The notes beneath the pieces are model-generated. The model was given only the letters and a program-made list of their open reading frames with translations. It did not search any database and was not told the origin of the DNA. Below are positions 1 to 64,000 of a stretch of DNA of 64,000 nucleotides, in pieces (positions within the stretch are counted from its first letter, which is position 1; each line of letters begins with the position of its first letter). The stretch lies in the NCBI RefSeq assembly GCF_050920415.1, contig NZ_CP169309.1; one strand, given 5' to 3'. The translations under genes were made by a program, and so were the position numbers. Source of the DNA: Escherichia coli. Lineage in GTDB: Bacteria; Pseudomonadota; Gammaproteobacteria; Enterobacterales; Enterobacteriaceae.

Positions 1-845
1 CCTGACGCCGGAACAACGGTGTTGTAAGCACGCGCCAAACGAGTGATGGAGTCGAGCAGAATGATAACGTCTTTCTTGTGCTCAACCAGGCGTTTCGCCT
101 TCTCGATCACCATTTCCGCAACCTGAACGTGGCGAGATGCGGGTTCGTCAAAGGTGGAAGCAACAACTTCACCTTTTACCAGACGCTGCATCTCGGTGAC
201 TTCTTCCGGACGTTCGTCAATCAGCAGAACCATCAGCACACAATCCGGGTGGTTGTAAGCAATGCTCTGGGCAATGTTCTGCAGCAGCATGGTTTTACCG
301 GCTTTCGGCGGTGCCACAATCAGACCACGCTGACCACGACCGATAGGTGATGCCAGGTCCAGTACGCGAGCGGTTAAATCTTCAGTAGAACCGTTACCAC
401 GTTCCATGCGCAGACGAGAGTTTGCGTGCAGTGGGGTTAAGTTCTCAAAGAGGATTTTGTTGCGGGCGTTTTCAGGTTTGTCGAAGTTAACTTCGTTAAC
501 TTTCAGCAGCGCAAAATAGCGTTCACCTTCTTTCGGCGGGCGAATCTTACCAGAGATGGTATCACCAGTGCGGAGGTTGAAACGGCGGATTTGGCTAGGA
601 GAAACGTAGATGTCATCAGGACCGGCGAGGTAGGAGCTGTCTGCGGAACGGAGGAAACCAAATCCATCCTGCAATATCTCCAGTACGCCATCACCAAAGA
701 TATCTTCGCCACTCTTTGCGTGCTGCTTCAGGATGGCAAAAATAATGTCCTGCTTACGCATACGAGCCAGGTTTTCCAGCCCCATATTTTCGCCGAGAGT
801 GATCAGCTCAGAAACCGGCGTATTCTTTAATTCGGTAAGATTCAT
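1..845 (-). CDS. rho: Transcription termination factor Rho, N-terminal ~281 codons; gene runs off the window start
   Basis: Reverse-strand translation from the ATG at 845..843 gives [35 protein letters not shown], the Rho N-terminus. The supplied ORF track has no minus-strand ORF here because the frame is open to the window edge. Confidence 0.93.
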
Positions 846-929
846 AGTGGTGTGAGTTCTTAAACTTGGGGTAAATCTCGAACTTAATGTTGTGAATGGT
901 ATGGCAGGATCATCCATGCCTGTTTACGG

Positions 930-1031
930 TCATCGACTCATGTCTTTTCGCTGCCTGGTCACAGGAGAGTACGCAGAGCTGAAACGACAAGACGGATTGA
1001 GTGACGAGCCAGAAATCTGTTCACTTCGCAT
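930..1031 (-). CDS. rhoL: rho operon leader peptide (33 aa)
   Basis: Reverse-strand ATG at 1031..1029 translates to MRSEQISGSS...RQRKDMSR and stops at 932..930; it lies between trxA and rho on the same strand. Confidence 0.7.
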   Translation of the reverse strand: MRSEQISGSSLNPSCRFSSAYSPVTRQRKDMSR

Positions 1032-1171
1032 TTAAGATAAAACGGGAAGCGTTGGAAATTACAAGATTCAAACTTAATAAGGTATGTTTAATACGAAGTC
1101 AACACTAAGTTAGCATGACTCACGCCGGGCGTCCAGTTTTTAGCGACAGGGCACCCGAACATGAAATTCCC

Positions 1172-1501
1172 TTACGCCAGGTTAGCGTCGAGGAACTCTT
1201 TCAACTGACCTTTAGACAGTGCGCCCACTTTGGTTGCCGCCACTTCACCGTTTTTGAACAGCAGCAGAGTCGGGATACCACGGATGCCATATTTCGGCGC
1301 AGTGCCAGGGTTTTGATCGATGTTCAGTTTTGCAACGGTCAGTTTGCCCTGATATTCGTCAGCGATTTCATCCAGAATCGGGGCGATCATTTTGCACGGA
1401 CCGCACCACTCTGCCCAGAAATCAACGAGGATCGCCCCGTCCGCTTTGAGTACATCCGTGTCAAAACTGTCGTCAGTCAGGTGAATAATTTTATCGCTCA
1501 T
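1172..1501 (-). CDS. trxA: Thioredoxin 1
   Basis: ORF 1172..1606 contains [40 protein letters not shown] with the WCGPC active site; the internal ATG at 1501 gives the canonical 109-aa protein. Confidence 0.95.
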
Positions 1502-1631
1502 ATATAACTCCACAGGAATAAGCCTGGCGTGTTGGTTTCGTTGTTGGTGTAACATTAACCAACTAAAGGTTGACTTTATTTCACCGGATACGCTTTCGTA
1601 AAGCAATAGTAAGCTGATATTCTACCACACT

Positions 1632-2897
1632 ATGAGCAAAACACATTTAACAGAACAGAAGTTTTCCGACTTCGCCCTGCATCCGAAGGTTGTAGAAGCC
1701 CTTGAAAAAAAAGGGTTTCATAACTGTACGCCCATTCAGGCACTGGCCCTTCCGCTGACGCTGGCGGGTCGTGACGTAGCCGGGCAGGCGCAAACCGGTA
1801 CCGGGAAAACGATGGCGTTTCTTACGTCAACGTTTCATTATCTTCTCTCTCATCCCGCGATTGCCGATCGCAAGGTGAATCAGCCGCGTGCCTTAATTAT
1901 GGCACCGACGCGTGAACTTGCCGTGCAGATCCACGCCGATGCGGAGCCACTGGCGCAAGCTACCGGCCTGAAGCTGGGTCTGGCTTACGGTGGTGATGGC
2001 TACGACAAACAGCTGAAAGTGCTGGAAAGCGGCGTTGACATTCTGATTGGCACCACGGGTCGTTTAATTGACTACGCCAAGCAGAACCACATTAACCTCG
2101 GTGCCATTCAGGTGGTGGTACTGGACGAAGCCGATCGCATGTACGATCTGGGCTTTATTAAAGATATCCGCTGGCTGTTCCGCCGTATGCCGCCTGCAAA
2201 CCAGCGCCTCAACATGCTGTTCTCCGCCACGCTTTCGTACCGGGTACGCGAACTGGCATTCGAGCAGATGAACAATGCCGAATATATTGAAGTGGAACCG
2301 GAACAGAAAACGGGCCACCGTATAAAAGAAGAGCTTTTCTACCCTTCTAACGAAGAAAAAATGCGTTTGCTGCAAACGCTGATTGAAGAAGAATGGCCAG
2401 ACCGAGCGATTATTTTCGCCAACACCAAACATCGTTGTGAAGAGATCTGGGGCCACCTGGCGGCAGATGGTCATCGTGTCGGTTTGTTGACAGGCGATGT
2501 CGCGCAGAAAAAACGTCTGCGTATCCTTGATGAATTTACCCGTGGCGATCTGGATATTCTGGTTGCCACCGACGTTGCTGCGCGTGGTTTGCACATCCCT
2601 GCGGTGACGCACGTCTTTAACTACGATTTACCCGATGACTGTGAAGATTACGTTCACCGTATTGGTCGTACAGGTCGCGCAGGCGCAAGCGGTCACTCTA
2701 TCAGCCTGGCCTGTGAAGAGTATGCATTGAATTTGCCTGCTATTGAGACCTATATTGGTCACTCAATTCCGGTAAGCAAATACAATCCGGACGCATTGAT
2801 GACCGATCTGCCAAAACCGCTGCGCCTCACACGCCCGCGTACAGGTAATGGTCCGCGTCGTACTGGCGCTCCGCGTAATCGTCGTCGTTCAGGTTAA
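1632..2897 (+). CDS. rhlB: ATP-dependent RNA helicase RhlB (DEAD-box)
   Basis: 421-aa ORF with Walker A (AQTGTGKT) and DEAD box (VLDEAD), an arginine-rich C-terminus, divergent from trxA. Confidence 0.95.
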
Positions 2898-3032
2898 ATA
2901 AAAAATGTCATACTCAAAATCATTCAAACTGTATCAAGATGGCAAGAGAGTTAATCCCAATGAGCTTACTGTAGTAAGTGATTCGGATGAAAGAACGCAG
3001 CCAACGCAGAGACAGATTGAAGGATGAAGAGT

Positions 3033-4517
3033 ATGGGTTCCACCTCGTCATTATATGCAGCCATTGATCTCGGTTCGAATAGTTTTCATATGCTGGTTGT
3101 GCGCGAGGTGGCTGGAAGCATCCAGACGCTGACGCGAATTAAACGCAAAGTGCGTCTGGCTGCTGGCCTGAACAGCGAAAATGCCCTGTCTAATGAAGCA
3201 ATGGAGCGCGGTTGGCAATGTTTGCGCCTGTTTGCTGAACGTCTGCAAGATATCCCTCCCTCGCAAATTCGCGTTGTCGCCACGGCGACATTACGCCTTG
3301 CCGTCAATGCCGGTGATTTTATTGCCAAAGCGCAGGAAATCCTCGGTTGTCCGGTACAAGTGATCAGCGGTGAAGAAGAAGCCCGCCTGATTTATCAGGG
3401 TGTTGCTCACACCACTGGCGGTGCCGATCAGCGCCTGGTGGTGGATATCGGCGGTGCCAGTACTGAACTGGTAACCGGTACTGGCGCACAAACCACCTCG
3501 TTGTTCAGCCTGTCGATGGGCTGCGTCACCTGGCTGGAACGCTATTTTGCCGATCGTAATCTGGGGCAGGAAAATTTTGATGCCGCAGAAAAAGCGGCAC
3601 GCGAAGTGTTACGTCCGGTTGCCGATGAATTGCGGTATCACGGCTGGAAAGTGTGCGTTGGTGCTTCCGGCACCGTGCAGGCCTTACAAGAAATCATGAT
3701 GGCACAGGGGATGGATGAACGGATTACCCTGGAAAAGTTGCAGCAACTGAAACAACGCGCCATTCATTGTGGTCGACTGGAGGAACTGGAGATCGACGGA
3801 CTGACGCTGGAACGTGCGTTAGTGTTCCCGAGTGGTCTGGCGATCCTGATAGCCATTTTTACCGAACTGAATATTCAGTGTATGACCCTGGCTGGCGGTG
3901 CACTGCGTGAAGGCCTGGTCTACGGCATGTTGCATCTGGCCGTCGAGCAGGATATTCGCAGCCGTACGCTGCGTAATATTCAACGCCGCTTTATGATCGA
4001 TATTGATCAGGCTCAGCGAGTAGCCAAAGTTGCGGCTAACTTCTTCGATCAGGTGGAAAACGAATGGCATCTTGAAGCGATTAGCCGTGATTTGCTCATC
4101 AGCGCCTGTCAGCTTCATGAAATCGGTCTGAGCGTTGATTTCAAACAAGCGCCGCAACATGCTGCTTATCTGGTACGTAATCTGGATCTTCCCGGTTTTA
4201 CGCCTGCACAGAAAAAATTACTGGCGACGCTACTACTCAACCAGACGAACCCAATAGATCTCTCCTCGTTGCATCAGCAAAATGCCGTACCGCCGCGCGT
4301 CGCGGAACAACTCTGCCGTTTACTACGCCTGGCCATCATTTTTGCCAGCCGTCGCCGTGACGATCTCGTGCCAGAGATGACATTAAAGGCCAACCATGAA
4401 CTGTTGACCTTGACGCTTCCGCAAGGTTGGCTAACCCAACATCCGCTGGGTAAAGAGATTATTGATCAGGAAAGCCAGTGGCAAAGCTATGTTCACTGGC
4501 CGTTGGAAGTGCATTAA
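3033..4517 (+). CDS. gppA: Guanosine pentaphosphate phosphohydrolase / exopolyphosphatase family
   Basis: ORF 3024..4517; the protein from the ATG at 3033 begins [22 protein letters not shown] (Ppx/GppA fold). Start may be 3024 or 3033. Confidence 0.9.
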
Positions 4518-4564
4518 AGAGTAATATGCTGGGTGCGATGCTCGCGCATCTTACCCGGCCTTGA

Positions 4565-6586
4565 TTATTTCCCTCGTTTTGCTGCCATCATCGCCTTCAG
4601 ATTTGCCAGATGGTTTTGGCCTTTCTGCATTCGTTCTTCGGCGCTGACAACTTTGCGCTCCTGTTCCCAAACCAAATCATCCTGCGGCAGCTCCAGCAGG
4701 AAGCGACTCGGCTCCGGGCGCACCAGTTCGCCGTACTGACGGCGTTCTTTACACAGCGTAAAGGTCAATTCCTTCTGGGCGCGGGTGATGCCAACATAGG
4801 CCAGCCGACGCTCCTCATCGATATTGTCTTCATCGATGCTGCTCTGGTGGGGCAAAAATCCTTCTTCCATACCGACCATGTAGACATAGGGAAACTCCAG
4901 CCCTTTTGACGCGTGCAGAGTCATCAGTTGTACCTGATCCAGCTCTTCCTCGCTCTCGCCGCGCTCCATCATGTCTCGCAGAGTAAAGCGCGTCACCACC
5001 TGAGTGAGCGTCATCGGCTCATCCAGTTCACTGCCTTCCAGCATCTCCGTCATCCAGCTAAACAGTTGGTTGACGTTCTTCATGCGCATTTCGGCAGCTT
5101 TCGGGCTGGGCGATGTTTCGTACAGCCAGGATTCATAATCCATGCCATGGATCAGATCGCGTACTGCGGCAATCGGTTCCCGCTCCGCCAGGCGCTGAAT
5201 TTCCGCCAGCCAGTGAGTGAAGCGGGTCAATGCTTCATAACCACGTCCGCTAAGCGTCTGGCTCAGGCCCATATCAAAACTGGCGGTAAACATGCTTTTA
5301 TTGCGCGTCATCGCCCACTCACCCAGCTTTTTCAGCGTAGCCGGGCCAATCTCTCGCTTCGGCGTGTTAACGATACGCAGAAATGCGCTGTCATCGTCCG
5401 GGTTAGTCAGCACGCGCAGATAAGCCAGCAAATCCTTGATTTCAGGACGAGAGAAAAACGACGTACCACCAGAAATTTTGTACGGGATGCGGTTTTGCAT
5501 CAGGAATTTTTCAAACACCCGCGACTGATGGTTGCCGCGATAAAGAATGGCGTAATCTTTGTACTGCGTTTTATTGACGAAGTGATGGGCGATCAGCTCG
5601 CCAGTAACGCGCTCGGCTTCATGTTCCTCGTTATTCGCGCTTAAAACTTTTAGCTCTGTGCCGTAGCCCAGTTCGGAGAACAGACGCTTTTCAAAGACGT
5701 GCGGGTTATTGGCAATGAGGATGTTCGCCGCTTTCAGAATACGTCCGGAAGAGCGGTAGTTCTGCTCAAGCTTAATCACCTTCAGCGCCGGAAAATCCTG
5801 GCTCAACAGCACCAGGTTTTGCGGACGTGCGCCGCGCCAGGAGTAGATCGACTGGTCGTCATCGCCAACTACGGTAAAGCGCGCGCGGCTGCCCACCAGC
5901 AGTTTCACCAGTTCATACTGGCTGGTGTTGGTGTCCTGATACTCATCCACCAGCAGGTAGCGAATTTTGTTCTGCCAGCGCTCGCGGACTTCTTCATTGC
6001 GTTGCAGCAGTAACGTCGGCAATAAAATCAGATCATCGAAGTCGAGAACGTTACAGGCTTTCAGGTGTGAATCATACAGCCCATAACAATGGGCAAAAAT
6101 GCGATCCCGCTCGCCCATTGCTTCTGCCGCCGCCTGCGCCGGTGTTTTGAGATCGTTCTTCCAGTTAGAGATGGTCGAAATCAGCTGTTGCAGAAGAACT
6201 TTGTCATCTTCAATCAGCCCCTCGGTCAGTTCTTTGAGCAACGCCAGTTGATCGGTATCGTCAAACAGTGAAAAGTTCGCTTTCATCCCAAGCGCCGCAT
6301 ACTCCCGTTTGATGATATCCAGCCCTAATGTATGGAAGGTGGAGATCATCAGCCCGCGCGCCTCTTTACGCCCCAGCGTCTGCCCGACACGCTCTTTCAT
6401 CTCGCGCGCCGCCTTATTGGTAAAAGTCACCGCCGCGATATGTCGCGCCTGATAACCGCAACCGCGGATCAGATGGGCGATTTTATTGGTGATAACACGA
6501 GTTTTACCGGAACCCGCGCCCGCCAGCACCAGGCAGGGGCCGGTAACGAATTCGACAGCTTGTTGTTGGCCGGGGTTTAGACGCAT
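4565..6586 (-). CDS. rep: ATP-dependent DNA helicase Rep (UvrD family)
   Basis: ORF 4565..6637; the internal ATG at 6586 gives [40 protein letters not shown] with a Walker A motif, about 673 aa. Confidence 0.93.
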
Positions 6587-6802
6587 AGGTGTATTGCTCA
6601 ATCTTCGAACGGGGGGAGGATTGTAGCAGAATCGCATTTGAATGTGACCGAGTGAAAACCGCTAACCGGATGGCTGCGGATGTTTAAATCAGAGAGGGAA
6701 GGCCGAAACCGGAGTTCATCATGAATCCATTAGACTTAGAAAATATCGGGTCGTAACGTTGTGTTATTACTTTTTCAGAGTTTACTAAGGAGAGGTTTAC
6801 TC

Positions 6803-7252
6803 GTGGCGATTAATTTCAGCCCCAAGGTTGGTGAAATACTGGAATGCAACTTTGGTAACTATCCTGTTAGCCAGAATGGACAGTTCAGCACGACGTATTA
6901 CGATGGCCGCATTCCACCTGAGATGATAAAAAATAGGTTGGTTGTCGTGCTCAACGGAAAAATTAATGGCAACGCATGTATCGTCGTTCCATTATCAACC
7001 ACTCGCGACCATGACAAGTTAAATCGTGGAATGCATGTTGAAATAGCCAGTAATGTTATCAATGACCTGCAATTCTTTGATCAGCAGATACGTTGGGCTA
7101 AAGCCGACCTGGTACAACAAGTCAGTCGAAACCGATTAAACAGAGCAAGGACTTATCGGGGGTATCTTAATCAATGTTTGCCACATGAGTTGGTTGCAGA
7201 CATACAGAGGGCAGTCATCAAGTCAATCAATGCCATATCGCTCATAAATTGA
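6803..7252 (+). CDS. yifN: PemK/MazF-like (toxin-fold) family protein, YifN-like; no adjacent antitoxin ORF
   Basis: ORF 6761..7252; AAGGAG at 6787..6792 precedes a GTG at 6803 (VAINFSPKVGEILECNF...). The KNRLVVVLNGK...ACIVVPLSTT segment is reminiscent of PemK/MazF family proteins (from memory, not an alignment). Start is uncertain (6761 or 6803). Confidence 0.6.
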   Translation: MAINFSPKVGEILECNFGNYPVSQNGQFSTTYYDGRIPPEMIKNRLVVVLNGKINGNACIVVPLSTTRDHDKLNRGMHVEIASNVINDLQFFDQQIRWAKADLVQQVSRNRLNRARTYRGYLNQCLPHELVADIQRAVIKSINAISLIN

Positions 7253-7379
7253 CAATAAAATCACCATCCCCGATAATGACTCTGTAGCCCATAGAGGCCC
7301 TAAGTTTTCTCCCCTTGAGGGACCTGCGAAGCCCGGATTTTCCGGGCTTTTGCCATATATGTCCCCCCTCCCTGACTGA

Positions 7380-7685
<306 letters not shown>

Positions 7686-7689
7686 CAGC

Positions 7690-7714
7690 AAGGCCTTCTC
7701 CGGGAGAAGGCCTT
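7690..7714. terminator. Stem-loop between convergent ppiC and ilvC (possible bidirectional terminator)
   Basis: Inverted repeat aggccttctcc / ggagaaggcct between the two stop codons; the U-tract is weak on both sides. Confidence 0.4.
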
Positions 7715-7730
7715 GAACTCTGAATCGCTA

Positions 7731-9206
7731 TTAACCCGCAACAGCAATGCGTTTCATATCTGTCATATAGCCGCGCAGTTTCTTACCAACCTGCTCAATC
7801 GCATGGCTGCGAATCGCTTCGTTCACATCACGCAACTGCGCGTTATCTACCGCACCTTCCGGAATAGCTTTACCCAGGTCGCCCGGTTGCAGCTCTGCCA
7901 TAAACGGTTTCAGCAACGGCACACAAGCGTAAGAGAACAGATAGTTACCGTACTCGGCGGTATCAGAGATAACCACGTTCATTTCGTACAGACGCTTACG
8001 GGCGATGGTATTGGCAATCAGCGGCAGTTCGTGCAGTGATTCATAGTAAGCAGACTCTTCGATGATGCCGGAATCAACCATGGTTTCGAATGCCAGTTCA
8101 ACGCCCGCTTTCACCATCGCGATCATCAGTACGCCTTTATCGAAGTACTCTTGCTCGCCGATTTTGCCTTCAAACTGCGGCGCAGTTTCGAACGCGGTTT
8201 TGCCGGTTTCTTCACGCCAGGTCAGCAGTTTCTTATCATCGTTGGCCCAGTCCGCCATCATGCCGGAGGAGAATTCGCCGGAGATGATGTCGTCCATATG
8301 TTTCTGGAACAGCGGTGCCATGATCTCTTTCAGCTGTTCAGAGAGCGCGTAAGCACGCAGTTTCGCCGGGTTAGAGAGACGGTCCATCATCAGGGTGATG
8401 CCGCCCTGTTTCAGCGCTTCGGTGATGGTTTCCCAGCCGAACTGAATCAGTTTTTCTGCGTATGCCGGGTCGGTGCCTTCTTCCACCAGCTTGTCGAAGC
8501 ACAGCAGCGAGCCAGCCTGCAACATACCGCACAGGATGGTTTGCTCGCCCATCAGGTCAGATTTCACTTCCGCAACAAAGGACGACTCCAGCACGCCCGC
8601 ACGGTGACCACCGGTGGCTGCCGCCCATGCTTTAGCGATCGCCATGCCTTCGCCTTTCGGATCGTTTTCCGGGTGAACGGCAATCAGCGTCGGTACGCCA
8701 AACCCACGTTTGTACTCTTCACGCACTTCAGTGCCAGGGCATTTTGGCGCAACCATTACTACGGTGATGTCTTTACGGATCTGCTCGCCCACTTCGACGA
8801 TGTTGAAACCATGTGAGTAACCCAGCGCCGCGCCGTCTTTCATCAGTGGCTGTACGGTGCGCACCACGTCGGAGTGCTGTTTGTCTGGCGTCAGGTTAAC
8901 CACCAGATCTGCCTGCGGGATCAGCTCTTCGTAAGTACCCACTTTAAAACCGTTTTCGGTCGCTTTACGCCAGGATGCGCGCTTCTCAGCGATAGCTTCT
9001 TTACGCAGGGCATAAGAGATATCCAGACCAGAATCACGCATGTTCAGGCCCTGGTTCAGACCCTGCGCACCACAACCGACGATGACCACTTTTTTACCCT
9101 GAAGGTAGCTCGCGCCATCGGCGAATTCGTCGCGGCCCATAAAGCGACATTTGCCCAGCTGTGCCAGCTGCTGGCGCAGGTTCAGTGTATTAAAGTAGTT
9201 AGCCAT
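7731..9206 (-). CDS. ilvC: Ketol-acid reductoisomerase (NADP+)
   Basis: ORF 7731..9356; the internal ATG at 9206 gives [49 protein letters not shown] (491 aa). Confidence 0.95.
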
Positions 9207-9355
9207 GGTGATTCCTCGTGATGTTGTGCTTCTTATTGTTCGGTTCGCGTTTGCGAGATTGAATTCACTATATGACAGGAAATTTATTGCGGAAATTGAT
9301 ATATTCACAACGTCACATTGCAATTTTTGCAACGTCAACATTGAGGGCTGCGCCA
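9207..9355. promoter_or_regulatory. ilvY-ilvC divergent promoter/operator region
   Basis: 149-bp AT-rich spacer between divergent ilvC and ilvY, with TTGCAA-type repeats (cattgcaatttttgcaacg) consistent with LysR-type operator half-sites; exact sites not resolved. Confidence 0.45.
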
Positions 9356-10246
9356 TTGGATTTACGCGATCTGAAAACCTTCCTGCATCTGGCGGAAAGC
9401 CGCCATTTTGGCCGCAGCGCGCGGGCGATGCACGTTAGTCCATCCACGCTTTCCCGACAGATTCAGCGCCTGGAAGAAGATCTCGGTCAACCATTGTTTG
9501 TACGCGATAACCGTACGGTGACGCTGACCGAAGCGGGCGAAGAACTGCGCGTTTTCGCCCAGCAAACACTGTTGCAGTATCAGCAATTGCGCCACACCAT
9601 CGACCAGCAAGGACCGTCGCTCTCTGGCGAATTACATATCTTCTGCTCGGTGACCGCTGCCTACAGCCATCTGCCGCCGATTCTTGACAGATTCCGCGCG
9701 GAACACCCGTCAGTGGAGATCAAACTCACTACCGGTGATGCGGCGGATGCGATGGAAAAAGTGGTGACAGGGGAAGCGGATCTGGCGATTGCCGGGAAGC
9801 CGGAGACGCTGCCCGGTGCGGTGGCGTTTTCGATGCTGGAGAATCTGGCAGTGGTGCTGATCGCGCCTGCCCTACCGTGCCCGGTGCGTAATCAGGTTTC
9901 GGTAGAGAAGCCGGACTGGTCTACAGTGCCGTTTATCATGGCCGATCAGGGGCCGGTGCGCCGCCGCATTGAGTTGTGGTTCCGACGCAATAAAATCAGT
10001 AACCCGATGATTTACGCCACGGTTGGCGGGCATGAAGCGATGGTTTCGATGGTGGCGCTCGGCTGCGGCGTGGCATTGTTGCCGGAAGTGGTGCTGGAAA
10101 ACAGCCCGGAACCGGTGCGTAACCGCGTGATGATTCTGGAGCGTAGCGATGAGAAAACGCCGTTTGAGCTGGGCGTTTGTGCACAAAAAAAGCGGCTGCA
10201 TGAGCCGCTGATTGAGGCTTTCTGGAAGATTTTACCGAACCATTAA
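9356..10246 (+). CDS. ilvY: LysR-family transcriptional regulator IlvY
   Basis: ORF 9272..10246 contains [40 protein letters not shown] (LysR HTH). The start is probably the TTG at 9356, since no in-frame ATG precedes the HTH. Confidence 0.85.
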
Positions 10247-11787
10247 CCTGCCAAAAAGAACCTGAACGCCGGGTTATGGGTTTCATCGTGGCAATCGTAG
10301 CCCAGCTCATTCAGCCGGGTTTCGAAATCCGGTTCGTGGTCGCCAAGCTCGAACGCCGCCAGTACGCGTCCGTAGTCGGTACCGTGGCTGCGATAATGGA
10401 AAAGCGAAATGTTCCAGTGGGTACCTAGCGTGTTGAGGAAGCGCAGCAGCGCGCCCGGCGATTCCGGGAACTCGAAGCTGTAGAGGCGTTCCTGCAACGG
10501 ATGCGATGGACGCCCGCCAACCATATAGCGCACGTGTAGCTTCGCCATTTCGTCGTCGGAGAGATCAACCACGCTGTAGCCGCCATCGTTGAGCATCTGC
10601 AAAATTTCTTTGCGCTCTTCGAGGCCGCGGCTTAAGCGCACGCCGACAAAGATGCAGGCGTTTTTGGCATCGGCAAAACGGTAGTTGAACTCGGTGACCG
10701 AACGCCCGCCAAGCAACTGGCAGAATTTGAGGAAGCTGCCCTTCTCTTCCGGAATGGTCACCGCCAGCAACGCTTCACGCTGTTCGCCCAGTTCGCAGCG
10801 TTCCGAGACGTAGCGCAGGCCGTGAAAGTTCACGTTAGCACCGGAAAGAATATGCGCCAGCCGTTCGCCGCGAATATTGTGCTGGGTGATGTATTTTTTC
10901 ATCCCTGCCAGCGCCAGCGCGCCAGAGGGTTCCGCCACCGCGCGCACATCTTCGAATAAATCCTTCATCGCCGCACAGATAGCATCACTATCGACGGTGA
11001 TGATGTCGTCGAGATACTCCTGGCACAAACGGAAGGTTTCATCGCCGATGCGTTTTACCGCAACACCTTCGGCAAACAGCCCTACGCGCGGCAAATCAAC
11101 CGGATGACCCGCATCCAGCGCCGCTTTCAGGCAGGCGGAGTCTTCCGCTTCCACGGCGATCACTTTGATTTGCGGCATCAGCTGTTTGATCAGCACCGCC
11201 ACACCCGCCGCCAGGCCGCCGCCGCCGACCGGCACAAATACGCGATCGAGATGAGCGTCCTGCTGGAGCAGCTCCAGCGCCAGCGTGCCTTGCCCAGCGA
11301 TCACCATCGGGTGGTCGAACGGTGGCACCCAGGTGAAGCCCTGCAGCTGTGACAGTTCGATCGCTTTCGCTTTTGCTTCGTCAAAGTTCGCGCCATGAAG
11401 CAACACTTCGCCGCCAAAGCCGCGTACCGCATCAACTTTGATATCGGCGGTGGCGGTTGGCATGACGATCAGCGCCTTCACGCCTAACCGTGCGGAAGAA
11501 AACGCCACGCCCTGCGCGTGATTACCCGCCGAGGCAGTGATCACGCCATGCGCTTTTTGTTCTTCCGTCAGGCCCGCCATCATGGCGTATGCACCGCGCA
11601 GCTTAAAGCTGTGTACCGGCTGGCGATCTTCGCGCTTCACCAGAATCACGTTATCAAGACGCGACGAGAGCTTTTCCATTTTTTGTAGCGGCGTGACCTG
11701 CGCCGCCTCGTAAACCGGTGCACGTAGCACCGCTCTTAAATATTCGGCGCCTTCCGGAGCACCAGACAGGGGTTGTGAGTCTGCCAT
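10243..11787 (-). CDS. ilvA: Threonine dehydratase, biosynthetic
   Basis: 515-aa ORF beginning [21 protein letters not shown], with a PLP-dependent fold and C-terminal regulatory domains; the start overlaps the ilvD stop. Confidence 0.95.
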   Translation of the reverse strand: MADSQPLSGAPEGAEYLRAVLRAPVYEAAQVTPLQKMEKLSSRLDNVILVKREDRQPVHSFKLRGAYAMMAGLTEEQKAHGVITASAGNHAQGVAFSSARLGVKALIVMPTATADIKVDAVRGFGGEVLLHGANFDEAKAKAIELSQLQGFTWVPPFDHPMVIAGQGTLALELLQQDAHLDRVFVPVGGGGLAAGVAVLIKQLMPQIKVIAVEAEDSACLKAALDAGHPVDLPRVGLFAEGVAVKRIGDETFRLCQEYLDDIITVDSDAICAAMKDLFEDVRAVAEPSGALALAGMKKYITQHNIRGERLAHILSGANVNFHGLRYVSERCELGEQREALLAVTIPEEKGSFLKFCQLLGGRSVTEFNYRFADAKNACIFVGVRLSRGLEERKEILQMLNDGGYSVVDLSDDEMAKLHVRYMVGGRPSHPLQERLYSFEFPESPGALLRFLNTLGTHWNISLFHYRSHGTDYGRVLAAFELGDHEPDFETRLNELGYDCHDETHNPAFRFFLAG

Positions 11788-11789
11788 CA

Positions 11790-26504: not shown

Positions 26505-27932
26505 ATGAGCGATAAAAAGAAGCGCAGTATGGCGGGTTTGCCGTGGATCGCGGCGATGGCCTTCTTCATGCAGGCACTTGATGCCACTATTCTGAATACC
26601 GCCTTACCCGCAATCGCTCATAGCCTTAATCGTTCTCCTCTCGCGATGCAATCAGCCATCATCAGTTACACGCTGACGGTGGCGATGCTTATTCCGGTAA
26701 GCGGATGGCTAGCCGATCGCTTCGGTACGCGTCGCATATTTACCCTTGCCGTGAGTCTGTTCACATTGGGTTCTCTGGCCTGCGCACTTTCTAACTCGCT
26801 ACCACAGCTGGTTGTCTTCCGGGTTATTCAGGGGATAGGTGGCGCAATGATGATGCCTGTTGCTCGGCTGGCCTTACTGCGTGCTTATCCTCGTAATGAG
26901 CTTCTTCCTGTATTGAATTTTGTCGCCATGCCGGGTCTGGTGGGGCCAATTTTAGGCCCCGTACTTGGCGGCGTGCTGGTCACCTGGGCAACCTGGCACT
27001 GGATATTTTTAATCAATATCCCCATAGGTATTGCCGGCCTTCTTTACGCGCGCAAACATATGCCCAATTTCACCACCGCACGACGCAGATTCGATATCAC
27101 TGGCTTTTTGCTGTTTGGCCTCAGCCTTGTTCTCTTCTCAAGCGGAATAGAGCTATTCGGTGAAAAGATTGTCGCCAGTTGGATTGCCTTGACGGTAATT
27201 GTCACCAGCATCGGGTTACTGCTTCTCTATATTCTCCATGCACGACACACGCTAAACCCATTAATTTCATTAGATTTATTTAAAACCCGCACTTTCTCGA
27301 TCGGTATAGTAGGCAATATTGCAACCCGTCTGGGGACCGGCTGTGTACCGTTCCTTATGCCATTGATGTTACAGGTAGGATTTGGTTATCAGGCGTTTAT
27401 TGCCGGCTGTATGATGGCACCGACAGCATTAGGTTCCATTATTGCAAAATCGATGGTTACCCAAGTCTTACGTCGTCTGGGCTATCGCCATACGTTAGTG
27501 GGGATCACGGTAATTATTGGGCTAATGATCGCTCAGTTCTCTTTGCAATCACCAGCAATGGCGATATGGATGCTGATCTTGCCGTTATTTATATTAGGGA
27601 TGGCTATGTCGACGCAATTTACCGCGATGAATACCATCACACTTGCCGATCTGACCGATGACAACGCCAGCAGCGGTAACAGTGTTCTGGCGGTCACGCA
27701 GCAACTGTCTATCAGTTTAGGCGTTGCTGTAAGTGCGGCCGTCCTTCGCGTTTATGAAGGGATGGAAGGCACAACGACTGTCGAACAATTCCACTATACG
27801 TTTATCACAATGGGCATTATTACTGTTGCTTCAGCAGCAATGTTCATGCTTCTGAAAACAACCGATGGTAATAATTTGATCAAAAGACAGCGTAAATCTA
27901 AGCCGAACCGCGTTCCATCAGAATCGGAGTAA
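26505..27932 (+). CDS. hsrA: MFS transporter HsrA/YieO (14-TMS drug:H+ antiporter-like)
   Basis: 475-aa hydrophobic [44 protein letters not shown]... Confidence 0.88.
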
Positions 27933-28890
27933 GTTGTAATCGTTGTTGCTGAAGGGTCGGCTGGGTTATCCGATGGATGAGTACATCAATCGCCAGCTCC
28001 CCCAGTTCATCTTTCGGTTGATGGATAGTGGTTAATGGTGGCGTCATAAAGCTTGCCAGTTCGATATCGTCATAGCCAATCACCGCGATATCCTGCGGAA
28101 CCTGTAACTCTGCCTGATATAGCGCCTGGTAAACGCCAACAGCCATAGCGTCATTTCCGGTAAAGACGGCCTGAGGACGCAGCGGATGTGATAACAGTTG
28201 GCGCATAGCGTCAAACCCACCGTTAAATTCAAAATCACCCGTAACTTCATAACCATCGGGAATGTTGAGACCAGCTCTCTTCATCGCCGCCCGATAACCT
28301 TCTAACCGCAGGCGCGCCGGTGTTTTATCCAGCGGGCCAGTAATACAAGCAATACGGGTATGACCTTTATCGATCAGATATTGCGTTGCTAAGTCTCCGC
28401 CCAGCAACGAGTTATCCTGAATAAGATCGCTGTCGCCGTCGAACGGTGCCCAGTCCATCATCACGGTAGGCACTGTCGGATAACGTTGCATGATTTCACG
28501 CGAAGGCTGATGCGTTTCGGTGCACAGTAACAGCAAGCCATCAACGCGTTTTTGCATCAGCGTTTCCAGATTGCGATTCATCCGCTGTTCATCGCCTTCG
28601 GTATTGCAAAGGACAAGACTATAACCGCGTTCGAAGCAGCTGCGTTCAACGCCACGCACCAGTTCAGAATAGAAAGGATTGGTACTGGCAGTGATCAACA
28701 TGCCAATAGTATGTGTTTGATTGAGTTTGAGGCTACGCGCCAGAGCTGATGGCGCGTAATTGAGTTCTTTAATCGCCGCTTCAACTTTGGCGGTAATCGC
28801 TTCACTGACGAAGCGATCTTTATTGATAACGTGAGAAACTGTTGAGGTAGAAACGCCCGCCAGGCGGGCAACATCTTTCATTGTAGCCAA
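27898..28890 (-). CDS. rbsR: Ribose operon repressor (LacI family)
   Basis: 330-aa [58 protein letters not shown] (LacI HTH). Confidence 0.93.
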
Positions 28891-28893
28891 GCG

Positions 28894-29823
28894 TCACCTC
28901 TGCCTGTCTAAAAATGCGTCGATCTCTTCACGCCACGGTACGGAAGGTTGTGCGCCTTTACGTGTTACGGCAATCGCAGCGGCGGCATGGGCAAAACGAA
29001 TCGCCTCTGGCAATGGTTTTTCTTCCAGCAACGCCGTGATTAACGCGCCGTTAAAAGTATCTCCGGCAGCAATGGTATCGACAGCCTGCACCCGGAATCC
29101 AGGAACGCGCTGACCTTCACCATTCACGCTAGCCCACACACCACGACTTCCTAAGGTGATCAGTACGGTACGGATACCTTTTTCATGCAGTACCTGCGCG
29201 GCCTTCGCTGCATCTTCATCATTTTCAACGCGAATACCGGTGAGCTTTTCTGCTTCCGTTTCATTTGGCGTAATAATGTCCACCAGAGCCAGCAGTTCGT
29301 CAGGAAGTTCACGAGCCGGAGCTGGGTTAAGCGCAACGATAGTCTTATTTTGATGGGCGATTTTCGCCGCTGCCATCACACTTTCGAGTGGTGATTCCAG
29401 CTGCATTAATAATGCCGATGCGTTAGCAATACGCTCACGTTGCGCCTCCACCAACGCAGGGGAAAGGGCTGCGTTAGCGCCGGCATGAATACCAATGACA
29501 TTCTCACCTTCGCCATTAACAAAAATCAGCGCCACACCTGTTGATTCGCCTTTGATCACGCTCACCGGAGAAATATCGATGTTATCAGTGGCGAGCTGCT
29601 GGCGAACGCTCTCACCAATACTGTCATCACCCGTACAGGCAATAAACGCGATATTCGCACCGCTACGCCCAGCAGCCACAGCCTGATTAGCGCCTTTGCC
29701 GCCAAATGCAACCTGATAGTGATTACCGGTTACGGTTTCGCCTGGAGTAGGAAAAGATTGAAGATTAAGAATGTGGTCAGCATTAATGCTGCCAAGAACA
29801 ACGAGGCTGCCTGCGTTTTGCAT
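28894..29823 (-). CDS. rbsK: Ribokinase
   Basis: ORF 28894..29850; the internal ATG at 29823 gives MQNAGSLVVLGSINADHILNLQSFPTPGETVTGNHYQVAFGGKGANQAVAA (PfkB family). Confidence 0.92.
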   Translation of the reverse strand: MQNAGSLVVLGSINADHILNLQSFPTPGETVTGNHYQVAFGGKGANQAVAAGRSGANIAFIACTGDDSIGESVRQQLATDNIDISPVSVIKGESTGVALIFVNGEGENVIGIHAGANAALSPALVEAQRERIANASALLMQLESPLESVMAAAKIAHQNKTIVALNPAPARELPDELLALVDIITPNETEAEKLTGIRVENDEDAAKAAQVLHEKGIRTVLITLGSRGVWASVNGEGQRVPGFRVQAVDTIAAGDTFNGALITALLEEKPLPEAIRFAHAAAAIAVTRKGAQPSVPWREEIDAFLDRQR

Positions 29824-29948
29824 ATTCGGGATGTCCATAAAATGCGCCACCGTGTTAGGGTGGCGCGTGCCCTGCTTTTCTTTATTTTACACGTTCATCT
29901 GTCGATGACGTATTTATGTCACCATCAGGTCATACAACCTGATTAAAA

Positions 29949-30839
29949 CTACTGCTTAACAACCAGTTTCAGATCAACCGGATACTTAGCCTGAACTTTC
30001 TCGCCTTTCAGCACTTTATCGGCGGTTTCGACGCCTTTCGCGCCAATCTGATCGGGTAGCTGAGCGATAGTCGCTGCTAGTTTGCCATCATTCACCGCTT
30101 TTTCGCCATCCGGTGTACCGTCAAATCCGACGACCATCACATCCGATTTACCAGCAGTTTGCAGTGCGCGCAGCGCGCCCAGCGCCATTTCATCATTCTG
30201 CGCGAACACAGCCTGAACATCCGGATGAGCGGTCAACAGGTTCTGCATTACGTTCAAACCTTTGGTGCGGTCAAAGTCCGCTGGCTGGCTGGCAAGAACA
30301 TTAAACTTGTGAGCAGCAACGGCCTGCTGGAAACCTTCGCCACGCTCACGAGCTGCGGAGGTACCGGCAATGCCTTGCAGCTCGATAACTTTGGCACCTT
30401 CACCCGCTTTCTTCGCGATATAATCACCCGCGATTTTGCCGCCCAGTACGTTATCAGAAGCAATGTGGCTCACCACTTCACCTTTCGTGGCCTGGCGGTC
30501 AAGAGTGATAACCGGAATGTTCGCCTGGTTAGCCATCTTCACAGCATTACCCACTGCGTCGGAGTCGGTCGGGTTAATCAGCAGAATTTTGGTGCCGCGA
30601 ACAGTTAAGTCCTGCACGTTCGCCAGCTCTTTCGCCGGATTGTTCTGGGAGTCCAGCACCACCAGGTTATAGCCGAGTTTATCCGCCTCTTTCTGCGCAC
30701 CATCTTTCAGCGATACAAAGAACGGGTTGTTAAGCGTGGAAACCACCAGCGCGATGGTGTCTTTTGCCATCGCATTCGCACTGACGGTGGCGCTTAGCGC
30801 AACAGCGGAAACCAGGGTAGCCAGTTTTTTCATGTTCAT
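29949..30839 (-). CDS. rbsB: Ribose ABC transporter periplasmic binding protein
   Basis: ORF 29949..30845; [41 protein letters not shown] (signal peptide plus PBP fold). Confidence 0.93.
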
Positions 30840-30863
30840 ATTCAAGATGTCCTGTAGTCGTTA

Positions 30864-31829
30864 TTACTGTTTTTTGTTGTCTACCAGCACCGCCAGCAAA
30901 ATCACCACCGCTTTGACGATCATCTGGTAATAGGAGGAAACACCTAACAAATTCAATCCATTATTAAGGAAGCCAAGAATTAATGCGCCGATCAACGTCC
31001 CAACAATGCGACCTTTTCCGCCCGCCAGACTCGTACCGCCCAGAACCACCGCAGCAATTGCATCCAGCTCATAGCCAGTCCCCGCCGTGGGTTGTGCGGA
31101 GGAGAGACGCGCCACTTCAATGATCCCGGCCAGCGATGCCAGCAGACCACAAAGAGAATAGACGATGATTTTGATTTTATTGACGTTGATACCAGAAAGA
31201 CGCGTAGCCGCTTCGTTGCCGCCCAGCGCGTAGATGTAACGCCCCAAACGTGTGTGATGCAGCATGTACCAGGCCGCGAGGAACACAATCCCCATGATCC
31301 AGACTGGCGTCGGTACGCCCAGCGGACGACCAATACCAAACCAGCCGAACAGATCGGCGTTCTCAGTAAAGCCGGTATTCACTGGGCTACCGTTGGTATA
31401 AACCATGGTCACGCCGCGCAGTAAAAGCATCATAACCAGCGTAGCGATAAACGCCTGGACGCGACCTTTCGCTACAATCACCCCGGTTACCGCACCAATA
31501 GCGGCACCTAACGCGAGAGCGGCAGCGACAGCCACCAGCGCATTGACTTCAATGCCGACGATAGATGCAGCTACTGCGCCAGTCAGCGCCAACAGAGAAC
31601 CTACTGACAAGTCGATGCCCGACGTCAGGATCACCAGCGTCATCCCGACCGCCATAATGGCATTCACCGAGGTTTGCTGGAGAATATTGAATAAGTTATT
31701 GATGGTGAAAAAGTTCGGGCTTAACGTCGAGACAATCGCGATCAGCACCAGCAGAGCGATAAGCGATTTCTGCTCCATCAGCCACGCTTTCGTGAAATAA
31801 CGGCGACCAGAGACAGTCTGGGTTGTCAT
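30864..31829 (-). CDS. rbsC: Ribose ABC transporter permease
   Basis: 321-aa hydrophobic ORF MTTQTVSGRRYFTKAWLMEQKSLIALLVLIAIVSTLSPNFF... Confidence 0.93.
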   Translation of the reverse strand: MTTQTVSGRRYFTKAWLMEQKSLIALLVLIAIVSTLSPNFFTINNLFNILQQTSVNAIMAVGMTLVILTSGIDLSVGSLLALTGAVAASIVGIEVNALVAVAAALALGAAIGAVTGVIVAKGRVQAFIATLVMMLLLRGVTMVYTNGSPVNTGFTENADLFGWFGIGRPLGVPTPVWIMGIVFLAAWYMLHHTRLGRYIYALGGNEAATRLSGINVNKIKIIVYSLCGLLASLAGIIEVARLSSAQPTAGTGYELDAIAAVVLGGTSLAGGKGRIVGTLIGALILGFLNNGLNLLGVSSYYQMIVKAVVILLAVLVDNKKQ

Positions 31830-31833
31830 TTTT

Positions 31834-33339
31834 TTACTCCTGATTCACGCGATTAAGCTTGCCCACAGCGGCAGCCATTAACACTTCCTGGGTGGCCTGC
31901 TCACGAGTAAATTCCCCGCTGAGATGCCCTTCATGCATGACGATGATGCGATCGCTCATGCCTAATACTTCTGGCATCTCCGATGACACCAGAATGATGC
32001 TCAAGCCATCGGCTTTGAACTGGTTAATCAGTTGATAGATCTCTTTTTTCGCACCAACATCTACGCCACGGGTAGGTTCATCAAGAATCAACACTTTGGG
32101 GCGTGTCATCAGTCCACGGGCAATCGCCACTTTTTGCTGATTGCCACCGGAGAGCAAACCAATTGCCTGTTCCATCGACGGCGTTTTCACATTAAACAGA
32201 CGAATAAAATCACTCACTGCCTGCTGTTCATCGGCATGCTTCAAACTGCCGCCAGTACGGCTAAAGTAACGCAGCGCAGTCAGCGACATATTCTCTTTGA
32301 CTGACATACCCAGCACTAAACCGTCACGTTTGCGGTCTTCGGAGATATACACAATGCCGTTTGCCAGGCCATCCTGCGGTGAACGGGTAACGACTTCATG
32401 CCCATCCAGAGTGACGTAACCGCTGGTGCGCGGCAGTGCGCCGTAGAGCACTTTCATCAGTTCAGTACGACCTGCGCCCATCAAACCAGAGACGCCAAGA
32501 ATTTCACCTTTGCGTAAGGTAAATGAAACATCATTAACGCCAGGTCCGCAGAGATTATCGACTTTCAGGCGGATATCGCCCGGCGCTTTGTCCAGGTGTG
32601 GATATTGATCTTCCAGCTTGCGGCCCACCATCATCTCAATCAGCGAATCTTCGGTCAGTGATGCCACTTCGCGCTCAGCAATAAATTGCCCGTCACGAAA
32701 AACAGTAACGTCATCGCAAATTTCGAAGATTTCTTTCATGCGGTGGGAGATATAGACAATACCGCGGCCTTGCGATTTCAGCTCGCGGATGACGCGGAAC
32801 AAGGATTCGGTTTCGGTATCGGTCAGTGCATCGGTCGGTTCATCCATAATGATGACTTTCGACTCAAAGCTCAGCACTTTGGCAATTTCAACCATTTGCT
32901 GGTCACCGATGGAAAGATCGCCCACCAGCTTGTCACTTTTAAAACGCAGGTTAAGTTTAGCCAGCAATTTATCCGCTTCGGCATACATGGTTTTCCAGTC
33001 AATTTTGCCAAAGCGATTAACAAACTCACGACCGAGGAAAATGTTTTCGGCAATGGTTAACTGCGGGATCAGGTTCAGTTCCTGATGGATGATTCCAATG
33101 CCGGCTTCCTGGGATGATTTCGGTCCGGTAAACGTCGTTTCTTTCCCCAGCCATAAAAGCGTACCGGCATCGCGAGTATAGATACCAGTAAGCACTTTCA
33201 TCATGGTGGATTTACCCGCGCCGTTTTCGCCCACCAGCGCCATCACGCGGCCAGGATAGACATTTAACGCTGCGCCCGAGAGGGCTTTTACGCCCGGGAA
33301 GGCTTTATCGATGCCTTTAAGCTGAAGTAATGCTTCCAT
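31834..33339 (-). CDS. rbsA: Ribose ABC transporter ATP-binding protein (duplicated ABC domains)
   Basis: 501-aa [51 protein letters not shown] with two Walker A/ABC-signature sets. Confidence 0.94.
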
Positions 33340-33346
33340 GACGGCC

Positions 33347-33766
33347 TCAGAACGTCACGCCAGCATAGAGAATGATATTCGCATACGGAGAACATTCTCC
33401 GCTGCGAATTACCGCCTGACTTTCTGCGGTTTGTTGTTTGAATTGTTCATGCGTGGTGTAACGAATTTCAATGGTATTTCCCTGGTGTTTTTGCAGCTGC
33501 TCAAGGTGAGTGAGCAACGTTTCGTGGAGTTGCGGATTATGTTGTTTGATCTCTTCCGCGATAATGGCAGCCTCGACCTGCATTTCATTTGTGACGACGC
33601 CCAGCACCTGCATAAAAGAAGGTACCCCCTGGGTTAATGCCATATCGATACGCGTTGTACTTTTGGGGATGGGTAAACCAGCATCACACACCACCAGCGT
33701 ATCGGTATGTCCCAGACGGGAGATCACCGAAGAAATATCAGAATTAAGAACGGTGCCTTTTTTCAT
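33347..33766 (-). CDS. rbsD: D-ribose pyranase
   Basis: ORF 33347..33778; the internal ATG at 33766 gives [35 protein letters not shown] (139 aa). Confidence 0.9.
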
Positions 33767-33777
33767 TTTTTTCTCCA

Positions 33778-33797
33778 TCAGCGAAACGTTTCGCTGA
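33778..33797. promoter_or_regulatory. rbs operator: perfect 20-bp palindrome (RbsR binding site)
   Basis: tcagcgaaacgtttcgctga is a perfect inverted repeat about 12 nt upstream of the rbsD start; LacI-family operators are typically such palindromes. Confidence 0.65.
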
Positions 33798-33932
33798 CCC
33801 GCAGTTTAATCCTGACTGAGTTGGGAAAACCATCGTGACGTTACGGAAATGTGATCAACATCGAAACGTTTTACATGGTGATTAACCATGAAAACAAAAA
33901 CGCCCCCTTATGGAGAAAGGAGGCGTCTGGCG

Positions 33933-35801
33933 TTAAATTTCGACCTGAGTACCCAGTTCGATAACCCTGTTTGGCGGGATTTCAAATTGATCCGGTGCGC
34001 GCAGCGCATTACGTTGCAACAGCAAATACAGCTTGCCGCGCAAACGCAAATACCACGGACGTTTGCCGAGGATCAGTGATTCATGCGACATAAAGAAGGA
34101 GGTTTCCATCATCCGGCAACTTAATCCTTCCAGACCACAGCGGTGGAAAACTTCTTCCACGTTTGGCGTTTCCCGCCATCCATAACTTGCCACCACGCGC
34201 CAGAAAGTGGGCGACAGTTGTTCAATCTGTACCCGACGGACGTTATGGACATATGGCGCGTCTTCAGTGCGCAGAGTTAACAGAATCACCCGCTCATGCA
34301 ACACCTTGTTATGTTTCAGGTTATGCATCAGTGCAAAGGGAATGACGTTGATTGCACGCGACATATACACCGCGGTCCCTGGCACGCGAACGGGCGGTGA
34401 TTTCTCCAGCGAAGCAATCATCGCTTCCAGAGAGTTGCCATGTTCATGCATCCGCCGCAGCAAGCGGAAACGCTCGCTCTTCCAGGTCGTCATCACGATA
34501 AACATTACCGTACCGAGACTCAGTGGCAACCAGCCGCCTGATAGCAGTTTATCGAGGTTAGCGGTGAACAATGGAATATCAACACAAAGGAAAGCAATCA
34601 GGATCAGCGCAACAAAATACTTATTCCAGTGCCAGTTCTGACGTGCCACGGTAGTTGAGAGAATAGACGTCAGTACCATGGTTCCGGTCACCGCAATCCC
34701 GTACGCCGCCGCCAGGTTGCTGGAGTGCTCAAAGCTGACAATCACAATCACGACCGCGACATAGAGCATCCAGTTCACAAACGGAATATAGATTTGCCCA
34801 GACTCCATTTCGGAGGTGTGAATAATGCGCATCGGCGACAAATATCCCAGACGTACGGCCTGACGCGTCAATGAGAAGACGCCAGAGATAACTGCCTGCG
34901 AGGCAATTACCGTCGCCAGTGCGGCGATGATCAGCAGCGGGATCAGCGCCCAGTCCGGTGCCAACAGGAAGAACGGGTTCTTAATCGCTTCCGGGTTCTT
35001 TAACAACAGAGCGCCCTGGCCAAAGTAATTAAGAGTTAATGAAGGCAATACGACGGTGAACCACGCCAGGCGAATCGGGAACTTACCAAAGTGCCCCATA
35101 TCAGCGTACAGCGCCTCGACACCGGTAATCGACAGCACCACTGCCCCTAACGCAATAAACGAAACCGTTTTATATTCAAGGAAGAAATGCACCGCCCACA
35201 TCGGATTCAGCGCATGCAGCACTTCTGGGTTAGCAATAATGCTACGCAACCCCAGTCCCGCCAGAATCAAAAACCAGGTCAGCATGATAGGCGCAAACAG
35301 CTTACCGACCATAGCAGTGCCATGTTTTTGAATCATAAACAGTAAAGTCAGAACGATGATTGAGAGGGGAACTATCCAGGTATCCAGCTGCGGGGCGACG
35401 ATTTCCAGACCTTCAATGGCAGACATCACCGAAATAGCGGGTGTAATGACGACTTCACCATAGAAAAAGCTGCCGCCGATTAATCCCATAATCACCAGCA
35501 TTGATGTGGTTCGCGCCGACGTATTGCGTCCGGCAAGCGACATCAACGTCAGAATGCCCCCTTCCCCGGCGTTATCTGCCCGCATCACGAAGGTGAGATA
35601 TTTAATGGAAACCACAAAGATTAGCAGCCAGAAGATCAGCGATAAAAAGCCAAACACGGCATCGCGTTCAACGCCAAAACCAAACTGGCCGGACAAACAT
35701 TCACGAAGTGTATATAACGGGCTGGTACCAATATCGCCGTAGACAACTCCAATCGCCGCGAGGGTAATCGCGGGCAACGATTGCTTATTATCAGTGCTCA
35801 T
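33933..35801 (-). CDS. kup: Low-affinity K+ uptake protein Kup (KUP/HAK/KT family)
   Basis: 622-aa [39 protein letters not shown]... Confidence 0.94.
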
Positions 35802-36023
35802 AGACTAGTCTTTCGTTGAAATATGAAATGTGTGCTTAGTCCCTTGGCCCACAAAAAAGCGCACAGTATGCACGATTAACGACAAAATCGTACTCCTAAA
35901 TGCGGCCACATTAACCTGGCTCAAAGAAAAATAGACCTCTTTTGAGACTATTTTAGCCACCAGCAAGAAACGTCTATACTCGCAATTTACGCAGAACTTT
36001 TGACGAAAGGACGCCACTTCATT

Positions 36024-37520
36024 ATGGCTCACCCTCATTTATTAGCGGAAAGAATTTCCCGCCTGAGCAGTTCGTTGGAAAAGGGGCTTTATGAACGTAG
36101 CCACGCCATCCGCTTGTGTTTATTAGCGGCATTAAGTGGTGAAAGTGTGTTCCTCCTTGGCCCGCCAGGCATTGCCAAAAGTTTGATCGCCCGGCGCTTA
36201 AAATTCGCCTTTCAGAATGCCCGTGCGTTTGAATATCTGATGACCCGCTTCTCCACGCCGGAAGAAGTTTTTGGTCCCCTTTCCATTCAGGCGCTAAAAG
36301 ATGAAGGGCGCTATGAACGTTTAACCAGCGGTTACCTGCCAGAAGCAGAAATCGTCTTTCTGGATGAGATCTGGAAAGCGGGCCCGGCAATTCTTAATAC
36401 CTTGCTCACCGCCATTAACGAGCGCCAGTTCCGCAACGGTGCACACGTAGAAAAAATCCCGATGCGTCTGCTGGTGGCGGCCTCCAACGAGCTGCCGGAA
36501 GCAGACAGCAGTCTGGAAGCGTTATATGACCGCATGCTGATTCGTCTGTGGTTAGATAAAGTGCAGGATAAAGCGAATTTCCGCTCCATGCTGACCAGTC
36601 AACAGGATGAAAATGACAATCCGGTTCCTGCCTCCTTGCAGGTCACTGATGAAGAATATGAACGCTGGCAGAAAGAGATTGGTGAAATTACGCTGCCCGA
36701 TCATGTATTTGAGCTGATTTTTATGCTGCGCCAGCAACTGGATAAATTACCGGATGCGCCTTATGTCTCGGATCGTCGCTGGAAAAAAGCGATCCGCTTA
36801 TTGCAGGCCAGCGCCTTTTTTAGCGGTCGCAGTGCTGTTGCCCCGGTAGATCTCATTTTGCTGAAAGATTGCCTGTGGTATGACGCGCAAAGCCTGAATT
36901 TGATACAACAACAAATTGATGTATTGATGACCGGTCATGCCTGGCAACAGCAAGGGATGTTGACCCGCCTGGGCGCGATTGTGCAACGTCACCTGCAACT
37001 ACAGCAGCAACAAAGCGATAAAACAGCCTTAACGGTAATTCGTCTGGGCGGCATTTTCAGCCGTCGTCAGCAGTATCAACTCCCTGTTAACATTACTGCT
37101 TCCACTCTGACTCTGCTGCTGCAAAAACCGTTAAAACTGCATGATATGGAAGTGGTTCATATCTCCTTTGAGCGTAGCGCGCTGGAACAGTGGCTGAGCA
37201 GAGGTGGTGAAATTCGCGGCAAACTGAACGGTATCGGCTTTGCCCAGAAACTGAATCTGGAAGTTGATAGCGCCCAACATCTTGTCGTACGCGATGTAAG
37301 TTTACAAGGCAGTACGCTGGCACTTCCCGGTTCATCGGCTGAAGGTCTGCCAGGTGAAATAAAACAACAACTGGAAGAGCTTGAAAGCGACTGGCGCAAG
37401 CAACACGCTTTATTCAGCGAACAGCAAAAATGTCTGTTTATCCCTGGCGACTGGTTAGGTCGCATTGAAGCCAGCCTACAGGATGTCGGCACCCAGATTC
37501 GCCAGGCACAACAATGCTAA
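36024..37520 (+). CDS. ravA: MoxR-family AAA+ ATPase RavA
   Basis: ORF 36000..37520; from the ATG at 36024, [53 protein letters not shown] (Walker A). Confidence 0.92.
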
Positions 37521-38965
37521 CGCTGGATACGCTTAATGTGATGCTGGCCGTCAGCGAAGAGGGATTGATCGAAGAGATGATCATCGCGCTGCTGGCCTCA
37601 CCGCAGCTGGCAGTCTTCTTTGAAAAATTCCCACGACTGAAGGCGGCAATCACTGATGATGTTCCCCGCTGGCGTGAGGCGCTGCGCAGTCGGCTGAAAG
37701 ATGCCCGAGTCCCGCCGGAACTCACCGAAGAGGTGATGTGCTATCAGGAAAGCCAGCTCCTCTCCACGCCGCAGTTTATTGTGCAGCTACCACAGATCCT
37801 GGACTTACTGCATCGTCTGAATTCCCCATGGGCAGAACAAGCCCGACAGTTGGTTGATGCTAACAGCACGATCACTTCAGCGTTACACACACTTTTTCTC
37901 CAGCGTTGGCGTTTAAGTCTGATCGTGCAAGCAACGACGTTAAATCAACAGCTATTAGAAGAAGAACGCGAACAACTGTTGAGTGAAGTTCAGGAACGCA
38001 TGACGCTGAGCGGGCAACTTGAACCGATTCTCGCAGATAATAATACCGCAGCTGGTCGTCTGTGGGATATGAGCGCCGGTCAGCTTAAACGTGGCGACTA
38101 TCAGTTGATTGTGAAATACGGTGAATTTCTTAACGAACAGCCGGAACTGAAACGACTGGCAGACCAACTGGGGCGTTCCCGGGAAGCCAAATCGATACCC
38201 CGTAACGATGCGCAGATGGAAACCTTCCGTACCATGGTGCGCGAACCGGCGACCGTTCCTGAGCAGGTTGATGGACTGCAACAAAGCGACGATATTTTAC
38301 GCCTTCTACCACCGGAATTGGCGACGCTGGGGATAACGGAACTGGAATATGAGTTTTATCGTCGGCTGGTGGAAAAACAATTGCTCACCTATCGCCTTCA
38401 CGGTGAGTCGTGGCGTGAAAAAGTTATCGAACGCCCGGTAGTTCATAAAGATTACGACGAACAGCCGCGCGGACCGTTTATTGTCTGCGTGGATACTTCC
38501 GGCTCAATGGGCGGCTTTAATGAACAGTGTGCGAAAGCGTTCTGTCTGGCATTGATGCGCATAGCCCTCGCTGAAAATCGTCGCTGCTTTATTATGTTAT
38601 TTTCCACCGAGATCGTCCGTTATGAGCTTTCAGGCCCACAAGGCATCGAACAAGCAATCCGTTTTTTAAGCCAGCAGTTTCGTGGCGGTACCGATCTTGC
38701 CAGTTGTTTCCGCGCCATTATGGAACGCTTGCAAAGTCGGGAGTGGTTTGACGCCGATGCGGTGGTGATTTCTGATTTTATCGCCCAGCGGTTGCCTGAC
38801 GACGTGACGAGCAAAGTGAAAGAGTTGCAGCGGGTACATCAGCATCGCTTTCATGCCGTGGCGATGTCGGCACATGGCAAACCCGGCATCATGCGCATTT
38901 TCGATCATATCTGGCGCTTTGATACCGGGATGCGAAGCCGCCTGCTCAGACGCTGGCGGCGATAA
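37514..38965 (+). CDS. viaA: von Willebrand factor A domain protein ViaA
   Basis: 483-aa ORF; the VWA domain with MIDAS-like motif ([11 protein letters not shown]) sits in the C-terminal part; the start overlaps the ravA stop by 7 nt. Confidence 0.92.
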
Positions 38966-38969
38966 ACAA

Positions 38970-39962
38970 TTACAGCAGAGAAGGGACGCTCTCGCGAACA
39001 GCTGCCGGCCATACACCACACTGAACCTGGCCGATATGTGGCAGTTGCAGCAGCAGCATGGTCAAACGAGACTGCCCGATACCGCCGCCGATGGTCTGCG
39101 GCATTTCACCGCGCAGCAGCGCCTGATGCCACTCCAGCTGCAGACGATCTTCATCACCGGTCAGCGCCAGCTGATGTTTCAACGTATCGGCATCCACGCG
39201 GATCCCCATGGAAGAAAGCTCAAACGCATCTTCCAGTACCGGGTTCCATACCAGAATATCGCCGTTCAGACCCGCATGGCCCAGCTCTGACGGGGTGCTC
39301 CAGTCATCATAATCCGGTGCGCGCACGTCGTGACGATGACCATCACTCAACTTGCCGCCAATCCCGACGAGGAATACAGCGCCAAGATCTTTCGCAATCG
39401 CCCGCTCACGTCCTTTGGCATCGAGATCCGGATAACGAGCCAGTAACTCCTGGCTGTGTACGAAGTGGATCTGATCCGGCAGGAACGGTGCCAGGCCAAA
39501 CTCTTCGCTAACTGCAGCTTCGGTTGCTTTAATTCCCGCCCAGATCGCCTCTACCGTGCTTTTCAGAGTCGAGAATTGACGCTCGCCGTCGCCCATTACG
39601 CGCTCCCAGTCCCACTGGTCTACATAGATCGAGTGCAGCGGGGAAAGACGGTCTTCATCGGGGCGAAGGGCTTTCATGTGCGTGTATAGCCCTTCGCCCG
39701 CGCTGAAGTCATGTTGCCCTAAGGTCTGACGTTTCCACTTCGCCAGTGAATGAACCACTTCGAACTGGGCATCAGGCAGAGCTTTCACTTTTACCTGCAC
39801 CGCTTTTTCACAGCCCGACAAGTTATCCTGCGTGCCATCCCCCACACGGCTAAGAATCGGCGCCTGGACTTCGATCAGCCCCAGACGTTCTTCCAGTTGA
39901 CGAGAAAAGTGAGATTTCACGAAGCTAATTTGACGTTGTTTGGCAATGTAAGCGGTTTTCAT
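38970..39962 (-). CDS. asnA: Aspartate-ammonia ligase (asparagine synthetase A)
   Basis: 330-aa [53 protein letters not shown]... Confidence 0.95.
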
Positions 39963-40113
39963 TTTTTATACTCCTGCGTCCTGTTGCTTATGATTAAGCA
40001 ACAAAAACCGACACACATGCAATAATCATTCAATAAAAAGCCTCACACACTTTTGATTCATTAAAAAAGAAGGCTAAAATAGAGTGATTCTTCAATCTGC
40101 ATAAGAAAATCCT

Positions 40114-40572
40114 ATGGAAAATTATCTGATCGACAATCTGGACCGCGGCATCCTGGAAGCATTAATGGGTAATGCGCGTACCGCTTACGCCGAACTGGCG
40201 AAACAATTTGGCGTCAGTCCGGGGACGATTCACGTTCGTGTAGAGAAAATGAAGCAGGCGGGGATCATTACCGGGGCACGTATTGATGTCAGCCCGAAGC
40301 AGCTCGGTTATGACGTAGGCTGCTTTATCGGCATTATATTAAAGAGCGCCAAAGACTATCCTTCCGCGCTGGCAAAGCTGGAAAGCCTCGATGAAGTCAC
40401 TGAAGCCTATTACACAACTGGCCACTACAGCATCTTTATCAAAGTGATGTGCCGTTCGATCGATGCTCTCCAGCATGTACTTATCAACAAGATCCAAACA
40501 ATTGATGAAATTCAGTCCACTGAGACACTGATCGTCCTGCAGAACCCGATCATGCGTACCATTAAGCCATGA
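40114..40572 (+). CDS. asnC: Lrp/AsnC-family transcriptional regulator AsnC
   Basis: 152-aa ORF MENYLIDNLDRGILEALMGNARTAYAELAKQFGVSPGTIHVRVEKMKQAGII, divergent from asnA. Confidence 0.95.
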   Translation: MENYLIDNLDRGILEALMGNARTAYAELAKQFGVSPGTIHVRVEKMKQAGIITGARIDVSPKQLGYDVGCFIGIILKSAKDYPSALAKLESLDEVTEAYYTTGHYSIFIKVMCRSIDALQHVLINKIQTIDEIQSTETLIVLQNPIMRTIKP

Positions 40573-40661
40573 TCGGCTTTTTTAATCCCATACTTTTCCA
40601 CAGGTAGATCCCAACGCGTTCACAGCGTACAATACGCCACTCTTAATAAAGGTGGCGGTTT

Positions 40662-41105
40662 ATGGCAGATATCACTCTTATCAGCGGCAGCACCCTCGGC
40701 GGTGCCGAATATGTAGCAGAACACTTGGCTGAAAAGCTGGAAGAGGCGGGTTTTACCACCGAAACGCTGCACGGTCCGCTGTTGGAAGATTTATCTGCCT
40801 CGGGGATCTGGCTGGTTATCAGCTCAACCCACGGTGCCGGAGATATTCCGGACAACCTTTCTCCTTTCTATGAAGCATTGCAGGAACAGAAGCCCGATCT
40901 TTCTGCGGTCCGCTTTGGCGCTATCGGTATTGGCAGTCGTGAATATGACACCTTTTGTGGGGCTATCGATAAACTCGAGGCAGAACTCAAAAATTCCGGT
41001 GCAAAACAGACAGGCGAAACACTGAAGATCAACATCCTTGATCACGACATTCCGGAAGATCCGGCAGAAGAATGGCTGGGATCGTGGATTAATTTACTCA
41101 AATAA
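40662..41105 (+). CDS. mioC: Flavodoxin-like FMN-binding protein MioC
   Basis: 147-aa ORF MADITLISGSTLGGAEYVAEHLAEKLEEAGFTTETL... Confidence 0.93.
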   Translation: MADITLISGSTLGGAEYVAEHLAEKLEEAGFTTETLHGPLLEDLSASGIWLVISSTHGAGDIPDNLSPFYEALQEQKPDLSAVRFGAIGIGSREYDTFCGAIDKLEAELKNSGAKQTGETLKINILDHDIPEDPAEEWLGSWINLLK

Positions 41106-41119
41106 GTATACAGATCGTG

Positions 41120-41395
41120 CGATCTGTTGTGGATAACTCTGTCAGGAAGCTTGGATCAACCGGTAGTTATCCAAAGAACAACGGTTGTTCAGTTTTTGAG
41201 TTGTGTATAACCCCTCATTCTGATCCCAGCTTATACGGTCCAGGATCACCGATCATTCACAGTTAATGATCCTTTCCAGGTTGTTGATCTTAAACGCCGG
41301 ATCTTTGTTATCCACAGGGAAGTGCGATCCTAATAAGAGATCACAATAGAACAAATCTCTAAATAAATAGATCTTCTTTTTAATACCCAGGATCC
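41120..41395. other. oriC: Chromosomal replication origin oriC
   Basis: DnaA 9-mer boxes: tgtggataa at 41128..41136, ttatccaaa at 41167..41175, tgtgtataa at 41202..41210, ttatccaca at 41308..41316. AT-rich 13-mer region gatctnttnttt at about 41330..41385, many GATC (Dam) sites, and ggatcc at 41390..41395; flanked by mioC and mnmG. Confidence 0.88.
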
Positions 41396-41483
41396 CAGGT
41401 CTTTCTCAAGCCGACAAAGTTGAGTAGAATCCACGGCCCGGGCTTCAATCCATTTTCATACCGCGTTATGCGAGGCAATCACC

Positions 41484-43373
41484 ATGTTTTATCCGGATCC
41501 TTTTGACGTCATCATCATTGGCGGGGGTCATGCAGGCACCGAGGCCGCGATGGCCGCGGCGCGTATGGGTCAACAGACTCTGCTTTTGACACACAATATC
41601 GACACTCTGGGGCAGATGAGCTGCAACCCGGCGATCGGCGGTATTGGGAAGGGACATCTGGTAAAAGAAGTGGATGCACTCGGCGGCCTGATGGCTAAAG
41701 CGATCGATCAGGCGGGTATCCAGTTTAGGATACTAAACGCAAGCAAGGGACCGGCAGTTCGCGCTACCCGAGCTCAGGCGGATCGTGTGCTCTACCGTCA
41801 GGCGGTACGTACGGCGCTGGAGAACCAACCGAACCTGATGATCTTCCAGCAGGCGGTTGAAGATCTTATTGTCGAAAACGATCGCGTGGTCGGTGCTGTT
41901 ACCCAAATGGGACTGAAGTTCCGTGCCAAAGCCGTCGTGCTCACCGTTGGGACGTTCCTCGACGGTAAAATTCATATCGGTCTGGATAACTACAGCGGTG
42001 GCCGTGCTGGTGATCCGCCGTCCATTCCGCTTTCTCGCCGTTTGCGTGAACTGCCGCTGCGCGTTGGTCGTCTGAAAACCGGGACACCGCCGCGTATTGA
42101 TGCTCGAACCATCGACTTTAGCGTGCTGGCGCAACAGCATGGCGATAACCCAATGCCGGTATTCTCGTTTATGGGCAATGCGTCCCAGCATCCACAGCAG
42201 GTGCCGTGTTATATCACCCATACCAACGAGAAAACCCATGACGTGATCCGCAGTAACCTCGATCGTAGCCCAATGTACGCAGGGGTGATCGAAGGTGTCG
42301 GCCCACGCTACTGCCCGTCGATCGAAGACAAAGTCATGCGCTTCGCCGACAGAAATCAGCATCAGATCTTCCTTGAACCGGAAGGGCTGACCTCTAACGA
42401 AATTTATCCGAACGGTATCTCCACCAGCCTGCCGTTCGATGTGCAGATGCAAATCGTCCGCTCCATGCAGGGGATGGAAAACGCGAAGATCGTGCGTCCG
42501 GGTTATGCCATTGAGTATGACTTCTTCGATCCACGCGACCTGAAACCGACGCTGGAGAGCAAGTTTATCCAGGGGCTGTTCTTTGCTGGTCAGATTAACG
42601 GCACTACCGGTTACGAAGAAGCCGCTGCGCAAGGTTTGCTGGCCGGTCTTAACGCTGCCCGTCTGTCTGCTGACAAAGAAGGTTGGGCTCCGGCGCGTTC
42701 TCAGGCGTATCTCGGCGTACTGGTTGATGACCTGTGCACTTTAGGAACCAAAGAACCGTATCGTATGTTTACCTCGCGTGCAGAATATCGCCTGATGCTG
42801 CGCGAAGATAATGCAGATCTGCGTTTGACTGAAATCGGTCGTGAACTGGGCCTGGTGGATGACGAACGTTGGGCGCGCTTTAACGAGAAGCTTGAGAACA
42901 TCGAGCGTGAGCGTCAGCGTCTGAAATCGACATGGGTAACCCCGTCGGCGGAAGCTGCAGCCGAAGTGAATGCTCACCTGACTGCGCCGCTTTCCCGTGA
43001 AGCCAGTGGTGAAGATCTGCTGCGTCGTCCGGAAATGACTTATGAAAAATTAACCATGCTGGCGCCTTTTGCCCCTGCGTTGACAGACGAACAGGCGGCG
43101 GAACAGGTTGAGATTCAGGTTAAATACGAAGGTTATATTGCGCGCCAACAAGATGAGATCGAAAAGCAGCAGCGTAACGAGAATACCTTGCTGCCAGCGA
43201 CGCTGGATTACCGCCAGGTATCCGGTCTTTCTAACGAAGTGATCGCCAAACTTAACGATCACAAACCGGCTTCTATCGGTCAGGCTTCGCGTATTTCTGG
43301 CGTCACGCCTGCTGCCATCTCCATTCTACTGGTGTGGCTAAAAAAACAGGGTATGCTGCGTCGTAGCGCATAA
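41484..43373 (+). CDS. mnmG: tRNA uridine 5-carboxymethylaminomethyl modification enzyme MnmG (GidA)
   Basis: 629-aa [40 protein letters not shown] with an FAD-binding GGGHAG motif. Confidence 0.95.
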
Positions 43374-43436
43374 CGCATTAAAAATGCCTGGTAAGCACCC
43401 GCTTACCGGGCTACGCATCAAGAACAGGTAATCACC

Positions 43437-44060
43437 GTGCTCAACAAACTCTCCTCTCTGCTGAAAGACGCAGGAATTTCGCTTACCGATCACCAGAAAA
43501 ACCAGCTAATTGCCTACGTGAATATGCTGCATAAATGGAATAAAGCGTACAACCTGACTTCGGTCCGCGATCCTAATGAGATGCTGGTACGCCATATTCT
43601 CGATAGCATTGTGGTGGCACCGTATCTGCAAGGTGATCGGTTTATCGATGTCGGCACCGGACCAGGACTGCCTGGCATTCCACTCTCTATCGTGCGTCCT
43701 GAAGCCCATTTCACGTTGTTGGATAGCCTTGGTAAACGCGTGCGTTTCCTTCGTCAGGTGCAACATGAGCTTAAACTGGAGAATATTGAGCCAGTACAGA
43801 GCAGGGTAGAAGAGTTTCCTTCTGAGCCGCCATTTGATGGCGTAATTAGCCGCGCCTTTGCCTCTTTGAACGATATGGTGAGCTGGTGCCACCATCTTCC
43901 TGGTGAGCAAGGTCGTTTCTACGCGCTGAAAGGCCAAATACCGGAAGATGAAATCGCTTTGTTGCCCGAAGAATATCAGGTCGAATCAGTGGTTAAACTT
44001 CACGTTCCGGCCCTGGATGGCGAACGTCATCTGGTGGTGATTAAAGCAAATAAAATTTAA
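43437..44060 (+). CDS. rsmG: 16S rRNA m7G527 methyltransferase RsmG (GidB)
   Basis: 207-aa ORF (GTG start) [57 protein letters not shown]... Confidence 0.93.
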
Positions 44061-44147
44061 TTTTTATCAAAAAAAACATAAAAAAATGACCGGTTAGACT
44101 GTTAACAACAACCAGGTTTTCTACTGATATAACTGGTTACATTTAAC

Positions 44148-44191
44148 GCCACGTTCACTCTTTTGCATCAACGAGCTAACGTGGCTTTTTT
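44148..44191 (+). terminator. Putative rsmG terminator
   Basis: gccacgtt...aacgtggc 8-bp stem (long loop) followed by TTTTTT. Confidence 0.4.
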
Positions 44192-44557
44192 GGGTAAGCA
44201 GAAAATAAGTCAGCAGTGAAAATATCAGGCTGCTAAAAATCGGCGCTAAGAACCATAATCATCTGTTAAAACATTATTAAAAATGTCAATGGGTGGTTTT
44301 TGTTGTGTAAATGTCACTTATTAAAAGAGTGTCTGTTTTTGGACTTAAATATCATAAACTTGCAATGGCATCATTTGCCAAGTAAATAAATATGCTGTGC
44401 GCGAACATGCTCAATATGTGATCTGAAGCACGCTTTATCGCCAGTGTTTACGCGTTATTTACAGTTTTTCATGATCGAACAGCGTTAGCAGAAAAGTCGC
44501 AATTGTATGCACTGGAAAAATATTTAAACATTTATTCACCTTTTGGCTACTTATTGT

Positions 44558-44585
44558 TTGAAATCACGGGGGCGCACCGTATAAT
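44558..44585 (+). promoter_or_regulatory. atp operon promoter (-35 TTGAAA, -10 TATAAT, 16-bp spacer)
   Basis: tTTGAAAtcacgggggcgcaccgTATAATttgacc about 90 nt upstream of atpI. Confidence 0.7.
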
Positions 44586-44676
44586 TTGACCGCTTTTTGA
44601 TGCTTGACTCTAAGCCTTAAAGAAAGTTTTATACGACACGCGGCATACCTCGAAGGGAGCAGGAGTGAAAAACGTG

Positions 44677-45881
<1,205 letters not shown>

Positions 45882-45909
45882 TTTACCAACACTACTACGT
45901 TTTAACTGA

Positions 45910-46184
<275 letters not shown>

Positions 46185-46228
46185 TAAAGAGCAATATCAG
46201 AACGTTAACTAAATAGAGGCATTGTGCT

Positions 46229-46699
46229 GTGAATCTTAACGCAACAATCCTCGGCCAGGCCATCGCGTTTGTCCTGTTCGTTCTGTTCTGCATGAAGTAC
46301 GTATGGCCGCCATTAATGGCAGCCATCGAAAAACGTCAAAAAGAAATTGCTGACGGCCTTGCTTCCGCAGAACGAGCACATAAGGACCTTGACCTTGCAA
46401 AGGCCAGCGCGACCGACCAGCTGAAAAAAGCGAAAGCGGAAGCCCAGGTAATCATCGAGCAGGCGAACAAACGCCGCTCGCAGATTCTGGACGAAGCTAA
46501 AGCTGAAGCAGAGCAGGAACGTACTAAAATCGTGGCCCAGGCGCAGGCGGAAATTGAAGCCGAGCGTAAACGTGCCCGTGAAGAGCTGCGTAAGCAAGTT
46601 GCTATCCTGGCTGTTGCTGGCGCCGAGAAGATCATCGAACGTTCCGTGGATGAAGCTGCTAACAGCGACATCGTGGATAAACTTGTCGCTGAACTGTAA
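46229..46699 (+). CDS. atpF: F0F1 ATP synthase subunit b
   Basis: 156-aa ORF (GTG start) [44 protein letters not shown]... Confidence 0.96.
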
Positions 46700-46713
46700 G
46701 GAGGGAGGGGCTG

Positions 46714-47247
46714 ATGTCTGAATTTATTACGGTAGCTCGCCCCTACGCCAAAGCAGCTTTTGACTTTGCCGTCGAACACCAAAGTGTAGAACGCTGGCAG
46801 GACATGCTGGCGTTTGCCGCCGAGGTAACCAAAAACGAACAAATGGCAGAGCTTCTCTCTGGCGCGCTTGCGCCAGAAACGCTCGCCGAGTCGTTTATCG
46901 CAGTTTGTGGTGAGCAACTGGACGAAAACGGTCAGAACCTGATTCGGGTTATGGCTGAAAATGGTCGTCTTAATGCGCTCCCGGATGTTCTGGAGCAGTT
47001 TATTCACCTGCGTGCTGTGAGTGAGGCTACCGCTGAGGTAGACGTCATTTCCGCTGCCGCGTTGAGTGAACAACAGCTCGCGAAAATTTCTGCTGCGATG
47101 GAAAAACGTCTGTCACGCAAAGTTAAGCTGAATTGCAAAATCGATAAGTCTGTAATGGCAGGCGTTATCATCCGAGCGGGTGATATGGTCATTGATGGCA
47201 GCGTACGCGGTCGTCTTGAGCGCCTTGCAGACGTCTTGCAGTCTTAA
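46714..47247 (+). CDS. atpH: F0F1 ATP synthase subunit delta
   Basis: 177-aa [46 protein letters not shown]... Confidence 0.96.
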
Positions 47248-47259
47248 GGGGACTGGAGC

Positions 47260-48801
47260 ATGCAACTGAATTCCACCGAAATCAGCGAACTGATCAAGCA
47301 GCGCATTGCTCAGTTCAATGTTGTGAGTGAAGCTCACAACGAAGGTACTATTGTTTCTGTAAGTGACGGTGTTATCCGCATCCACGGCCTGGCCGATTGT
47401 ATGCAGGGTGAAATGATCTCCCTGCCGGGTAACCGTTACGCTATCGCACTGAACCTCGAGCGTGACTCTGTAGGTGCGGTTGTTATGGGTCCGTACGCTG
47501 ACCTTGCCGAAGGCATGAAAGTTAAGTGTACTGGCCGTATCCTGGAAGTTCCGGTTGGCCGTGGCCTGCTGGGCCGTGTGGTTAACACTCTGGGTGCACC
47601 AATCGACGGTAAAGGTCCGCTGGATCACGACGGCTTCTCTGCTGTAGAAGCTATCGCCCCGGGCGTTATCGAACGTCAGTCCGTAGATCAGCCGGTACAG
47701 ACCGGTTATAAAGCCGTTGACTCCATGATCCCAATCGGTCGTGGTCAGCGTGAATTGATCATCGGTGACCGTCAGACCGGTAAAACCGCACTGGCAATCG
47801 ATGCCATCATTAACCAGCGCGATTCCGGTATCAAATGTATCTATGTCGCTATCGGCCAGAAAGCGTCCACTATTTCTAACGTGGTACGTAAACTGGAAGA
47901 GCACGGCGCACTGGCTAACACCATCGTTGTGGTAGCAACCGCGTCTGAATCCGCTGCACTGCAATACCTGGCGCCGTATGCCGGTTGCGCAATGGGTGAA
48001 TACTTCCGTGACCGCGGTGAAGATGCGCTGATCATTTACGATGACCTGTCTAAACAGGCTGTTGCTTACCGTCAGATCTCCCTGCTGCTCCGTCGTCCGC
48101 CAGGACGTGAAGCATTCCCGGGCGACGTATTCTACCTCCACTCTCGTCTGCTGGAGCGTGCTGCGCGTGTTAACGCCGAATACGTTGAAGCCTTCACCAA
48201 AGGTGAAGTGAAAGGGAAAACCGGTTCTCTGACCGCGCTGCCGATTATCGAAACTCAGGCGGGTGACGTTTCTGCGTTCGTTCCGACTAACGTAATCTCC
48301 ATTACCGATGGTCAGATCTTCCTGGAAACCAACCTGTTCAACGCCGGTATTCGTCCTGCGGTTAACCCGGGTATTTCCGTATCCCGTGTTGGTGGTGCAG
48401 CACAGACCAAGATCATGAAAAAACTGTCCGGTGGTATCCGTACCGCTCTGGCACAGTATCGTGAACTGGCAGCGTTCTCTCAGTTTGCATCCGACCTTGA
48501 CGATGCAACACGTAAGCAGCTTGACCACGGTCAGAAAGTGACCGAACTGCTGAAACAGAAACAGTATGCGCCGATGTCCGTAGCGCAACAGTCTCTGGTT
48601 CTGTTCGCAGCAGAACGTGGTTACCTGGCGGATGTTGAACTGTCGAAAATCGGCAGCTTCGAAGCCGCTCTGCTGGCTTACGTCGACCGTGATCACGCTC
48701 CGTTGATGCAAGAGATCAACCAGACCGGTGGCTACAACGACGAAATCGAAGGCAAGCTGAAAGGCATCCTCGATTCCTTCAAAGCAACCCAATCCTGGTA
48801 A
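47260..48801 (+). CDS. atpA: F0F1 ATP synthase subunit alpha
   Basis: 513-aa [47 protein letters not shown]... with Walker A GDRQTGKT. Confidence 0.97.
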
Positions 48802-48851
48802 CGTCTGGCGGCTTGCCTTAGGGCAGGCCGCAAGGCATTGAGGAGAAGCTC

Positions 48852-51124
<2,273 letters not shown>

Positions 51125-51144
51125 CGCCTTAATCGGAGGGTGAT

Positions 51145-51564
51145 ATGGCAATGACTTACCACCTGGACGTCGTCAGCGCAGAGCAACAAATGTTCTCTGG
51201 TCTGGTCGAGAAAATCCAGGTAACGGGTAGCGAAGGTGAACTGGGCATTTACCCGGGCCACGCACCGCTGCTCACCGCCATTAAGCCTGGTATGATTCGC
51301 ATCGTGAAACAGCACGGTCACGAAGAGTTTATCTATCTGTCTGGCGGCATTCTTGAAGTGCAGCCTGGCAACGTGACCGTTCTGGCCGACACCGCAATTC
51401 GCGGCCAGGATCTCGACGAAGCGCGAGCCATGGAAGCGAAACGTAAGGCTGAAGAGCACATTAGCAGCTCTCACGGCGACGTAGATTACGCTCAGGCGTC
51501 TGCGGAACTGGCCAAAGCGATCGCGCAGTTGCGCGTTATCGAGTTGACCAAAAAAGCGATGTAA
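51145..51564 (+). CDS. atpC: F0F1 ATP synthase subunit epsilon
   Basis: 139-aa [57 protein letters not shown]... Confidence 0.96.
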
Positions 51565-51586
51565 CACCGGCTTGAAAAGCTCAAAA

Positions 51587-51615
51587 GCCAGTCTGGAAAC
51601 AGACTGGCTTTTTTA
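51587..51615 (+). terminator. atp operon rho-independent terminator
   Basis: gccagtct-ggaaac-agactggc followed by TTTTTTAT, immediately after atpC. Confidence 0.85.
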
Positions 51616-51760
51616 TATGTATTTTGCTGATTGATACAAAAATTATATTATTCATCAAAAAGTTAGCGTCTTGTTAAGTCGTTAATTGTCACCTTTTCTC
51701 CATAGTGATATCGTCCCTGTTGTTATTATTATTTCTATAATTATATGAGGGATCATATCT

Positions 51761-52459
51761 ATGTCTTTTAAAACGTCTTTTGAAGGTGTCCAACCGGTTG
51801 TGATGACCGATCGCGCCACCTTTATCCGCCGTGCTTATATGCATCTGGCTGGGGCAGTTGTCGGGTTCATCATTCTCAGCGCGCTGTTTATCTTTAGTGG
51901 GCTTGGCAAAATGATGCTTAGGGTGCTGATGAACAGTGGTCAGTTTGGTTGGCTGGTGGTGCTGGGTGCTTTTATTCTGGTCAGCATGCTGGCGACTCGT
52001 CTGGCAGATAATGTGGAGTCTAATCAGACCCAACTGATTGGACTGGGGATATACGTACTGGCAGAAGCGTTAATTTTTGCACCTTTACTGACACTGGCAG
52101 CGTATATTAATCCAGCAATTATTGGCGCGGCGGGCATCACCACAGCACTGCTTGTGGGGGGTCTGACATTCACTGCCTTCACGACCAAAAAAGATTTCTC
52201 TTTCATGCGTTCGTTTTTAACCATGGCGGGCTTTATCGCTTTCGGTGCCATTATCGCGAGCATTTTTATGGGATTCTCACTGGGCGTCTGGTTCTCGGCG
52301 GCAATGGTGCTGTTGTGTGCTGGCTTCGTGCTGTACGACACGTCTAATATTATTCATCATTATCCTACCGATCGTCCGGCAGGCGCGGCGCTACATCTCT
52401 TCGCCTCTATCGCTACCATGTTCTGGTATGTTCTGCGCATTTTCATGTCCCGCGATTAA
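51761..52459 (+). CDS. Bax inhibitor-1 (BI-1)/YccA-family integral membrane protein, about 7 TMS
   Basis: 232-aa hydrophobic ORF with family-typical C-terminal motifs TTKKDFSF ... YDTSNIIHHY ... ending SRD; GAGG is followed by the ATG; AT-rich 5' flank; own terminator. Confidence 0.75.
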   Translation: MSFKTSFEGVQPVVMTDRATFIRRAYMHLAGAVVGFIILSALFIFSGLGKMMLRVLMNSGQFGWLVVLGAFILVSMLATRLADNVESNQTQLIGLGIYVLAEALIFAPLLTLAAYINPAIIGAAGITTALLVGGLTFTAFTTKKDFSFMRSFLTMAGFIAFGAIIASIFMGFSLGVWFSAAMVLLCAGFVLYDTSNIIHHYPTDRPAGAALHLFASIATMFWYVLRIFMSRD

Positions 52460-52472
52460 CCCTGCTTGTATA

Positions 52473-52498
52473 AACCAGCGAAATTATTCGCTGGTTTT
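52473..52498 (+). terminator. Rho-independent terminator after the BI-1 family gene
   Basis: aaccagcg-aaattatt-cgctggtt followed by TTCC (stem plus short T-run). Confidence 0.6.
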
Positions 52499-52734
52499 CC
52501 CGTTTATTTATTGATCGAAATAAGAGCAAAAACATCCACCTGACGCTTAAATGAAGGTACTGCCTTAATTTTCTGCAGACAAAAGGCGTGACGATGGTCG
52601 AAAATGGCACTTTCGTCAGCGGGGATAATCCGTTATTGAACAATTTATCCTCTGTCCATTTCACGATGAAAAAAATGTAGTTTTTTCAAGGTGAAGCGGT
52701 TTAAATTCGTTCTCAAATTACAGTCAGGACGCGT

Positions 52735-54105
52735 ATGTTGAATAATGCTATGAGCGTAGTGATCCTTGCCGCAGGTAAAGGCACGCGCATGTATTCCGAT
52801 CTTCCGAAAGTGCTGCATACCCTTGCCGGGAAAGCGATGGTTCAGCATGTCATTGATGCTGCGAATGAATTAGGCGCAGCGGACGTTCACCTGGTGTACG
52901 GTCACGGCGGCGATCTGCTTAAACAGGCGCTGAAAGACGATAACCTGAACTGGGTGCTTCAGGCAGAACAGCTGGGTACGGGCCATGCAATGCAGCAAGC
53001 CGCACCTTTTTTTGCCGATGACGAAGACATTTTAATGCTCTACGGCGACGTGCCGCTGATCTCTGTTGAAACACTCCAGCGCCTGCGTGATGCGAAACCG
53101 CAGGGTGGCATTGGTCTGCTGACGGTTAAACTGGATGATCCGACCGGTTATGGACGTATCACCCGTGAAAACGGCAAAGTTACCGGCATTGTTGAGCACA
53201 AAGATGCCACCGACGAGCAGCGTCAGATTCAGGAGATCAACACCGGCATTCTGATCGCCAACGGCGCAGATATGAAACGCTGGCTGGCTAAACTGACCAA
53301 CAATAACGCGCAGGGCGAATACTACATCACCGATATTATTGCGCTGGCGTATCAGGAAGGACGTGAAATTGTTGCCGTTCATCCGCAACGTTTAAGCGAA
53401 GTAGAAGGCGTGAATAACCGCCTGCAACTCTCGCGTCTGGAGCGTGTTTATCAATCCGAACAAGCTGAAAAACTGCTGTTAGCAGGCGTTATGCTGCGCG
53501 ATCCGGCGCGTTTTGATCTGCGCGGTACGCTTACTCACGGGCGCGATGTTGAAATTGATACTAACGTTATCATCGAGGGCAACGTGACTCTCGGTAATCG
53601 CGTGAAAATCGGCACCGGTTGCGTGATTAAAAACAGCGTGATTGGCGATGATTGCGAAATTAGCCCGTATACCGTTGTGGAAGATGCGAATCTGGCAGCG
53701 GCCTGTACCATTGGCCCGTTTGCCCGTCTGCGTCCTGGTGCTGAGTTGCTGGAAGGCGCACACGTCGGTAACTTCGTTGAGATGAAAAAAGCGCGTCTGG
53801 GTAAAGGCTCGAAAGCCGGTCATCTGACTTACCTGGGGGATGCGGAAATTGGCGATAACGTCAACATCGGCGCAGGAACCATTACCTGCAACTACGATGG
53901 TGCGAATAAATTTAAAACCATTATTGGCGACGATGTGTTTGTTGGATCCGATACTCAGCTGGTGGCCCCGGTAACGGTAGGCAAAGGCGCAACCATTGCT
54001 GCGGGTACAACTGTGACGCGTAATGTTGGCGAAAATGCTCTGGCAATCAGCCGTGTGCCGCAGTCGCAAAAAGAAGGCTGGCGTCGTCCGGTAAAGAAAA
54101 AGTAA
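52735..54105 (+). CDS. glmU: Bifunctional GlcNAc-1-P uridyltransferase / GlcN-1-P acetyltransferase
   Basis: 456-aa [51 protein letters not shown]... with C-terminal hexapeptide repeats. Confidence 0.96.
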
Positions 54106-54266
54106 TTCTGGCTGGGTAATCCGGCCATATGGGGTGAGGAGATAACATAATCTCCCGCCCACAAGCAGTAACTATAAAAATAACCCCACTCTCTACAAAG
54201 GCTCGGGGCGCCCGAAAAACGGGCATACAGGTTGACCGACAACGATATAAATCGGAATCAAAAACT

Positions 54267-64000: not shown

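What the first reader, a model, noticed from the sequence alone, without database searches (positions are those of the whole stretch)
6761..7252. Orphan PemK/MazF-like toxin-fold ORF between rep and ppiC with no partner antitoxin
A 149 to 163-aa ORF with PemK/MazF-like features has a good RBS but no adjacent small antitoxin-like ORF on either side; the only upstream ORF is an 11-codon peptide. From memory the equivalent K-12 locus (yifN) is annotated as a pseudogene, whereas the frame here is open. It could be a solitary toxin remnant or a domesticated RNA-binding protein.
Basis: partly seen in the sequence, partly recalled or inferred. Interest (0 to 1): 0.45.

Follow-up and report, generated by a model that had tools for sequence, protein, structure and literature searches.

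The report
MazF-like yifN has an RNA partner
The "orphan" MazF-like toxin gene yifN of E. coli is intact and under selection here, and although it has no protein antitoxin it is always followed by a conserved small RNA gene, which suggests an undescribed protein-RNA toxin-antitoxin-like module.

Summary
ORF 6761-7252 (+) exists. Its conserved start is GTG 6803 (149 aa). It matches Pfam PemK_toxin (E 1.5e-10) and its predicted structure matches MazF structures. The residues aligned with MazF E24, R29 and T52 are invariant across the family. K-12 carries a 1-bp deletion at the position of window T7012. No antitoxin protein gene lies nearby.

The "orphan remnant" reading is only partly right. The gene is under strong purifying selection (dN/dS 0-0.07 between deep E. 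coli alleles). It sits on a low-GC islet of about 750 bp that is present in 74% of complete E. coli genomes.

It is also not partnerless. A sigma70-type promoter whose -35 box overlaps the yifN stop codon drives a 72-nt RNA (7283-7354). This RNA has two short hairpins and a long terminator stem, and a published northern blot detected it in K-12 as a 79-nt species.

A covariance model finds this RNA beside every YifN-clade gene examined: gamma- and betaproteobacterial chromosomes, pCAR1-type and E. coli plasmids. The stems show compensatory changes, and RNA and protein diverge together (rho 0.85). It is usually downstream on the same strand, sometimes convergent or upstream. Searching by RNA alone recovered yifN in 16 of 16 cases.

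The most likely reading is a type III-like protein-RNA module. This is inferred, not shown.

The parts
6631..7384 (.). Low-GC islet of about 750 bp that carries the whole module, inserted between rep and ppiC. Boundaries are approximate.
   Evidence: GC is 42-46% against 51-57% in the flanks. In 26% of complete E. coli genomes rep and ppiC are separated by only 86 nt and the segment is absent.
6722..6757 (+). 11-codon upstream ORF (MNPLDLENIGS). Probably not a partner.
   Evidence: It is present. Its start is GTG in K-12. Superficieibacter keeps the same length and frame, but 7 of 10 residues differ. It is absent from other genera.
6787..6796 (+). Shine-Dalgarno region TAAGGAGAGG. AGGAG lies 9 nt before GTG 6803.
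   Evidence: Read directly from the sequence. An SD-like purine run sits at the same position in the homologues.
6803..7252 (+). yifN coding sequence, 149 aa, a MazF/PemK-fold protein. An in-frame upstream GTG at 6761 would give 163 aa. Codons for E40 (6920-6922), R45 (6935-6937) and S65 (6995-6997) align with MazF E24, R29 and T52. T7012 is the base missing in K-12.
   Evidence: Ribo-RET detected both the annotated start site and an upstream in-frame start site at yifN (10.1101/520783).
7249..7277 (+). Sigma70-type promoter of the small RNA: TTGACA, 17 nt, GATAAT (11 of 12 consensus positions). The -35 hexamer contains the yifN TGA stop (7250-7252).
   Evidence: TTGA[CAT] overlaps the stop codon in 15 of 24 homologous loci, and the RNA 5' end lies 30-31 nt after the stop in 12 of those 15.
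7283..7354 (+). Partner small RNA (ecr3777 in K-12). It has hairpin H1 (7287-7298, GCC-CAUAGA-GGC), a U-rich linker, hairpin H2 (7310-7322, UCC(C)-CUUGA-GGG(A)), and a long terminator stem (7326-7353, GCGAAGCCCGG / CCGGGCUUUUGC).
   Evidence: The only covariance-model hit in the 64-kb window, 79.6 bits. Fold z-score is -2.5. A 79-nt RNA was verified by northern blot in K-12 (PMC4681348). The RNA is identical between deep E. coli alleles and differs from Superficieibacter only by two 1-nt indels, one in the U-rich linker and one in the terminator loop.

Best explanation
yifN and the small RNA just downstream form one inherited two-part module, carried here on a 750-bp acquired islet. YifN is a MazF-fold, probably dimeric, sequence-specific endoribonuclease that keeps the catalytic Glu/Arg/Ser(Thr) set. 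It has no protein antitoxin. [quoted passage not shown] The RNA is made in excess from a near-consensus promoter that overlaps the yifN stop codon. It is also present as the 3' end of the yifN mRNA. It offers two (in some relatives three) similar hairpin units of about 25 nt, which could bind the YifN dimer and block or occupy its RNA groove, and it may itself be cut by YifN. Loss of the element, or a block of host transcription such as phage infection or plasmid loss, would let the RNA decay and free the nuclease. What is shown: the gene is intact and under selection; the fold and the catalytic residues; the absence of a protein partner; the existence, expression and structure of the RNA; its strict co-occurrence and co-divergence with YifN. 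What is inferred: toxicity, nuclease activity, direct RNA-protein binding, and any addiction or defence role.
For: Protein. Pfam PemK_toxin matches. The AlphaFold model has pLDDT 80.5. Its 50 best Foldseek PDB matches are all MazF-family toxins (MazF, YdcE, MoxT), probability 1.0, TM-score 0.62-0.79 normalised by target length. R45 aligns with MazF R29, S65 with T52 and E40 with E24, and all three are invariant in 37 family members. dN/dS is 0-0.07 between deep E. coli alleles.

No protein partner. No neighbouring ORF family is shared beyond one Pseudomonas element. Upstream gaps are 150-280 nt in Serratia, Photorhabdus and Xenorhabdus. Upstream DNA is not conserved between genera.

RNA. A promoter is predicted at 7249-7277, the region folds into hairpins plus a terminator, and a 79-nt RNA was detected by northern blot (PMC4681348). 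In E. coli the RNA and yifN each occur in 4015 of 5426 genomes. Covariance model R1 finds the RNA beside yifN in all 30+ YifN-clade loci, including loci not used to build it: an E. coli IncX1/F plasmid, pCAR1, Rahnella, Roseateles and Rubrivivax. Of the paired cells, 95.3% form standard pairs, 9 of 15 pairs show compensatory changes, and 0 of 500 shuffles reach this. The RNA is convergent in Shewanella and upstream on the opposite strand in Herbaspirillum and Massilia, so it is its own transcription unit. A search that started from the RNA alone found a yifN homologue directly upstream in 16 of 16 true hits. Pairwise protein and RNA identities correlate with rho 0.85, Mantel test 0/2000, and the RNA (68% mean identity) is more conserved than the protein (53%). 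The RNA has no substitution between E. coli alleles whose synonymous divergence is 0.15-0.17. Tandem hairpin units are explicit in relatives: 2 x 18 nt in Vibrio, 2 x 15 nt in Glaesserella, 3 x 19 nt in Roseateles.

Toxin-antitoxin-like population pattern. yifN was inactivated several times independently while the RNA stayed intact: the K-12 deletion, an IS1 insertion, and other frameshifts. The module occurs on 134 plasmid records, including plasmids of 6-7 kb.
Against: No experiment shows that YifN is toxic, is a nuclease, or binds this RNA. The layout differs from every known type III system: the RNA is downstream with its own promoter, and in E. coli the two units are too degenerate for the repeat tools to detect. 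No pseudoknot was found. PADLOC and NCBIfam models do not recognise the protein. Strict co-inheritance would also be expected if the RNA were a substrate or cofactor rather than an inhibitor. Helices H1 and H2 are only 3-4 bp and almost invariant, so their covariation support is thin; most of the compensatory changes are in the terminator stem.
Confidence: 0.5

Rival explanations
1. YifN is not a toxin but a dedicated binding or processing protein for this small RNA. The two would form a ribonucleoprotein with another job, for example a regulator carried by mobile elements or a phage sensor, and the RNA would be its substrate or cofactor rather than its inhibitor.
For: The same co-occurrence, co-divergence and repeated-hairpin evidence applies. 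Short relatives sit next to housekeeping genes such as lipA and gatCA/ligA, which is unusual for addiction modules. About two thirds of the E. coli genomes that carry the locus keep an intact gene, without any known protein antidote.
Against: The full MazF catalytic set is invariant. The gene was inactivated repeatedly and independently while the RNA was retained. The module lies on small and conjugative plasmids and on a minimal islet, which is the usual pattern for toxin-antitoxin modules.
Confidence: 0.22
2. The RNA controls yifN by base pairing with its mRNA (type I-like or classical sRNA control of translation or stability), not by binding the protein.
For: The 5' half of H2 (UCUCCCC) is anti-Shine-Dalgarno-like and could pair with the AAGGAGAGG ribosome-binding site of yifN (read by eye). 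The RNA has a U-rich stretch followed by a terminator, as Hfq-dependent sRNAs do.
Against: Duplex energies between the RNA and the yifN initiation region are no better than for shuffled RNAs (z near 0 in 19 of 20 species). Cognate pairs are no better than non-cognate pairs (-23.2 against -22.6 kcal/mol). The C-rich tract is already paired within H2. Sequence conservation is concentrated in the hairpin loops and the GAGG motifs.
Confidence: 0.12
3. yifN is a truly solitary MazF-type toxin. It would be kept harmless by low expression or by an antidote encoded elsewhere (MazE or ChpS cross-reaction, or a host factor, as MrpC serves Myxococcus MazF-mx). The downstream RNA would be an unrelated sRNA or merely a terminator.
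For: No adjacent antitoxin ORF exists. A solitary MazF with a remote protein antidote has a precedent in Myxococcus (cited in PMC2701414; the identity of the antidote, MrpC, is from my own knowledge).
Against: It does not explain why the RNA accompanies the gene across gamma- and betaproteobacteria and plasmids. It does not explain why the RNA keeps its own promoter, changes strand yet stays adjacent, and diverges in step with the protein. Hosts as different as Pseudomonas, Vibrio and Herbaspirillum would each need a compatible remote antidote.
Confidence: 0.08
4. The ORF in this strain is a decaying pseudogene, or an annotation artefact without function.
For: K-12, BL21 and HS carry a frameshift. 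About 26% of genomes lack the locus.
Against: All seven E. coli copies translated here (the window plus six other strains) have an open frame, and PGAP annotates six of them as intact. There are 13-15 synonymous against 0-4 non-synonymous changes. Twelve residues are invariant at 39-86% identity to the window protein.
Confidence: 0.02

Closest known systems
MazF / PemK (Kid) / ChpBK type II toxins (Pfam PF02452)
   Same: The Pfam family matches. The predicted fold is the same. The residues aligned with MazF E24, R29 and T52 are conserved. It is small and presumably dimeric, and occurs on plasmids and chromosomes.
   Different: There is no MazE/PemI-type protein antitoxin gene, in E. coli or in any homologous locus. 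There is an insertion of about 16 residues in the beta1-beta2 loop (residues about 18-38, low pLDDT). A conserved small RNA gene is adjacent instead. No PDB entry matches by sequence.
Type III toxin-antitoxin systems ToxIN, CptIN and TenpIN (PMC3401426)
   Same: An endoribonuclease-type protein toxin is paired with a structured non-coding RNA built from short tandem units. Both occur on plasmids, in phage-like elements and on chromosomes. It is established knowledge that ToxN has a Kid/MazF-like fold.
   Different: The toxin is a true PemK/MazF family member, not ToxN, CptN or TenpN: Pfam gives only PF02452, and no ToxN or AbiQ structure is among the top 50 fold matches. The RNA lies downstream, not upstream. 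It has its own promoter overlapping the stop codon, instead of a shared promoter with an intervening terminator. It has only 2-3 degenerate hairpin units rather than 2-6 near-perfect repeats of 34-45 nt. No pseudoknot was detected.
AvcID (RNA antitoxin AvcI with deaminase toxin AvcD; PMC10511110)
   Same: It is a precedent for a protein toxin held in check by a single, non-repetitive small RNA, with activation when transcription stops (abstract seen).
   Different: The toxin chemistry (a deoxycytidylate deaminase), the RNA and the gene arrangement are all unrelated.
Solitary MazF-mx of Myxococcus xanthus
   Same: A MazF homologue without an adjacent antitoxin gene (PMC2701414).
   Different: From my own knowledge, its antidote is the remotely encoded protein MrpC. 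No partner RNA is known for it. The YifN family always carries its RNA alongside.
sRNA ecr3777 of E. coli K-12 (ppiC-yifO intergenic region, 79 nt; PMC4681348 and Conway 2014)
   Same: It is the same RNA as window 7283-7354: same strand, position and size.
   Different: It has been reported only as an anonymous transcript. In the literature I could search, no function and no link to yifN have been proposed. It is not in Rfam 15.

Membership tests
PemK/MazF toxin family (PF02452) | Significant match to the family profile | tested here: met
   E = 1.5e-10, 41.7 bits, model positions 14-108 of 109. PGAP gives the protein this family name.
PemK/MazF toxin family (PF02452) | MazF/Kid beta-barrel fold with a C-terminal helix | tested here: met
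   AlphaFold2 model with pLDDT 80.5 and pTM 0.74. Foldseek against the PDB gives MazF-mt1, YdcE, S. aureus MazF and MoxT, E 6e-6 to 7e-4, TM-score normalised to the target 0.62-0.79. This rests on a predicted model, not a solved structure.
PemK/MazF toxin family (PF02452) | Catalytic Arg (MazF R29) and Thr/Ser (T52), plus E24 | tested here: met
   R45, S65 and E40 align to these residues (MAFFT; hhalign, E 1.5e-4, probability only 51%). They are invariant in 37 homologues.
PemK/MazF toxin family (PF02452) | Endoribonuclease activity and growth inhibition | not testable with these tools
   No experiment on YifN turned up in five literature searches.
Type II toxin-antitoxin system | Adjacent, co-transcribed protein antitoxin gene | tested here: not met
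   The window has no small ORF partner. No ORF family is conserved next to the gene in 33 loci. Upstream gaps are long. The 11-codon uORF is not conserved.
Type III toxin-antitoxin system | Protein toxin accompanied by a cognate non-coding RNA | tested here: met
   The RNA lies next to yifN in all YifN-clade loci. The RNA-first search gave 16 of 16. Protein and RNA co-diverge, rho 0.85. This establishes a cognate association, not antitoxin function.
Type III toxin-antitoxin system | The RNA is an array of short tandem repeats | tested here: inconclusive
   Exact or near-exact units of 15-19 nt spaced 24-27 nt apart occur in Vibrio, Glaesserella and Roseateles. In E. coli there are two similar hairpins about 24 nt apart, but no repeat was detected by either tool.
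Type III toxin-antitoxin system | The RNA lies upstream of the toxin gene in one operon, separated from it by a terminator | tested here: not met
   The RNA is downstream with its own promoter. It is on the opposite strand in three loci.
Type III toxin-antitoxin system | The toxin belongs to the ToxN, CptN or TenpN sequence families | tested here: not met
   Pfam returns PemK_toxin as its only significant match, and the best fold matches are all MazF.
Type III toxin-antitoxin system | The RNA binds and inhibits the toxin and is processed by it | not testable with these tools
   This needs binding, cleavage and rescue assays.
Type I toxin-antitoxin system | The RNA is complementary to the toxin mRNA, and the toxin is a small hydrophobic peptide | tested here: not met
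   No pairing above shuffled or non-cognate controls. The toxin candidate is a soluble 149-aa MazF-fold protein.

The most novel reading that the evidence does not exclude
The YifN clade and its short PEMxK[KR]R relatives would be a large, unrecognised class of protein-RNA toxin-antitoxin modules. Each would pair a genuine MazF/PemK nuclease with a downstream, separately promoted RNA made of 2-3 hairpin units that neutralises the nuclease directly. This would be a new family and a new genetic layout for type III-like systems. It is present in three quarters of E. coli, on IncP-7/IncP-9, IncX/F and small Pasteurellaceae plasmids, in phage-like elements, and beside housekeeping genes in other bacteria (two of the MAG loci are labelled Alphaproteobacteria and one Planctomycetaceae).
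Probability: 0.45. Interest if true: 0.85.

Novelty: new variant of a known kind. Interest (0 to 1): 0.72.

Why it matters
MazF/PemK toxins are the textbook case of type II systems, in which the antitoxin is a protein. Databases label YifN "type II toxin" or, in K-12, "pseudogene".

If its antidote is an RNA, several things follow.
- One toxin superfamily would use both protein and RNA antitoxins.
- "Orphan toxin" calls made by ORF-only pipelines would need re-examination.
- An anonymous E. coli sRNA would gain a function.
- Common plasmid backbones (pCAR1-type plasmids, plasmids of porcine ETEC) would gain a stability or defence module that nobody has scored.

The question can be tested directly in E. 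coli, because natural intact, frameshifted and empty-site strains all exist.

Tried and rejected
1. Protein partner. ORFs of at least 35 aa within 1.2 kb of yifN in 33 loci were clustered. Only neighbours within the Pseudomonas plasmid/ICE-type backbone (at most 5 of 33 loci) recur. Closely abutting upstream ORFs in a few GC-rich or plasmid loci are either a plasmid Rep C-terminus, a wHTH protein, or low-complexity frames.

2. The 11-codon uORF as a micro-antitoxin. It is not conserved as a peptide and is absent outside Escherichia and Superficieibacter.

3. An antisense ORF inside yifN. The open antisense stretches vary from 50 to 131 codons and track GC content, with no consistent frame.

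4. The 163-aa isoform. The GTG at 6761 is not conserved, although Ribo-RET reports a signal at an upstream in-frame start site in laboratory strains.

5. Known RNA families. Rfam 15 gives nothing for the window region or for ten related loci.

6. Known defence or annotation models. PADLOC and NCBIfam give no hit. PHROGs gives only a family of unknown function.

7. Sequence searches of the PDB with the single protein and with the family profile gave no significant hit.

8. Base pairing of the RNA with the yifN ribosome-binding site gave no signal.

9. Tandem Repeats Finder on the RNA found nothing. The seed-based repeat finder found units only in distant relatives.

10. Pattern scans of viral and metagenome contigs mostly returned chance matches. 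65 of 81 loci were discarded after covariance-model screening.

11. Strain UTAK-14, which shows no annotated gene upstream of ppiC, was not pursued.
Full report
OBSERVATION. The ORF reported at 6761-7252 (+) exists: 163 aa from a GTG. An in-frame GTG at 6803, preceded by TAAGGAGAGG (6787-6796), gives 149 aa. The window is E. coli chromosome in the order gppA-rep-yifN-ppiC-ilvC-ilvY. An identical sequence in strain MFDS1022581 is annotated from the 6803 start as WP_000996698.1, "type II toxin-antitoxin system PemK/MazF family toxin". In K-12 the same gene is flagged as frameshifted; the lesion is loss of the base that corresponds to window T7012, in codon 70. Pfam PemK_toxin matches with E = 1.5e-10. 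The only upstream ORF is the 11-codon 6722-6757.

LOCUS AND POPULATION. yifN lies on a low-GC segment: 42-46% against 51-57% in the flanks. Of 5426 complete E. coli genomes, 4015-4018 carry it. In the rest (for example strains 536 and PMV-1), rep and ppiC are 86 nt apart and about 730-750 bp are simply absent. It is therefore a presence/absence islet of roughly 6631-7384. In an even sample of 60 carrier genomes, 41 have a full-length 450-nt gene, 18 share the K-12 one-base deletion (including HS and BL21), and one has an IS1 insertion. Six copies of full 450-nt length from other strains were fetched and five of them re-annotated; all were annotated as intact and all translate without a stop.

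THE GENE IS FUNCTIONAL, NOT A REMNANT. Between this allele and the other deep allele group there are 13-15 synonymous and 0-4 non-synonymous differences (dS 0.15-0.17, dN/dS 0-0.07). One strain differs at 13 sites and encodes the identical protein. Homologues of 140-170 aa occur in Superficieibacter, Pantoea, Serratia, Photorhabdus, Xenorhabdus, Pseudomonas, Aeromonas, Shewanella, Cupriavidus, Roseateles and Herbaspirillum. JGI names them "YifN (PemK superfamily)". In an alignment of 37 members at 39-86% identity to the window protein, C15, G18, P39, E40, K43, R45, V62, P63, S65, R111, L112 and Q135 are invariant.

FOLD AND ACTIVE SITE. An AlphaFold2 model built on that alignment has pLDDT 80.5 and pTM 0.74, and is poorly ordered only at residues 1-3 and 33-41. 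Its 50 best Foldseek matches in the PDB are all MazF-family toxins (M. tuberculosis MazF-mt1/-mt3/-mt6/-mt9, B. subtilis YdcE/MazF, S. aureus MazF, MoxT), with probability 1.0 and target-normalised TM-score 0.62-0.79. Sequence-only PDB searches found nothing significant. That gives R45 = R29, S65 = T52 and E40 = E24. The extra length is mostly an insertion of about 16 residues in the beta1-beta2 loop. From established work on MazF, R29 and T52 are the catalytic pair and E24A abolishes toxicity, so YifN looks catalytically competent. This is an inference.

NO PROTEIN PARTNER. I collected 33 loci: 35 loci from one genome per species in GTDB, of which 28 were used, four loci from assemblies that encode identical proteins, and the window itself. 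I then clustered every ORF of at least 35 aa within 1.2 kb of yifN. No family recurs outside a single Pseudomonas mobile element. In Serratia, Photorhabdus and Xenorhabdus the nearest upstream ORF is 150-280 nt away or on the other strand. Upstream DNA is alignable only between E. coli and Superficieibacter, and the conserved start codon is the one at 6803. The 11-codon uORF keeps its frame in Superficieibacter but not its sequence.

THE MISSED PARTNER: A SMALL RNA GENE. The consensus scan found a near-perfect sigma70 promoter at 7249-7277 (TTGACA, 17 nt, GATAAT). Its -35 box contains the yifN TGA stop. The expected transcript starts near 7283-7285. It folds into short hairpins followed by a GC-rich stem and a U-run (z = -2.5). 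A published RNA-seq and northern study of K-12 lists exactly this RNA: "ecr3777", ppiC-yifO intergenic region, same strand, MG1655 3957925-3958004, 79 nt, also seen by Conway et al. 2014 (PMC4681348). Between E. coli alleles whose synonymous sites differ by 15-17%, the RNA has no substitution. Between E. coli and Superficieibacter (protein 86% identical) it differs only by two single-base indels, one in the U-rich linker and one in the terminator loop, and the promoter hexamers are identical. In E. coli the RNA and yifN are each found in 4015 genomes, and the RNA is complete in every one.

THE RNA FOLLOWS THE PROTEIN EVERYWHERE. A blastn search of plasmids with the RNA region hit Pseudomonas IncP-type plasmids (pCAR1, pND6-1 and others) at 81% identity over precisely the RNA. 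In pCAR1 the match lies 62 nt downstream of a YifN homologue that is 60% identical. Reading the 170 nt after each homologue showed the same element in almost every locus. A covariance model built from 21 sequences (A7, R1) found the following.
- It gave one hit in the whole 64-kb window (7283-7354, 79.6 bits).
- It gave a hit beside yifN in every YifN-clade locus, with E from 1e-21 to 1e-4. This includes loci not in the seed: an E. coli IncX1/IncF plasmid, Rahnella, further Photorhabdus, R. chitinivorans and Rubrivivax.
- It gave no significant hit in the Glaesserella locus and only a marginal one in the Vibrio locus (13 bits, E = 0.5).

In Shewanella the RNA is convergent with yifN. In Herbaspirillum Sphag64 (two copies) and Massilia it lies upstream on the opposite strand. 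It is therefore a separate transcription unit, not just a 3' UTR or a terminator.

On the model-based alignment, 95.3% of cells are paired, 9 of 15 pairs show compensatory changes, and no shuffle out of 500 reaches these values. Most of this signal comes from the terminator stem; H1 and H2 are only 3-4 bp and nearly invariant.

TTGA[CAT] overlaps the stop codon in 15 of 24 loci, and in 12 of those 15 the RNA 5' end lies 30-31 nt after the stop. Pairwise protein and RNA identities correlate (Spearman 0.85, Mantel 0/2000), and the RNA (68% mean identity) is more conserved than the protein (53%).

As a reverse test, I scanned metagenomes for a 17-nt RNA motif and screened the 81 returned loci with the model. 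All 16 true hits had yifN directly upstream. Several carried new, independent frameshifts in yifN while the RNA was intact.

ARCHITECTURE OF THE RNA. The order is: 5' GUAGCCC; hairpin H1 (GCC-CAUAGA-GGC); a U-rich linker; hairpin H2 ((U)CCC-CUUGA-GGG(A)); CCUGC; then a 10-12 bp stem GCRAAGCCCRG...CYGGGCUUYUGC. H1 and H2 resemble each other (CCC-YUNGA-GG) and start about 24 nt apart. In relatives the repeat is explicit:
- Vibrio: 2 x 18 nt at 24-nt spacing, 100% identical.
- Glaesserella plasmid p1702: 2 x 15 nt at 26-nt spacing.
- Roseateles chitinivorans: 3 x 19 nt at 27-nt spacing.

In E. coli the units are too degenerate for the repeat tools. The short PEMxK[KR]R relatives (120-142 aa) come from MAG and metagenome contigs (two labelled Alphaproteobacteria, one Planctomycetaceae; others unassigned) and sit beside lipA, gatCA/ligA and similar genes. 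By eye, they carry an analogous element: a promoter at the stop codon followed by hairpin-CUUNAAGAC-hairpin. None of these RNAs matches any Rfam 15 family.

HOW IT MOST LIKELY WORKS. The data establish a co-inherited protein-RNA pair. The mechanism is inferred. I favour direct neutralisation of a MazF-type nuclease by the RNA (type III-like, confidence about 0.5), for five reasons.
1. The catalytic residues are kept and no protein antidote exists.
2. The RNA is built from 2-3 similar hairpin units, which suits a two-fold symmetric dimer and recalls repeat-based type III antitoxins.
3. Conservation is concentrated in the loops and the GAGG motifs rather than in a stretch that could pair with the mRNA, and no pairing signal with the yifN initiation region exists.
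4. The toxin gene is repeatedly inactivated while the RNA is never lost.
5. The module sits on small and conjugative plasmids (134 PLSDB records), in Vibrio phage-like elements, and in a PHROG of unknown function.

The alternatives are listed with the rival explanations: a non-toxic ribonucleoprotein or RNA-processing pair, base-pairing control, a truly solitary toxin, or a pseudogene.

COMPARISON WITH KNOWN SYSTEMS. By sequence, fold and active site, YifN is a member of the PemK/MazF family. The locus is not a type II system, because the defining protein antitoxin was looked for and is absent. It works most like a type III system but fails two defining layout features (upstream repeats; shared promoter with an internal terminator), and its toxin is not ToxN, CptN or TenpN (PMC3401426). 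AvcID shows that single-sRNA antitoxins exist (PMC10511110). MazF-mx shows that solitary MazF genes exist (PMC2701414). In the searchable literature I found no paper linking yifN or PemK-type toxins to an RNA partner. That library omits most subscription journals, so prior description cannot be excluded.

VERDICT. The ORF itself is ordinary and already annotated. The interest lies in its conserved RNA partner, which turns an "orphan toxin or pseudogene" into a candidate new variant of protein-RNA toxin-antitoxin module that is widespread and easy to test. Interest 0.72.

Noticed in passing
window 7355-7385 (compare L002 3755-3850): This allele lacks a 46-nt segment that K-12 and O157 carry between the sRNA terminator and ppiC. 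The segment is bracketed by CTGACAATT direct repeats, which suggests a slippage deletion that may alter the ppiC promoter region.
   Followed up: partly
window 6722-6757: The 11-codon uORF upstream of yifN keeps its length and frame in Superficieibacter although 7 of 10 residues differ, and it starts with GTG in K-12. It may be a leader ORF or chance.
   Followed up: partly
L040-L045, L059, L062 (short PemK-like relatives): Homologues of 120-142 aa sit beside housekeeping genes (lipA, gatCA/ligA). They also show a promoter at or overlapping their stop codon, followed by a hairpin-CUUNAAGAC-hairpin element. This is possibly a sister RNA family. It was seen by eye and by single-sequence folds only.
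   Followed up: partly
L035 1982-2220 and L033 2136-2215: In Herbaspirillum Sphag64 and Massilia the partner RNA (two copies and one copy) lies upstream of yifN on the opposite strand, next to a conserved 176-191 aa winged-helix gene. The arrangement differs from all other loci.
   Followed up: no
L015 3489-3501 (Chimaeribacter californicus): The yifN ORF there has lost the usual stop codon and reads 13 nt into the RNA gene (166 aa). rep lies downstream in convergent orientation, unlike in E. coli.
   Followed up: no
L046 1-3528 (E. coli UTAK-14): The 3.5 kb upstream of ppiC has no annotated feature, only five ORFs of at least 80 aa (one of them ppiC itself), and no rep gene. This could be a rearrangement or an unannotated insertion.
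   Followed up: no
L087, L132, L134, L055 (E. coli-like metagenome contigs and strain TUM14664): At least four further independent inactivations of yifN (an N-terminal deletion, two different frameshifts, an IS1 insertion), each with the downstream RNA fully intact.
   Followed up: partly
L003-L006, L021, L063 (pCAR1-type Pseudomonas elements): The module sits in a long run of small hypothetical genes, together with an N6-DNA methylase, a GNAT acetyltransferase and a metallophosphatase. This resembles the leading or anti-defence regions of conjugative elements.
   Followed up: no
plasmid records NZ_OY843411.1 / NZ_OY757140.1 (93,760 bp) and NZ_CP081708.1 (57,912 bp): Records labelled as E. coli plasmids carry chromosomal-type yifN-sRNA (97-98% identity) or a ppiC copy (89.5%). 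This could be chromosomal DNA captured on plasmids or mislabelled contigs.
   Followed up: no

Follow-up and report, generated by a model that had tools for sequence, protein, structure and literature searches.

Convergent hsrA and rbsR of Escherichia coli: an ordinary 35-bp tail-to-tail overlap with evidence for Rho-dependent termination of the hsrA transcript

Two convergent genes that leave no DNA between their stop codons raise the question of whether both reading frames are genuine up to their last codons, and of how and where their transcripts come to an end. This arrangement occurs at the hsrA/rbsR junction of an Escherichia coli contig (NZ_CP169309.1), of which we analysed a stretch of 64,000 nucleotides, referred to here as the window. 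The listing of open reading frames and direct reading of the codons place hsrA and rbsR on opposite strands with 35 bp in common at their 3' ends, CTAAGCCGAACCGCGTTCCATCAGAATCGGAGTAA (Table 1). On the plus strand hsrA closes with GAA TCG GAG TAA (...PSESE-TAA), and on the minus strand rbsR closes with GGT TCG GCT TAG (...ERGSA-TAG). With opposite-strand ORFs and common 3' nucleotides, hsrA/rbsR is a convergent overlapping protein-coding pair. RefSeq/PGAP gives identical coordinates for both genes in strain MFDS1022581 (NZ_CP169399.1), which is 100% identical to the window over the query tested, and the K-12 MG1655 reference (b3753/b3754) has rbsR at 3938227-3939219 (+) and hsrA at 3939185-3940612 (-), also with an overlap of 35 bp. 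The preliminary description of this DNA was right about the names, strands, coordinates and overlap length, as the ORFs, the codon reading and the K-12 reference agree. It had pointed to a different stop position in either gene as what would remove the overlap, but both stops are unambiguous and the same overlap is found in 34 other species. The 35-bp overlap is real, ordinary and already known, being present in the reference annotation, with the overlap of the transcripts catalogued as well. The allele at 27400-28400 is itself rare, since an identity of 99% or more to it is reached in only 3 of 5,417 complete E. coli records; nearly all the other records are 97-98% identical, and K-12-type strains 97.3%.

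Table 1. Positions in the window of the features at and around the hsrA/rbsR junction and of two other closely spaced convergent pairs.
Feature	Position	Strand	Description
ilvY/ilvA	10243-10246	convergent	4-bp overlap, no spacer
yieP	25790-26482	+	GntR/FadR-family regulator; 22 nt upstream of hsrA, co-oriented
hsrA (yieO)	26505-27932	+	475 aa, DHA2-family MFS transporter; NCBIfam NF007799 and TIGR00711 matches
Candidate Rho-loading stretch	27660-27792	-	C/G about 1.2-1.5 (weak); 106-240 nt past rbsR stop, antisense to hsrA; from composition only
Imperfect stem-loop	27816-27875	-	in rbs transcript just past rbsR stop; no U-tract
HsrA hydrophilic, basic C-terminal tail	27861-27929	+	after last hydrophobic segment; A-rich coding; phase differences between clades arise here
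rbsR stop TAG	27898-27900	-	hsrA reads across as TCT-AAG
Dual-strand coding stretch	27898-27932	both	HsrA 465-475 (S465 partial) and stop; RbsR 320-330 (L320 partial) and stop
rbsR	27898-28890	-	330 aa, LacI-family ribose operon repressor; NCBIfam equivalog NF007743
hsrA stop TAA	27930-27932	+	complement of rbsR codons Leu320-Thr321 (CTT-ACT)
Untranslated hsrA 3' extension with C>G stretches	28038-28310	+	antisense to rbsR; brackets published Rho region at about 28194
rbsR-internal 3' end (28792) and Rho region (28730)	28730-28792	-	near rbsR 5' end, about 100-160 nt inside; coordinates mapped from K-12
viaA/asnA	38966-38969	convergent	4-nt gap

The two proteins differ in how firmly their ends are set. 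RbsR matches its NCBIfam equivalog over the full length (1-330/330, 697 bits), is identical to PDB 9ny7 (a 'Ribose operon repressor' chain) over aligned residues 2-330, and aligns with PurR through residue 329 (TPILMERGS vs HPRLIERRS). Since this last alignment runs through residue 329, the RbsR residues encoded in the overlap lie within the conserved LacI/PurR core, and the C-terminus of RbsR is, to judge from these matches, fixed by its fold. The match of HsrA to the MdtD-subfamily profile ends at residue 465, and its last 24 residues are strongly hydrophilic (Kyte-Doolittle mean -1.86). Taken together, these profile and structure matches and an overlap geometry kept in 35 loci indicate that both ORFs are genuine to their annotated ends. 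PGAP labels the transporter gene 'mdtD, multidrug transporter subunit MdtD' (NF007799, 457.7 bits against a cut-off of 426), its K-12 name being hsrA (b3754). This label is probably the property of a paralogue; genuine mdtD presumably belongs to the mdtABCD operon. The spacing between yieP and hsrA suggests that they form an operon, and yieP is probably the source of the transcription that enters the overlap from the left. On the other side of the junction, the mechanical ORF of rbsK (28894-29850, minus strand) opens with a GTG at 29850 and has 318 aa, and the RefSeq start is at 29823 (309 aa). The ribokinase profile aligns to this ORF from residue 13, and the longer start is probably not the real one.

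We compared the junction in 81 loci, of which 80 are Enterobacteriaceae obtained from an HsrA scan (one genome per species) and one is the window's own strain, with the ends of the genes anchored on conserved motifs. The two genes abut in all 81, the largest gap being 3 nt and the largest overlap 53 bp, and in none of these loci is there room for a terminator between them. The junction takes one of a few discrete forms, and across the 81 loci these sort cleanly by which of three phases hsrA has with respect to the rbsR stop. In phase 0 there is either a gap of 2 nt (9 loci) or an overlap of 4 bp (24 loci, L057 and L079 among them). Phase 2 comprises a gap of 3 nt (1 locus) and overlaps of 9 bp (6 loci) and 24 bp (1 locus), and phase 1 comprises the overlaps of 35 bp (35 loci from at least five genera) and 53 bp (5 loci). 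RbsR ends nearly everywhere in ...TPxLxxRGS[A/V] followed by the stop, except in the 53-bp class, where 6 aa are added. In these five loci (L030, L032, L035, L036 and L042, from Lelliottia, Huaxiibacter and an Enterobacter MAG) the usual rbsR stop is lost and the protein ends, for example, in ...RGSVSAGGDL. The ends of the HsrA tail vary widely among loci, with ...KEKH at one extreme. We infer from the phase partition that the classes arose through small insertions or deletions where hsrA is A-rich at its end (...AAAGAACGGCACAAGAAA...), and not through the point loss of a stop. The alignment is unrooted, and the 35-bp form would be most simply explained by a frameshift in this A-rich tail. One of the loci (L033, CACSKA010000004.1) carries the label 'Chryseobacterium sp. 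18061' and is a typical Enterobacteriaceae hsrA/rbsR locus; its geometry matches that of L027, 'Citrobacter sp. 18056' (CACSJR010000002.1), from the same project. The L033 assembly is probably mislabelled or contaminated.

The overlap also bears on how the two sequences may vary. In its register, position 2 of the hsrA codons pairs with position 3 of the rbsR codons and position 3 of hsrA with position 2 of rbsR, so no site of the overlap is silent in both genes. Within the 35-bp class, the rbsR codons under the hsrA stop are CTT in 33 of 35 loci and ACT in 34 of 35, and the rbsR stop is TAG in all 35. The two CTC variants turn the hsrA TAA into TGA, which is still a stop. In the same 35 loci, the third-position diversity of rbsR is 0.239 in the last 11 codons vs 0.447 in the preceding 99, and none of 90 other 11-codon windows of rbsR is as low, a result that comes from 11 codons only and from phylogenetically related species, many of them Citrobacter. 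In the 38 species whose overlap does not exceed 9 bp, these rbsR codons show 0.484 vs 0.477 elsewhere, and 47 of 90 windows are as low. The overlap sequence is in this sense constrained by both frames, within the limits of a small sample of related species, and the pattern suggests that the HsrA tail is translated and under some, weak, constraint where the overlap exists.

An overlap of this length accords with chance. Across the antisense strand of rbsR, stops occur in the hsrA frame every 38 nt on average; a read-in of 35 nt is therefore the size to be expected once the hsrA frame passes the rbsR stop, and the 35-bp overlap is statistically not unusual. Seven convergent pairs are present in the window, six of them between coding sequences and the seventh being hdfR/tRNA-Trp; two of the seven overlap and another has a gap of 4 nt. 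The second overlapping pair, ilvY/ilvA, resembles hsrA/rbsR in that a regulator gene and its convergent neighbour have overlapping coding ends within the same window. Its overlap of only 4 bp, with stop codons in common, corresponds to the short state of hsrA/rbsR in 24 other species, unlike the 35 bp found here. A 1989 paper on ilvY/ilvA by Sameshima, Wek and Hatfield, cited in PMC4161252, reportedly has overlapping transcription and termination in its title.

Regarding transcription, each full mRNA must include its own stop codon, so reciprocal antisense transcription over at least 35 bp is required. The antisense transcription that the preliminary description had deduced is to that extent a logical necessity, and published transcript data agree with it. 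Its statement that no room is left for a terminator is literally true as well, as there is zero intergenic DNA, and no terminator-like hairpin was found nearby either. The junction has no G+C-rich stem-loop flanked by A- and U-tracts between the stops, as a bidirectional intrinsic terminator would. A consensus scan for intrinsic terminators over 27300-28500 gave a single weak site, far off at 27516, and a search of 27600-28300 for inverted repeats came back empty. On neither strand is the folding of the overlap and its flanks better than that of shuffled sequences (z -0.07 to +0.84), alignment folds revealed no conserved or covarying structure at the junction, and an Rfam scan of 25300-31000 at E<=1 had no match in or near the overlap. 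A structure predicted beyond the hsrA stop, with an alignment fold of -33.8 kcal/mol, was discarded, having only one compensatory pair and owing its conservation to the coding sequence of rbsR.

It is textbook E. coli biology that Rho clears antisense 3' extensions, and the published data point to the same at this locus. A Rho termination region is reported at K-12 3938923 (-), described as 'antisense rbsR', with a Rho score of 2.78 (p 7.6e-6; Adams 2021, PMC7815308 supplementary file 2). Reads upstream and downstream of this position were 102/32 without bicyclomycin (BCM) and 164/143 with BCM (PMC7815308). The two sequences are colinear here with a single offset, and this position corresponds to 28194 (+) in the window, 262 nt past the hsrA stop. 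The Rho score was calculated over 800-nt windows in one condition (LB) with modest reads, which makes the termination point approximate (PMC7815308). Rho requires an untranslated stretch of RNA longer than 50 nt (PMC7815308). The untranslated hsrA extension that surrounds the reported region has a C/G ratio of 1.5 at 28038-28170 and of up to 2.4 at 28188-28310 on the plus strand, a modest enrichment by composition. The hsrA transcript then combines the traits of a Rho-dependent terminator, namely a published BCM-sensitive read-through (in one condition) and an untranslated, modestly C-rich and G-poor RNA. The signal at 28194 could instead reflect an antisense transcript that starts inside hsrA, and not the full yieP-hsrA mRNA. 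Among 1078 Rho regions, 51.5% are antisense to genes, and such regions are reported as well opposite both viaA and asnA, a nearly abutting pair in the neighbourhood (PMC7815308). As in the antisense Rho sites of that study, which cites Peters et al. 2012, termination at hsrA/rbsR is BCM-sensitive, antisense and downstream of a stop codon; nothing distinguishes this site from the others, with its modest score and approximate position (PMC7815308). The evidence points to Rho, and not to a terminator hairpin, as what ends at least the hsrA-side transcript.

On the rbs strand, neither a Term-seq 3' end nor a Rho region is listed between the sites internal to rbsR and the rrnC region, the operon being poorly expressed in the conditions used (PMC7815308). 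The internal sites are a Term-seq 3' end at K-12 3938325 (+) and a Rho region at 3938387 (+) with a score of 3.77 (PMC7815308), and they adjoin a hairpin with a 9-bp stem, GATCGCTTC-GTCAGT-GAAGCGATT, that starts at 28818 (-) and has -12.6 kcal/mol. They may represent premature termination within the repressor gene and would limit the transcription of the rbs operon that reaches the overlap in LB. Further upstream in the same operon, the sRNA RbsZ (b4804), mapped from K-12 to 29839-30072 (-), spans the rbsB 3' end and the rbsB-rbsK spacer, and Term-seq gives a very strong peak at its own 3' end (K-12 3937278).

We consider it likely that two real genes overlap tail to tail here in the ordinary way, with the hsrA transcript ended by Rho inside antisense rbsR, and three other explanations were weighed against this one. 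The overlap might be an artefact of annotation, in which HsrA ends earlier, as in species with ...KERHK-type tails, and its last ten or so codons are an untranslated or irrelevant run-on, with no true coding overlap. The end of the MdtD-subfamily match at residue 465, near which many relatives end, and the hydrophilic, variable tail are what such a reading would predict. However, there is no in-frame hsrA stop before 27930, which means that the ribosome must reach 27932, and the same stop position is kept in 35 loci of at least five genera. The depletion of rbsR synonymous variation only where the overlap exists, and the preservation of a stop by both stop changes (TAA to TGA), also go against an artefact, which we regard as highly improbable. 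Another explanation places a cryptic intrinsic or bidirectional terminator inside the coding sequence, where it would end one or both transcripts without Rho, the candidate being the imperfect stem-loop just past the rbsR stop (Table 1). The 128 nt downstream of rbsR do fold better than shuffles (z -2.26, 4 of 200 as good), and a clean hairpin is present just past rbsR in some other genera, such as Atlantibacter and Buttiauxella. Nevertheless, the E. coli stem has no U-tract, the consensus scan is empty there, and it is absent even in Citrobacter and Salmonella, and also in Enterobacter, the alignment fold of the region reaching only -5 kcal/mol with almost no covariation; we rejected it as a terminator. 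Term-seq in three conditions has no 3' end at the stem, and the opposite strand shows BCM-sensitive termination (PMC7815308), which leaves a terminator of this kind quite unlikely.

The remaining explanation is that the spacer-less junction was kept by selection as an antisense coupling device, an excludon through which the rbs operon and yieP-hsrA repress each other. Ribose-induced rbsDACBKR would read into hsrA and yieP-hsrA into rbsR, and the means would be collision of polymerases, Rho, and cleavage of the 3' duplex by RNase III. The abutment of the pair in all 81 loci, with a gap never above 3 nt, is in our overall assessment the sole real argument for it. The pair also belongs to the ExcludonFinder core set, rbsR-hsrA being one of 165 convergent excludons that recur in 50% or more of 58 MG1655 transcriptomes (ExcludonFinder 2025, Table 1, PMC12288877), a list that includes asnA-viaA as well. 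From the published data and the logic of the overlapping coding sequences, the opposite-strand transcripts of rbsR-hsrA do overlap, but any pair with overlapping CDS qualifies in this respect almost by default. Typical convergent excludons have a short intergenic region, with a mean of 95 nt, and leaky terminators (PMC12288877), whereas hsrA/rbsR has zero intergenic DNA. The functional part of the definition is mutually exclusive expression, whereas rbsR-hsrA is placed among excludons by transcript overlap alone; in the literature searched we found neither anticorrelated or reciprocal expression nor RNase III dependence for this pair. In mscL-arfA, another convergent E. coli pair in the ExcludonFinder list with overlapping 3' transcript ends, a published antisense function (antisense RNA crosstalk) is described (PMC10070815), whereas no such regulatory consequence is reported for rbsR-hsrA. 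Head-on RNAP collisions have been proposed to terminate convergent pairs, but termination by collision is reported to need a stem-loop, and none is conserved at hsrA/rbsR. Transcription into the overlap is already restricted by Rho and by the termination region within rbsR. Furthermore, tight junctions are common, with 75 convergent overlapping pairs in E. coli (Huvet & Stumpf 2014, PMC4161906) and three of the seven convergent pairs of the window; overlap at the 3' ends is found in 276 of 370 convergent E. coli operons, with a mean of 286 nt (Conway 2014, PMC4161252). From clade to clade there is free variation in both the phase and the length of the overlap, as would be expected from drift more than from a tuned element, and on balance we find a selected excludon unlikely.

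Under the preferred reading, that of an ordinary overlap with Rho-dependent termination, the following course of events may be proposed. In the lineage of Escherichia, Citrobacter, Salmonella and Enterobacter, hsrA would have acquired an indel in its A-rich 3' end that put it in the phase reading through the rbsR stop. The shifted frame would then have continued to the next TAA, 35 nt into rbsR, adding some ten residues to the hydrophilic tail. With the C-terminus of RbsR fixed, the HsrA tail would be limited to sequences compatible with the rbsR codons. As intergenic DNA is absent, there is no place between the genes for either transcript to end. Beyond its stop, the yieP-hsrA transcript would continue untranslated, antisense to rbsR, until Rho stops it about 260 nt downstream, as published for K-12, and rbs-operon transcripts that reach the rbsR stop would end likewise inside antisense hsrA. 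The outcome would be mRNAs with complementary 3' ends, in an 'excludon-type' layout.

Other features of the window were also noted. The stretch 25432-25682 (-), which lies between yieP and the 16S rRNA gene of the rrn operon, gives a sub-threshold Rfam match to Ysr197 (Yersinia sRNA 197), with 78 bits vs a gathering score of 167, an E-value of 1e-17 and the full model covered. This match may be the rrn promoter or leader region. A PemK/MazF-family toxin gene lies between rep and ppiC (6803-7252), a Bax-inhibitor-1/YccA-family gene between atpC and glmU (51761-52459) and an lpf-O113 long polar fimbria operon between glmS and pstS (56402-61383). These three features are presumably absent or pseudogenised at the corresponding K-12 positions.

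The arrangement has practical consequences for work on either gene. Because no position of the overlap is silent in both frames, recoding, deleting or tagging one 3' end alters the other gene, which concerns C-terminal tags, scarless deletions and genome-reduction designs. To what was already known of the overlap in E. coli, our analysis adds that the junction is spacer-less family-wide, and that the length of the overlap jumps between discrete values set by the phase of hsrA. It also adds that the 35-bp form leaves a measurable footprint on the synonymous sites of rbsR, which makes it probable that the tail of HsrA is translated and under weak constraint.

Follow-up and report, generated by a model that had tools for sequence, protein, structure and literature searches.

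The perfect palindrome upstream of rbsD in Escherichia coli is very probably the RbsR operator rbsO, and relatives may carry a second operator overlapping the CRP site

The ribose operon rbsDACBKR of Escherichia coli is, according to several papers, under the control of RbsR, a repressor that is released by ribose; in Serratia, both the repression by RbsR and its release by ribose were shown by gel shift. A 2025 preprint reports the crystallized complex of RbsR with its operator rbsO (PDB IDs: 9NY7 and 9NY8, both entries titled 'Ribose operon repressor'), and describes hinge helices lying in the minor groove, a 45-degree bend of the DNA, induction by ribose, and an operator that is symmetric, without the extra central base of lacO1. 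The promoter is also linked to CRP: rbsD is included in a list of RegulonDB CRP targets, and the activity of its promoter tracks CRP activity.

The stretch of DNA that we analyzed (64 kb of an E. coli chromosome, referred to as the window) carries the rbs operon on its minus strand, with the gene order kup-rbsD-rbsA-rbsC-rbsB-rbsK-rbsR (as given for a genome that is 100% identical). The last gene of the operon, rbsR (27898..28890, minus strand), is annotated as encoding a LacI/GalR-family repressor and is intact; its product matches PDB entry 9ny7 with an E-value of 6.5e-221. The intergenic region between kup and rbsD is exactly 33767..33932: the stop codon of kup is at 33933..33935 (based on the ORF list and the annotation), and kup has a predicted intrinsic terminator (a G+C-rich hairpin with a T-run after it) at 33898..33928 (minus strand). 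The exact 20-bp inverted repeat reported just upstream of rbsD in an earlier, sequence-only reading of this DNA is real. It lies inside the intergenic region at 33778..33797 (minus strand; TCAGCGAAACGTTTCGCTGA, hereafter O1), and has two 10-nt arms, 100% complementary, with no spacer and with ACGT at the centre. The 64-kb window holds no other perfect palindrome whose arms reach 8 nt, and no further copies of O1 were found there with up to three mismatches (0 expected). Its architecture fits that of the operators of the LacI/GalR family (an inverted repeat of 16–20 bp with a central CG step). Of 5426 complete E. coli genomes, 5411 have a match to a 621-bp query around O1, in every case at kup and rbsD.

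O1 is almost certainly rbsO, the known operator of the E. coli rbsDACBKR operon, at which RbsR would block the rbsD promoter until it is released by ribose. The assignment to RbsR, already made in the sequence-only reading, holds up well: the K-12 30-mer at this place is the rbsO DNA that was crystallized (the MG1655 sequence GTGGGTCAGCGAAACGTTTCGCTGATGGAG agrees letter for letter with the oligonucleotide used with RbsR), and rbsR is in the same operon. O1 is thus a site already known in detail, down to its crystal structure. The window and the K-12 30-mer differ at a single base, which flanks the palindrome on its upstream side (GCGGG versus GTGGG, respectively). This base, at window position 33801, is polymorphic in Escherichia, and the same stretch reads GCGAA or GCTGG in other species; it would lie in the -5 to -1 region of the promoter, outside the palindrome.

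The consensus of PurR operators is GCAAAC/GTTTGC. Among proteins with a solved structure, PurR is the nearest relative of RbsR, and its operators share the central AAACGTTT with O1 (Ravcheev et al. call the RbsR and PurR motifs closely related); these are the points in favor of O1 being the operator of another LacI-family paralogue, e.g. PurR, and not of RbsR. We consider this extremely improbable, as O1 has the RbsR-type bases CGAAAC/GTTTCG in both of its arms, it fronts the ribose operon, and RbsR has been crystallized on O1 DNA.

The conservation of O1 supports its assignment as an operator, and also narrows the site. The segment 33768..33800 is identical in 5375 out of the 5411 E. coli genomes. 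We collected 80 loci from other Enterobacteriaceae species (fetched by RbsD similarity), giving, together with the window, 81 upstream regions. The 16-bp core AGCGAAACGTTTCGCT (33780..33795, minus strand, delimited by comparative alignment) is unchanged in 80 of these 81 sequences, and the central 14 bp (CGAAACGTTTCGCT with its mirror image) show no change in any of the 81. At the two outermost positions of either arm, in contrast, there is variation outside Escherichia: only the six sequences from Escherichia are symmetric over all 20 bp, and most of the others have TCAGCGAAACGTTTCGCTAG. The description of O1 as a 20-bp operator is therefore correct for the symmetry seen in the window, but only the inner 16 bp are conserved outside Escherichia; judged from this alignment, '20 bp' overstates the functional site, with 16 of the 20 palindromic bases being under selection.

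The same data bear on whether the palindrome could be a functionless inverted repeat that arose by chance. Some palindrome with 10-nt arms is found in about 8% of simulated windows (8 out of 100, mean 0.08, using a first-order Markov model), but the core of O1 is invariant across our sequence set while the adjacent intergenic bases diverge, and O1 is identical to an operator that has been used experimentally. A chance origin is vanishingly improbable; we exclude it mainly because O1 is conserved among the E. coli genomes and its core among the enterobacterial sequences, and on these conservation data the idea is already refuted.

The core is invariant including its four central bases, with no compensatory change, which argues for base-specific recognition by a protein and not for an RNA stem. 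O1 could otherwise be thought to act mainly as RNA, with the rbsD mRNA being stabilized, or its translation modulated, by a hairpin at its 5' end, and with DNA binding being secondary. The leader is indeed predicted to fold into an 8-bp hairpin (-10.7 kcal/mol for the centroid structure) that leaves the Shine-Dalgarno sequence free, and this hairpin would be at the very 5' end of the transcript if transcription starts at about 33796. However, the 16 core columns invariant in 80 out of 81 sequences include the four bases of the loop, the fold of the leader is ordinary when compared with shuffled sequences (z = -1.33), and it is on O1 DNA that RbsR was crystallized; we therefore regard a mainly RNA-level function as very unlikely. 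A scan of 33300..34000 against Rfam gave no meaningful family match. With O1 taken as a DNA operator, a side effect of the hairpin on mRNA stability is possible.

Upstream of O1 we found candidate elements of a CRP-dependent promoter, and their conservation and spacing provide a comparative argument for the geometry of the rbsD promoter. A CRP-like site, TTCGATGTTGATCACA (TTCGA-TGTTGA-TCACA), is at 33850..33865 (minus strand), as supported by conservation and geometry. Its right half GATCACATTT matches the consensus, and the whole site has two mismatches to TGTGA-N6-TCACA; as a pattern the site is not significant alone (19 matches with up to two mismatches in the window, versus 27.8 expected). 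Neither of the half-sites, TTTCGA and GATCACA, varies in any of the 81 sequences. In about 70 of the 81, a hexamer of the form TAnnnT, in most cases TAAACT or TACACT, begins at a fixed distance of 49.5 bp from the centre of the CRP site; in the window it is TAAACT at 33803..33808 (minus strand), the putative -10 hexamer of the rbsD promoter, which is 14–15 nt upstream of the centre of O1. A conserved block, ATGGTTTT (33826..33833, minus strand), occupies the position expected for the -35 element, a role that we assign from its place, but it matches TTGACA poorly. No promoter was called in a generic sigma-70 scan of 33700..34000, which we attribute to the poor -35 element, typical of activator-dependent promoters.

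If the hexamer is taken as -12 to -7, the centre of the CRP site falls at -61.5, where class I sites classically lie, the start of transcription at about 33796 and the centre of O1 at +9.5. The transcription start would then be inside O1, which would span approximately -2 to +19; in the species with a gap shorter by 1 nt, the centre of O1 would be at +8.5. The footprinting by Mauzy & Hermodson (1992) is said to have placed the RbsR site across the transcription start. We infer the steric mechanism, the exact start and the position of CRP, with the occlusion and the +9.5 placement of O1 drawing on geometry and on that reported footprint.

In the mechanism that we propose, a dimer of RbsR, encoded at the end of the operon, would bind the half-sites AGCGAAAC and GTTTCGCT, its hinge helices would enter the minor groove at the central CG and bend the DNA, and the bound repressor would sit where RNA polymerase must form the open complex or escape from the promoter. 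Ribose bound to RbsR would lower its affinity for DNA and free the promoter, which, given its poor -35 element, would be reliant on cAMP-CRP about 61.5 bp upstream; rbsD would then be translated from the ATG at 33766, served by GGAG.

The CRP-like site of the window carries a T at 33857, in its spacer (cgtttcgaTgttga), where K-12 has a G; this is a spacer position that is not contacted. The segment 33846..33880 is identical to that of the window in only 18 out of 5411 E. coli genomes, so the window has a rare allele here.

The accepted start of rbsD is reconfirmed. The gene (33347..33766, minus strand; D-ribose pyranase, 139 a.a.) starts with the ATG at 33766, as supported by annotation, homologues and frame analysis, and the shorter start favored in the sequence-only reading is upheld by the GGAG, the RefSeq annotation and the comparative frames. 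GGAG (33773..33776, minus strand), a Shine-Dalgarno sequence 6 nt upstream of this ATG, is unpaired in the predicted fold of the leader, and TGG[A/G]G is conserved across the 81 sequences. RbsD is annotated with 139 a.a. in both RefSeq/PGAP and the K-12 record, and its homologues of known structure (PDB IDs: 3e7n from Salmonella and 1ogc from B. subtilis) begin or align at MKK.

The other candidate is an upstream in-frame ATG (33776..33778, minus strand; from the ORF list), which would give a 143-a.a. protein starting with MEKKMKKG. It is in frame with rbsD, the frame is open in E. coli, the codon is probably on the mRNA, and an in-frame open ATG or GTG is found at the same position in 25 out of 81 sequences. 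In the other 56, the equivalent position is out of frame (51 sequences), is followed by a stop (three) or is CTG (two); among the 51 is one locus of Escherichia sp. (L003), with an A-run shorter by one base. In-frame starts upstream of the conserved ATG are absent altogether in 52 of the 81 sequences, and the distance from the operator to the ATG ranges from 20 to 28 nt and changes by steps other than multiples of three. The sequence before the ATG at 33778 bears no resemblance to a ribosome-binding site, this ATG is also at the base of the predicted operator hairpin, and the annotations and homologues, including RbsD of B. subtilis, favor the 139-a.a. protein that begins with MKK. Translation from 33778 is thus most improbable. 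It had also been argued that the longer start can be dismissed as it overlaps the palindrome. The overlap exists but is of one base only (the A of this ATG is the last A of the palindrome), and it is weak support for the shorter start since operators can overlap coding sequences; the mRNA probably begins inside the operator, so that both AUGs would be transcribed, which weakens the argument further.

Two minor observations concern the RbsD protein. Near its C-terminus (33350..33370) the Salmonella protein 3e7n has a C (...NVILCAGVTF) where the residue in the window differs, a minor polymorphism, and RbsD from the representative E. coli locus of our collection is 99% identical to that of the window.

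A second AAACGTTT is present 78–80 bp upstream of O1 in 81 out of 81 sequences. In 75 of them it is part of a near-consensus site (GCGAAACGTTTCGA, hereafter O2) that is identical to the O1 core at 15 out of 16 positions; the single difference is an A in place of a C, from which the CRP half-site TTCGA has its GA. GCGAAA, which is outside the CRP 22-mer, is conserved in 75–81 of the 81 sequences, whereas conservation of the next three bases upstream does not exceed 62. Because this conservation extends beyond the CRP 22-mer, O2 in these relatives is best read, on the alignment, as a real RbsR site fused to a CRP site. At the base pairs shared within O2, RbsR would be in competition with CRP, which would add an anti-activation lock to the lock at O1.

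The genomic picture in Escherichia is different, as O2 is degraded there to GTAAAACGTTTCGA: all six sequences from Escherichia have GTAAAAC as the left half, and both of the bases that are invariant in O1 (C and G) are changed. The remnant in the window, CATGTAAAACGTTTCGATGT (33858..33877, minus strand, identified by comparison), is RbsR-like, shares bases with the CRP site in the left half of the latter and is 80 bp upstream of O1, but it is far from the consensus, with TGTAAAAC as its left half instead of AGCGAAAC and a 13/20 match to O1. We put forward, tentatively, that most Enterobacteriaceae have a two-operator rbs promoter, in which O1 would block the polymerase and O2 (at approximately -71 to -71.5) would evict CRP, and that the one-operator promoter of Escherichia is derived. 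With similar doubt, Escherichia may have lost the left half of O2 (GCG to GTA) while gaining the symmetric 20-bp O1, the latter possibly being a compensation for the loss of O2. That only one RbsR site is annotated at rbs in E. coli fits the decay of O2 in Escherichia. RegPrecise lists 17 RbsR sites in 11 enterobacterial regulons, so second sites have probably already been catalogued for some genomes; no description of the O2–CRP overlap or of the loss of O2 in Escherichia was found in the searchable literature, and full-text searches with the O2 sequence found no relevant paper. If the two-operator arrangement is true, E. coli differs from what is typical of its relatives through the loss of a second, CRP-overlapping operator, and this loss could matter for synthetic-biology parts built on RbsR/rbsO and for comparisons between species of the place of ribose in the catabolite hierarchy.

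DNA looping between O1 and O2 was also considered, and is unlikely: RbsR is handled as a dimer, operator spacing makes no difference to a chimera with the regulatory domain of RbsR, and the distance of 78–80 bp is equally explained by the geometry of the promoter.

One E. coli genome out of 5411, that of strain PEC209 (NZ_CM168015.1; locus L083), has a clean 80-bp deletion, equivalent to 33788..33867 of the window. The deletion joins O2 to O1 at a direct repeat shared by the two sites (AAACGTTTCG), producing a hybrid operator (TGTAAAACGTTTCGCTGA), and the rbsD promoter loses its -10 and -35 as well as the CRP site; going by its sequence, PEC209 is probably unable to express rbs from the normal promoter.

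The stretch from the kup terminator to the CRP site of the window holds a near-palindrome, TTTTCATGGTTAATCACCATGTAAAA (26 bp, 33870..33894), whose two 10-nt arms are separated by 5 nt and show 90% complementarity. Part of it coincides with the left half of O2, the half that is degraded, and its region has no alignment outside Escherichia. It may serve as a protein site specific to this lineage, or as a further hairpin following the terminator of kup.

A candidate for a third operator inside rbsD (CACGAAACGTTGCTC, 33512..33526, with two mismatches) was rejected: six such matches were found versus 3.75 expected, the left half is perfect and the right half poor, and the low synonymous variation around it spans the whole second half of rbsD with no peak at the site. 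CACGAAACGTTGCTC is conserved in most species, in a way that is indistinguishable from coding or RNA constraint. The low variation is an observation of its own. Across the 81 Enterobacteriaceae, synonymous diversity in rbsD codons ~72–139 (33350..33560) is about half that of the first half of the gene (means of 10-codon windows are 0.3–0.7, mostly 0.3–0.55, in the second half, and ~1.0 in the first), and Leu84 is encoded by TTG in 81 out of 81 sequences. This part of the rbsD mRNA has been reported to pair with DsrA, acting as an sRNA sponge that lowers RpoS translation; it also precedes the tightly spaced start of rbsA.

Among known systems, the closest to this locus is rbsO of K-12 itself (Mauzy & Hermodson 1992; PDB 9NY7/9NY8): the 20-bp palindrome, its position, the operon and the repressor gene are identical, and the two differences, one base upstream of the palindrome and one in the spacer of the CRP site, are nothing of substance.

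The likeness to lacO1 and LacI is in the layout of the promoter. Both operators are dimer sites of the LacI/GalR family just downstream of the start (lacO1 at +11, O1 at an estimated +9.5), both repressors are released by a sugar, the CRP site of lac is at -61.5, as that of rbs would be from its geometry, and both complexes have hinge helices in the minor groove and a bend of 45 degrees. rbsO differs from lacO1 in being perfectly symmetric, without the extra central base pair, and RbsR differs from LacI in being a dimer without the tetramerization helix. Since the chimera with the RbsR regulatory domain is indifferent to operator spacing, one would not expect RbsR to loop the DNA to an auxiliary operator.

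PurR operators share the AAACGTTT centre with O1, and PurR arose from a duplication of RbsR. The difference lies at positions 5–6 from the centre, which are CG in rbs and GC in PurR operators, and in the response to ligand: PurR binds DNA with its ligand, RbsR without.

For O2 only, there is a likeness to the promoters shared by CytR and CRP, and to the GalR operator OE beside the CRP site of gal, in that a repressor site and a CRP half-site share base pairs. GTTTCGA contains TTCGA, so repressor and activator should interfere with each other at O2. CytR, however, is recruited by CRP, whereas at the putative O2, which is degenerate in E. coli, mutual exclusion would be the likelier outcome.

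Follow-up and report, generated by a model that had tools for sequence, protein, structure and literature searches.

An Ordinary, Intact ravA–viaA Operon in the oriC-Proximal Region of an Escherichia coli Chromosome

A pair of overlapping genes in an E. coli chromosomal sequence was identified as ravA–viaA, an already known and well-studied operon that is represented here by an ordinary, intact allele. Taken as a whole, the best explanation of the locus, to which we assign a probability of roughly 0.95, is the canonical two-gene E. coli ravA–viaA operon at its ancestral site, flanked by kup and asnA, with a probable coupling of the translation of the two genes and a putative mechanism in which ViaA acts as an adaptor and RavA as a remodeller.

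Identity and Chromosomal Context of the Operon

The window, i.e., the whole stretch of 64,000 nucleotides that was analyzed, comes from the E. coli chromosome near oriC. On its plus strand, ravA occupies positions 36024-37520 (ATG at 36024, TAA at 37518-37520; 498 aa) and viaA occupies positions 37514-38965 (ATG at 37514-37516, TAA at 38963-38965; 483 aa), as established from the ORF listing and by direct reading of the sequence. In the ORF listing, the ravA frame is extended upstream as far as a TTG at position 36000. The start of ravA in the annotated and crystallised protein (MAHPHLL...) is the ATG at 36024, and the homologues from other genera align from the same residue.

The best genome match, NZ_CP169399.1 (strain MFDS1022581), is 100% identical to the locus and has equal gene boundaries, and its RefSeq annotation names the two products 'ATPase RavA' (ravA) and 'ATPase RavA stimulator ViaA' (viaA). 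A megablast search with positions 36024-38965 against 5426 complete E. coli genomes recovered the pair in 5422 of them, at a DNA identity of 95% to 100%. As a rule, there is one copy per genome among these complete genomes, and it is always found on the chromosome and never on a plasmid.

The genes of the window follow each other in the order rho ... ilv ... rrn operon ... rbs, kup (minus strand), ravA and viaA (plus strand), asnA (minus strand), asnC, and mioC, after which come oriC, mnmG, rsmG, the atp operon, glmUS, lpf, and pst. The ravA–viaA pair lies between kup and asnA, approximately 3.5 kb from oriC. For the examination of synteny, relatives of RavA were collected from one genome per species, which gave at least 564 relatives; the best 80 were retained, and all 80 belong to the Enterobacterales. 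With truncated and fragmentary contigs excluded, kup on the minus strand upstream of ravA and viaA directly downstream of it were found in nearly all of these best 80 loci, and the position of viaA directly 3' of ravA on the same strand is kept across the 80 species loci. The genes asnA–asnC–mioC–mnmG then follow in most Enterobacteriaceae and in Pectobacterium among the best 80 of at least 564 loci. In a few loci (Pseudescherichia, Mangrovibacter) asnA is missing, and in most Pantoea and Erwinia approximately 2.3 kb of other DNA is found in its place. No extra conserved gene joined to ravA–viaA was seen in the best 80 of at least 564 loci, and the pair lies within no genomic island.

A preliminary description of this DNA, made from the sequence alone, had recognised the pair as ravA–viaA and had proposed a comparison with the characterised proteins and a synteny check. 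The identification is borne out by the genome matches as well as by the PDB matches and NCBIfam equivalog scores given below, and the order kup/ravA/viaA turned out to be kept in the Enterobacterales loci surveyed.

Domains and Motifs of RavA and ViaA

The Pfam analysis showed that RavA is a MoxR-class AAA+ ATPase, in which an AAA+ module is followed by an AAA lid, the LARA domain, and the RavA C-terminal domain (matches to PF20030, PF07728, PF17868, PF20265, and PF12592). PF07728 and PF20030 cover residues 11-204, the LARA domain PF20265 covers residues 335-436 (E=4e-39), and the C-terminal domain PF12592 covers residues 444-497 (E=2.7e-23). Both the Walker A motif (GPPGIAKS, residues 46-53) and the Walker B motif (IVFLDE, residues 110-115) are intact. 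Residues 1-498 align with positions 1-498 of the NCBIfam equivalog model NF010054 'ATPase RavA' at a score of 991 bits (cut-off 681). The comparison with the solved structures showed that RavA is identical to the PDB chains 6q7l and 3nbx at 493 of 498 residues over its full length, with five substitutions, and that it is also matched by the LARA-domain chains 4upf and 5fl2.

In K-12, RavA and the lysine decarboxylase LdcI build a 3.3-MDa cage by means of the LARA domain (PMC6987120, PMC4145799). From the 99% identity to the RavA characterised in these papers, the RavA encoded here is predicted to form hexamers, to have ATPase activity, and to take part in the LdcI cage. It should be added that cadA/ldcI is located outside the window.

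The ViaA protein consists of an N-terminal helical (VAN/NTV) domain, a middle region, a C-terminal VWA domain (PF05762 and PF13519 in Pfam, residues 320-457), and an Arg-rich C-terminal helix. Its score against the NCBIfam equivalog NF008230 'ATPase RavA stimulator ViaA' is 876.5 bits (cut-off 500). Residues 1-191 are identical at 190 of 191 positions to PDB 7ugc 'Protein ViaA', the solved N-terminal domain, whose VAN fold was described from an NMR structure (PMC10585395). The MIDAS motif DTSGS (DxSxS) at residues 327-331 is intact. The C-terminal helix retains R476 and R479, the lipid-binding arginines of ViaA, the replacement of which (R476E/R479E) leads to the loss of function (PMC9489729).

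Non-Coding Regions Flanking the Operon

The divergent kup–ravA intergenic region at 35802-36023 (222 bp, read on the plus strand) holds the ravA–viaA promoter region. A Shine–Dalgarno-like AGGA is located at 36008-36011, 12 nt before the ravA ATG. Compared with K-12, 5 of 222 positions of the spacer differ, and four of these five differences fall in a single place, where the C7 tract of K-12 (ACCCCCCCT) is replaced by AGACCTCTT (GACCTCT) at 35934-35940.

The consensus scan found no sigma-70 site within 35802-36023. Similarly, no Fnr box TTGATnnnnATCAA with up to two mismatches was found inside 35802-36023; across the whole window this pattern has 35 matches against 33 expected, and the nearest one, at 35781-35794, lies inside kup. 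As the consensus scans gave no site in the spacer, the published sigma-S and Fnr control of the operon cannot be mapped onto this sequence.

At the other end, the stop codons of viaA (plus strand) and the convergent asnA (minus strand) are separated by a spacer of 4 nt (38966-38969), so that there is no room for an intergenic terminator. A search for an intrinsic terminator after viaA gave no credible candidate, only weak stem-loops in the 3' end of viaA at about the level expected from shuffled sequence. The scan of the whole window at the Rfam gathering thresholds showed no Rfam family within 35802-38969.

The ravA/viaA Junction

The genes overlap on the plus strand by the sequence ATGCTAA at 37514-37520, in which the viaA start codon (37514-37516) precedes the ravA stop codon (37518-37520). 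The 7-nt overlap noted in the preliminary description is thus exact to the base, and the two reading frames differ. Upstream of the viaA ATG, at a distance of 7 nt, a Shine–Dalgarno-like AGG is present at 37504-37506, within the ravA codons Q494-A495 (CAG GCN).

The junction was scored in 77 of the 80 Enterobacterales loci. A tight overlap was seen in 74 of the 77, with a length of 7 nt in 35 loci (ATGCTAA, ATGCTGA, ATGTTAA, or GTGCTGA), 4 nt in 29 loci (ATGA, GTGA, or TTGA), and 1 nt in 10 loci (TAATG). In two Pectobacterium loci, the genes are instead separated by a gap of 5 nt, and the remaining locus (L056) is frameshifted or comes from a poor assembly. In 76 of the 77 loci, across genera in which the synonymous sites are largely randomised, no more than a few nucleotides separate the stop from the start. 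With a tight junction retained in 74 of the 77, the overlap cannot be put down to two open reading frames meeting by chance: its exact length varies, and the close apposition of the two genes is conserved. Q494 is encoded by CAG in 76 of the 78 sequences (97%), compared with a mean of 76% for the conserved ravA Gln codons, and this bias is matched by one other of the 18 conserved Gln columns. A Shine–Dalgarno constraint on this codon is only suggestive.

A conserved close junction is the pattern that would be expected for termination–reinitiation coupling. According to this model, ravA and viaA would be transcribed as one mRNA from the kup–ravA intergenic region, the ribosomes stopping at the ravA TAA at 37518-37520 would reinitiate at the viaA ATG 4 nt upstream, and the weak internal AGG may assist this reinitiation. 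Coupling of this kind would tie the synthesis of ViaA to that of RavA at a lower yield, which fits the approximately 350 RavA and 90 ViaA molecules reported per cell (PMC3893208). Where the preliminary description spoke of coupled translation, the overlap is real and the tight junction is conserved, while the coupling itself is read from the overlap rather than demonstrated. Two observations speak against it, namely that the AGG could persist by codon preference alone, one other Gln column being equally biased, and that a gap takes the place of the overlap in two Pectobacterium species.

An alternative explanation is that the overlap has no regulatory meaning, viaA being translated independently and the overlap being a matter of mere genome compaction. 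The variation in the junction (7, 4, or 1 nt of overlap or a 5-nt gap) agrees with this explanation, and the Shine–Dalgarno-like AGG has a spacing suitable for driving independent initiation. We nevertheless consider it unlikely, as the stop and the start remain close in almost all of the loci scored despite the randomised synonymous sites, the Shine–Dalgarno sequence is weak (AGG only), and the reported level of ViaA is below that of RavA yet co-varies with it. Returning to coupling, the conserved junction makes it a reasonable and cheaply testable account of the reported excess of RavA over ViaA. The small addition made here is that the proximity of the ravA stop and the viaA start is conserved in the Enterobacterales while the overlap shifts between 7, 4, and 1 nt.

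Relation to Conflict Systems

The preliminary description had remarked in passing that AAA+ and VWA pairs also occur in defence-related systems. This holds in general (PMC7159879), but the locus studied here gives no defence signal either in the PADLOC scan or in its context.

In the Pfam analysis, the AAA+ module of RavA scores highest, at 191 bits, against PF20030, 'MoxR domain in the MoxR-vWA-beta-propeller ternary systems' (bpMoxR). We regard this top match as a domain-level resemblance only. A broader interpretation could be that RavA–ViaA is a domesticated two-gene descendant of the MoxR-vWA conflict systems that works, when the cell is under energy stress, as a regulated switch of the membrane or pmf and not as a chaperone. 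We consider this very improbable. If it were true, the tight junction and the weak internal Shine–Dalgarno sequence would fix a sub-stoichiometric ratio of ViaA to RavA and in this way avert the toxicity of the switch. Compatible with a switch are the proximity of the AAA+ module to bpMoxR in Pfam, the disputed role of the pair, and the remodelling of membranes upon ViaA overexpression; the window itself offers no specific support for it.

It is extremely improbable that ravA–viaA is, or doubles as, a MoxR-vWA anti-phage or conflict system whose ATPase and VWA protein govern the release of a toxic effector. Besides the PF20030 match, this possibility draws on the fact that MoxR-vWA pairs form the core of the described conflict systems (PMC7159879) and on the effect of the operon, which raises the sensitivity of the cell to a toxin (aminoglycosides) and does not lower it. 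Against it, PADLOC gave no significant match, the best hits being short fragments with E=0.0031 (an RtcR AAA fragment, 14 bits) and 0.06. The pair is accompanied by no VMAP, iSTAND, FtsH, or beta-propeller third component and by no effector domain, its flanks being kup and asnA. Unlike the patchy defence islands, it occurs in nearly all E. coli genomes and keeps its synteny in the Enterobacterales, and it is under strong purifying selection with no diversification. Moreover, Kaur et al. class RavA–ViaA separately, as an assembly chaperone pair (PMC7159879). The described MoxR-vWA conflict systems are ternary and are defined by the third component and the effector domains (PMC7159879); as no third gene lies beside ravA–viaA, a ternary system of this type is excluded here. 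The defence reading was rejected on the null PADLOC scan of both proteins and the absence of the third gene.

Comparison with the K-12 Allele

In K-12 MG1655 (b3746-b3745), ravA and viaA have the same lengths as here and the junction sequence is identical. Between the K-12 protein and the one encoded here, RavA differs by five substitutions in 498 residues (D203A, A204S, V357I, K393R, and A490T) and ViaA by three in 483 (Q79E, E217D, and Y359F; 480/483 identical). The nucleotide differences amount to 1.7% in ravA and 4.1% in viaA, and the dN/dS values of 0.071 for ravA and 0.014 for viaA point to strong purifying selection on both genes without diversification. The view of the preliminary description that nothing distinguishes this copy from the standard one is upheld by these few conservative substitutions, by the low dN/dS values, and by the intact state of the motifs checked.

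An identity of at least 99% to this ravA–viaA allele was found in only 3 of 5422 genomes, most of the others being at 95-99%. The flanking genes are equally rare at this level of identity (kup in 1 genome, asnA–asnC–mioC in 2 genomes), which indicates that the rarity stems from a sparsely sampled strain lineage and not from the operon. A divergence specific to the locus was rejected, since kup and asnA–mioC show the same pattern of rarity.

The chance that the locus is not the working operon but a decayed or functionally diverged allele, for instance a pseudogene, a recombinant, or a paralogue, is practically negligible: the scarcity of close matches and a divergence from K-12 that varies along the locus could be taken that way, but both frames are full length as in K-12, none of the eight amino acid changes falls in Walker A or B, the MIDAS motif, or R476/R479, the dN/dS values are low, the flanks share the rarity, and the genomes carry a single copy each, which lies at the orthologous site.

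Cellular Role and Comparison with Known Systems

In experiments with the K-12 proteins, RavA was found to be a hexameric MoxR AAA+ ATPase, to which ViaA binds and whose ATPase activity it stimulates. The two genes form a co-transcribed operon that depends on sigma-S under aerobic conditions (PMC3893208, PMC9489729) and is also under Fnr control (PMC9489729). RavA–ViaA was reported to interact with Nuo subunits and to sensitise cells to aminoglycosides (PMC3893208), as well as to associate with fumarate reductase (Frd) and to suppress Frd-linked persistence (PMC10585395). Both proteins were found at the inner membrane and show binding to anionic phospholipids, and the sensitisation to gentamicin is lost in lipid-binding mutants (PMC9489729). 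The sensitisation to aminoglycosides needs the pmf, while no change in the activity of Frd or Nuo was seen (PMC9973319); the K-12 experiments showed that RavA–ViaA raises the pmf-dependent killing by aminoglycosides under anaerobic or low-energy conditions.

The published models are in conflict on the direct contact with respiratory complexes and on the binding of lipids by LARA. In the work of the Gutsche and Barras groups, neither purified FrdA nor purified NuoEFG was bound directly, and the activity of Frd and Nuo did not change (PMC9973319, PMC9489729). The Houry group reports that it did not observe LARA–lipid binding (PMC10585395). Whether the pair is a chaperone of respiratory complexes or a modulator of the membrane and pmf is debated, and the copy described here adds nothing to this debate. 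In the mechanism that we favor, ViaA would be the adaptor that targets the membrane and the substrate, and RavA would be the ATP-driven remodeller of the respiratory complexes or of their lipid environment.

The preliminary description had called this copy a housekeeping one and had rated the locus as being of low interest. The low rating is supported. As to housekeeping, the copy is indeed standard, but the word is loose for an operon with low and conditional expression (sigma-S, Fnr) and a disputed role (PMC3893208, PMC9489729, PMC9973319, PMC10585395). The operon is of medical interest in that, when oxygen is absent or energy is low, it makes E. coli and V. cholerae more sensitive to aminoglycosides, and the copy described here is a normal allele of it.

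Among the known systems, the MoxR-vWA ternary conflict systems (Kaur et al. 2020, PMC7159879) share with ravA–viaA the pairing of a MoxR-type AAA+ protein with a VWA protein, RavA matching PF20030. In contrast to them, ravA–viaA lacks a third component and effector domains, its distribution is not patchy, its host is not multicellular, and the PADLOC result is null. NorQ–NorD, CoxD–CoxE, and MoxR–MoxC/L are cases in which a gene for a MoxR-class ATPase likewise stands beside a VWA/MIDAS gene, and in which the ATPase and the adaptor serve the maturation or remodelling of a dedicated enzyme complex (PMC9976466, PMC7159879). What sets RavA–ViaA apart from the other MoxR/VWA pairs is that its client is unsettled and that the LARA and RavA C-terminal domains of RavA and the VAN-fold N-terminus of ViaA are specific to the RavA subfamily. 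CbbQ–CbbO is a further MoxR AAA+/VWA chaperone pair. The K-12 system itself has been solved in the structures 3NBX, 6Q7L, and 6SZA (RavA) and 7UGC (ViaA's N-terminal domain). None of the differences from K-12 in RavA, ViaA, or the upstream region has a known functional consequence, and all of the motifs checked are identical between the K-12 system and the operon described here.

Divergence from K-12 along kup-ravA-viaA-asnA

The comparison with E. coli K-12 (MG1655) showed that the divergence is unevenly distributed along the kup-ravA-viaA-asnA segment. For ravA and viaA, which form the known operon of an AAA+ ATPase and its VWA partner, dS against K-12 is 0.06 and 0.19, respectively. The count is 3-9 differences per 300 nt over ravA and the first half of viaA (36033-38132), but 13-24 per 300 nt from the second half of viaA into asnA (38133-39632) and in kup (33933-35732). 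This uneven divergence, with an apparent boundary at about position 38130, suggests an old recombination mosaic.

The 222-bp spacer between the divergent genes kup and ravA contains only five differences from K-12, four of which result from the replacement of a single C-run. The replaced stretch is 35934-35940, within the promoter region of kup and ravA; it reads AGACCTCTT in the window and ACCCCCCCT, with its run of seven C, in K-12. The same spacer carries, on the minus strand and in the upstream leader of kup, a terminator-like stem-loop with a T-run after it (CGTGCATACTGTGCG CTTTTTTGTG; 35859-35874), which is kept in K-12.

At the other end of the operon, the stop codons of viaA and asnA face each other with just 4 nt between them (38963-38972). 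Therefore, the viaA and asnA transcripts must each end within the opposite gene. The scan for an intrinsic terminator at this convergent end gave no convincing candidate.

Other features of the window

The long-polar-fimbria usher gene lpfC-O113 is interrupted by a 1331-bp IS2 element (59475-60805), indicating that this gene is broken in the source strain. The element is flanked by a 5-bp target duplication, CTCTC (59470-59474 and 60806-60810). MFDS1022581, otherwise the closest complete genome, lacks IS2 at lpfC-O113 and has approximately 20 copies of it at other chromosomal sites.

Approximately 350 positions differ between the window and the closest complete genome at 22732-25478, within the 23S-16S rRNA operon, and the single-copy DNA around this region is identical in the two. 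The differences are patterned like small indels or copy-specific variation and probably reflect either heterogeneity among rrn copies or an assembly difference.

Between rep and ppiC, a plus-strand gene (6803-7252) is annotated as a type II toxin-antitoxin toxin of the PemK/MazF family, with no antitoxin annotation adjoining it. The interval between atpC and glmU contains a Bax inhibitor-1/YccA family gene on the plus strand (51761-52459), directly followed on the minus strand by an Rfam match to the sRNA STnc410 (52494-52651; 186 bits). Since K-12 is not known to have a gene in this interval, the Bax inhibitor-1/YccA segment is probably accessory DNA. The mioC-mnmG spacer (41106-41483) matches the position of oriC in the K-12 annotation, and thus the chromosomal replication origin falls inside the window.

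What the first reader, a model, noticed from the sequence alone, without database searches (positions are those of the whole stretch)
41120..41395. oriC lies in this window; strand orientation of highly expressed operons flips around it
DnaA boxes, AT-rich 13-mers and dense GATC sites mark oriC between mioC and mnmG. rrnC, the ilv and rbs operons (at lower coordinates) are on the minus strand, while the atp operon, glmUS and pstS (at higher coordinates) are on the plus strand. All are therefore co-directional with replication forks leaving the origin.
Basis: partly seen in the sequence, partly recalled or inferred. Interest (0 to 1): 0.3.

Follow-up and report, generated by a model that had tools for sequence, protein, structure and literature searches.

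The report
Escherichia coli chromosomal replication origin oriC

Summary
The observation and the interpretation both hold. Window 41120-41395 is the reverse complement of positions 1-276 of classical E. coli oriC and matches K-12 at 269 of 276 bases. It lies between mioC (ends 41105) and mnmG (starts 41484).

- **Origin elements:** The AT-cluster, the L/M/R 13-mers, DnaA boxes R1, R5M, R2, R3, C1 and R4, and the IHF, Fis and Rob sites all sit at the homologous positions.
- **GATC density:** It is 43 per kb here against 4.8 per kb for the window.
- **DnaA boxes:** The only two perfect TTATCCACA boxes in 64 kb are R1 and R4.
- **GC skew:** The cumulative minimum is at 41516.
- **Gene orientation:** All 19 features to the right are on the + strand. 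To the left, 27 of 40 are on the - strand, including rrnC, ilv, rbs and rho/trxA.

This is already known biology and of low interest.

The only non-textbook detail is that the middle 13-mer reads GATT instead of GATC (window 41354). Three of 5,426 complete E. coli genomes carry this variant. None of the species-representative genomes scanned carries it, while 70 enterobacterial representatives keep GATC. Published single-site GATC mutants suggest it is nearly neutral.

The parts
41120..41395 (-). oriC, classical positions 1-276 (the classical top strand is the window's - strand). The stretch from the L 13-mer to R4, 41128-41373, is about 246 bp.
   Evidence: Matches K-12 oriC at 269 of 276 bases. 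Lies between mioC and mnmG.
41374..41389 (-). AT-cluster flanking the duplex-unwinding element (TGGGTATTAAAAAGAA)
   Evidence: Identical to K-12. Its role is described in PMC9198467.
41361..41373 (-). L 13-mer, GATCTATTTATTT
41345..41357 (-). M 13-mer, GATTTGTTCTATT. This is a variant: K-12 has GATCTGTTCTATT, and the changed base is window 41354.
   Evidence: The variant is in 3 of 5,426 E. coli genomes, against 5,407 genomes that match the canonical K-12 stretch.
41330..41342 (-). R 13-mer, GATCTCTTATTAG
41308..41316 (+). DnaA box R1, TTATCCACA (perfect consensus)
41277..41289 (-). IHF binding core, GATCAACAACCTG
   Evidence: Identical to K-12. Site sequence taken from PMC4285127, Table 2.
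41253..41261 (+). Low-affinity DnaA box R5M (TCATTCACA on the + strand)
   Evidence: Identical to K-12
41202..41210 (-). DnaA box R2, TTATACACA
41176..41190 (-). Fis site, GAACAACCGTTGTTC. The central base differs from K-12 (A to C, window 41183).
   Evidence: Site sequence from PMC4285127. In the 10 origins aligned, this position is A, C or G.
41167..41175 (+). DnaA box R3 (TTATCCAAA on the + strand)
41140..41148 (-). Low-affinity DnaA box C1 (TTCCTGACA). The site sequence is recalled from memory, not checked against a paper here.
   Evidence: This stretch is identical to K-12
41128..41136 (-). DnaA box R4, TTATCCACA (perfect consensus, inverted relative to R1)
41104..41123 (-). Rob (right oriC-binding protein) site, ATCGCACGATCTGTATACTT
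   Evidence: Site sequence from PMC4285127.
40662..41105 (+). mioC, transcribed towards and into oriC
   Evidence: Annotation of the near-identical genome NZ_CP169399.1
41484..43373 (+). mnmG (gidA), transcribed away from oriC
20087..25310 (-). rrnC operon: 16S, tRNA-Glu, 23S, 5S, tRNA-Asp, tRNA-Trp. Co-directional with the leftward fork.
   Evidence: Same gene order as K-12 rrnC.
10243..16798 (-). ilvLXGMEDA operon (ilvG is intact here)
27898..33766 (-). rbsDACBKR operon
44677..51564 (+). atpIBEFHAGDC operon. Co-directional with the rightward fork.
52735..56096 (+). glmUS
62966..64000 (+). pstS (3' end near or just beyond the window end), first gene of pstSCAB-phoU. The coordinates are shifted by the IS2 insertion relative to the reference genome.

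Best explanation
The interval is the single chromosomal replication origin, oriC, of an Escherichia coli strain. The strain belongs to a lineage 3-7% diverged from K-12 across this region.

Mechanism, taken from established E. coli work and not tested here:
1. DnaA sits on the high-affinity boxes R1, R2 and R4.
2. ATP-DnaA fills the low-affinity boxes between them. IHF helps by bending the DNA between R1 and R5M.
3. The AT-rich 13-mers at 41330-41373 unwind.
4. DnaA oligomers hold the T-rich single strand through its TT[A/G]T(T) motifs.
5. Two DnaB helicases are loaded and forks leave in both directions.
6. After firing, SeqA binds the hemimethylated GATC sites and sequesters the origin until Dam remethylates them.

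Because forks leave at about 41.2-41.4 kb, the + strand is the leading strand to the right (G exceeds C) and the lagging strand to the left (C exceeds G). Selection against head-on collisions between replication and transcription has placed rrnC, ilv, rbs and rho/trxA on the - strand to the left, and mnmG-rsmG, atp, glmUS and pst on the + strand to the right.

This allele has 7 substitutions relative to K-12. None lies in a 9-mer R box or in the IHF core. One removes the GATC of the middle 13-mer, and I infer it to be nearly neutral.
For: - **Orthology and synteny:** the 801 bp around the site match 5,424 of 5,426 complete E. coli genomes, with a median of one place per genome, always on the chromosome. 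The features under the match are annotated mioC and mnmG. K-12 annotates oriC at the homologous position.
- **Sequence:** 269 of 276 bases are identical to K-12, and every checked element is at the homologous coordinate.
- **GATC:** nine-fold enrichment.
- **DnaA boxes:** the only two perfect boxes in the window are R1 and R4, in inverted orientation and 180 bp apart.
- **GC skew:** the cumulative minimum at 41516 is robust to masking rrnC and IS2.
- **Orientation:** right side 19 of 19 on +; left side 27 of 40 on -; Fisher P about 6e-7.
- **rRNA and tRNA strands:** confirmed directly on the window.
- **Mechanism:** PMC5716108, PMC9198467 and PMC4285127.
Against: Nothing in the sequence argues against it. 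The limits are these:
- Origin firing was not measured. Everything rests on orthology and sequence signatures.
- The skew minimum lies about 120 bp outside the stated interval, inside the start of mnmG. That is well within the noise of a skew curve; values at 41000, 42000 and 42500 are within 35 counts of the minimum.
- A third of the genes on the left are head-on.
- The middle 13-mer departs from a sequence that is otherwise conserved across Enterobacteriaceae.
Confidence: 0.97

Rival explanations
1. The oriC allele in this lineage behaves differently from the standard one. Loss of the GATC in the middle 13-mer (GATC to GATT) removes one Dam/SeqA site and one AGATCT ATP-DnaA 6-mer. It also adds one A:T pair and a new TTGTT motif on the T-rich strand. 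Unwinding, initiation timing or sequestration would then be measurably altered.
For: The variant is real and rare: 3 of 5,426 complete genomes carry it, while 5,407 match the canonical K-12 stretch. The GATC at this position is kept in 70 species representatives from about 20 enterobacterial genera, and no representative has the variant. The change creates TTGTT, which fits the TT[A/G]T(T) motif for DnaA binding to single-stranded DNA (PMC9198467). It also destroys an AGATCT 6-mer (PMC4285127). The same change appears on two different oriC haplotypes.
Against: In K-12, ten oriC GATC sites were each mutated to GTTC. Only the site inside R5 disturbed initiation synchrony, and growth rate was unaffected (PMC5145175). 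The published TTGT and TTATT motifs, the other two 13-mers and all R boxes are intact. Ten of the 11 GATC sites between the L 13-mer and R4 remain. Strains carrying the variant were isolated from three unrelated sources, so it is clearly viable.
Confidence: 0.1
2. The skew change and the strand bias reflect local gene content, such as the G-rich rRNA operon and long operons that happen to face outwards. On this reading they do not mark replication direction, and the origin-like motifs are a non-functional or secondary copy.
For: rrnC alone contributes the steepest part of the skew curve (skew -0.14 to -0.19 over 20-25 kb). Window-wide counts of the loose DnaA-box and 13-mer motifs are at chance level.
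Against: The minimum stays at 41516 after masking rrnC and IS2. Skew is -0.0375 over 25.4-41.1 kb, which contains no rRNA, and +0.0436 over 41.4-59.5 kb. The locus is single-copy in nearly every E. coli genome. It is the experimentally defined origin in K-12.
Confidence: 0.01

Closest known systems
Escherichia coli K-12 oriC (NC_000913.3 3925744-3925975; classical positions 1-276)
   Same: Same flanking genes and orientation: mioC reads into the origin and mnmG/gidA reads away from it. Same length with no indels, and 269 of 276 bases identical. The AT-cluster, the L and R 13-mers, R1, R5M, R2, R3, C1, R4, the IHF core, and the H-NS and Rob sites are all identical.
   Different: There are seven substitutions, at classical positions 42, 76, 92, 101, 213, 269 and 270:
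- Position 42 turns the GATC of the middle 13-mer into GATT.
- Position 92 removes the second BamHI site next to R1.
- Position 213 is the central base of the Fis site.
- Positions 269-270 directly flank R4.

The stretch from the L 13-mer to R4 holds 10 GATC sites against 11 in K-12.
oriC of other Enterobacteriaceae (Escherichia albertii, E. whittamii, Salmonella, Citrobacter, Klebsiella, Enterobacter)
   Same: Same architecture. The 13-mers, the R boxes and most GATC sites are conserved across these genera.
   Different: The window differs from K-12 at 7 positions, E. albertii at about 18 and E. whittamii at 6. Unlike all 70 species representatives found, it lacks the GATC in the middle 13-mer.
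Engineered single-GATC oriC mutants of Jha and Chattoraj 2016 (PMC5145175)
   Same: One Dam/SeqA site in oriC is inactivated while the rest of the origin is left intact.
   Different: Those mutants are laboratory GATC-to-GTTC changes in K-12. This is a natural GATC-to-GATT change on a diverged haplotype. The paper's site numbering could not be tied to the middle 13-mer with certainty, because its figure is not held.

Membership tests
Enterobacterial (E. coli-type) oriC | Lies in the mioC-gidA(mnmG) intergenic region, with asnC/asnA on one side and rsmG-atp on the other | tested here: met
   mioC 40662-41105 (+) and mnmG 41484-43373 (+). Synteny with K-12 holds across the window.
Enterobacterial (E. 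coli-type) oriC | Direct sequence homology to the experimentally defined K-12 oriC | tested here: met
   269 of 276 bases identical, no indels
Enterobacterial (E. coli-type) oriC | Three tandem AT-rich 13-mers (consensus GATCTnTTnTTTT) at one edge, forming the duplex-unwinding element | tested here: met
   L is at 41361-41373, M at 41345-41357 and R at 41330-41342, all on the - strand. L and R are identical to K-12. M carries GATT in place of GATC.
Enterobacterial (E. coli-type) oriC | [quoted passage not shown] | tested here: met
   R1 41308-41316 (+), R2 41202-41210 (-), R4 41128-41136 (-). R1 and R4 are the only two perfect boxes in 64 kb.
Enterobacterial (E. coli-type) oriC | Low-affinity DnaA boxes (R5M, tau1/2, I1-3, C1-3) in the gaps between the R boxes | tested here: met
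   R5M, R3 and C1 were checked by sequence and are identical to K-12. The stretches holding tau2, I1, I2, I3, C2 and C3 have no substitution. Positions 92 and 101 fall between R1 and the IHF core, where tau1 is placed. The exact 9-mers of the I, tau and C sites come from memory, not from a tool.
Enterobacterial (E. coli-type) oriC | IHF and Fis binding sites | tested here: met
   The IHF core is identical. The Fis site has one substitution at the centre of its palindrome, a position that is A, C or G in the 10 origins aligned.
Enterobacterial (E. coli-type) oriC | Strong over-representation of GATC (11 sites in the minimal origin) | tested here: met
   Twelve sites in oriC 1-276 (K-12 has 13). 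Ten between the L 13-mer and R4 (K-12 has 11). Density is 43 per kb against 4.8 per kb.
Enterobacterial (E. coli-type) oriC | GC-skew polarity switch at the origin | tested here: met
   Cumulative minimum at 41516. None of 5000 block permutations gave as deep a V.
Enterobacterial (E. coli-type) oriC | DnaA-dependent initiation of bidirectional replication in vivo or on a minichromosome | not testable with these tools
   Needs marker-frequency sequencing or an oriC-plasmid assay.

The most novel reading that the evidence does not exclude
This lineage carries a natural oriC allele in which the middle 13-mer has lost its GATC. That site is kept in all 70 enterobacterial species representatives found and in more than 99% of complete E. 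coli genomes. The same C-to-T change sits on two different oriC haplotypes. If it were adaptive, for example by easing unwinding through an extra TTGTT DnaA-binding motif on the single strand or by weakening SeqA or IciA control of the unwinding element, it would be a natural experiment on how much of the 13-mer sequence is really constrained.
Probability: 0.1. Interest if true: 0.3.

Novelty: already known. Interest (0 to 1): 0.08.

Why it matters
It mostly serves as a positive control. The first-stage reader located a textbook feature to the exact base from raw sequence, and every test it proposed passes. Knowing that oriC is at 41.1-41.4 kb fixes the replication direction for everything else in the window. 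That helps when interpreting strand bias, skew and the orientation of insertions such as the lpf island and IS2.

The rare GATT allele of the middle 13-mer is a small natural data point on how robust the origin is to losing one Dam/SeqA site. It agrees with the published mutagenesis.

Tried and rejected
- **Loose motif counts:** Window-wide counts are uninformative. TTWTNCACA gives 9 matches against 5.5 expected, and 13 of 100 shuffles reach 9. The 13-mer consensus with up to 3 mismatches gives 178 against 174 expected. Only the clustering, tandem arrangement and homology carry weight.
- **rrnC as the cause of the skew minimum:** Rejected. Masking rrnC and IS2 leaves the minimum at 41516.
- **The GATT variant as a sequencing error:** Rejected. 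It is present in three independent complete assemblies.
- **The variant as inherited from a sister species:** Rejected. No species-representative genome carries it, while the canonical pattern finds 70.
- **Identifying the source genome:** The best match, MFDS1022581, is 99.985% identical over 59.5 kb but lacks the IS2 insertion. No complete E. coli genome has IS2 at this site, so the exact strain is not in that collection.
- **Linking site #1 of PMC5145175 to the middle 13-mer:** The text implies it, but the figure is not held, so this stays an inference.

Full report
**What the window is.** An 801-bp query around the finding matches 5,424 of 5,426 complete E. coli genomes, with a median of one place per genome and always on the chromosome. 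The features under the match are annotated mioC and mnmG. The best match is strain MFDS1022581 (NZ_CP169399.1). It is collinear with the window at 99.985% identity over 59.5 kb, apart from one insertion in the window. Against K-12 the window is the reverse complement of roughly 3,910,491-3,967,261. Identity is 93-99% per kb, so this is a fairly diverged E. coli lineage. Only 7 genomes are at least 99% identical at this locus.

**Checking the observation.** K-12 annotates oriC at 3925744-3925975, between mnmG and mioC. Aligning it to the reverse complement of window 41090-41480 gives an alignment with no internal gaps. Window position equals 41396 minus the classical oriC position.

Every element checked is at the homologous place:

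| Element | Window coordinates |
|---|---|
| AT-cluster | 41374-41389 |
| L 13-mer | 41361-41373 |
| M 13-mer | 41345-41357 |
| R 13-mer | 41330-41342 |
| R1 | 41308-41316 |
| IHF core | 41277-41289 |
| R5M | 41253-41261 |
| R2 | 41202-41210 |
| Fis | 41176-41190 |
| R3 | 41167-41175 |
| C1 | 41140-41148 |
| R4 | 41128-41136 |
| Rob | 41104-41123 |

- **GATC density:** There are 13 sites in 41100-41400, or 43 per kb, against 4.8 per kb for the window. About 1.45 are expected (Poisson P about 5e-9). The next richest non-overlapping 300-bp bin has 6.
- **DnaA boxes:** The only two perfect TTATCCACA boxes in 64 kb are R1 and R4, in opposite orientation. Four of the 22 boxes with at most one mismatch lie in these 276 bp.
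- **Base composition:** The 13-mer and AT-cluster stretch (41330-41395) is 71% A+T against 49% for the window.
- **Loose motifs:** Counted over the whole window they are at chance level. The evidence is the arrangement and the homology, not the raw counts.

**GC skew.** The cumulative G-C curve falls from the left end to a global minimum at 41516 and then rises. The minimum does not move when rrnC and the IS2 element are masked. None of 5000 permutations of 500-bp blocks gave as deep a V. Skew is -0.040 over 1-41100 and +0.034 over 41400-64000, and it is still -0.0375 over the rRNA-free stretch 25400-41100. The minimum lies about 120 bp beyond the stated interval, which is within the noise of such a curve.

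**Gene orientation.** The counts use the annotation of the near-identical genome, plus direct tRNA and rRNA calls on the window.

- **Right of oriC:** All 19 features are on the + strand. They are mnmG, rsmG, atpIBEFHAGDC, a BI-1/YccA family gene, glmUS, the lpf operon and pstS.
- **Left of oriC:** 27 of 40 features, covering 66% of annotated bases, are on the - strand. They include rrnC, ilvLXGMEDA, ilvC, rbsDACBKR, kup, rep and rho/trxA.
- **Head-on genes on the left:** Thirteen genes, mostly regulators and weakly expressed genes, plus asnC and mioC, which read into the origin.

**Mechanism (established knowledge, not tested here).** DnaA occupies R1, R2 and R4. ATP-DnaA then fills the low-affinity boxes, and IHF bends the DNA between R1 and R5M. 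The M/R 13-mers unwind, and their T-rich strand is held by DnaA through TT[A/G]T(T) motifs. DnaB is then loaded (PMC5716108, PMC9198467). SeqA binds the hemimethylated GATC sites after firing (PMC4285127). All of these sequence elements are intact in the window.

**What differs from the textbook allele.** Seven substitutions separate this oriC from K-12, at classical positions 42, 76, 92, 101, 213, 269 and 270.

Position 42 (window 41354) changes the middle 13-mer from GATCTGTTCTATT to GATTTGTTCTATT. I tested how common this is with a 41-base query in which every 28-mer seed word spans the variant.

- Three of 5,426 complete E. coli genomes carry it: MB19, MFDS1022581 and N96.
- 5,407 genomes match the canonical K-12 stretch, 5,092 of them at 99% identity or more.
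- Among species-representative genomes, the variant pattern finds nothing.
- The canonical pattern finds 70 representatives across Citrobacter, Enterobacter, Klebsiella, Kluyvera, Raoultella, Kosakonia, Salmonella, E. albertii, E. whittamii and others.

MB19 carries the change on an otherwise K-12-like oriC haplotype, while the window carries it on a diverged one. So it arose at least twice or moved by a short recombination patch.

The change removes one Dam/SeqA site and one AGATCT 6-mer (PMC4285127). It adds one A:T pair and creates TTGTT on the T-rich strand, which fits the published TT[A/G]T(T) motif (PMC9198467). The functional reading of these effects is my inference.

Against any strong effect, individual GATC-to-GTTC mutations at ten oriC sites in K-12 left initiation synchrony and growth intact, except for the site inside R5 (PMC5145175). 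I therefore regard the variant as most likely nearly neutral.

**Verdict.** The finding is correct in both observation and interpretation, and it describes one of the best-characterised loci in bacterial genetics. It is already known and of low interest. The rare allele of the middle 13-mer is a minor curiosity.

Noticed in passing
window 41354 (middle 13-mer, 41345-41357): The GATC of the middle 13-mer is GATT here. Three of 5,426 complete E. coli genomes carry this, and none of the species-representative genomes does, while 70 enterobacterial species representatives keep GATC. It sits on two different oriC haplotypes (the window's lineage and strain MB19).
   Followed up: yes
window 59475-60805: A 1331-bp IS2 element with a 5-bp target duplication (CTCTC at 59470-59474 and 60806-60810) interrupts the lpfC-O113 fimbrial usher gene. 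No complete E. coli genome in the collection has IS2 at this site, so the long polar fimbria operon is probably inactive in this strain.
   Followed up: partly
window 56402-62719: An lpf-O113 long polar fimbria operon lies between glmS and pstS and is absent from K-12. Its G+C content is low, 42-46% against 51% for the window, which fits horizontal acquisition at this known insertion hotspot.
   Followed up: partly
window 51614-52494 (gene 51761-52459, + strand): An 880-bp insert between atpC and glmU encodes a Bax inhibitor-1/YccA family membrane protein (Pfam Bax1-I, E = 9e-33). It is present in only 6 of 5,426 complete E. coli genomes and absent from K-12. The insert ends exactly where a match to the sRNA family STnc410 begins (52494-52651, - strand).
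   Followed up: partly
window 6803-7252 (+ strand): An intact PemK/MazF-family toxin gene (Pfam PemK_toxin, E = 7.5e-11) sits between rep and ppiC, where K-12 has the pseudogene yifN. The annotated reference genome has no antitoxin gene beside it.
   Followed up: partly
window 14914-16560 (- strand): ilvG is intact here. In K-12 it is a frameshifted pseudogene.
   Followed up: no
window 9000-13000 and 15000-16000: The ilvC-ilvY-ilvA-ilvD stretch and part of ilvG are only 92.7-94.7% identical to K-12, while the atp operon is 99% or more. That is low for E. coli core genes and suggests a deep-branching lineage or imported DNA.
   Followed up: no
window 19068 (- strand), between maoP and hdfR: There is an exact match to the 17-bp maoS site (CTAATACTCCGCGCCAT) of the MaoP/maoS system, which organises the Ori macrodomain. 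The motif was recalled from memory, not taken from a tool.
   Followed up: partly
window 40594-40602 (+ strand): A DnaA box, TTTTCCACA, lies 60 bp upstream of the mioC start codon. This is consistent with the known repression by DnaA of mioC transcription into oriC.
   Followed up: no
window 10242-10246: About 60 bp present in K-12 between the convergent ilvY and ilvA genes is missing here, so the two coding regions overlap by 4 bp.
   Followed up: no

What the first reader, a model, noticed from the sequence alone, without database searches (positions are those of the whole stretch)
44061..44676. Long AT-rich non-coding interval between rsmG and atpI
About 600 bp with no convincing ORF and a strong sigma70 promoter near its 3' end (TTGAAA, 16 bp, TATAAT). 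The size and AT-richness suggest additional regulatory content such as further promoters or nucleoid-protein sites.
Basis: seen in the sequence. Interest (0 to 1): 0.2.

Follow-up and report, generated by a model that had tools for sequence, protein, structure and literature searches.

The report
Regulatory spacer upstream of atp operon
The 616-bp AT-rich gap between rsmG and atpI in E. coli holds no hidden gene; it is the control region of the ATP synthase operon, already known to bind CRP, ArcA and H-NS, and its length is held unusually constant across enteric bacteria.

Summary
Window 44061-44676 is the 616-bp rsmG-atpI intergenic region of E. coli. It has 36.7% GC against 50.9% for the window. 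It contains no annotated or conserved ORF and no Rfam hit. TTGAAA-16-TATAAT lies at 44558-44585.

- a high-affinity CRP site at 44417-44432
- an ArcA box at 44263-44280
- a published H-NS-bound "promoter island" covering about 43962-44401
- the rsmG intrinsic terminator, a hairpin at 44149-44184 with a T-run at 44186-44191

The promoter is, from my own knowledge, the classic atp/unc P1.

I did not find the following described in the searchable library. In 61 Enterobacteriaceae species (60 plus this window) the region is 612-621 bp long. A 314-bp core has no indels at all, although the spacers between invariant 6-12-mers are nearly randomised. In the same loci the mnmG-rsmG gap ranges 53-118 bp and the oriC-containing gap 369-383 bp. 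No conserved ORF or RNA structure explains this.

The best reading is a phase-constrained array of protein-binding sites upstream of atp P1. This is an ordinary, largely known regulatory region with one unexplained twist.

The parts
44061..44191 (+). rsmG 3' untranslated region ending in an intrinsic terminator (hairpin arms 44149-44158 and 44176-44184, T-run 44186-44191)
   Evidence: RNA fold of 44058-44195: -29.6 kcal/mol, z = -3.06, with a terminal hairpin followed by UUUUUU. Inverted repeat I1. An abundant short RNA ends at K-12 3922927/8 (minus strand), which maps to window 44189/90 inside the U-run (PMC8082180 supplement). The hairpin is lineage-specific: only 26 of 61 species have any hairpin plus T-tail within about 270 nt after the rsmG stop, 13 of them at window 44160-44189 where the E. 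coli terminator lies. There is no consensus structure.
44143..44180 (-). Four direct repeats of TT(A/T)AC with an exact 11-bp period (starts 44143, 44154, 44165, 44176; GTTAA-like on the minus strand). Possible extra response-regulator (ArcA/OmpR-type) sites.
   Evidence: Family consensus TTTAAC..tT.AC..tt.tC..ttaAC. The distance 44143->44177 is 34 bp in all 66 species. A relaxed GTTAA-N6-GTTAA pattern is conserved on the minus strand at 44143 (56/61) and 44165 (42/61). The identity of the binding protein is inferred only.
44218..44240 (.). Near-invariant block GAAAATATCAG-N3-GCTAAAAAT; binding factor unknown
   Evidence: At least 90% conserved in 61 Enterobacteriaceae, with internal spacing 17 bp in all 66 species. 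No RNA pairing on either strand.
44263..44280 (+). ArcA box CTGTTAAAACATTATTAA (two direct repeats 11 bp apart)
   Evidence: Park et al. 2013 Tables S1, S3 and S4. The box range 3920857-3920877 (U00096.2) maps exactly to window 44263-44283; ChIP-seq and ChIP-chip peaks map to 44314 and 44345. TGTTAA is invariant across the family. atpI is absent from their tables of ArcA-regulated operons.
44283..44301 (.). Invariant ATGTCAAT (44283-44290) plus GGTTTTT (44295-44301). On the minus strand it reads TTGACA, which with TAACAT forms a promoter-like pair in about 75% of species but TAACAG in E. coli.
   Evidence: ATGTCAAT is identical in 61 of 61 Enterobacteriaceae and 4 of 6 Erwiniaceae. The minus-strand sigma70 score has median 9.7 across species but 3.4-4.9 in this window.
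44347..44354 (.). Second AAATATCA block, a repeat of the core of 44220-44227
   Evidence: The TCA is invariant and neighbouring bases are conserved at 60-90%.
44417..44432 (.). CRP site TGTGATCTGAAGCACG, centre 44424.5, which is -167.5 from the predicted P1 start
   Evidence: The same 16-mer lies under a CRP ChIP-seq peak in ETEC. Genomic SELEX target, with atpI reporter activity lower in a crp mutant. Footprint-seq Kd 2.2 nM. Matches the consensus with at most 2 mismatches in 61 of 61 species. Sits exactly 141 bp upstream of the P1 -35 hexamer in every Enterobacteriaceae and Erwiniaceae locus checked.
44515..44557 (+). Near-invariant AT-rich block upstream of P1 (-77 to -35), in the position of an UP element; contains the DnaA-box-like TTATTCACC at 44532-44540
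   Evidence: 94-96% column identity. The DnaA-like word is conserved in 56 of 61 species. The functional assignment is inferred.
44558..44592 (+). atp P1 promoter: -35 TTGAAA 44558-44563, 16-bp spacer, -10 TATAAT 44580-44585, predicted start G at about 44592
   Evidence: PWM score 12.4 in all 61 species. A start 73 nt before the old GTG start at 44665 is my own recollection of the 1980s unc promoter papers, not checked here.
44593..44676 (+). Highly conserved 85-nt atpI leader. It contains a second promoter-like pair (TTGACT 44604-44609, 17-bp spacer, TTTTAT 44627-44632), the Shine-Dalgarno GGAG at 44662-44665, and a segment (44633-44646) predicted to pair with the atpI start region (44677-44688).
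   Evidence: 88-97% identity. P2-like score 7.7 in all species. The consensus fold has 23 pairs but none with compensatory changes; the single-sequence fold is no better than shuffles, z = -0.20.

Best explanation
The interval is a composite non-coding control region, not a hidden gene. Its first ~130 bp are the 3' UTR and intrinsic terminator of rsmG. The last ~160 bp are the strong sigma70 promoter P1 of the atpIBEFHAGDC operon, with an AT-rich upstream block and a conserved leader. The ~320 bp in between is an upstream regulatory region carrying an ArcA box, a high-affinity CRP site, an H-NS-bound AT-rich tract and several invariant short motifs whose binding proteins are unknown. Shown: the sequence elements, their conservation, and (from published work) binding of CRP, ArcA and H-NS and a drop in atpI reporter activity without CRP. 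Inferred: these proteins assemble on one face-of-helix-dependent scaffold that tunes P1 from a distance. In this model CRP at -167.5 bends the DNA to bring upstream DNA and proteins back toward RNA polymerase, while ArcA-P and H-NS on the -230 to -380 tract damp expression. That dependence on helical phase would explain why selection has forbidden indels for the whole history of the family.
For: Identity and annotation. P1. CRP. ArcA. H-NS and promoter island. OmpR bound at atpI in Salmonella. Terminator. No conserved ORF. No RNA family or consensus structure in the upstream part. Spacing constraint: the gap is 612-621 bp in 60 other Enterobacteriaceae species. Every anchor-to-anchor distance from 44351 to 44665 is identical in 60 of 60 species. 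The spacers are near random (mean pairwise identity 0.32-0.40 against 0.25-0.27 expected). In the same loci the mnmG-rsmG gap ranges 53-118 bp and the oriC-containing mioC-mnmG gap 369-383 bp. In Erwiniaceae the ArcA-box module is displaced from the CRP site by 11-12 bp, about one helical turn, while CRP-to-P1 stays at 141 bp.
Against: CRP at -167.5 is far outside the class I and class II positions, and no conserved sigma70 promoter lies next to it, so direct activation of P1 is not explained. ArcA peaks are low (3.2 and 3.3), and atpI is absent from the ArcA-dependent expression tables. Insertions are tolerated: the gap is a standard 'neutral' landing site for 7-kb constructs, and one natural strain carries an IS91-family element at about 44385. 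A test for 10-11-bp A-tract periodicity gave no clear helical signal. The proteins that read the invariant motifs at 44218-44240 and 44283-44301 are not identified.
Confidence: 0.72

Rival explanations
1. It is a 'promoter island': a horizontally acquired AT-rich tract crowded with overlapping promoter-like sites.
For: The region is listed as island 3920739_440 atpI/rsmG, H-NS-bound in two datasets and flagged by one foreign-gene predictor. Short RNAs from the gap are reported in secreted RNA and tagged 'PI'.
Against: The tract is syntenic and alignable, with invariant motifs, across 61 Enterobacteriaceae and 6 Erwiniaceae species, so it is not a recent acquisition. A plain consensus scan finds 1 promoter-like site against 2.2 expected from shuffles. 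Across species only P1, the P2-like site and one partly conserved minus-strand site score consistently. The reported short RNA ends in the U-run of the rsmG terminator, which explains it without an island promoter.
Confidence: 0.12
2. The upstream part encodes an unannotated small RNA or small protein whose length constraint explains the fixed spacing.
For: Strong block conservation with no indels. An ATG at 44283 is conserved in 60 of 60 species. A minus-strand TTGACA/TAACAT promoter-like pair is present in about 75% of species.
Against: No ORF of 10 aa or more keeps its start, frame and stop: the best is intact in 12 of 60 species. There is no third-base conservation pattern. No NCBIfam hit and no Rfam hit at E<=10. 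RNAalifold predicts zero conserved pairs on either strand of 44195-44420 and in 44058-44200. The minus-strand -10 is spoiled in E. coli (TAACAG).
Confidence: 0.06
3. It is a cis-acting chromosome element linked to its position 2.9 kb from oriC (replication control, origin-region organisation or a topological barrier), rather than a regulator of atp.
For: Its length is at least as constrained as that of the oriC-containing gap in the same genomes. The pattern of invariant short motifs at fixed distances with random spacers is, from my own knowledge, the pattern described for oriC. ArcA, which also binds oriC, binds here. A DnaA-box-like 9-mer is conserved at 44532-44540. A reporter placed here was expressed far less than one at the other origin-flanking site.
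Against: Only one weak DnaA-like box is present, and no conserved IHF consensus. Large insertions and an IS are viable. The identified binders, CRP and ArcA, are ordinary regulators of energy metabolism, which suits ATP synthase. No paper in the searchable library links the gap to replication.
Confidence: 0.08

Closest known systems
E. coli atp (unc) operon promoter region, P1 upstream of atpI/uncI
   Same: Same locus and same hexamers: TTGAAA-16-TATAAT, with a predicted start about 85 nt before the atpI ATG.
   Different: None for P1 itself. Classical work (my recollection) dealt with the proximal promoter, not the ~450 bp further upstream.
Multi-factor upstream regulatory regions of strong growth-related promoters (for example rrnB P1 with its UP element and phased upstream Fis sites)
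   Same: A strong near-consensus promoter, an AT-rich block at -40 to -77, and further conserved protein sites upstream with fixed spacing.
   Different: The conserved array reaches to about -530, far beyond the roughly -150 of rrn promoters. The documented binders are CRP, ArcA and H-NS rather than Fis. CRP sits at -167.5, which is not a contact position.
Promoter islands (Shavkunov/Panyukov/Ozoline)
   Same: This gap is on their published list and is H-NS-bound.
   Different: Most islands accompany horizontally acquired genes. This one lies between core genes and is conserved across two families. It shows no excess of simple consensus promoters.
oriC of Enterobacteriaceae (conserved boxes separated by spacers of fixed length but variable sequence)
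   Same: The same evolutionary signature, in the same loci and with comparable or tighter length constraint.
   Different: No array of DnaA boxes and no AT-rich 13-mer unwinding element or other origin feature was identified. There is no evidence of any replication role.

Membership tests
sigma70 promoter (atp P1) | -35 and -10 hexamers close to consensus with a 16-18 bp spacer | tested here: met
   TTGAAA-16-TATAAT, 11 of 12 matches; PWM score 12.4 in 61 of 61 species.
sigma70 promoter (atp P1) | Experimentally mapped transcription start | not testable with these tools
   The classical unc promoter papers and TSS datasets were not retrievable. The start at about 44592 is predicted and matches my recollection of '73 nt upstream of uncI'.
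CRP binding site | 22-bp site with TGTGA-N6-TCACA core | tested here: met
   TGTGATCTGAAGCACG at 44417-44432; at most 2 core mismatches in 61 of 61 species.
CRP binding site | CRP occupancy in vivo and in vitro | not testable with these tools
   Taken from published work: ChIP-seq, genomic SELEX plus reporter, Footprint-seq Kd 2.2 nM.
Class I / class II CRP-dependent promoter | Site centred near -41.5, -61.5, -72.5 or -92.5 relative to a promoter | tested here: not met
   The centre is -167.5 from P1. No conserved sigma70-like element lies 40-95 bp downstream of the site on either strand.
ArcA box | Two or more TGTTAA-like direct repeats 11 bp apart | tested here: met
   CTGTTAAAACATTATTAA at 44263-44280; pattern conserved in 56 of 61 species. 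It is the box listed in Park et al. Tables S3 and S4.
ArcA regulon member | ArcA-dependent change in expression of the downstream operon | tested here: inconclusive
   atpI is in the binding tables S1, S3 and S4 but was not found in Tables S5-S8 of the same study, which was done under anaerobic glucose fermentation only.
Promoter island | Abnormally high density of promoter-like start points | tested here: inconclusive
   It is published as an island by the PlatProm algorithm. The simple consensus scan here finds 1 site against 2.2 expected. The two methods differ.
Intrinsic terminator (rsmG) | GC-containing hairpin followed directly by a U-run, with an RNA 3' end there | tested here: met
   Hairpin 44149-44184 plus UUUUUU at 44186-44191. 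A published RNA end maps to 44189/90. The generic scanner missed it because the loop is longer than 8 nt.
Structured non-coding RNA | Match to a known family, or conserved base pairs with covariation | tested here: not met
   Rfam gave 0 hits at E<=10. RNAalifold gave 0 pairs for 44058-44200 and for 44195-44420 on both strands. The leader has 23 predicted pairs but 0 compensatory changes.
Small protein gene | ORF with conserved start, frame and stop across species | tested here: not met
   The best ORF is intact in 12 of 60 species; no family hits.
Origin-like / DnaA-titrating element | Cluster of DnaA boxes (TTWTNCACA) with an IHF or Fis site | tested here: not met
   One conserved 8-of-9 match at 44532-44540 and no conserved IHF consensus. 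The patterns were recalled from memory, so this is a weak test.

The most novel reading that the evidence does not exclude
The ~500 bp upstream of atp P1 is a single phase-locked nucleoprotein scaffold, comparable in evolutionary rigidity to oriC. It is read by CRP, ArcA, H-NS and at least two unidentified factors that recognise GAAAATATCAG-N3-GCTAAAAAT and ATGTCAAT. Its exact geometry, not just its individual sites, would set ATP synthase expression, or serve an origin-proximal chromosomal function, across Enterobacteriaceae and Erwiniaceae.
Probability: 0.25. Interest if true: 0.55.

Novelty: already known. Interest (0 to 1): 0.3.

Why it matters
ATP synthase is one of the most heavily expressed operons, yet its transcriptional control is usually described as a single constitutive, growth-rate-linked promoter. 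Three things suggest an unstudied long-range control module: a high-affinity CRP site at -167.5, an ArcA box at about -320, and invariant motifs with no known reader, all held at fixed distances since before Enterobacteriaceae and Erwiniaceae split. There is also a practical point. The atpI-gidB gap is widely used as a 'neutral' landing pad for synthetic constructs. Insertions there split a strongly constrained region, and a reporter placed there was expressed much less than one at the other origin-flanking site. Such strains may therefore not be neutral.

Tried and rejected
1. Hidden protein gene. All ORFs of 10 aa or more were tested for conserved start, frame and stop in 60 species; none was conserved. 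NCBIfam was negative.
2. Known RNA family. Rfam at E<=10 gave nothing.
3. Conserved RNA structure. RNAalifold gave zero pairs for the rsmG 3' region and for both strands of 44195-44420. The leader fold has no covariation, and the single-sequence fold is no better than shuffles.
4. Helical A-tract phasing. A periodogram of AA/TT across species gave its best periods at 8-9.5 bp. The test is confounded by shared ancestry, so it is not informative.
5. Motif guesses from recalled consensus sequences (IHF, FNR, Fis, H-NS, OmpR, CpxR, PhoB, Lrp, DnaA). Only CRP, ArcA-like repeats, one DnaA-like word and low-specificity Fis-like matches are conserved. I treat these as leads only. Resemblances of the AATATCA blocks to the H-NS nucleation motif, and of TTAGCAGNCTGA to the SlyA consensus, were seen by eye and not tested.
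6. Published TSS tables. Thomason 2015 is not held. The Kim 2012 supplements contain no entry for this locus. The classical unc promoter papers were not found. The OmpR supplement has no atpI row.
7. Internal repeats. Only the terminator inverted repeat stands out.
8. Terminator conservation. The E. coli hairpin is not conserved in most genera.
9. Not attempted.

Full report
**Identity of the locus.** The window matches E. coli strain 2013C-4282 at 100% and K-12 at 96.8% over 44000-44720. 5421 of 5426 complete E. coli genomes carry the stretch essentially full length. The gene order is mioC - oriC - mnmG - rsmG - gap - atpI - atpB. rsmG stops at 44058-44060 and the RefSeq atpI ATG is at 44677, so the finding's coordinates (44061-44676, 616 bp) are exact. 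K-12 has the same 616-bp gap with nothing annotated in it.

**The observation.**
- GC is 36.7% against 50.9% for the window, which puts it in the lowest 0.8% of 616-bp windows.
- From my own knowledge this is the classical atp/unc P1. Its start was reported 73 nt before the formerly assumed GTG start, which is 44665 here, giving about 44592. I could not retrieve those papers.
- Against K-12 the gap differs at 21 positions (3.4%). All lie between 44076 and 44483, and none lies in the last 193 bp.

**Is anything encoded?**
- No ORF of 10 aa or more keeps start, frame and stop in 60 other Enterobacteriaceae; the best is intact in 12 of 60. The longest ORFs hit no NCBIfam model.
- Rfam finds nothing at E<=10.
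- RNAalifold on 20 genera predicts no conserved pairs in the rsmG-proximal 140 nt or in 44195-44420 on either strand.

**What is already published.** I mapped K-12 coordinates onto the window. The mapping is validated by the ArcA box range, which lands exactly on its sequence.
- CRP. The 16-mer TGTGATCTGAAGCACG (44417-44432) lies under a CRP ChIP-seq peak in ETEC (PMC4287617). atpI is a genomic-SELEX CRP target, with lower reporter activity in a crp mutant (PMC3105977). The site has an in vitro Kd of about 2.2 nM (PMC12871828).
[quoted passage not shown] - H-NS. The gap is one of 78 'promoter islands' (about 43962-44401) and is H-NS-bound in two datasets (PMC3661553).
- OmpR was found at atpI in Salmonella (PMC3945435).
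- An abundant short RNA 'from the atpI/rsmG intergenic space' ends at window 44189/90 (PMC8082180 supplement). That is inside the U-run of a hairpin-plus-T-run, with arms 44149-58 and 44176-84 and T-run 44186-91. I read this as the rsmG intrinsic terminator.
- The gap is also a popular 'neutral' integration site (PMC2847246). A reporter placed there was expressed about four-fold less than one at the other origin-flanking site.

**What the comparison across species adds.** A genome scan with RsmG returned 80 loci, 66 of which include atpI.
- In 60 Enterobacteriaceae species the gap is 612-621 bp; in 6 Erwiniaceae it is 711-838 bp.
- The alignment shows invariant 6-12-mers separated by spacers that are almost randomised. 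Mean pairwise identity is 0.32-0.40 against 0.25-0.27 expected by composition.
- Anchor-to-anchor distances are nonetheless fixed. From 44351 to 44665 (314 bp) there is no length change in any of 60 species. Elsewhere changes are 1-2 bp, in homopolymer runs.
- In the same loci the mnmG-rsmG gap ranges 53-118 bp. The oriC-containing mioC-mnmG gap, from my own knowledge the textbook case of fixed spacing, ranges 369-383 bp.
- The extra length in Erwiniaceae sits right after rsmG. The rest of the architecture is retained. CRP-to-P1 stays at exactly 141 bp, and the TGTTAA/ATGTCAAT module is displaced from CRP by 11-12 bp, about one helical turn.

**Conserved elements** (coordinates verified):
- TTTTTATCAAAAAAA, 44061-75
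- Four TT(A/T)AC repeats with an 11-bp period, 44143-80
- GAAAATATCAG-N3-GCTAAAAAT, 44218-40
- The ArcA box, followed by ATGTCAAT (44283-90) and GGTTTTT
- AAATATCA, 44347-54
- The CRP site
- A 160-bp nearly invariant block comprising an AT-rich upstream region, P1 and the 85-nt leader

Across species only three sigma70-like pairs score consistently:
- P1
- A leader-internal TTGACT-17-TTTTAT at 44604-32
- A minus-strand TTGACA/TAACAT pair overlapping the ArcA box, which is spoiled (TAACAG) in E. coli

The E. coli terminator hairpin is not conserved in most genera.

**Interpretation.** The interval is a composite control region. It comprises the rsmG 3' UTR and terminator, an upstream regulatory tract with documented CRP, ArcA and H-NS binding, and P1 with its leader. 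The spacing constraint is a fact; its cause is inferred. The simplest reading is a helical-phase-dependent assembly of several proteins acting on P1 from a distance.

Weak points of that reading:
- CRP at -167.5 is not a contact position, and no conserved promoter lies next to it.
- ArcA occupancy is low, and no expression effect was reported.
- Insertions are viable.
- An A-tract periodicity test was uninformative.
- The readers of two invariant blocks are unknown, and consensus matching from memory gave only leads.

**Rivals.**
- The promoter-island/HGT reading conflicts with the deep synteny and conservation, and with the lack of excess consensus promoters.
- A hidden RNA or small protein is not supported.
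- An origin-linked chromosomal element cannot be excluded, given the oriC-like evolutionary signature and the location 2.9 kb from oriC. It lacks any defining origin or DnaA feature.

**Verdict.** The finding is real and its interpretation is supported, but nearly all of it is already in the literature as genome-wide data. What I did not find described in the searchable library is the family-wide rigidity of the spacing. That raises a modest, testable question about long-range control of the atp promoter.

Noticed in passing
L083 (E. coli UMNF18, NZ_AGTD01000001.1), insertion point about window 44385: One of 5424 matching E. coli genomes has an IS91-family transposase plus a hypothetical gene (about 2 kb) inserted in the gap. 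It separates the ArcA/H-NS tract from the CRP site and P1.
   Followed up: partly
window 44633-44646 and 44677-44688: The invariant leader segment ACGACACGCGGCAT is predicted to pair with the atpI start region AUGUCUGUGUCG, which would occlude the start codon. The pairs are conserved but show no compensatory changes, so the structure is unproven.
   Followed up: partly
window 44351-44381, minus strand: An Escherichia-specific strong promoter-like pair, TTGGCA-19-TATGAT (score 10.1 here, median 1.4 in other species), points back toward rsmG. It could give an antisense transcript.
   Followed up: no
L070, L073, L075, L082 and other Erwiniaceae loci, directly after the rsmG stop: Erwiniaceae carry an extra 100-220 bp immediately downstream of rsmG that Enterobacteriaceae lack. 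Its content was not examined.
   Followed up: no
window 56402-62719: Downstream of glmS (ends 56096) lies a low-GC chaperone-usher fimbrial operon: fimbrial subunit, PapD-like chaperone, usher and a second fimbrial protein. The usher gene is split by an insertion carrying an rve-type integrase ORF on the opposite strand (59486-60391). From my own knowledge this may be the lpf2-type island found between glmS and pstS.
   Followed up: partly
window 44665 versus 44677: the ORF listing extends atpI to a GTG at 44665 (130 aa). That GTG overlaps the Shine-Dalgarno GGAG at 44662-65, and the bases between it and the ATG vary in length (7-13 nt) across species. This supports the RefSeq ATG at 44677.
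   Followed up: yes
loci L003-L082, mnmG-rsmG gap (window 43374-43436): The short gap between mnmG and rsmG is bimodal across Enterobacteriaceae, at about 53-80 bp or about 94-118 bp. This suggests an inserted or deleted element of about 40 bp in some lineages.
   Followed up: no

What the first reader, a model, noticed from the sequence alone, without database searches (positions are those of the whole stretch)
51616..52500. BI-1/YccA-family membrane protein gene between atpC and glmU
A 232-aa Bax-inhibitor-1-family ORF with its own RBS and terminator sits between the atp terminator and glmU, giving an atpC-glmU spacing of about 1.17 kb. From memory the K-12 interval is about 0.35 kb with no gene, so this looks like a strain-variable islet in an otherwise core region. 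The 5' flank is AT-rich. BI-1 homologues (YccA, YbhL) modulate FtsH and membrane stress, so an extra paralogue next to the atp operon is notable.
Basis: partly seen in the sequence, partly recalled or inferred. Interest (0 to 1): 0.5.

Follow-up and report, generated by a model that had tools for sequence, protein, structure and literature searches.

The report
Lineage-retained BI-1 family membrane gene
A small inner-membrane protein gene of the Bax-inhibitor-1 (TMBIM) family lies between the ATP-synthase operon and glmU because this strain's lineage (Escherichia cryptic clade I) has a gene, shared at the same site with E. fergusonii, E. albertii and some Salmonella and Citrobacter relatives, that ordinary E. 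coli lacks; it is an already annotated gene of untested function, not a new inserted island.

Summary
An intact 232-aa ORF (51761-52459, +) with its own Shine-Dalgarno sequence and terminator fills a 1170-bp atpC-glmU spacer. The K-12 spacer is 352 bp and holds no gene. The protein is a full-length Pfam Bax1-I member, and its predicted fold matches only B. subtilis YetJ. It is not an orthologue of YccA, YbhL or YbhM.

The "islet" reading is only partly right. Just 6 of 5426 complete E. coli genomes carry the gene, and all six belong to a rare divergent lineage, cryptic clade I. The same gene sits at the same site in E. fergusonii, E. albertii, Salmonella, Superficieibacter, Citrobacter and Pseudocitrobacter. 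It is under strong purifying selection (dN/dS 0.03-0.08) and has host-like GC. It has no mobile-element hallmarks. Three E. coli genomes keep a decayed remnant of its 3' end.

The gene is therefore an old resident of this site that mainstream E. coli lost. The clade-I and E. fergusonii alleles are unexpectedly close, which suggests homologous exchange between those lineages.

Function is inferred only. It is probably a TMBIM-type membrane-homeostasis protein. Like YccA, it has Ser at the second position of the YetJ di-aspartyl sensor. RefSeq already annotates it, so interest is low.

The parts
51145..51564 (+). atpC, last gene of the atp operon; left anchor
   Evidence: ORF; annotated atpC in the identical strain MFDS1022581
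51583..51612 (+). atp operon intrinsic terminator (13-bp stem plus T run); left border of the variable segment
   Evidence: homology to K-12 ends at 51614
51615..52493 (+). Segment present here but replaced in K-12-type E. coli by an unrelated filler of about 61-68 nt
   Evidence: alignments; carried by 6 of 5426 complete E. coli genomes
51616..51760 (+). AT-rich (27.6% GC) upstream region with two overlapping sigma-70-like sites (51686-51714 TTGTCA-17-TATCGT with TG; 51705-51732 GTGATA-16-TATTAT); promoter inferred, not shown
   Evidence: the number of consensus matches (4) does not exceed shuffles significantly (mean 2.5)
51747..51751 (+). Shine-Dalgarno GAGGG, 9 nt before the ATG
   Evidence: sequence
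51761..52459 (+). CDS of a 232-aa Bax1-I/TMBIM-fold inner-membrane protein (RefSeq WP_000008757.1)
   Evidence: dN/dS 0.03-0.08
52472..52512 (+). Intrinsic terminator of the gene: hairpin 52472-52497 plus a U-rich tail
   Evidence: the CCAGCG/CGCTGG stem is kept with different loops in E. albertii, Salmonella and Superficieibacter
52494..52651 (-). Rfam STnc410 candidate sRNA, a neighbour rather than part of the gene; its 3' end marks the right border of the variable segment and it is also present in K-12
   Evidence: 186.6 bits; 188.3 bits in K-12
52735..54105 (+). glmU; right anchor

Best explanation
The feature is a functional, separately transcribed chromosomal gene for a seven-helix inner-membrane protein of the Bax-inhibitor-1/TMBIM family. 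It belongs to a distinct, widespread and experimentally uncharacterised subfamily with an invariant motif YDTSxIIHHYPxDRPAGAALHLFAS. It is not an inserted islet. The atpC-glmU spacer is the gene's long-standing home in the Escherichia/Salmonella/Citrobacter part of the Enterobacteriaceae. Mainstream E. coli lacks the gene, with a truncated remnant surviving in a few strains. Escherichia cryptic clade I, the lineage of this window, still has it in some members. The clade-I allele is a close sister of the E. fergusonii allele, closer than the flanking genes predict. That suggests the segment was exchanged between these two lineages by homologous recombination through the conserved atp and glmU flanks; the direction is unknown. 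The mechanism is inferred, not shown. The protein adopts the YetJ/BI-1 fold and keeps the first aspartate of the YetJ pH-sensor dyad (D193). Like YccA, it has serine (S216) in place of the second aspartate. It most likely acts in membrane homeostasis, as a small-cation or proton leak pathway and/or as a YccA-like partner of FtsH, rather than as a strict YetJ-type di-aspartyl-gated Ca2+ channel. I put about 45% on ion leak or transport and about 25% on FtsH modulation; the two are not exclusive.
For: Identity: Pfam Bax1-I E = 1.2e-32 over the full model. The AF2 model has pLDDT 89.3, and its only significant PDB matches are ten YetJ chains (TM 0.67-0.79, probability 1.0). RefSeq annotates it as a Bax inhibitor-1/YccA family protein. 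Selection: the CDS is exactly 699 nt in six species, with dN/dS of 0.029 against E. fergusonii and 0.077 against E. albertii. The six E. coli carriers encode the identical protein despite 0-3 silent differences. Old residence at this site: atpC-gene-glmU synteny holds in E. fergusonii, E. albertii, two Salmonella lineages whose loci are 90% identical in nucleotides, Superficieibacter and Citrobacter. In Pseudocitrobacter and an unnamed enterobacterium the gene also directly follows atpC; further DNA separates it from glmU, which was seen in Pseudocitrobacter and lay beyond the fetched flank in the other. CDS GC is 49.6% and GC3 54.5%, like the neighbouring genes. There is no integrase, tRNA or target duplication. 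An 81-nt remnant (last 40 nt of the CDS plus the terminator) survives in strain 14EC033 and two other genomes, with 0 of 2000 shuffles scoring as well. That remnant is equally distant (79%) from the clade-I/E. fergusonii allele and the E. albertii allele. Lineage: the same 16-18 genomes are nearest to the window at glmUS (at least 98.6%, all others at most 96.0%) and at ilv/rrn (at least 98.1%, all others at most 97.0%). All six carriers are among them, and EC42405 and 2013C-4282 are published clade-I strains. Exchange with E. fergusonii: dS for the gene is 0.066, against 0.142 for glmU and 0.271 for glmS. In the E. albertii comparison its dS (0.77) exceeds those of both flanking genes (0.44 and 0.41), and it is saturated in the Salmonella, Superficieibacter and Citrobacter comparisons. 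Sensor residues: D193 aligns with YetJ D171 and S216 with YetJ D195; YccA also has Ser at that position. Both residues are invariant in 24 diverse subfamily members.
Against: No expression or phenotype data exist for this gene or its subfamily. The promoter is only a consensus match not enriched over shuffles. The filler in K-12-type E. coli cannot be shown to derive from the gene (661 of 2000 shuffles score as well; 222 of 5000 when restricted to the collinear last 95 nt). Loss in the main E. coli lineage is therefore inferred from synteny and from the remnant in three genomes, not seen directly. Twelve of the roughly 18 clade-I-like complete genomes lack the gene and carry a K-12-like filler with clade-I markers in the atp terminator, so the gain and loss history inside clade I is unresolved. 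Repeated inter-genus homologous transfer through the conserved flanks therefore cannot be excluded as an alternative to vertical descent. No conserved neighbour outside Enterobacteriaceae gives a functional hint.
Confidence: 0.8

Rival explanations
1. It is a recently acquired strain-specific islet: foreign DNA inserted between atpC and glmU by a mobile element or illegitimate recombination.
For: It is absent from 5420 of 5426 complete E. coli genomes, including K-12. The upstream flank is AT-rich. The nearest relatives outside Enterobacteriaceae are Betaproteobacteria and Xanthomonadales at 53-66% identity, so an ancient transfer into the family is plausible.
Against: The gene sits at the same site in at least six other enterobacterial taxa, with divergence broadly increasing with taxonomic distance. 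GC and GC3 are host-like. There is no transposase, integrase, tRNA or target-site duplication. The K-12 state is a replacement by a filler, not a clean empty site. A truncated remnant exists in E. coli. The carriers form one lineage.
Confidence: 0.05
2. Functionally it is a YccA-type protein: a substrate and competitive modulator of the FtsH/HflKC protease that protects SecY or other membrane proteins under envelope stress. Ion conduction would play no part.
For: YccA gives the best pairwise similarity (35% over the C-terminal 95 aa). The YccA model is the only NCBIfam hit. Both proteins have Ser at the YetJ D195 position. The first 11 residues are of very low model confidence (pLDDT below 50), so a flexible N-terminal end is plausible, and YccA degradation by FtsH depends on its N-terminal hydrophilic region. 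TMBIM5 likewise inhibits the FtsH homologue AFG3L2.
Against: It scores 30 bits against a 353-bit cut-off for the YccA equivalog, so it is not an orthologue. The N-terminal halves do not align. Many invariant polar or charged residues lie in predicted helices (D83, S87, Q91, E102, D193, H212, S216), which suggests a transport or channel role more than a decoy. No FtsH or HflKC linkage appears in the genomic context.
Confidence: 0.25
3. It is a strict YetJ/BI-1-type pH-gated Ca2+ leak channel that uses the di-aspartyl sensor.
For: The predicted fold matches YetJ only. The YetJ D171 equivalent (D193) is invariant. YetJ and eukaryotic TMBIMs mediate Ca2+ leak.
Against: The YetJ D195 equivalent is an invariant serine across the subfamily, so the defining di-aspartyl dyad cannot form. 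Neither a single-sequence nor a profile search finds YetJ.
Confidence: 0.12
4. It is a decaying or functionless leftover gene that is being lost everywhere.
For: It has been lost from mainstream E. coli and from 12 of about 18 clade-I-like complete genomes, and it is patchy among Enterobacteriaceae.
Against: dN/dS is 0.03-0.08, the CDS length is conserved at 699 nt in six species, and all six carriers encode the identical protein. It appears to be common in E. fergusonii: one variant alone lies on 293 contigs.
Confidence: 0.05

Closest known systems
E. coli YccA (FtsH protease modulator, Bax1-I family)
   Same: Same Pfam family. Identity is 35% over the C-terminal 95 residues. Both have Ser at the position of YetJ D195 and keep the TM6 Asp. 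Both are stand-alone inner-membrane proteins of about 220-230 aa.
   Different: It is not an orthologue: 30 bits against the 353-bit NCBIfam cut-off. The N-terminal half is unalignable and the chromosomal site differs. The subfamily-specific invariant motif DRPAGAALHLFAS is absent from YccA.
Bacillus subtilis YetJ (BsYetJ, PDB 4PGR/6NQ7), a pH-sensitive Ca2+ leak TMBIM
   Same: It is the only significant structural match (TM 0.67-0.79, Foldseek probability 1.0). Both have the seven-helix TMBIM fold, and the D171 equivalent (D193) is conserved.
   Different: Sequence identity is 17-20%. The second Asp of the di-aspartyl sensor is an invariant Ser (S216). Neither sequence nor profile search detects YetJ.
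E. coli YbhL and YbhM (the other K-12 Bax1-I paralogues)
   Same: Same Pfam family and similar size. YbhL aligns over 134 aa at 25% identity.
   Different: YbhL keeps the LYLDFINLF second Asp, whereas this protein does not. YbhM shows no significant similarity. This gene is a fourth, separate paralogue.
Human TMBIM5 (mitochondrial Ca2+/H+ exchanger and inhibitor of the m-AAA protease AFG3L2)
   Same: It is a TMBIM-family protein of an energy-transducing membrane. It shows that ion transport and AAA-protease modulation can coexist in one TMBIM protein (PMC9379554).
   Different: It is only a distant family relative and was not compared directly here. It retains the di-aspartyl dyad. The link is conceptual only.
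Brucella BrBI (BAX inhibitor 1 homologue)
   Same: It is a bacterial Bax1-I protein with a role in cell division and membrane homeostasis (PMC7876416).
   Different: It belongs to a different subfamily and was not compared directly here.

Membership tests
Bax1-I / TMBIM family (Pfam PF01027) | Significant full-length match to the family HMM | tested here: met
   E = 1.2e-32, 113.9 bits, residues 20-228 on model positions 2-207 of 207
Bax1-I / TMBIM family (Pfam PF01027) | Seven-transmembrane-helix TMBIM fold as in BsYetJ | tested here: met
   AF2 model pLDDT 89.3, pTM 0.85, eight predicted helices (seven long plus one short, 48-58). The top ten PDB matches are all YetJ, TM 0.67-0.79.
Bax1-I / TMBIM family (YetJ/BI-1-type pH-gated Ca2+ leak) | Di-aspartyl pH sensor (YetJ D171 and D195) | tested here: not met
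   D193 aligns with D171 and is invariant, but D195 aligns with an invariant Ser216
Bax1-I / TMBIM family (YetJ/BI-1-type pH-gated Ca2+ leak) | Ca2+ or cation leak activity | not testable with these tools
   Needs proteoliposome or in vivo flux assays
YccA orthologue group (NCBIfam NF007765, FtsH protease modulator YccA) | Score at or above the curated equivalog cut-off (353 bits) | tested here: not met
   30.1 bits; BLASTP gives 35% identity over the C-terminal 95 aa only
YccA orthologue group (NCBIfam NF007765, FtsH protease modulator YccA) | Binding to and degradation by FtsH/HflKC through the N-terminal tail | not testable with these tools
   Known for YccA from the literature; no data for this protein
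YbhL / YbhM paralogue groups | Orthologue-level sequence similarity | tested here: not met
   YbhL 25% over 134 aa, E = 2e-4; YbhM no significant alignment
Genomic island / mobile-element insertion | Integrase or transposase, tRNA or att site, flanking direct repeats, deviant composition | tested here: not met
   No such ORFs. The only border structures are two terminator hairpins; the one 13-nt direct repeat is internal and not conserved. CDS GC is 49.6% against 50.9% for the window. The site is conserved in six other taxa.
Anti-phage defence or phage protein families (PADLOC, PHROGs) | Match to a library model | tested here: not met
   No families matched

The most novel reading that the evidence does not exclude
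The subfamily defined by the invariant YDTSxIIHHYPxDRPAGAALHLFAS motif is found in at least 560 species representatives across Proteobacteria, Verrucomicrobia, Planctomycetes, Cyanobacteria and Acidobacteria. It may be a mechanistically distinct TMBIM type in which an Asp-His/Ser arrangement (D193, H212, S216) replaces the di-aspartyl sensor. On this reading, its fixed position directly downstream of the atp operon in Enterobacteriaceae would reflect functional coupling to proton-motive-force or ATP-synthase homeostasis, analogous to TMBIM5 linking the proton gradient to AAA-protease control.
Probability: 0.07. Interest if true: 0.55.

Novelty: already known. Interest (0 to 1): 0.18.

Why it matters
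It matters little for discovery. The gene is already annotated in RefSeq (WP_000008757.1, 'Bax inhibitor-1/YccA family protein') and belongs to a known family.

It has three modest uses. First, it marks a gene shared by cryptic clade I, E. fergusonii and E. albertii and absent from all the other (non-clade-I-like) complete E. coli genomes searched. It also gives a clear example of how a gap relative to K-12 can reflect loss in K-12's lineage rather than insertion. Second, it hints at homologous exchange between clade I and E. fergusonii in the atp-glmU region. Third, it points to a large, conserved TMBIM subfamily that nobody has tested. That subfamily lacks the second sensor aspartate, as YccA does, and could help separate the ion-leak and protease-modulator roles of bacterial BI-1 proteins.

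Tried and rejected
- **PDB sequence searches.** Single-sequence and profile searches found nothing. Only the fold comparison linked the protein to YetJ.
- **Defence and phage libraries.** PADLOC and PHROGs gave no hits, so the defence and phage readings were dropped.
- **Conserved neighbours outside Enterobacteriaceae.** I clustered the ORFs of 75 loci. Only spurious overlapping ORFs and Acidovorax-specific synteny recurred, so context gives no functional clue.
- **Origin of the K-12 filler.** I tested whether the filler of about 68 nt is a decayed remnant of the gene. It is not significant against the whole segment (661 of 2000 shuffles score as well) and only marginal in the collinear last 95 nt (222 of 5000). 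I left this as inconclusive.
- **13-nt direct repeat ATATTATTCATCA (51645 and 52347).** I considered it as a deletion substrate and rejected it. It is not conserved in E. fergusonii and does not match the junction of any observed deletion allele.
- **Very recent import from E. fergusonii.** Rejected, because 11-13 differences in the CDS and 12-14 in the 196-nt upstream flank separate every E. coli carrier from every E. fergusonii allele examined (three genomes).
- **Weak Rfam matches in the 5' flank** (greA leader, AbsR28). These fall far below the gathering scores and were ignored.
- **Literature.** Searches for the protein accession found nothing. Searches on YccA, YbhL and YbhM found no study of this paralogue.

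Full report
**1. Observation**

The window holds an intact ORF at 51761-52459 (+), 232 aa with an ATG start. A GAGGG Shine-Dalgarno sequence lies 9 nt upstream. The ORF is bracketed by two hairpins.
- The atp operon terminator lies at 51583-51612, with a 13-bp stem and a T run.
- The gene's own terminator hairpin lies at 52472-52497. It folds at -15.3 kcal/mol (z = -4.5; none of 200 shuffles folds as well) and is followed by a U-rich tail.

The atpC-glmU spacer is 1170 bp here. In K-12 MG1655 it is 352 bp with no annotated gene. The 145 nt upstream of the gene are 27.6% GC; the CDS is 49.6% GC. Every factual element of the finding is confirmed.

**2. What the protein is**

Pfam gives a full-length Bax1-I match (E = 1.2e-32, model positions 2-207 of 207). 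Searches of the PDB by sequence and by profile find nothing. An AlphaFold2 model built on 24 diverse homologues is confident (pLDDT 89.3, pTM 0.85). Its only significant PDB matches are ten chains of B. subtilis YetJ, the reference bacterial TMBIM structure (TM 0.67-0.79, probability 1.0). The next match has E = 1.7.

The protein is not an orthologue of any K-12 paralogue.
- YccA: the NCBIfam equivalog scores 30 bits against a cut-off of 353. BLASTP gives 35% identity over the C-terminal 95 residues only.
- YbhL: 25% identity over 134 aa.
- YbhM: no significant similarity.

RefSeq already annotates the protein as 'Bax inhibitor-1/YccA family protein', WP_000008757.1.

**3. Distribution within E. 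coli**

Of 5426 complete E. coli genomes, 5424 match the flanks but only 6 hold the segment, at 99.3-100% identity. K-12 homology ends at 51614, just after the atp terminator, and resumes at 52494. In K-12-type genomes the 879-nt segment is replaced by an unrelated filler of about 61-68 nt. This is a replacement, not a clean empty site.

The six carriers are not scattered across the species.
- At glmUS, only 18 genomes are at least 98.6% identical to the window; all others are at most 96.0%.
- At an ilv/rrn stretch 25-45 kb away, 16 of those same genomes are the nearest, at 98.1% or more, while all others are at most 97.0%.
- All six carriers are in this set.
- Two of them, EC42405 and 2013C-4282, are named Escherichia cryptic clade I strains in Okuno et al. 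2023 (PMC10100065).

The window therefore comes from clade I. It is identical to strain MFDS1022581 over every stretch compared, but unlike that strain it carries an IS2 in lpfC (section 8). None of the roughly 5400 other complete genomes carries the gene. Within the clade-I-like set, 12 of 18 lack it. The three of those examined have a K-12-like filler but carry clade-I-specific bases in the atp terminator.

**4. Distribution outside E. coli**

The same gene lies between atpC and glmU in:
- E. fergusonii, at 99% or more in amino acids. One variant alone is on 293 contigs, including many complete chromosomes.
- E. albertii, at 89%.
- Two Salmonella lineages whose loci are 90% identical to each other in nucleotides.
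- Superficieibacter, at 81-84%.
- A Citrobacter species, at 74%.

In Pseudocitrobacter and an unnamed enterobacterium the gene again directly follows atpC, but further DNA separates it from glmU; glmU was seen downstream in Pseudocitrobacter and lay beyond the fetched flank in the other.

Outside the Enterobacteriaceae the subfamily is widespread. At least 560 GTDB species representatives encode a relative carrying the PAGAALHLF signature, spanning Betaproteobacteria, Xanthomonadales, Verrucomicrobia, Planctomycetes, Cyanobacteria and Acidobacteria. None of the 75 such loci fetched lies next to atpC or glmU. No other neighbour is conserved across them.

**5. Loss rather than insertion**

Four observations point to loss.
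- Synteny holds across at least six other taxa, and divergence broadly increases with taxonomic distance.
- GC and GC3 are host-like.
- There is no integrase, transposase, tRNA or target duplication.
- Strain 14EC033 and two other E. coli genomes carry an 81-nt remnant directly after the atp terminator. It comprises the last 40 nt of the CDS with its stop codon, plus a degraded terminator hairpin.

The remnant's similarity to the gene is highly significant (0 of 2000 shuffles). It is equally distant (79%) from the clade-I/E. fergusonii allele and from the E. albertii allele. It therefore looks like a third, decayed Escherichia allele truncated by deletion.

The common K-12-type filler cannot be shown to derive from the gene. 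Loss in the main E. coli lineage is thus inferred, not observed directly.

**6. The gene is functional and has moved by homologous exchange**

The CDS is exactly 699 nt in all six species compared. dN/dS is 0.029 against E. fergusonii and 0.077 against E. albertii. The six E. coli carriers differ by 0-3 nucleotides in the CDS yet encode the identical protein.

| Comparison with the window | dS of this gene | dS of glmU | dS of glmS |
|---|---|---|---|
| E. fergusonii | 0.066 | 0.142 | 0.271 |
| E. albertii | 0.77 | 0.44 | 0.41 |
| Salmonella, Superficieibacter, Citrobacter | saturated | about 1.0 | 0.8-1.0 |

In the E. albertii, Salmonella, Superficieibacter and Citrobacter comparisons this gene's dS exceeds that of its flanks. 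Against E. fergusonii it falls well below them. The clade-I and E. fergusonii alleles are therefore several-fold closer than vertical descent predicts. This suggests homologous exchange of the segment between those lineages after the species split.

The exchange is not recent. Between 11 and 13 differences in the CDS, and 12-14 in the 196-nt upstream flank, separate every carrier from every E. fergusonii allele examined (three genomes). The direction is unknown. A few E. albertii records with a 99-100% coli-type protein hint at further exchanges.

**7. Mechanism (inferred)**

BsYetJ and eukaryotic BI-1 proteins are described as pH-sensitive Ca2+ leak proteins with a di-aspartyl dyad (YetJ D171 and D195). 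YccA is a substrate and inhibitor of FtsH that protects cells when SecY is jammed. TMBIM5 combines Ca2+/H+ exchange with inhibition of the FtsH homologue AFG3L2 (PMC9379554 and PMC7876416).

In this protein D193 aligns with YetJ D171, while the D195 position is Ser216. YccA also has Ser there. Both residues are invariant in 24 members sharing 56-89% identity. So is a block of polar residues in predicted helices: R18, Q91, H212 and the PAGAALHLFAS motif, with D83, S87 and E102 nearly invariant.

A strict YetJ-type di-aspartyl gate is therefore excluded. The fold and the conserved intramembrane polar residues favour an ion-leak or transport role, which I put at about 45%. A YccA-like FtsH-modulating role is the main alternative, at about 25%, and the two are not exclusive. 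Nothing here tests either. Transcription from its own promoter is also inferred: the consensus matches at 51686-51732 are not enriched over shuffles.

**8. Noticed in passing**

The right border of the variable segment coincides with the 3' end of a full-length Rfam STnc410 match on the minus strand (52494-52651, 186.6 bits). The same match is present in K-12.

Between glmS and pstS the window carries the lpfO113 fimbrial operon. Here lpfC is interrupted by an IS2.

**9. Verdict**

The 'inserted islet' reading should be replaced: the gene is an old resident of this site, lost by mainstream E. coli, present in part of cryptic clade I, and shared with E. fergusonii. It is already annotated, belongs to a known family and has no unusual architecture. 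Interest is low. The residual interest lies in the untested, widely conserved TMBIM subfamily that has Ser at the second sensor position.

Noticed in passing
window 52494-52651 (- strand): There is a full-length match to the Rfam candidate sRNA STnc410 (RF02060, 186.6 bits), antisense in the shared part of the atpC-glmU spacer. Its 3' end abuts the BI-1 gene terminator and marks the right border of the variable segment. The same match occurs in K-12 (L011 5053-5210).
   Followed up: partly
window 56402-62719: The lpfO113 long-polar-fimbria operon lies between glmS and pstS, a known variable site. In the window lpfC (from 57778) is interrupted by an IS2 (orfs 59489-60391 and 60352-60759, minus strand). 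The otherwise identical strain MFDS1022581 has an intact lpfC.
   Followed up: partly
whole window (tested at 8000-30000 and 52560-56100): The window belongs to a rare divergent E. coli lineage. Only about 16-18 of 5426 complete genomes are at least 98% identical and the rest are at most 96-97%. Two of these genomes are published Escherichia cryptic clade I strains.
   Followed up: yes
L002 1143-1240 (E. coli 14EC033); also strains 100416 and CUWW06: A decayed remnant of about 81 nt of the BI-1 gene (last 40 nt of the CDS plus a degraded terminator) sits directly after the atp terminator. It is equally distant from the clade-I/E. fergusonii allele and the E. albertii allele.
   Followed up: yes
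P0007, P0014 (protein hits): Some E. albertii records encode a 99-100% coli/fergusonii-type protein, whereas the usual E. albertii allele is 89% identical. This hints at inter-species exchange or mislabelled genomes.
   Followed up: no
L024 (Pseudocitrobacter faecalis) and L025 (Enterobacteriaceae MGYG-HGUT-00110): In these genomes about 2.9 kb or more of extra DNA lies between the BI-1 gene and glmU. The atpC-glmU spacer is therefore a recurrent site of variable content in Enterobacteriaceae.
   Followed up: no
window 51645-51657 and 52347-52359: There is an exact 13-nt direct repeat ATATTATTCATCA, with one copy in the 5' flank and one inside the CDS. It is not conserved in E. fergusonii and matches no observed deletion junction, so it is probably chance.
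   Followed up: partly
window 52735-56096 compared with L005-L007: The divergence gradient between E. coli and E. fergusonii runs atp (dS 0.01-0.03), then the BI-1 gene (0.07), glmU (0.14) and glmS (0.27). K-12 glmU is also unusually close to E. fergusonii (96-99%), which suggests older mosaic recombination across this region.
   Followed up: partly
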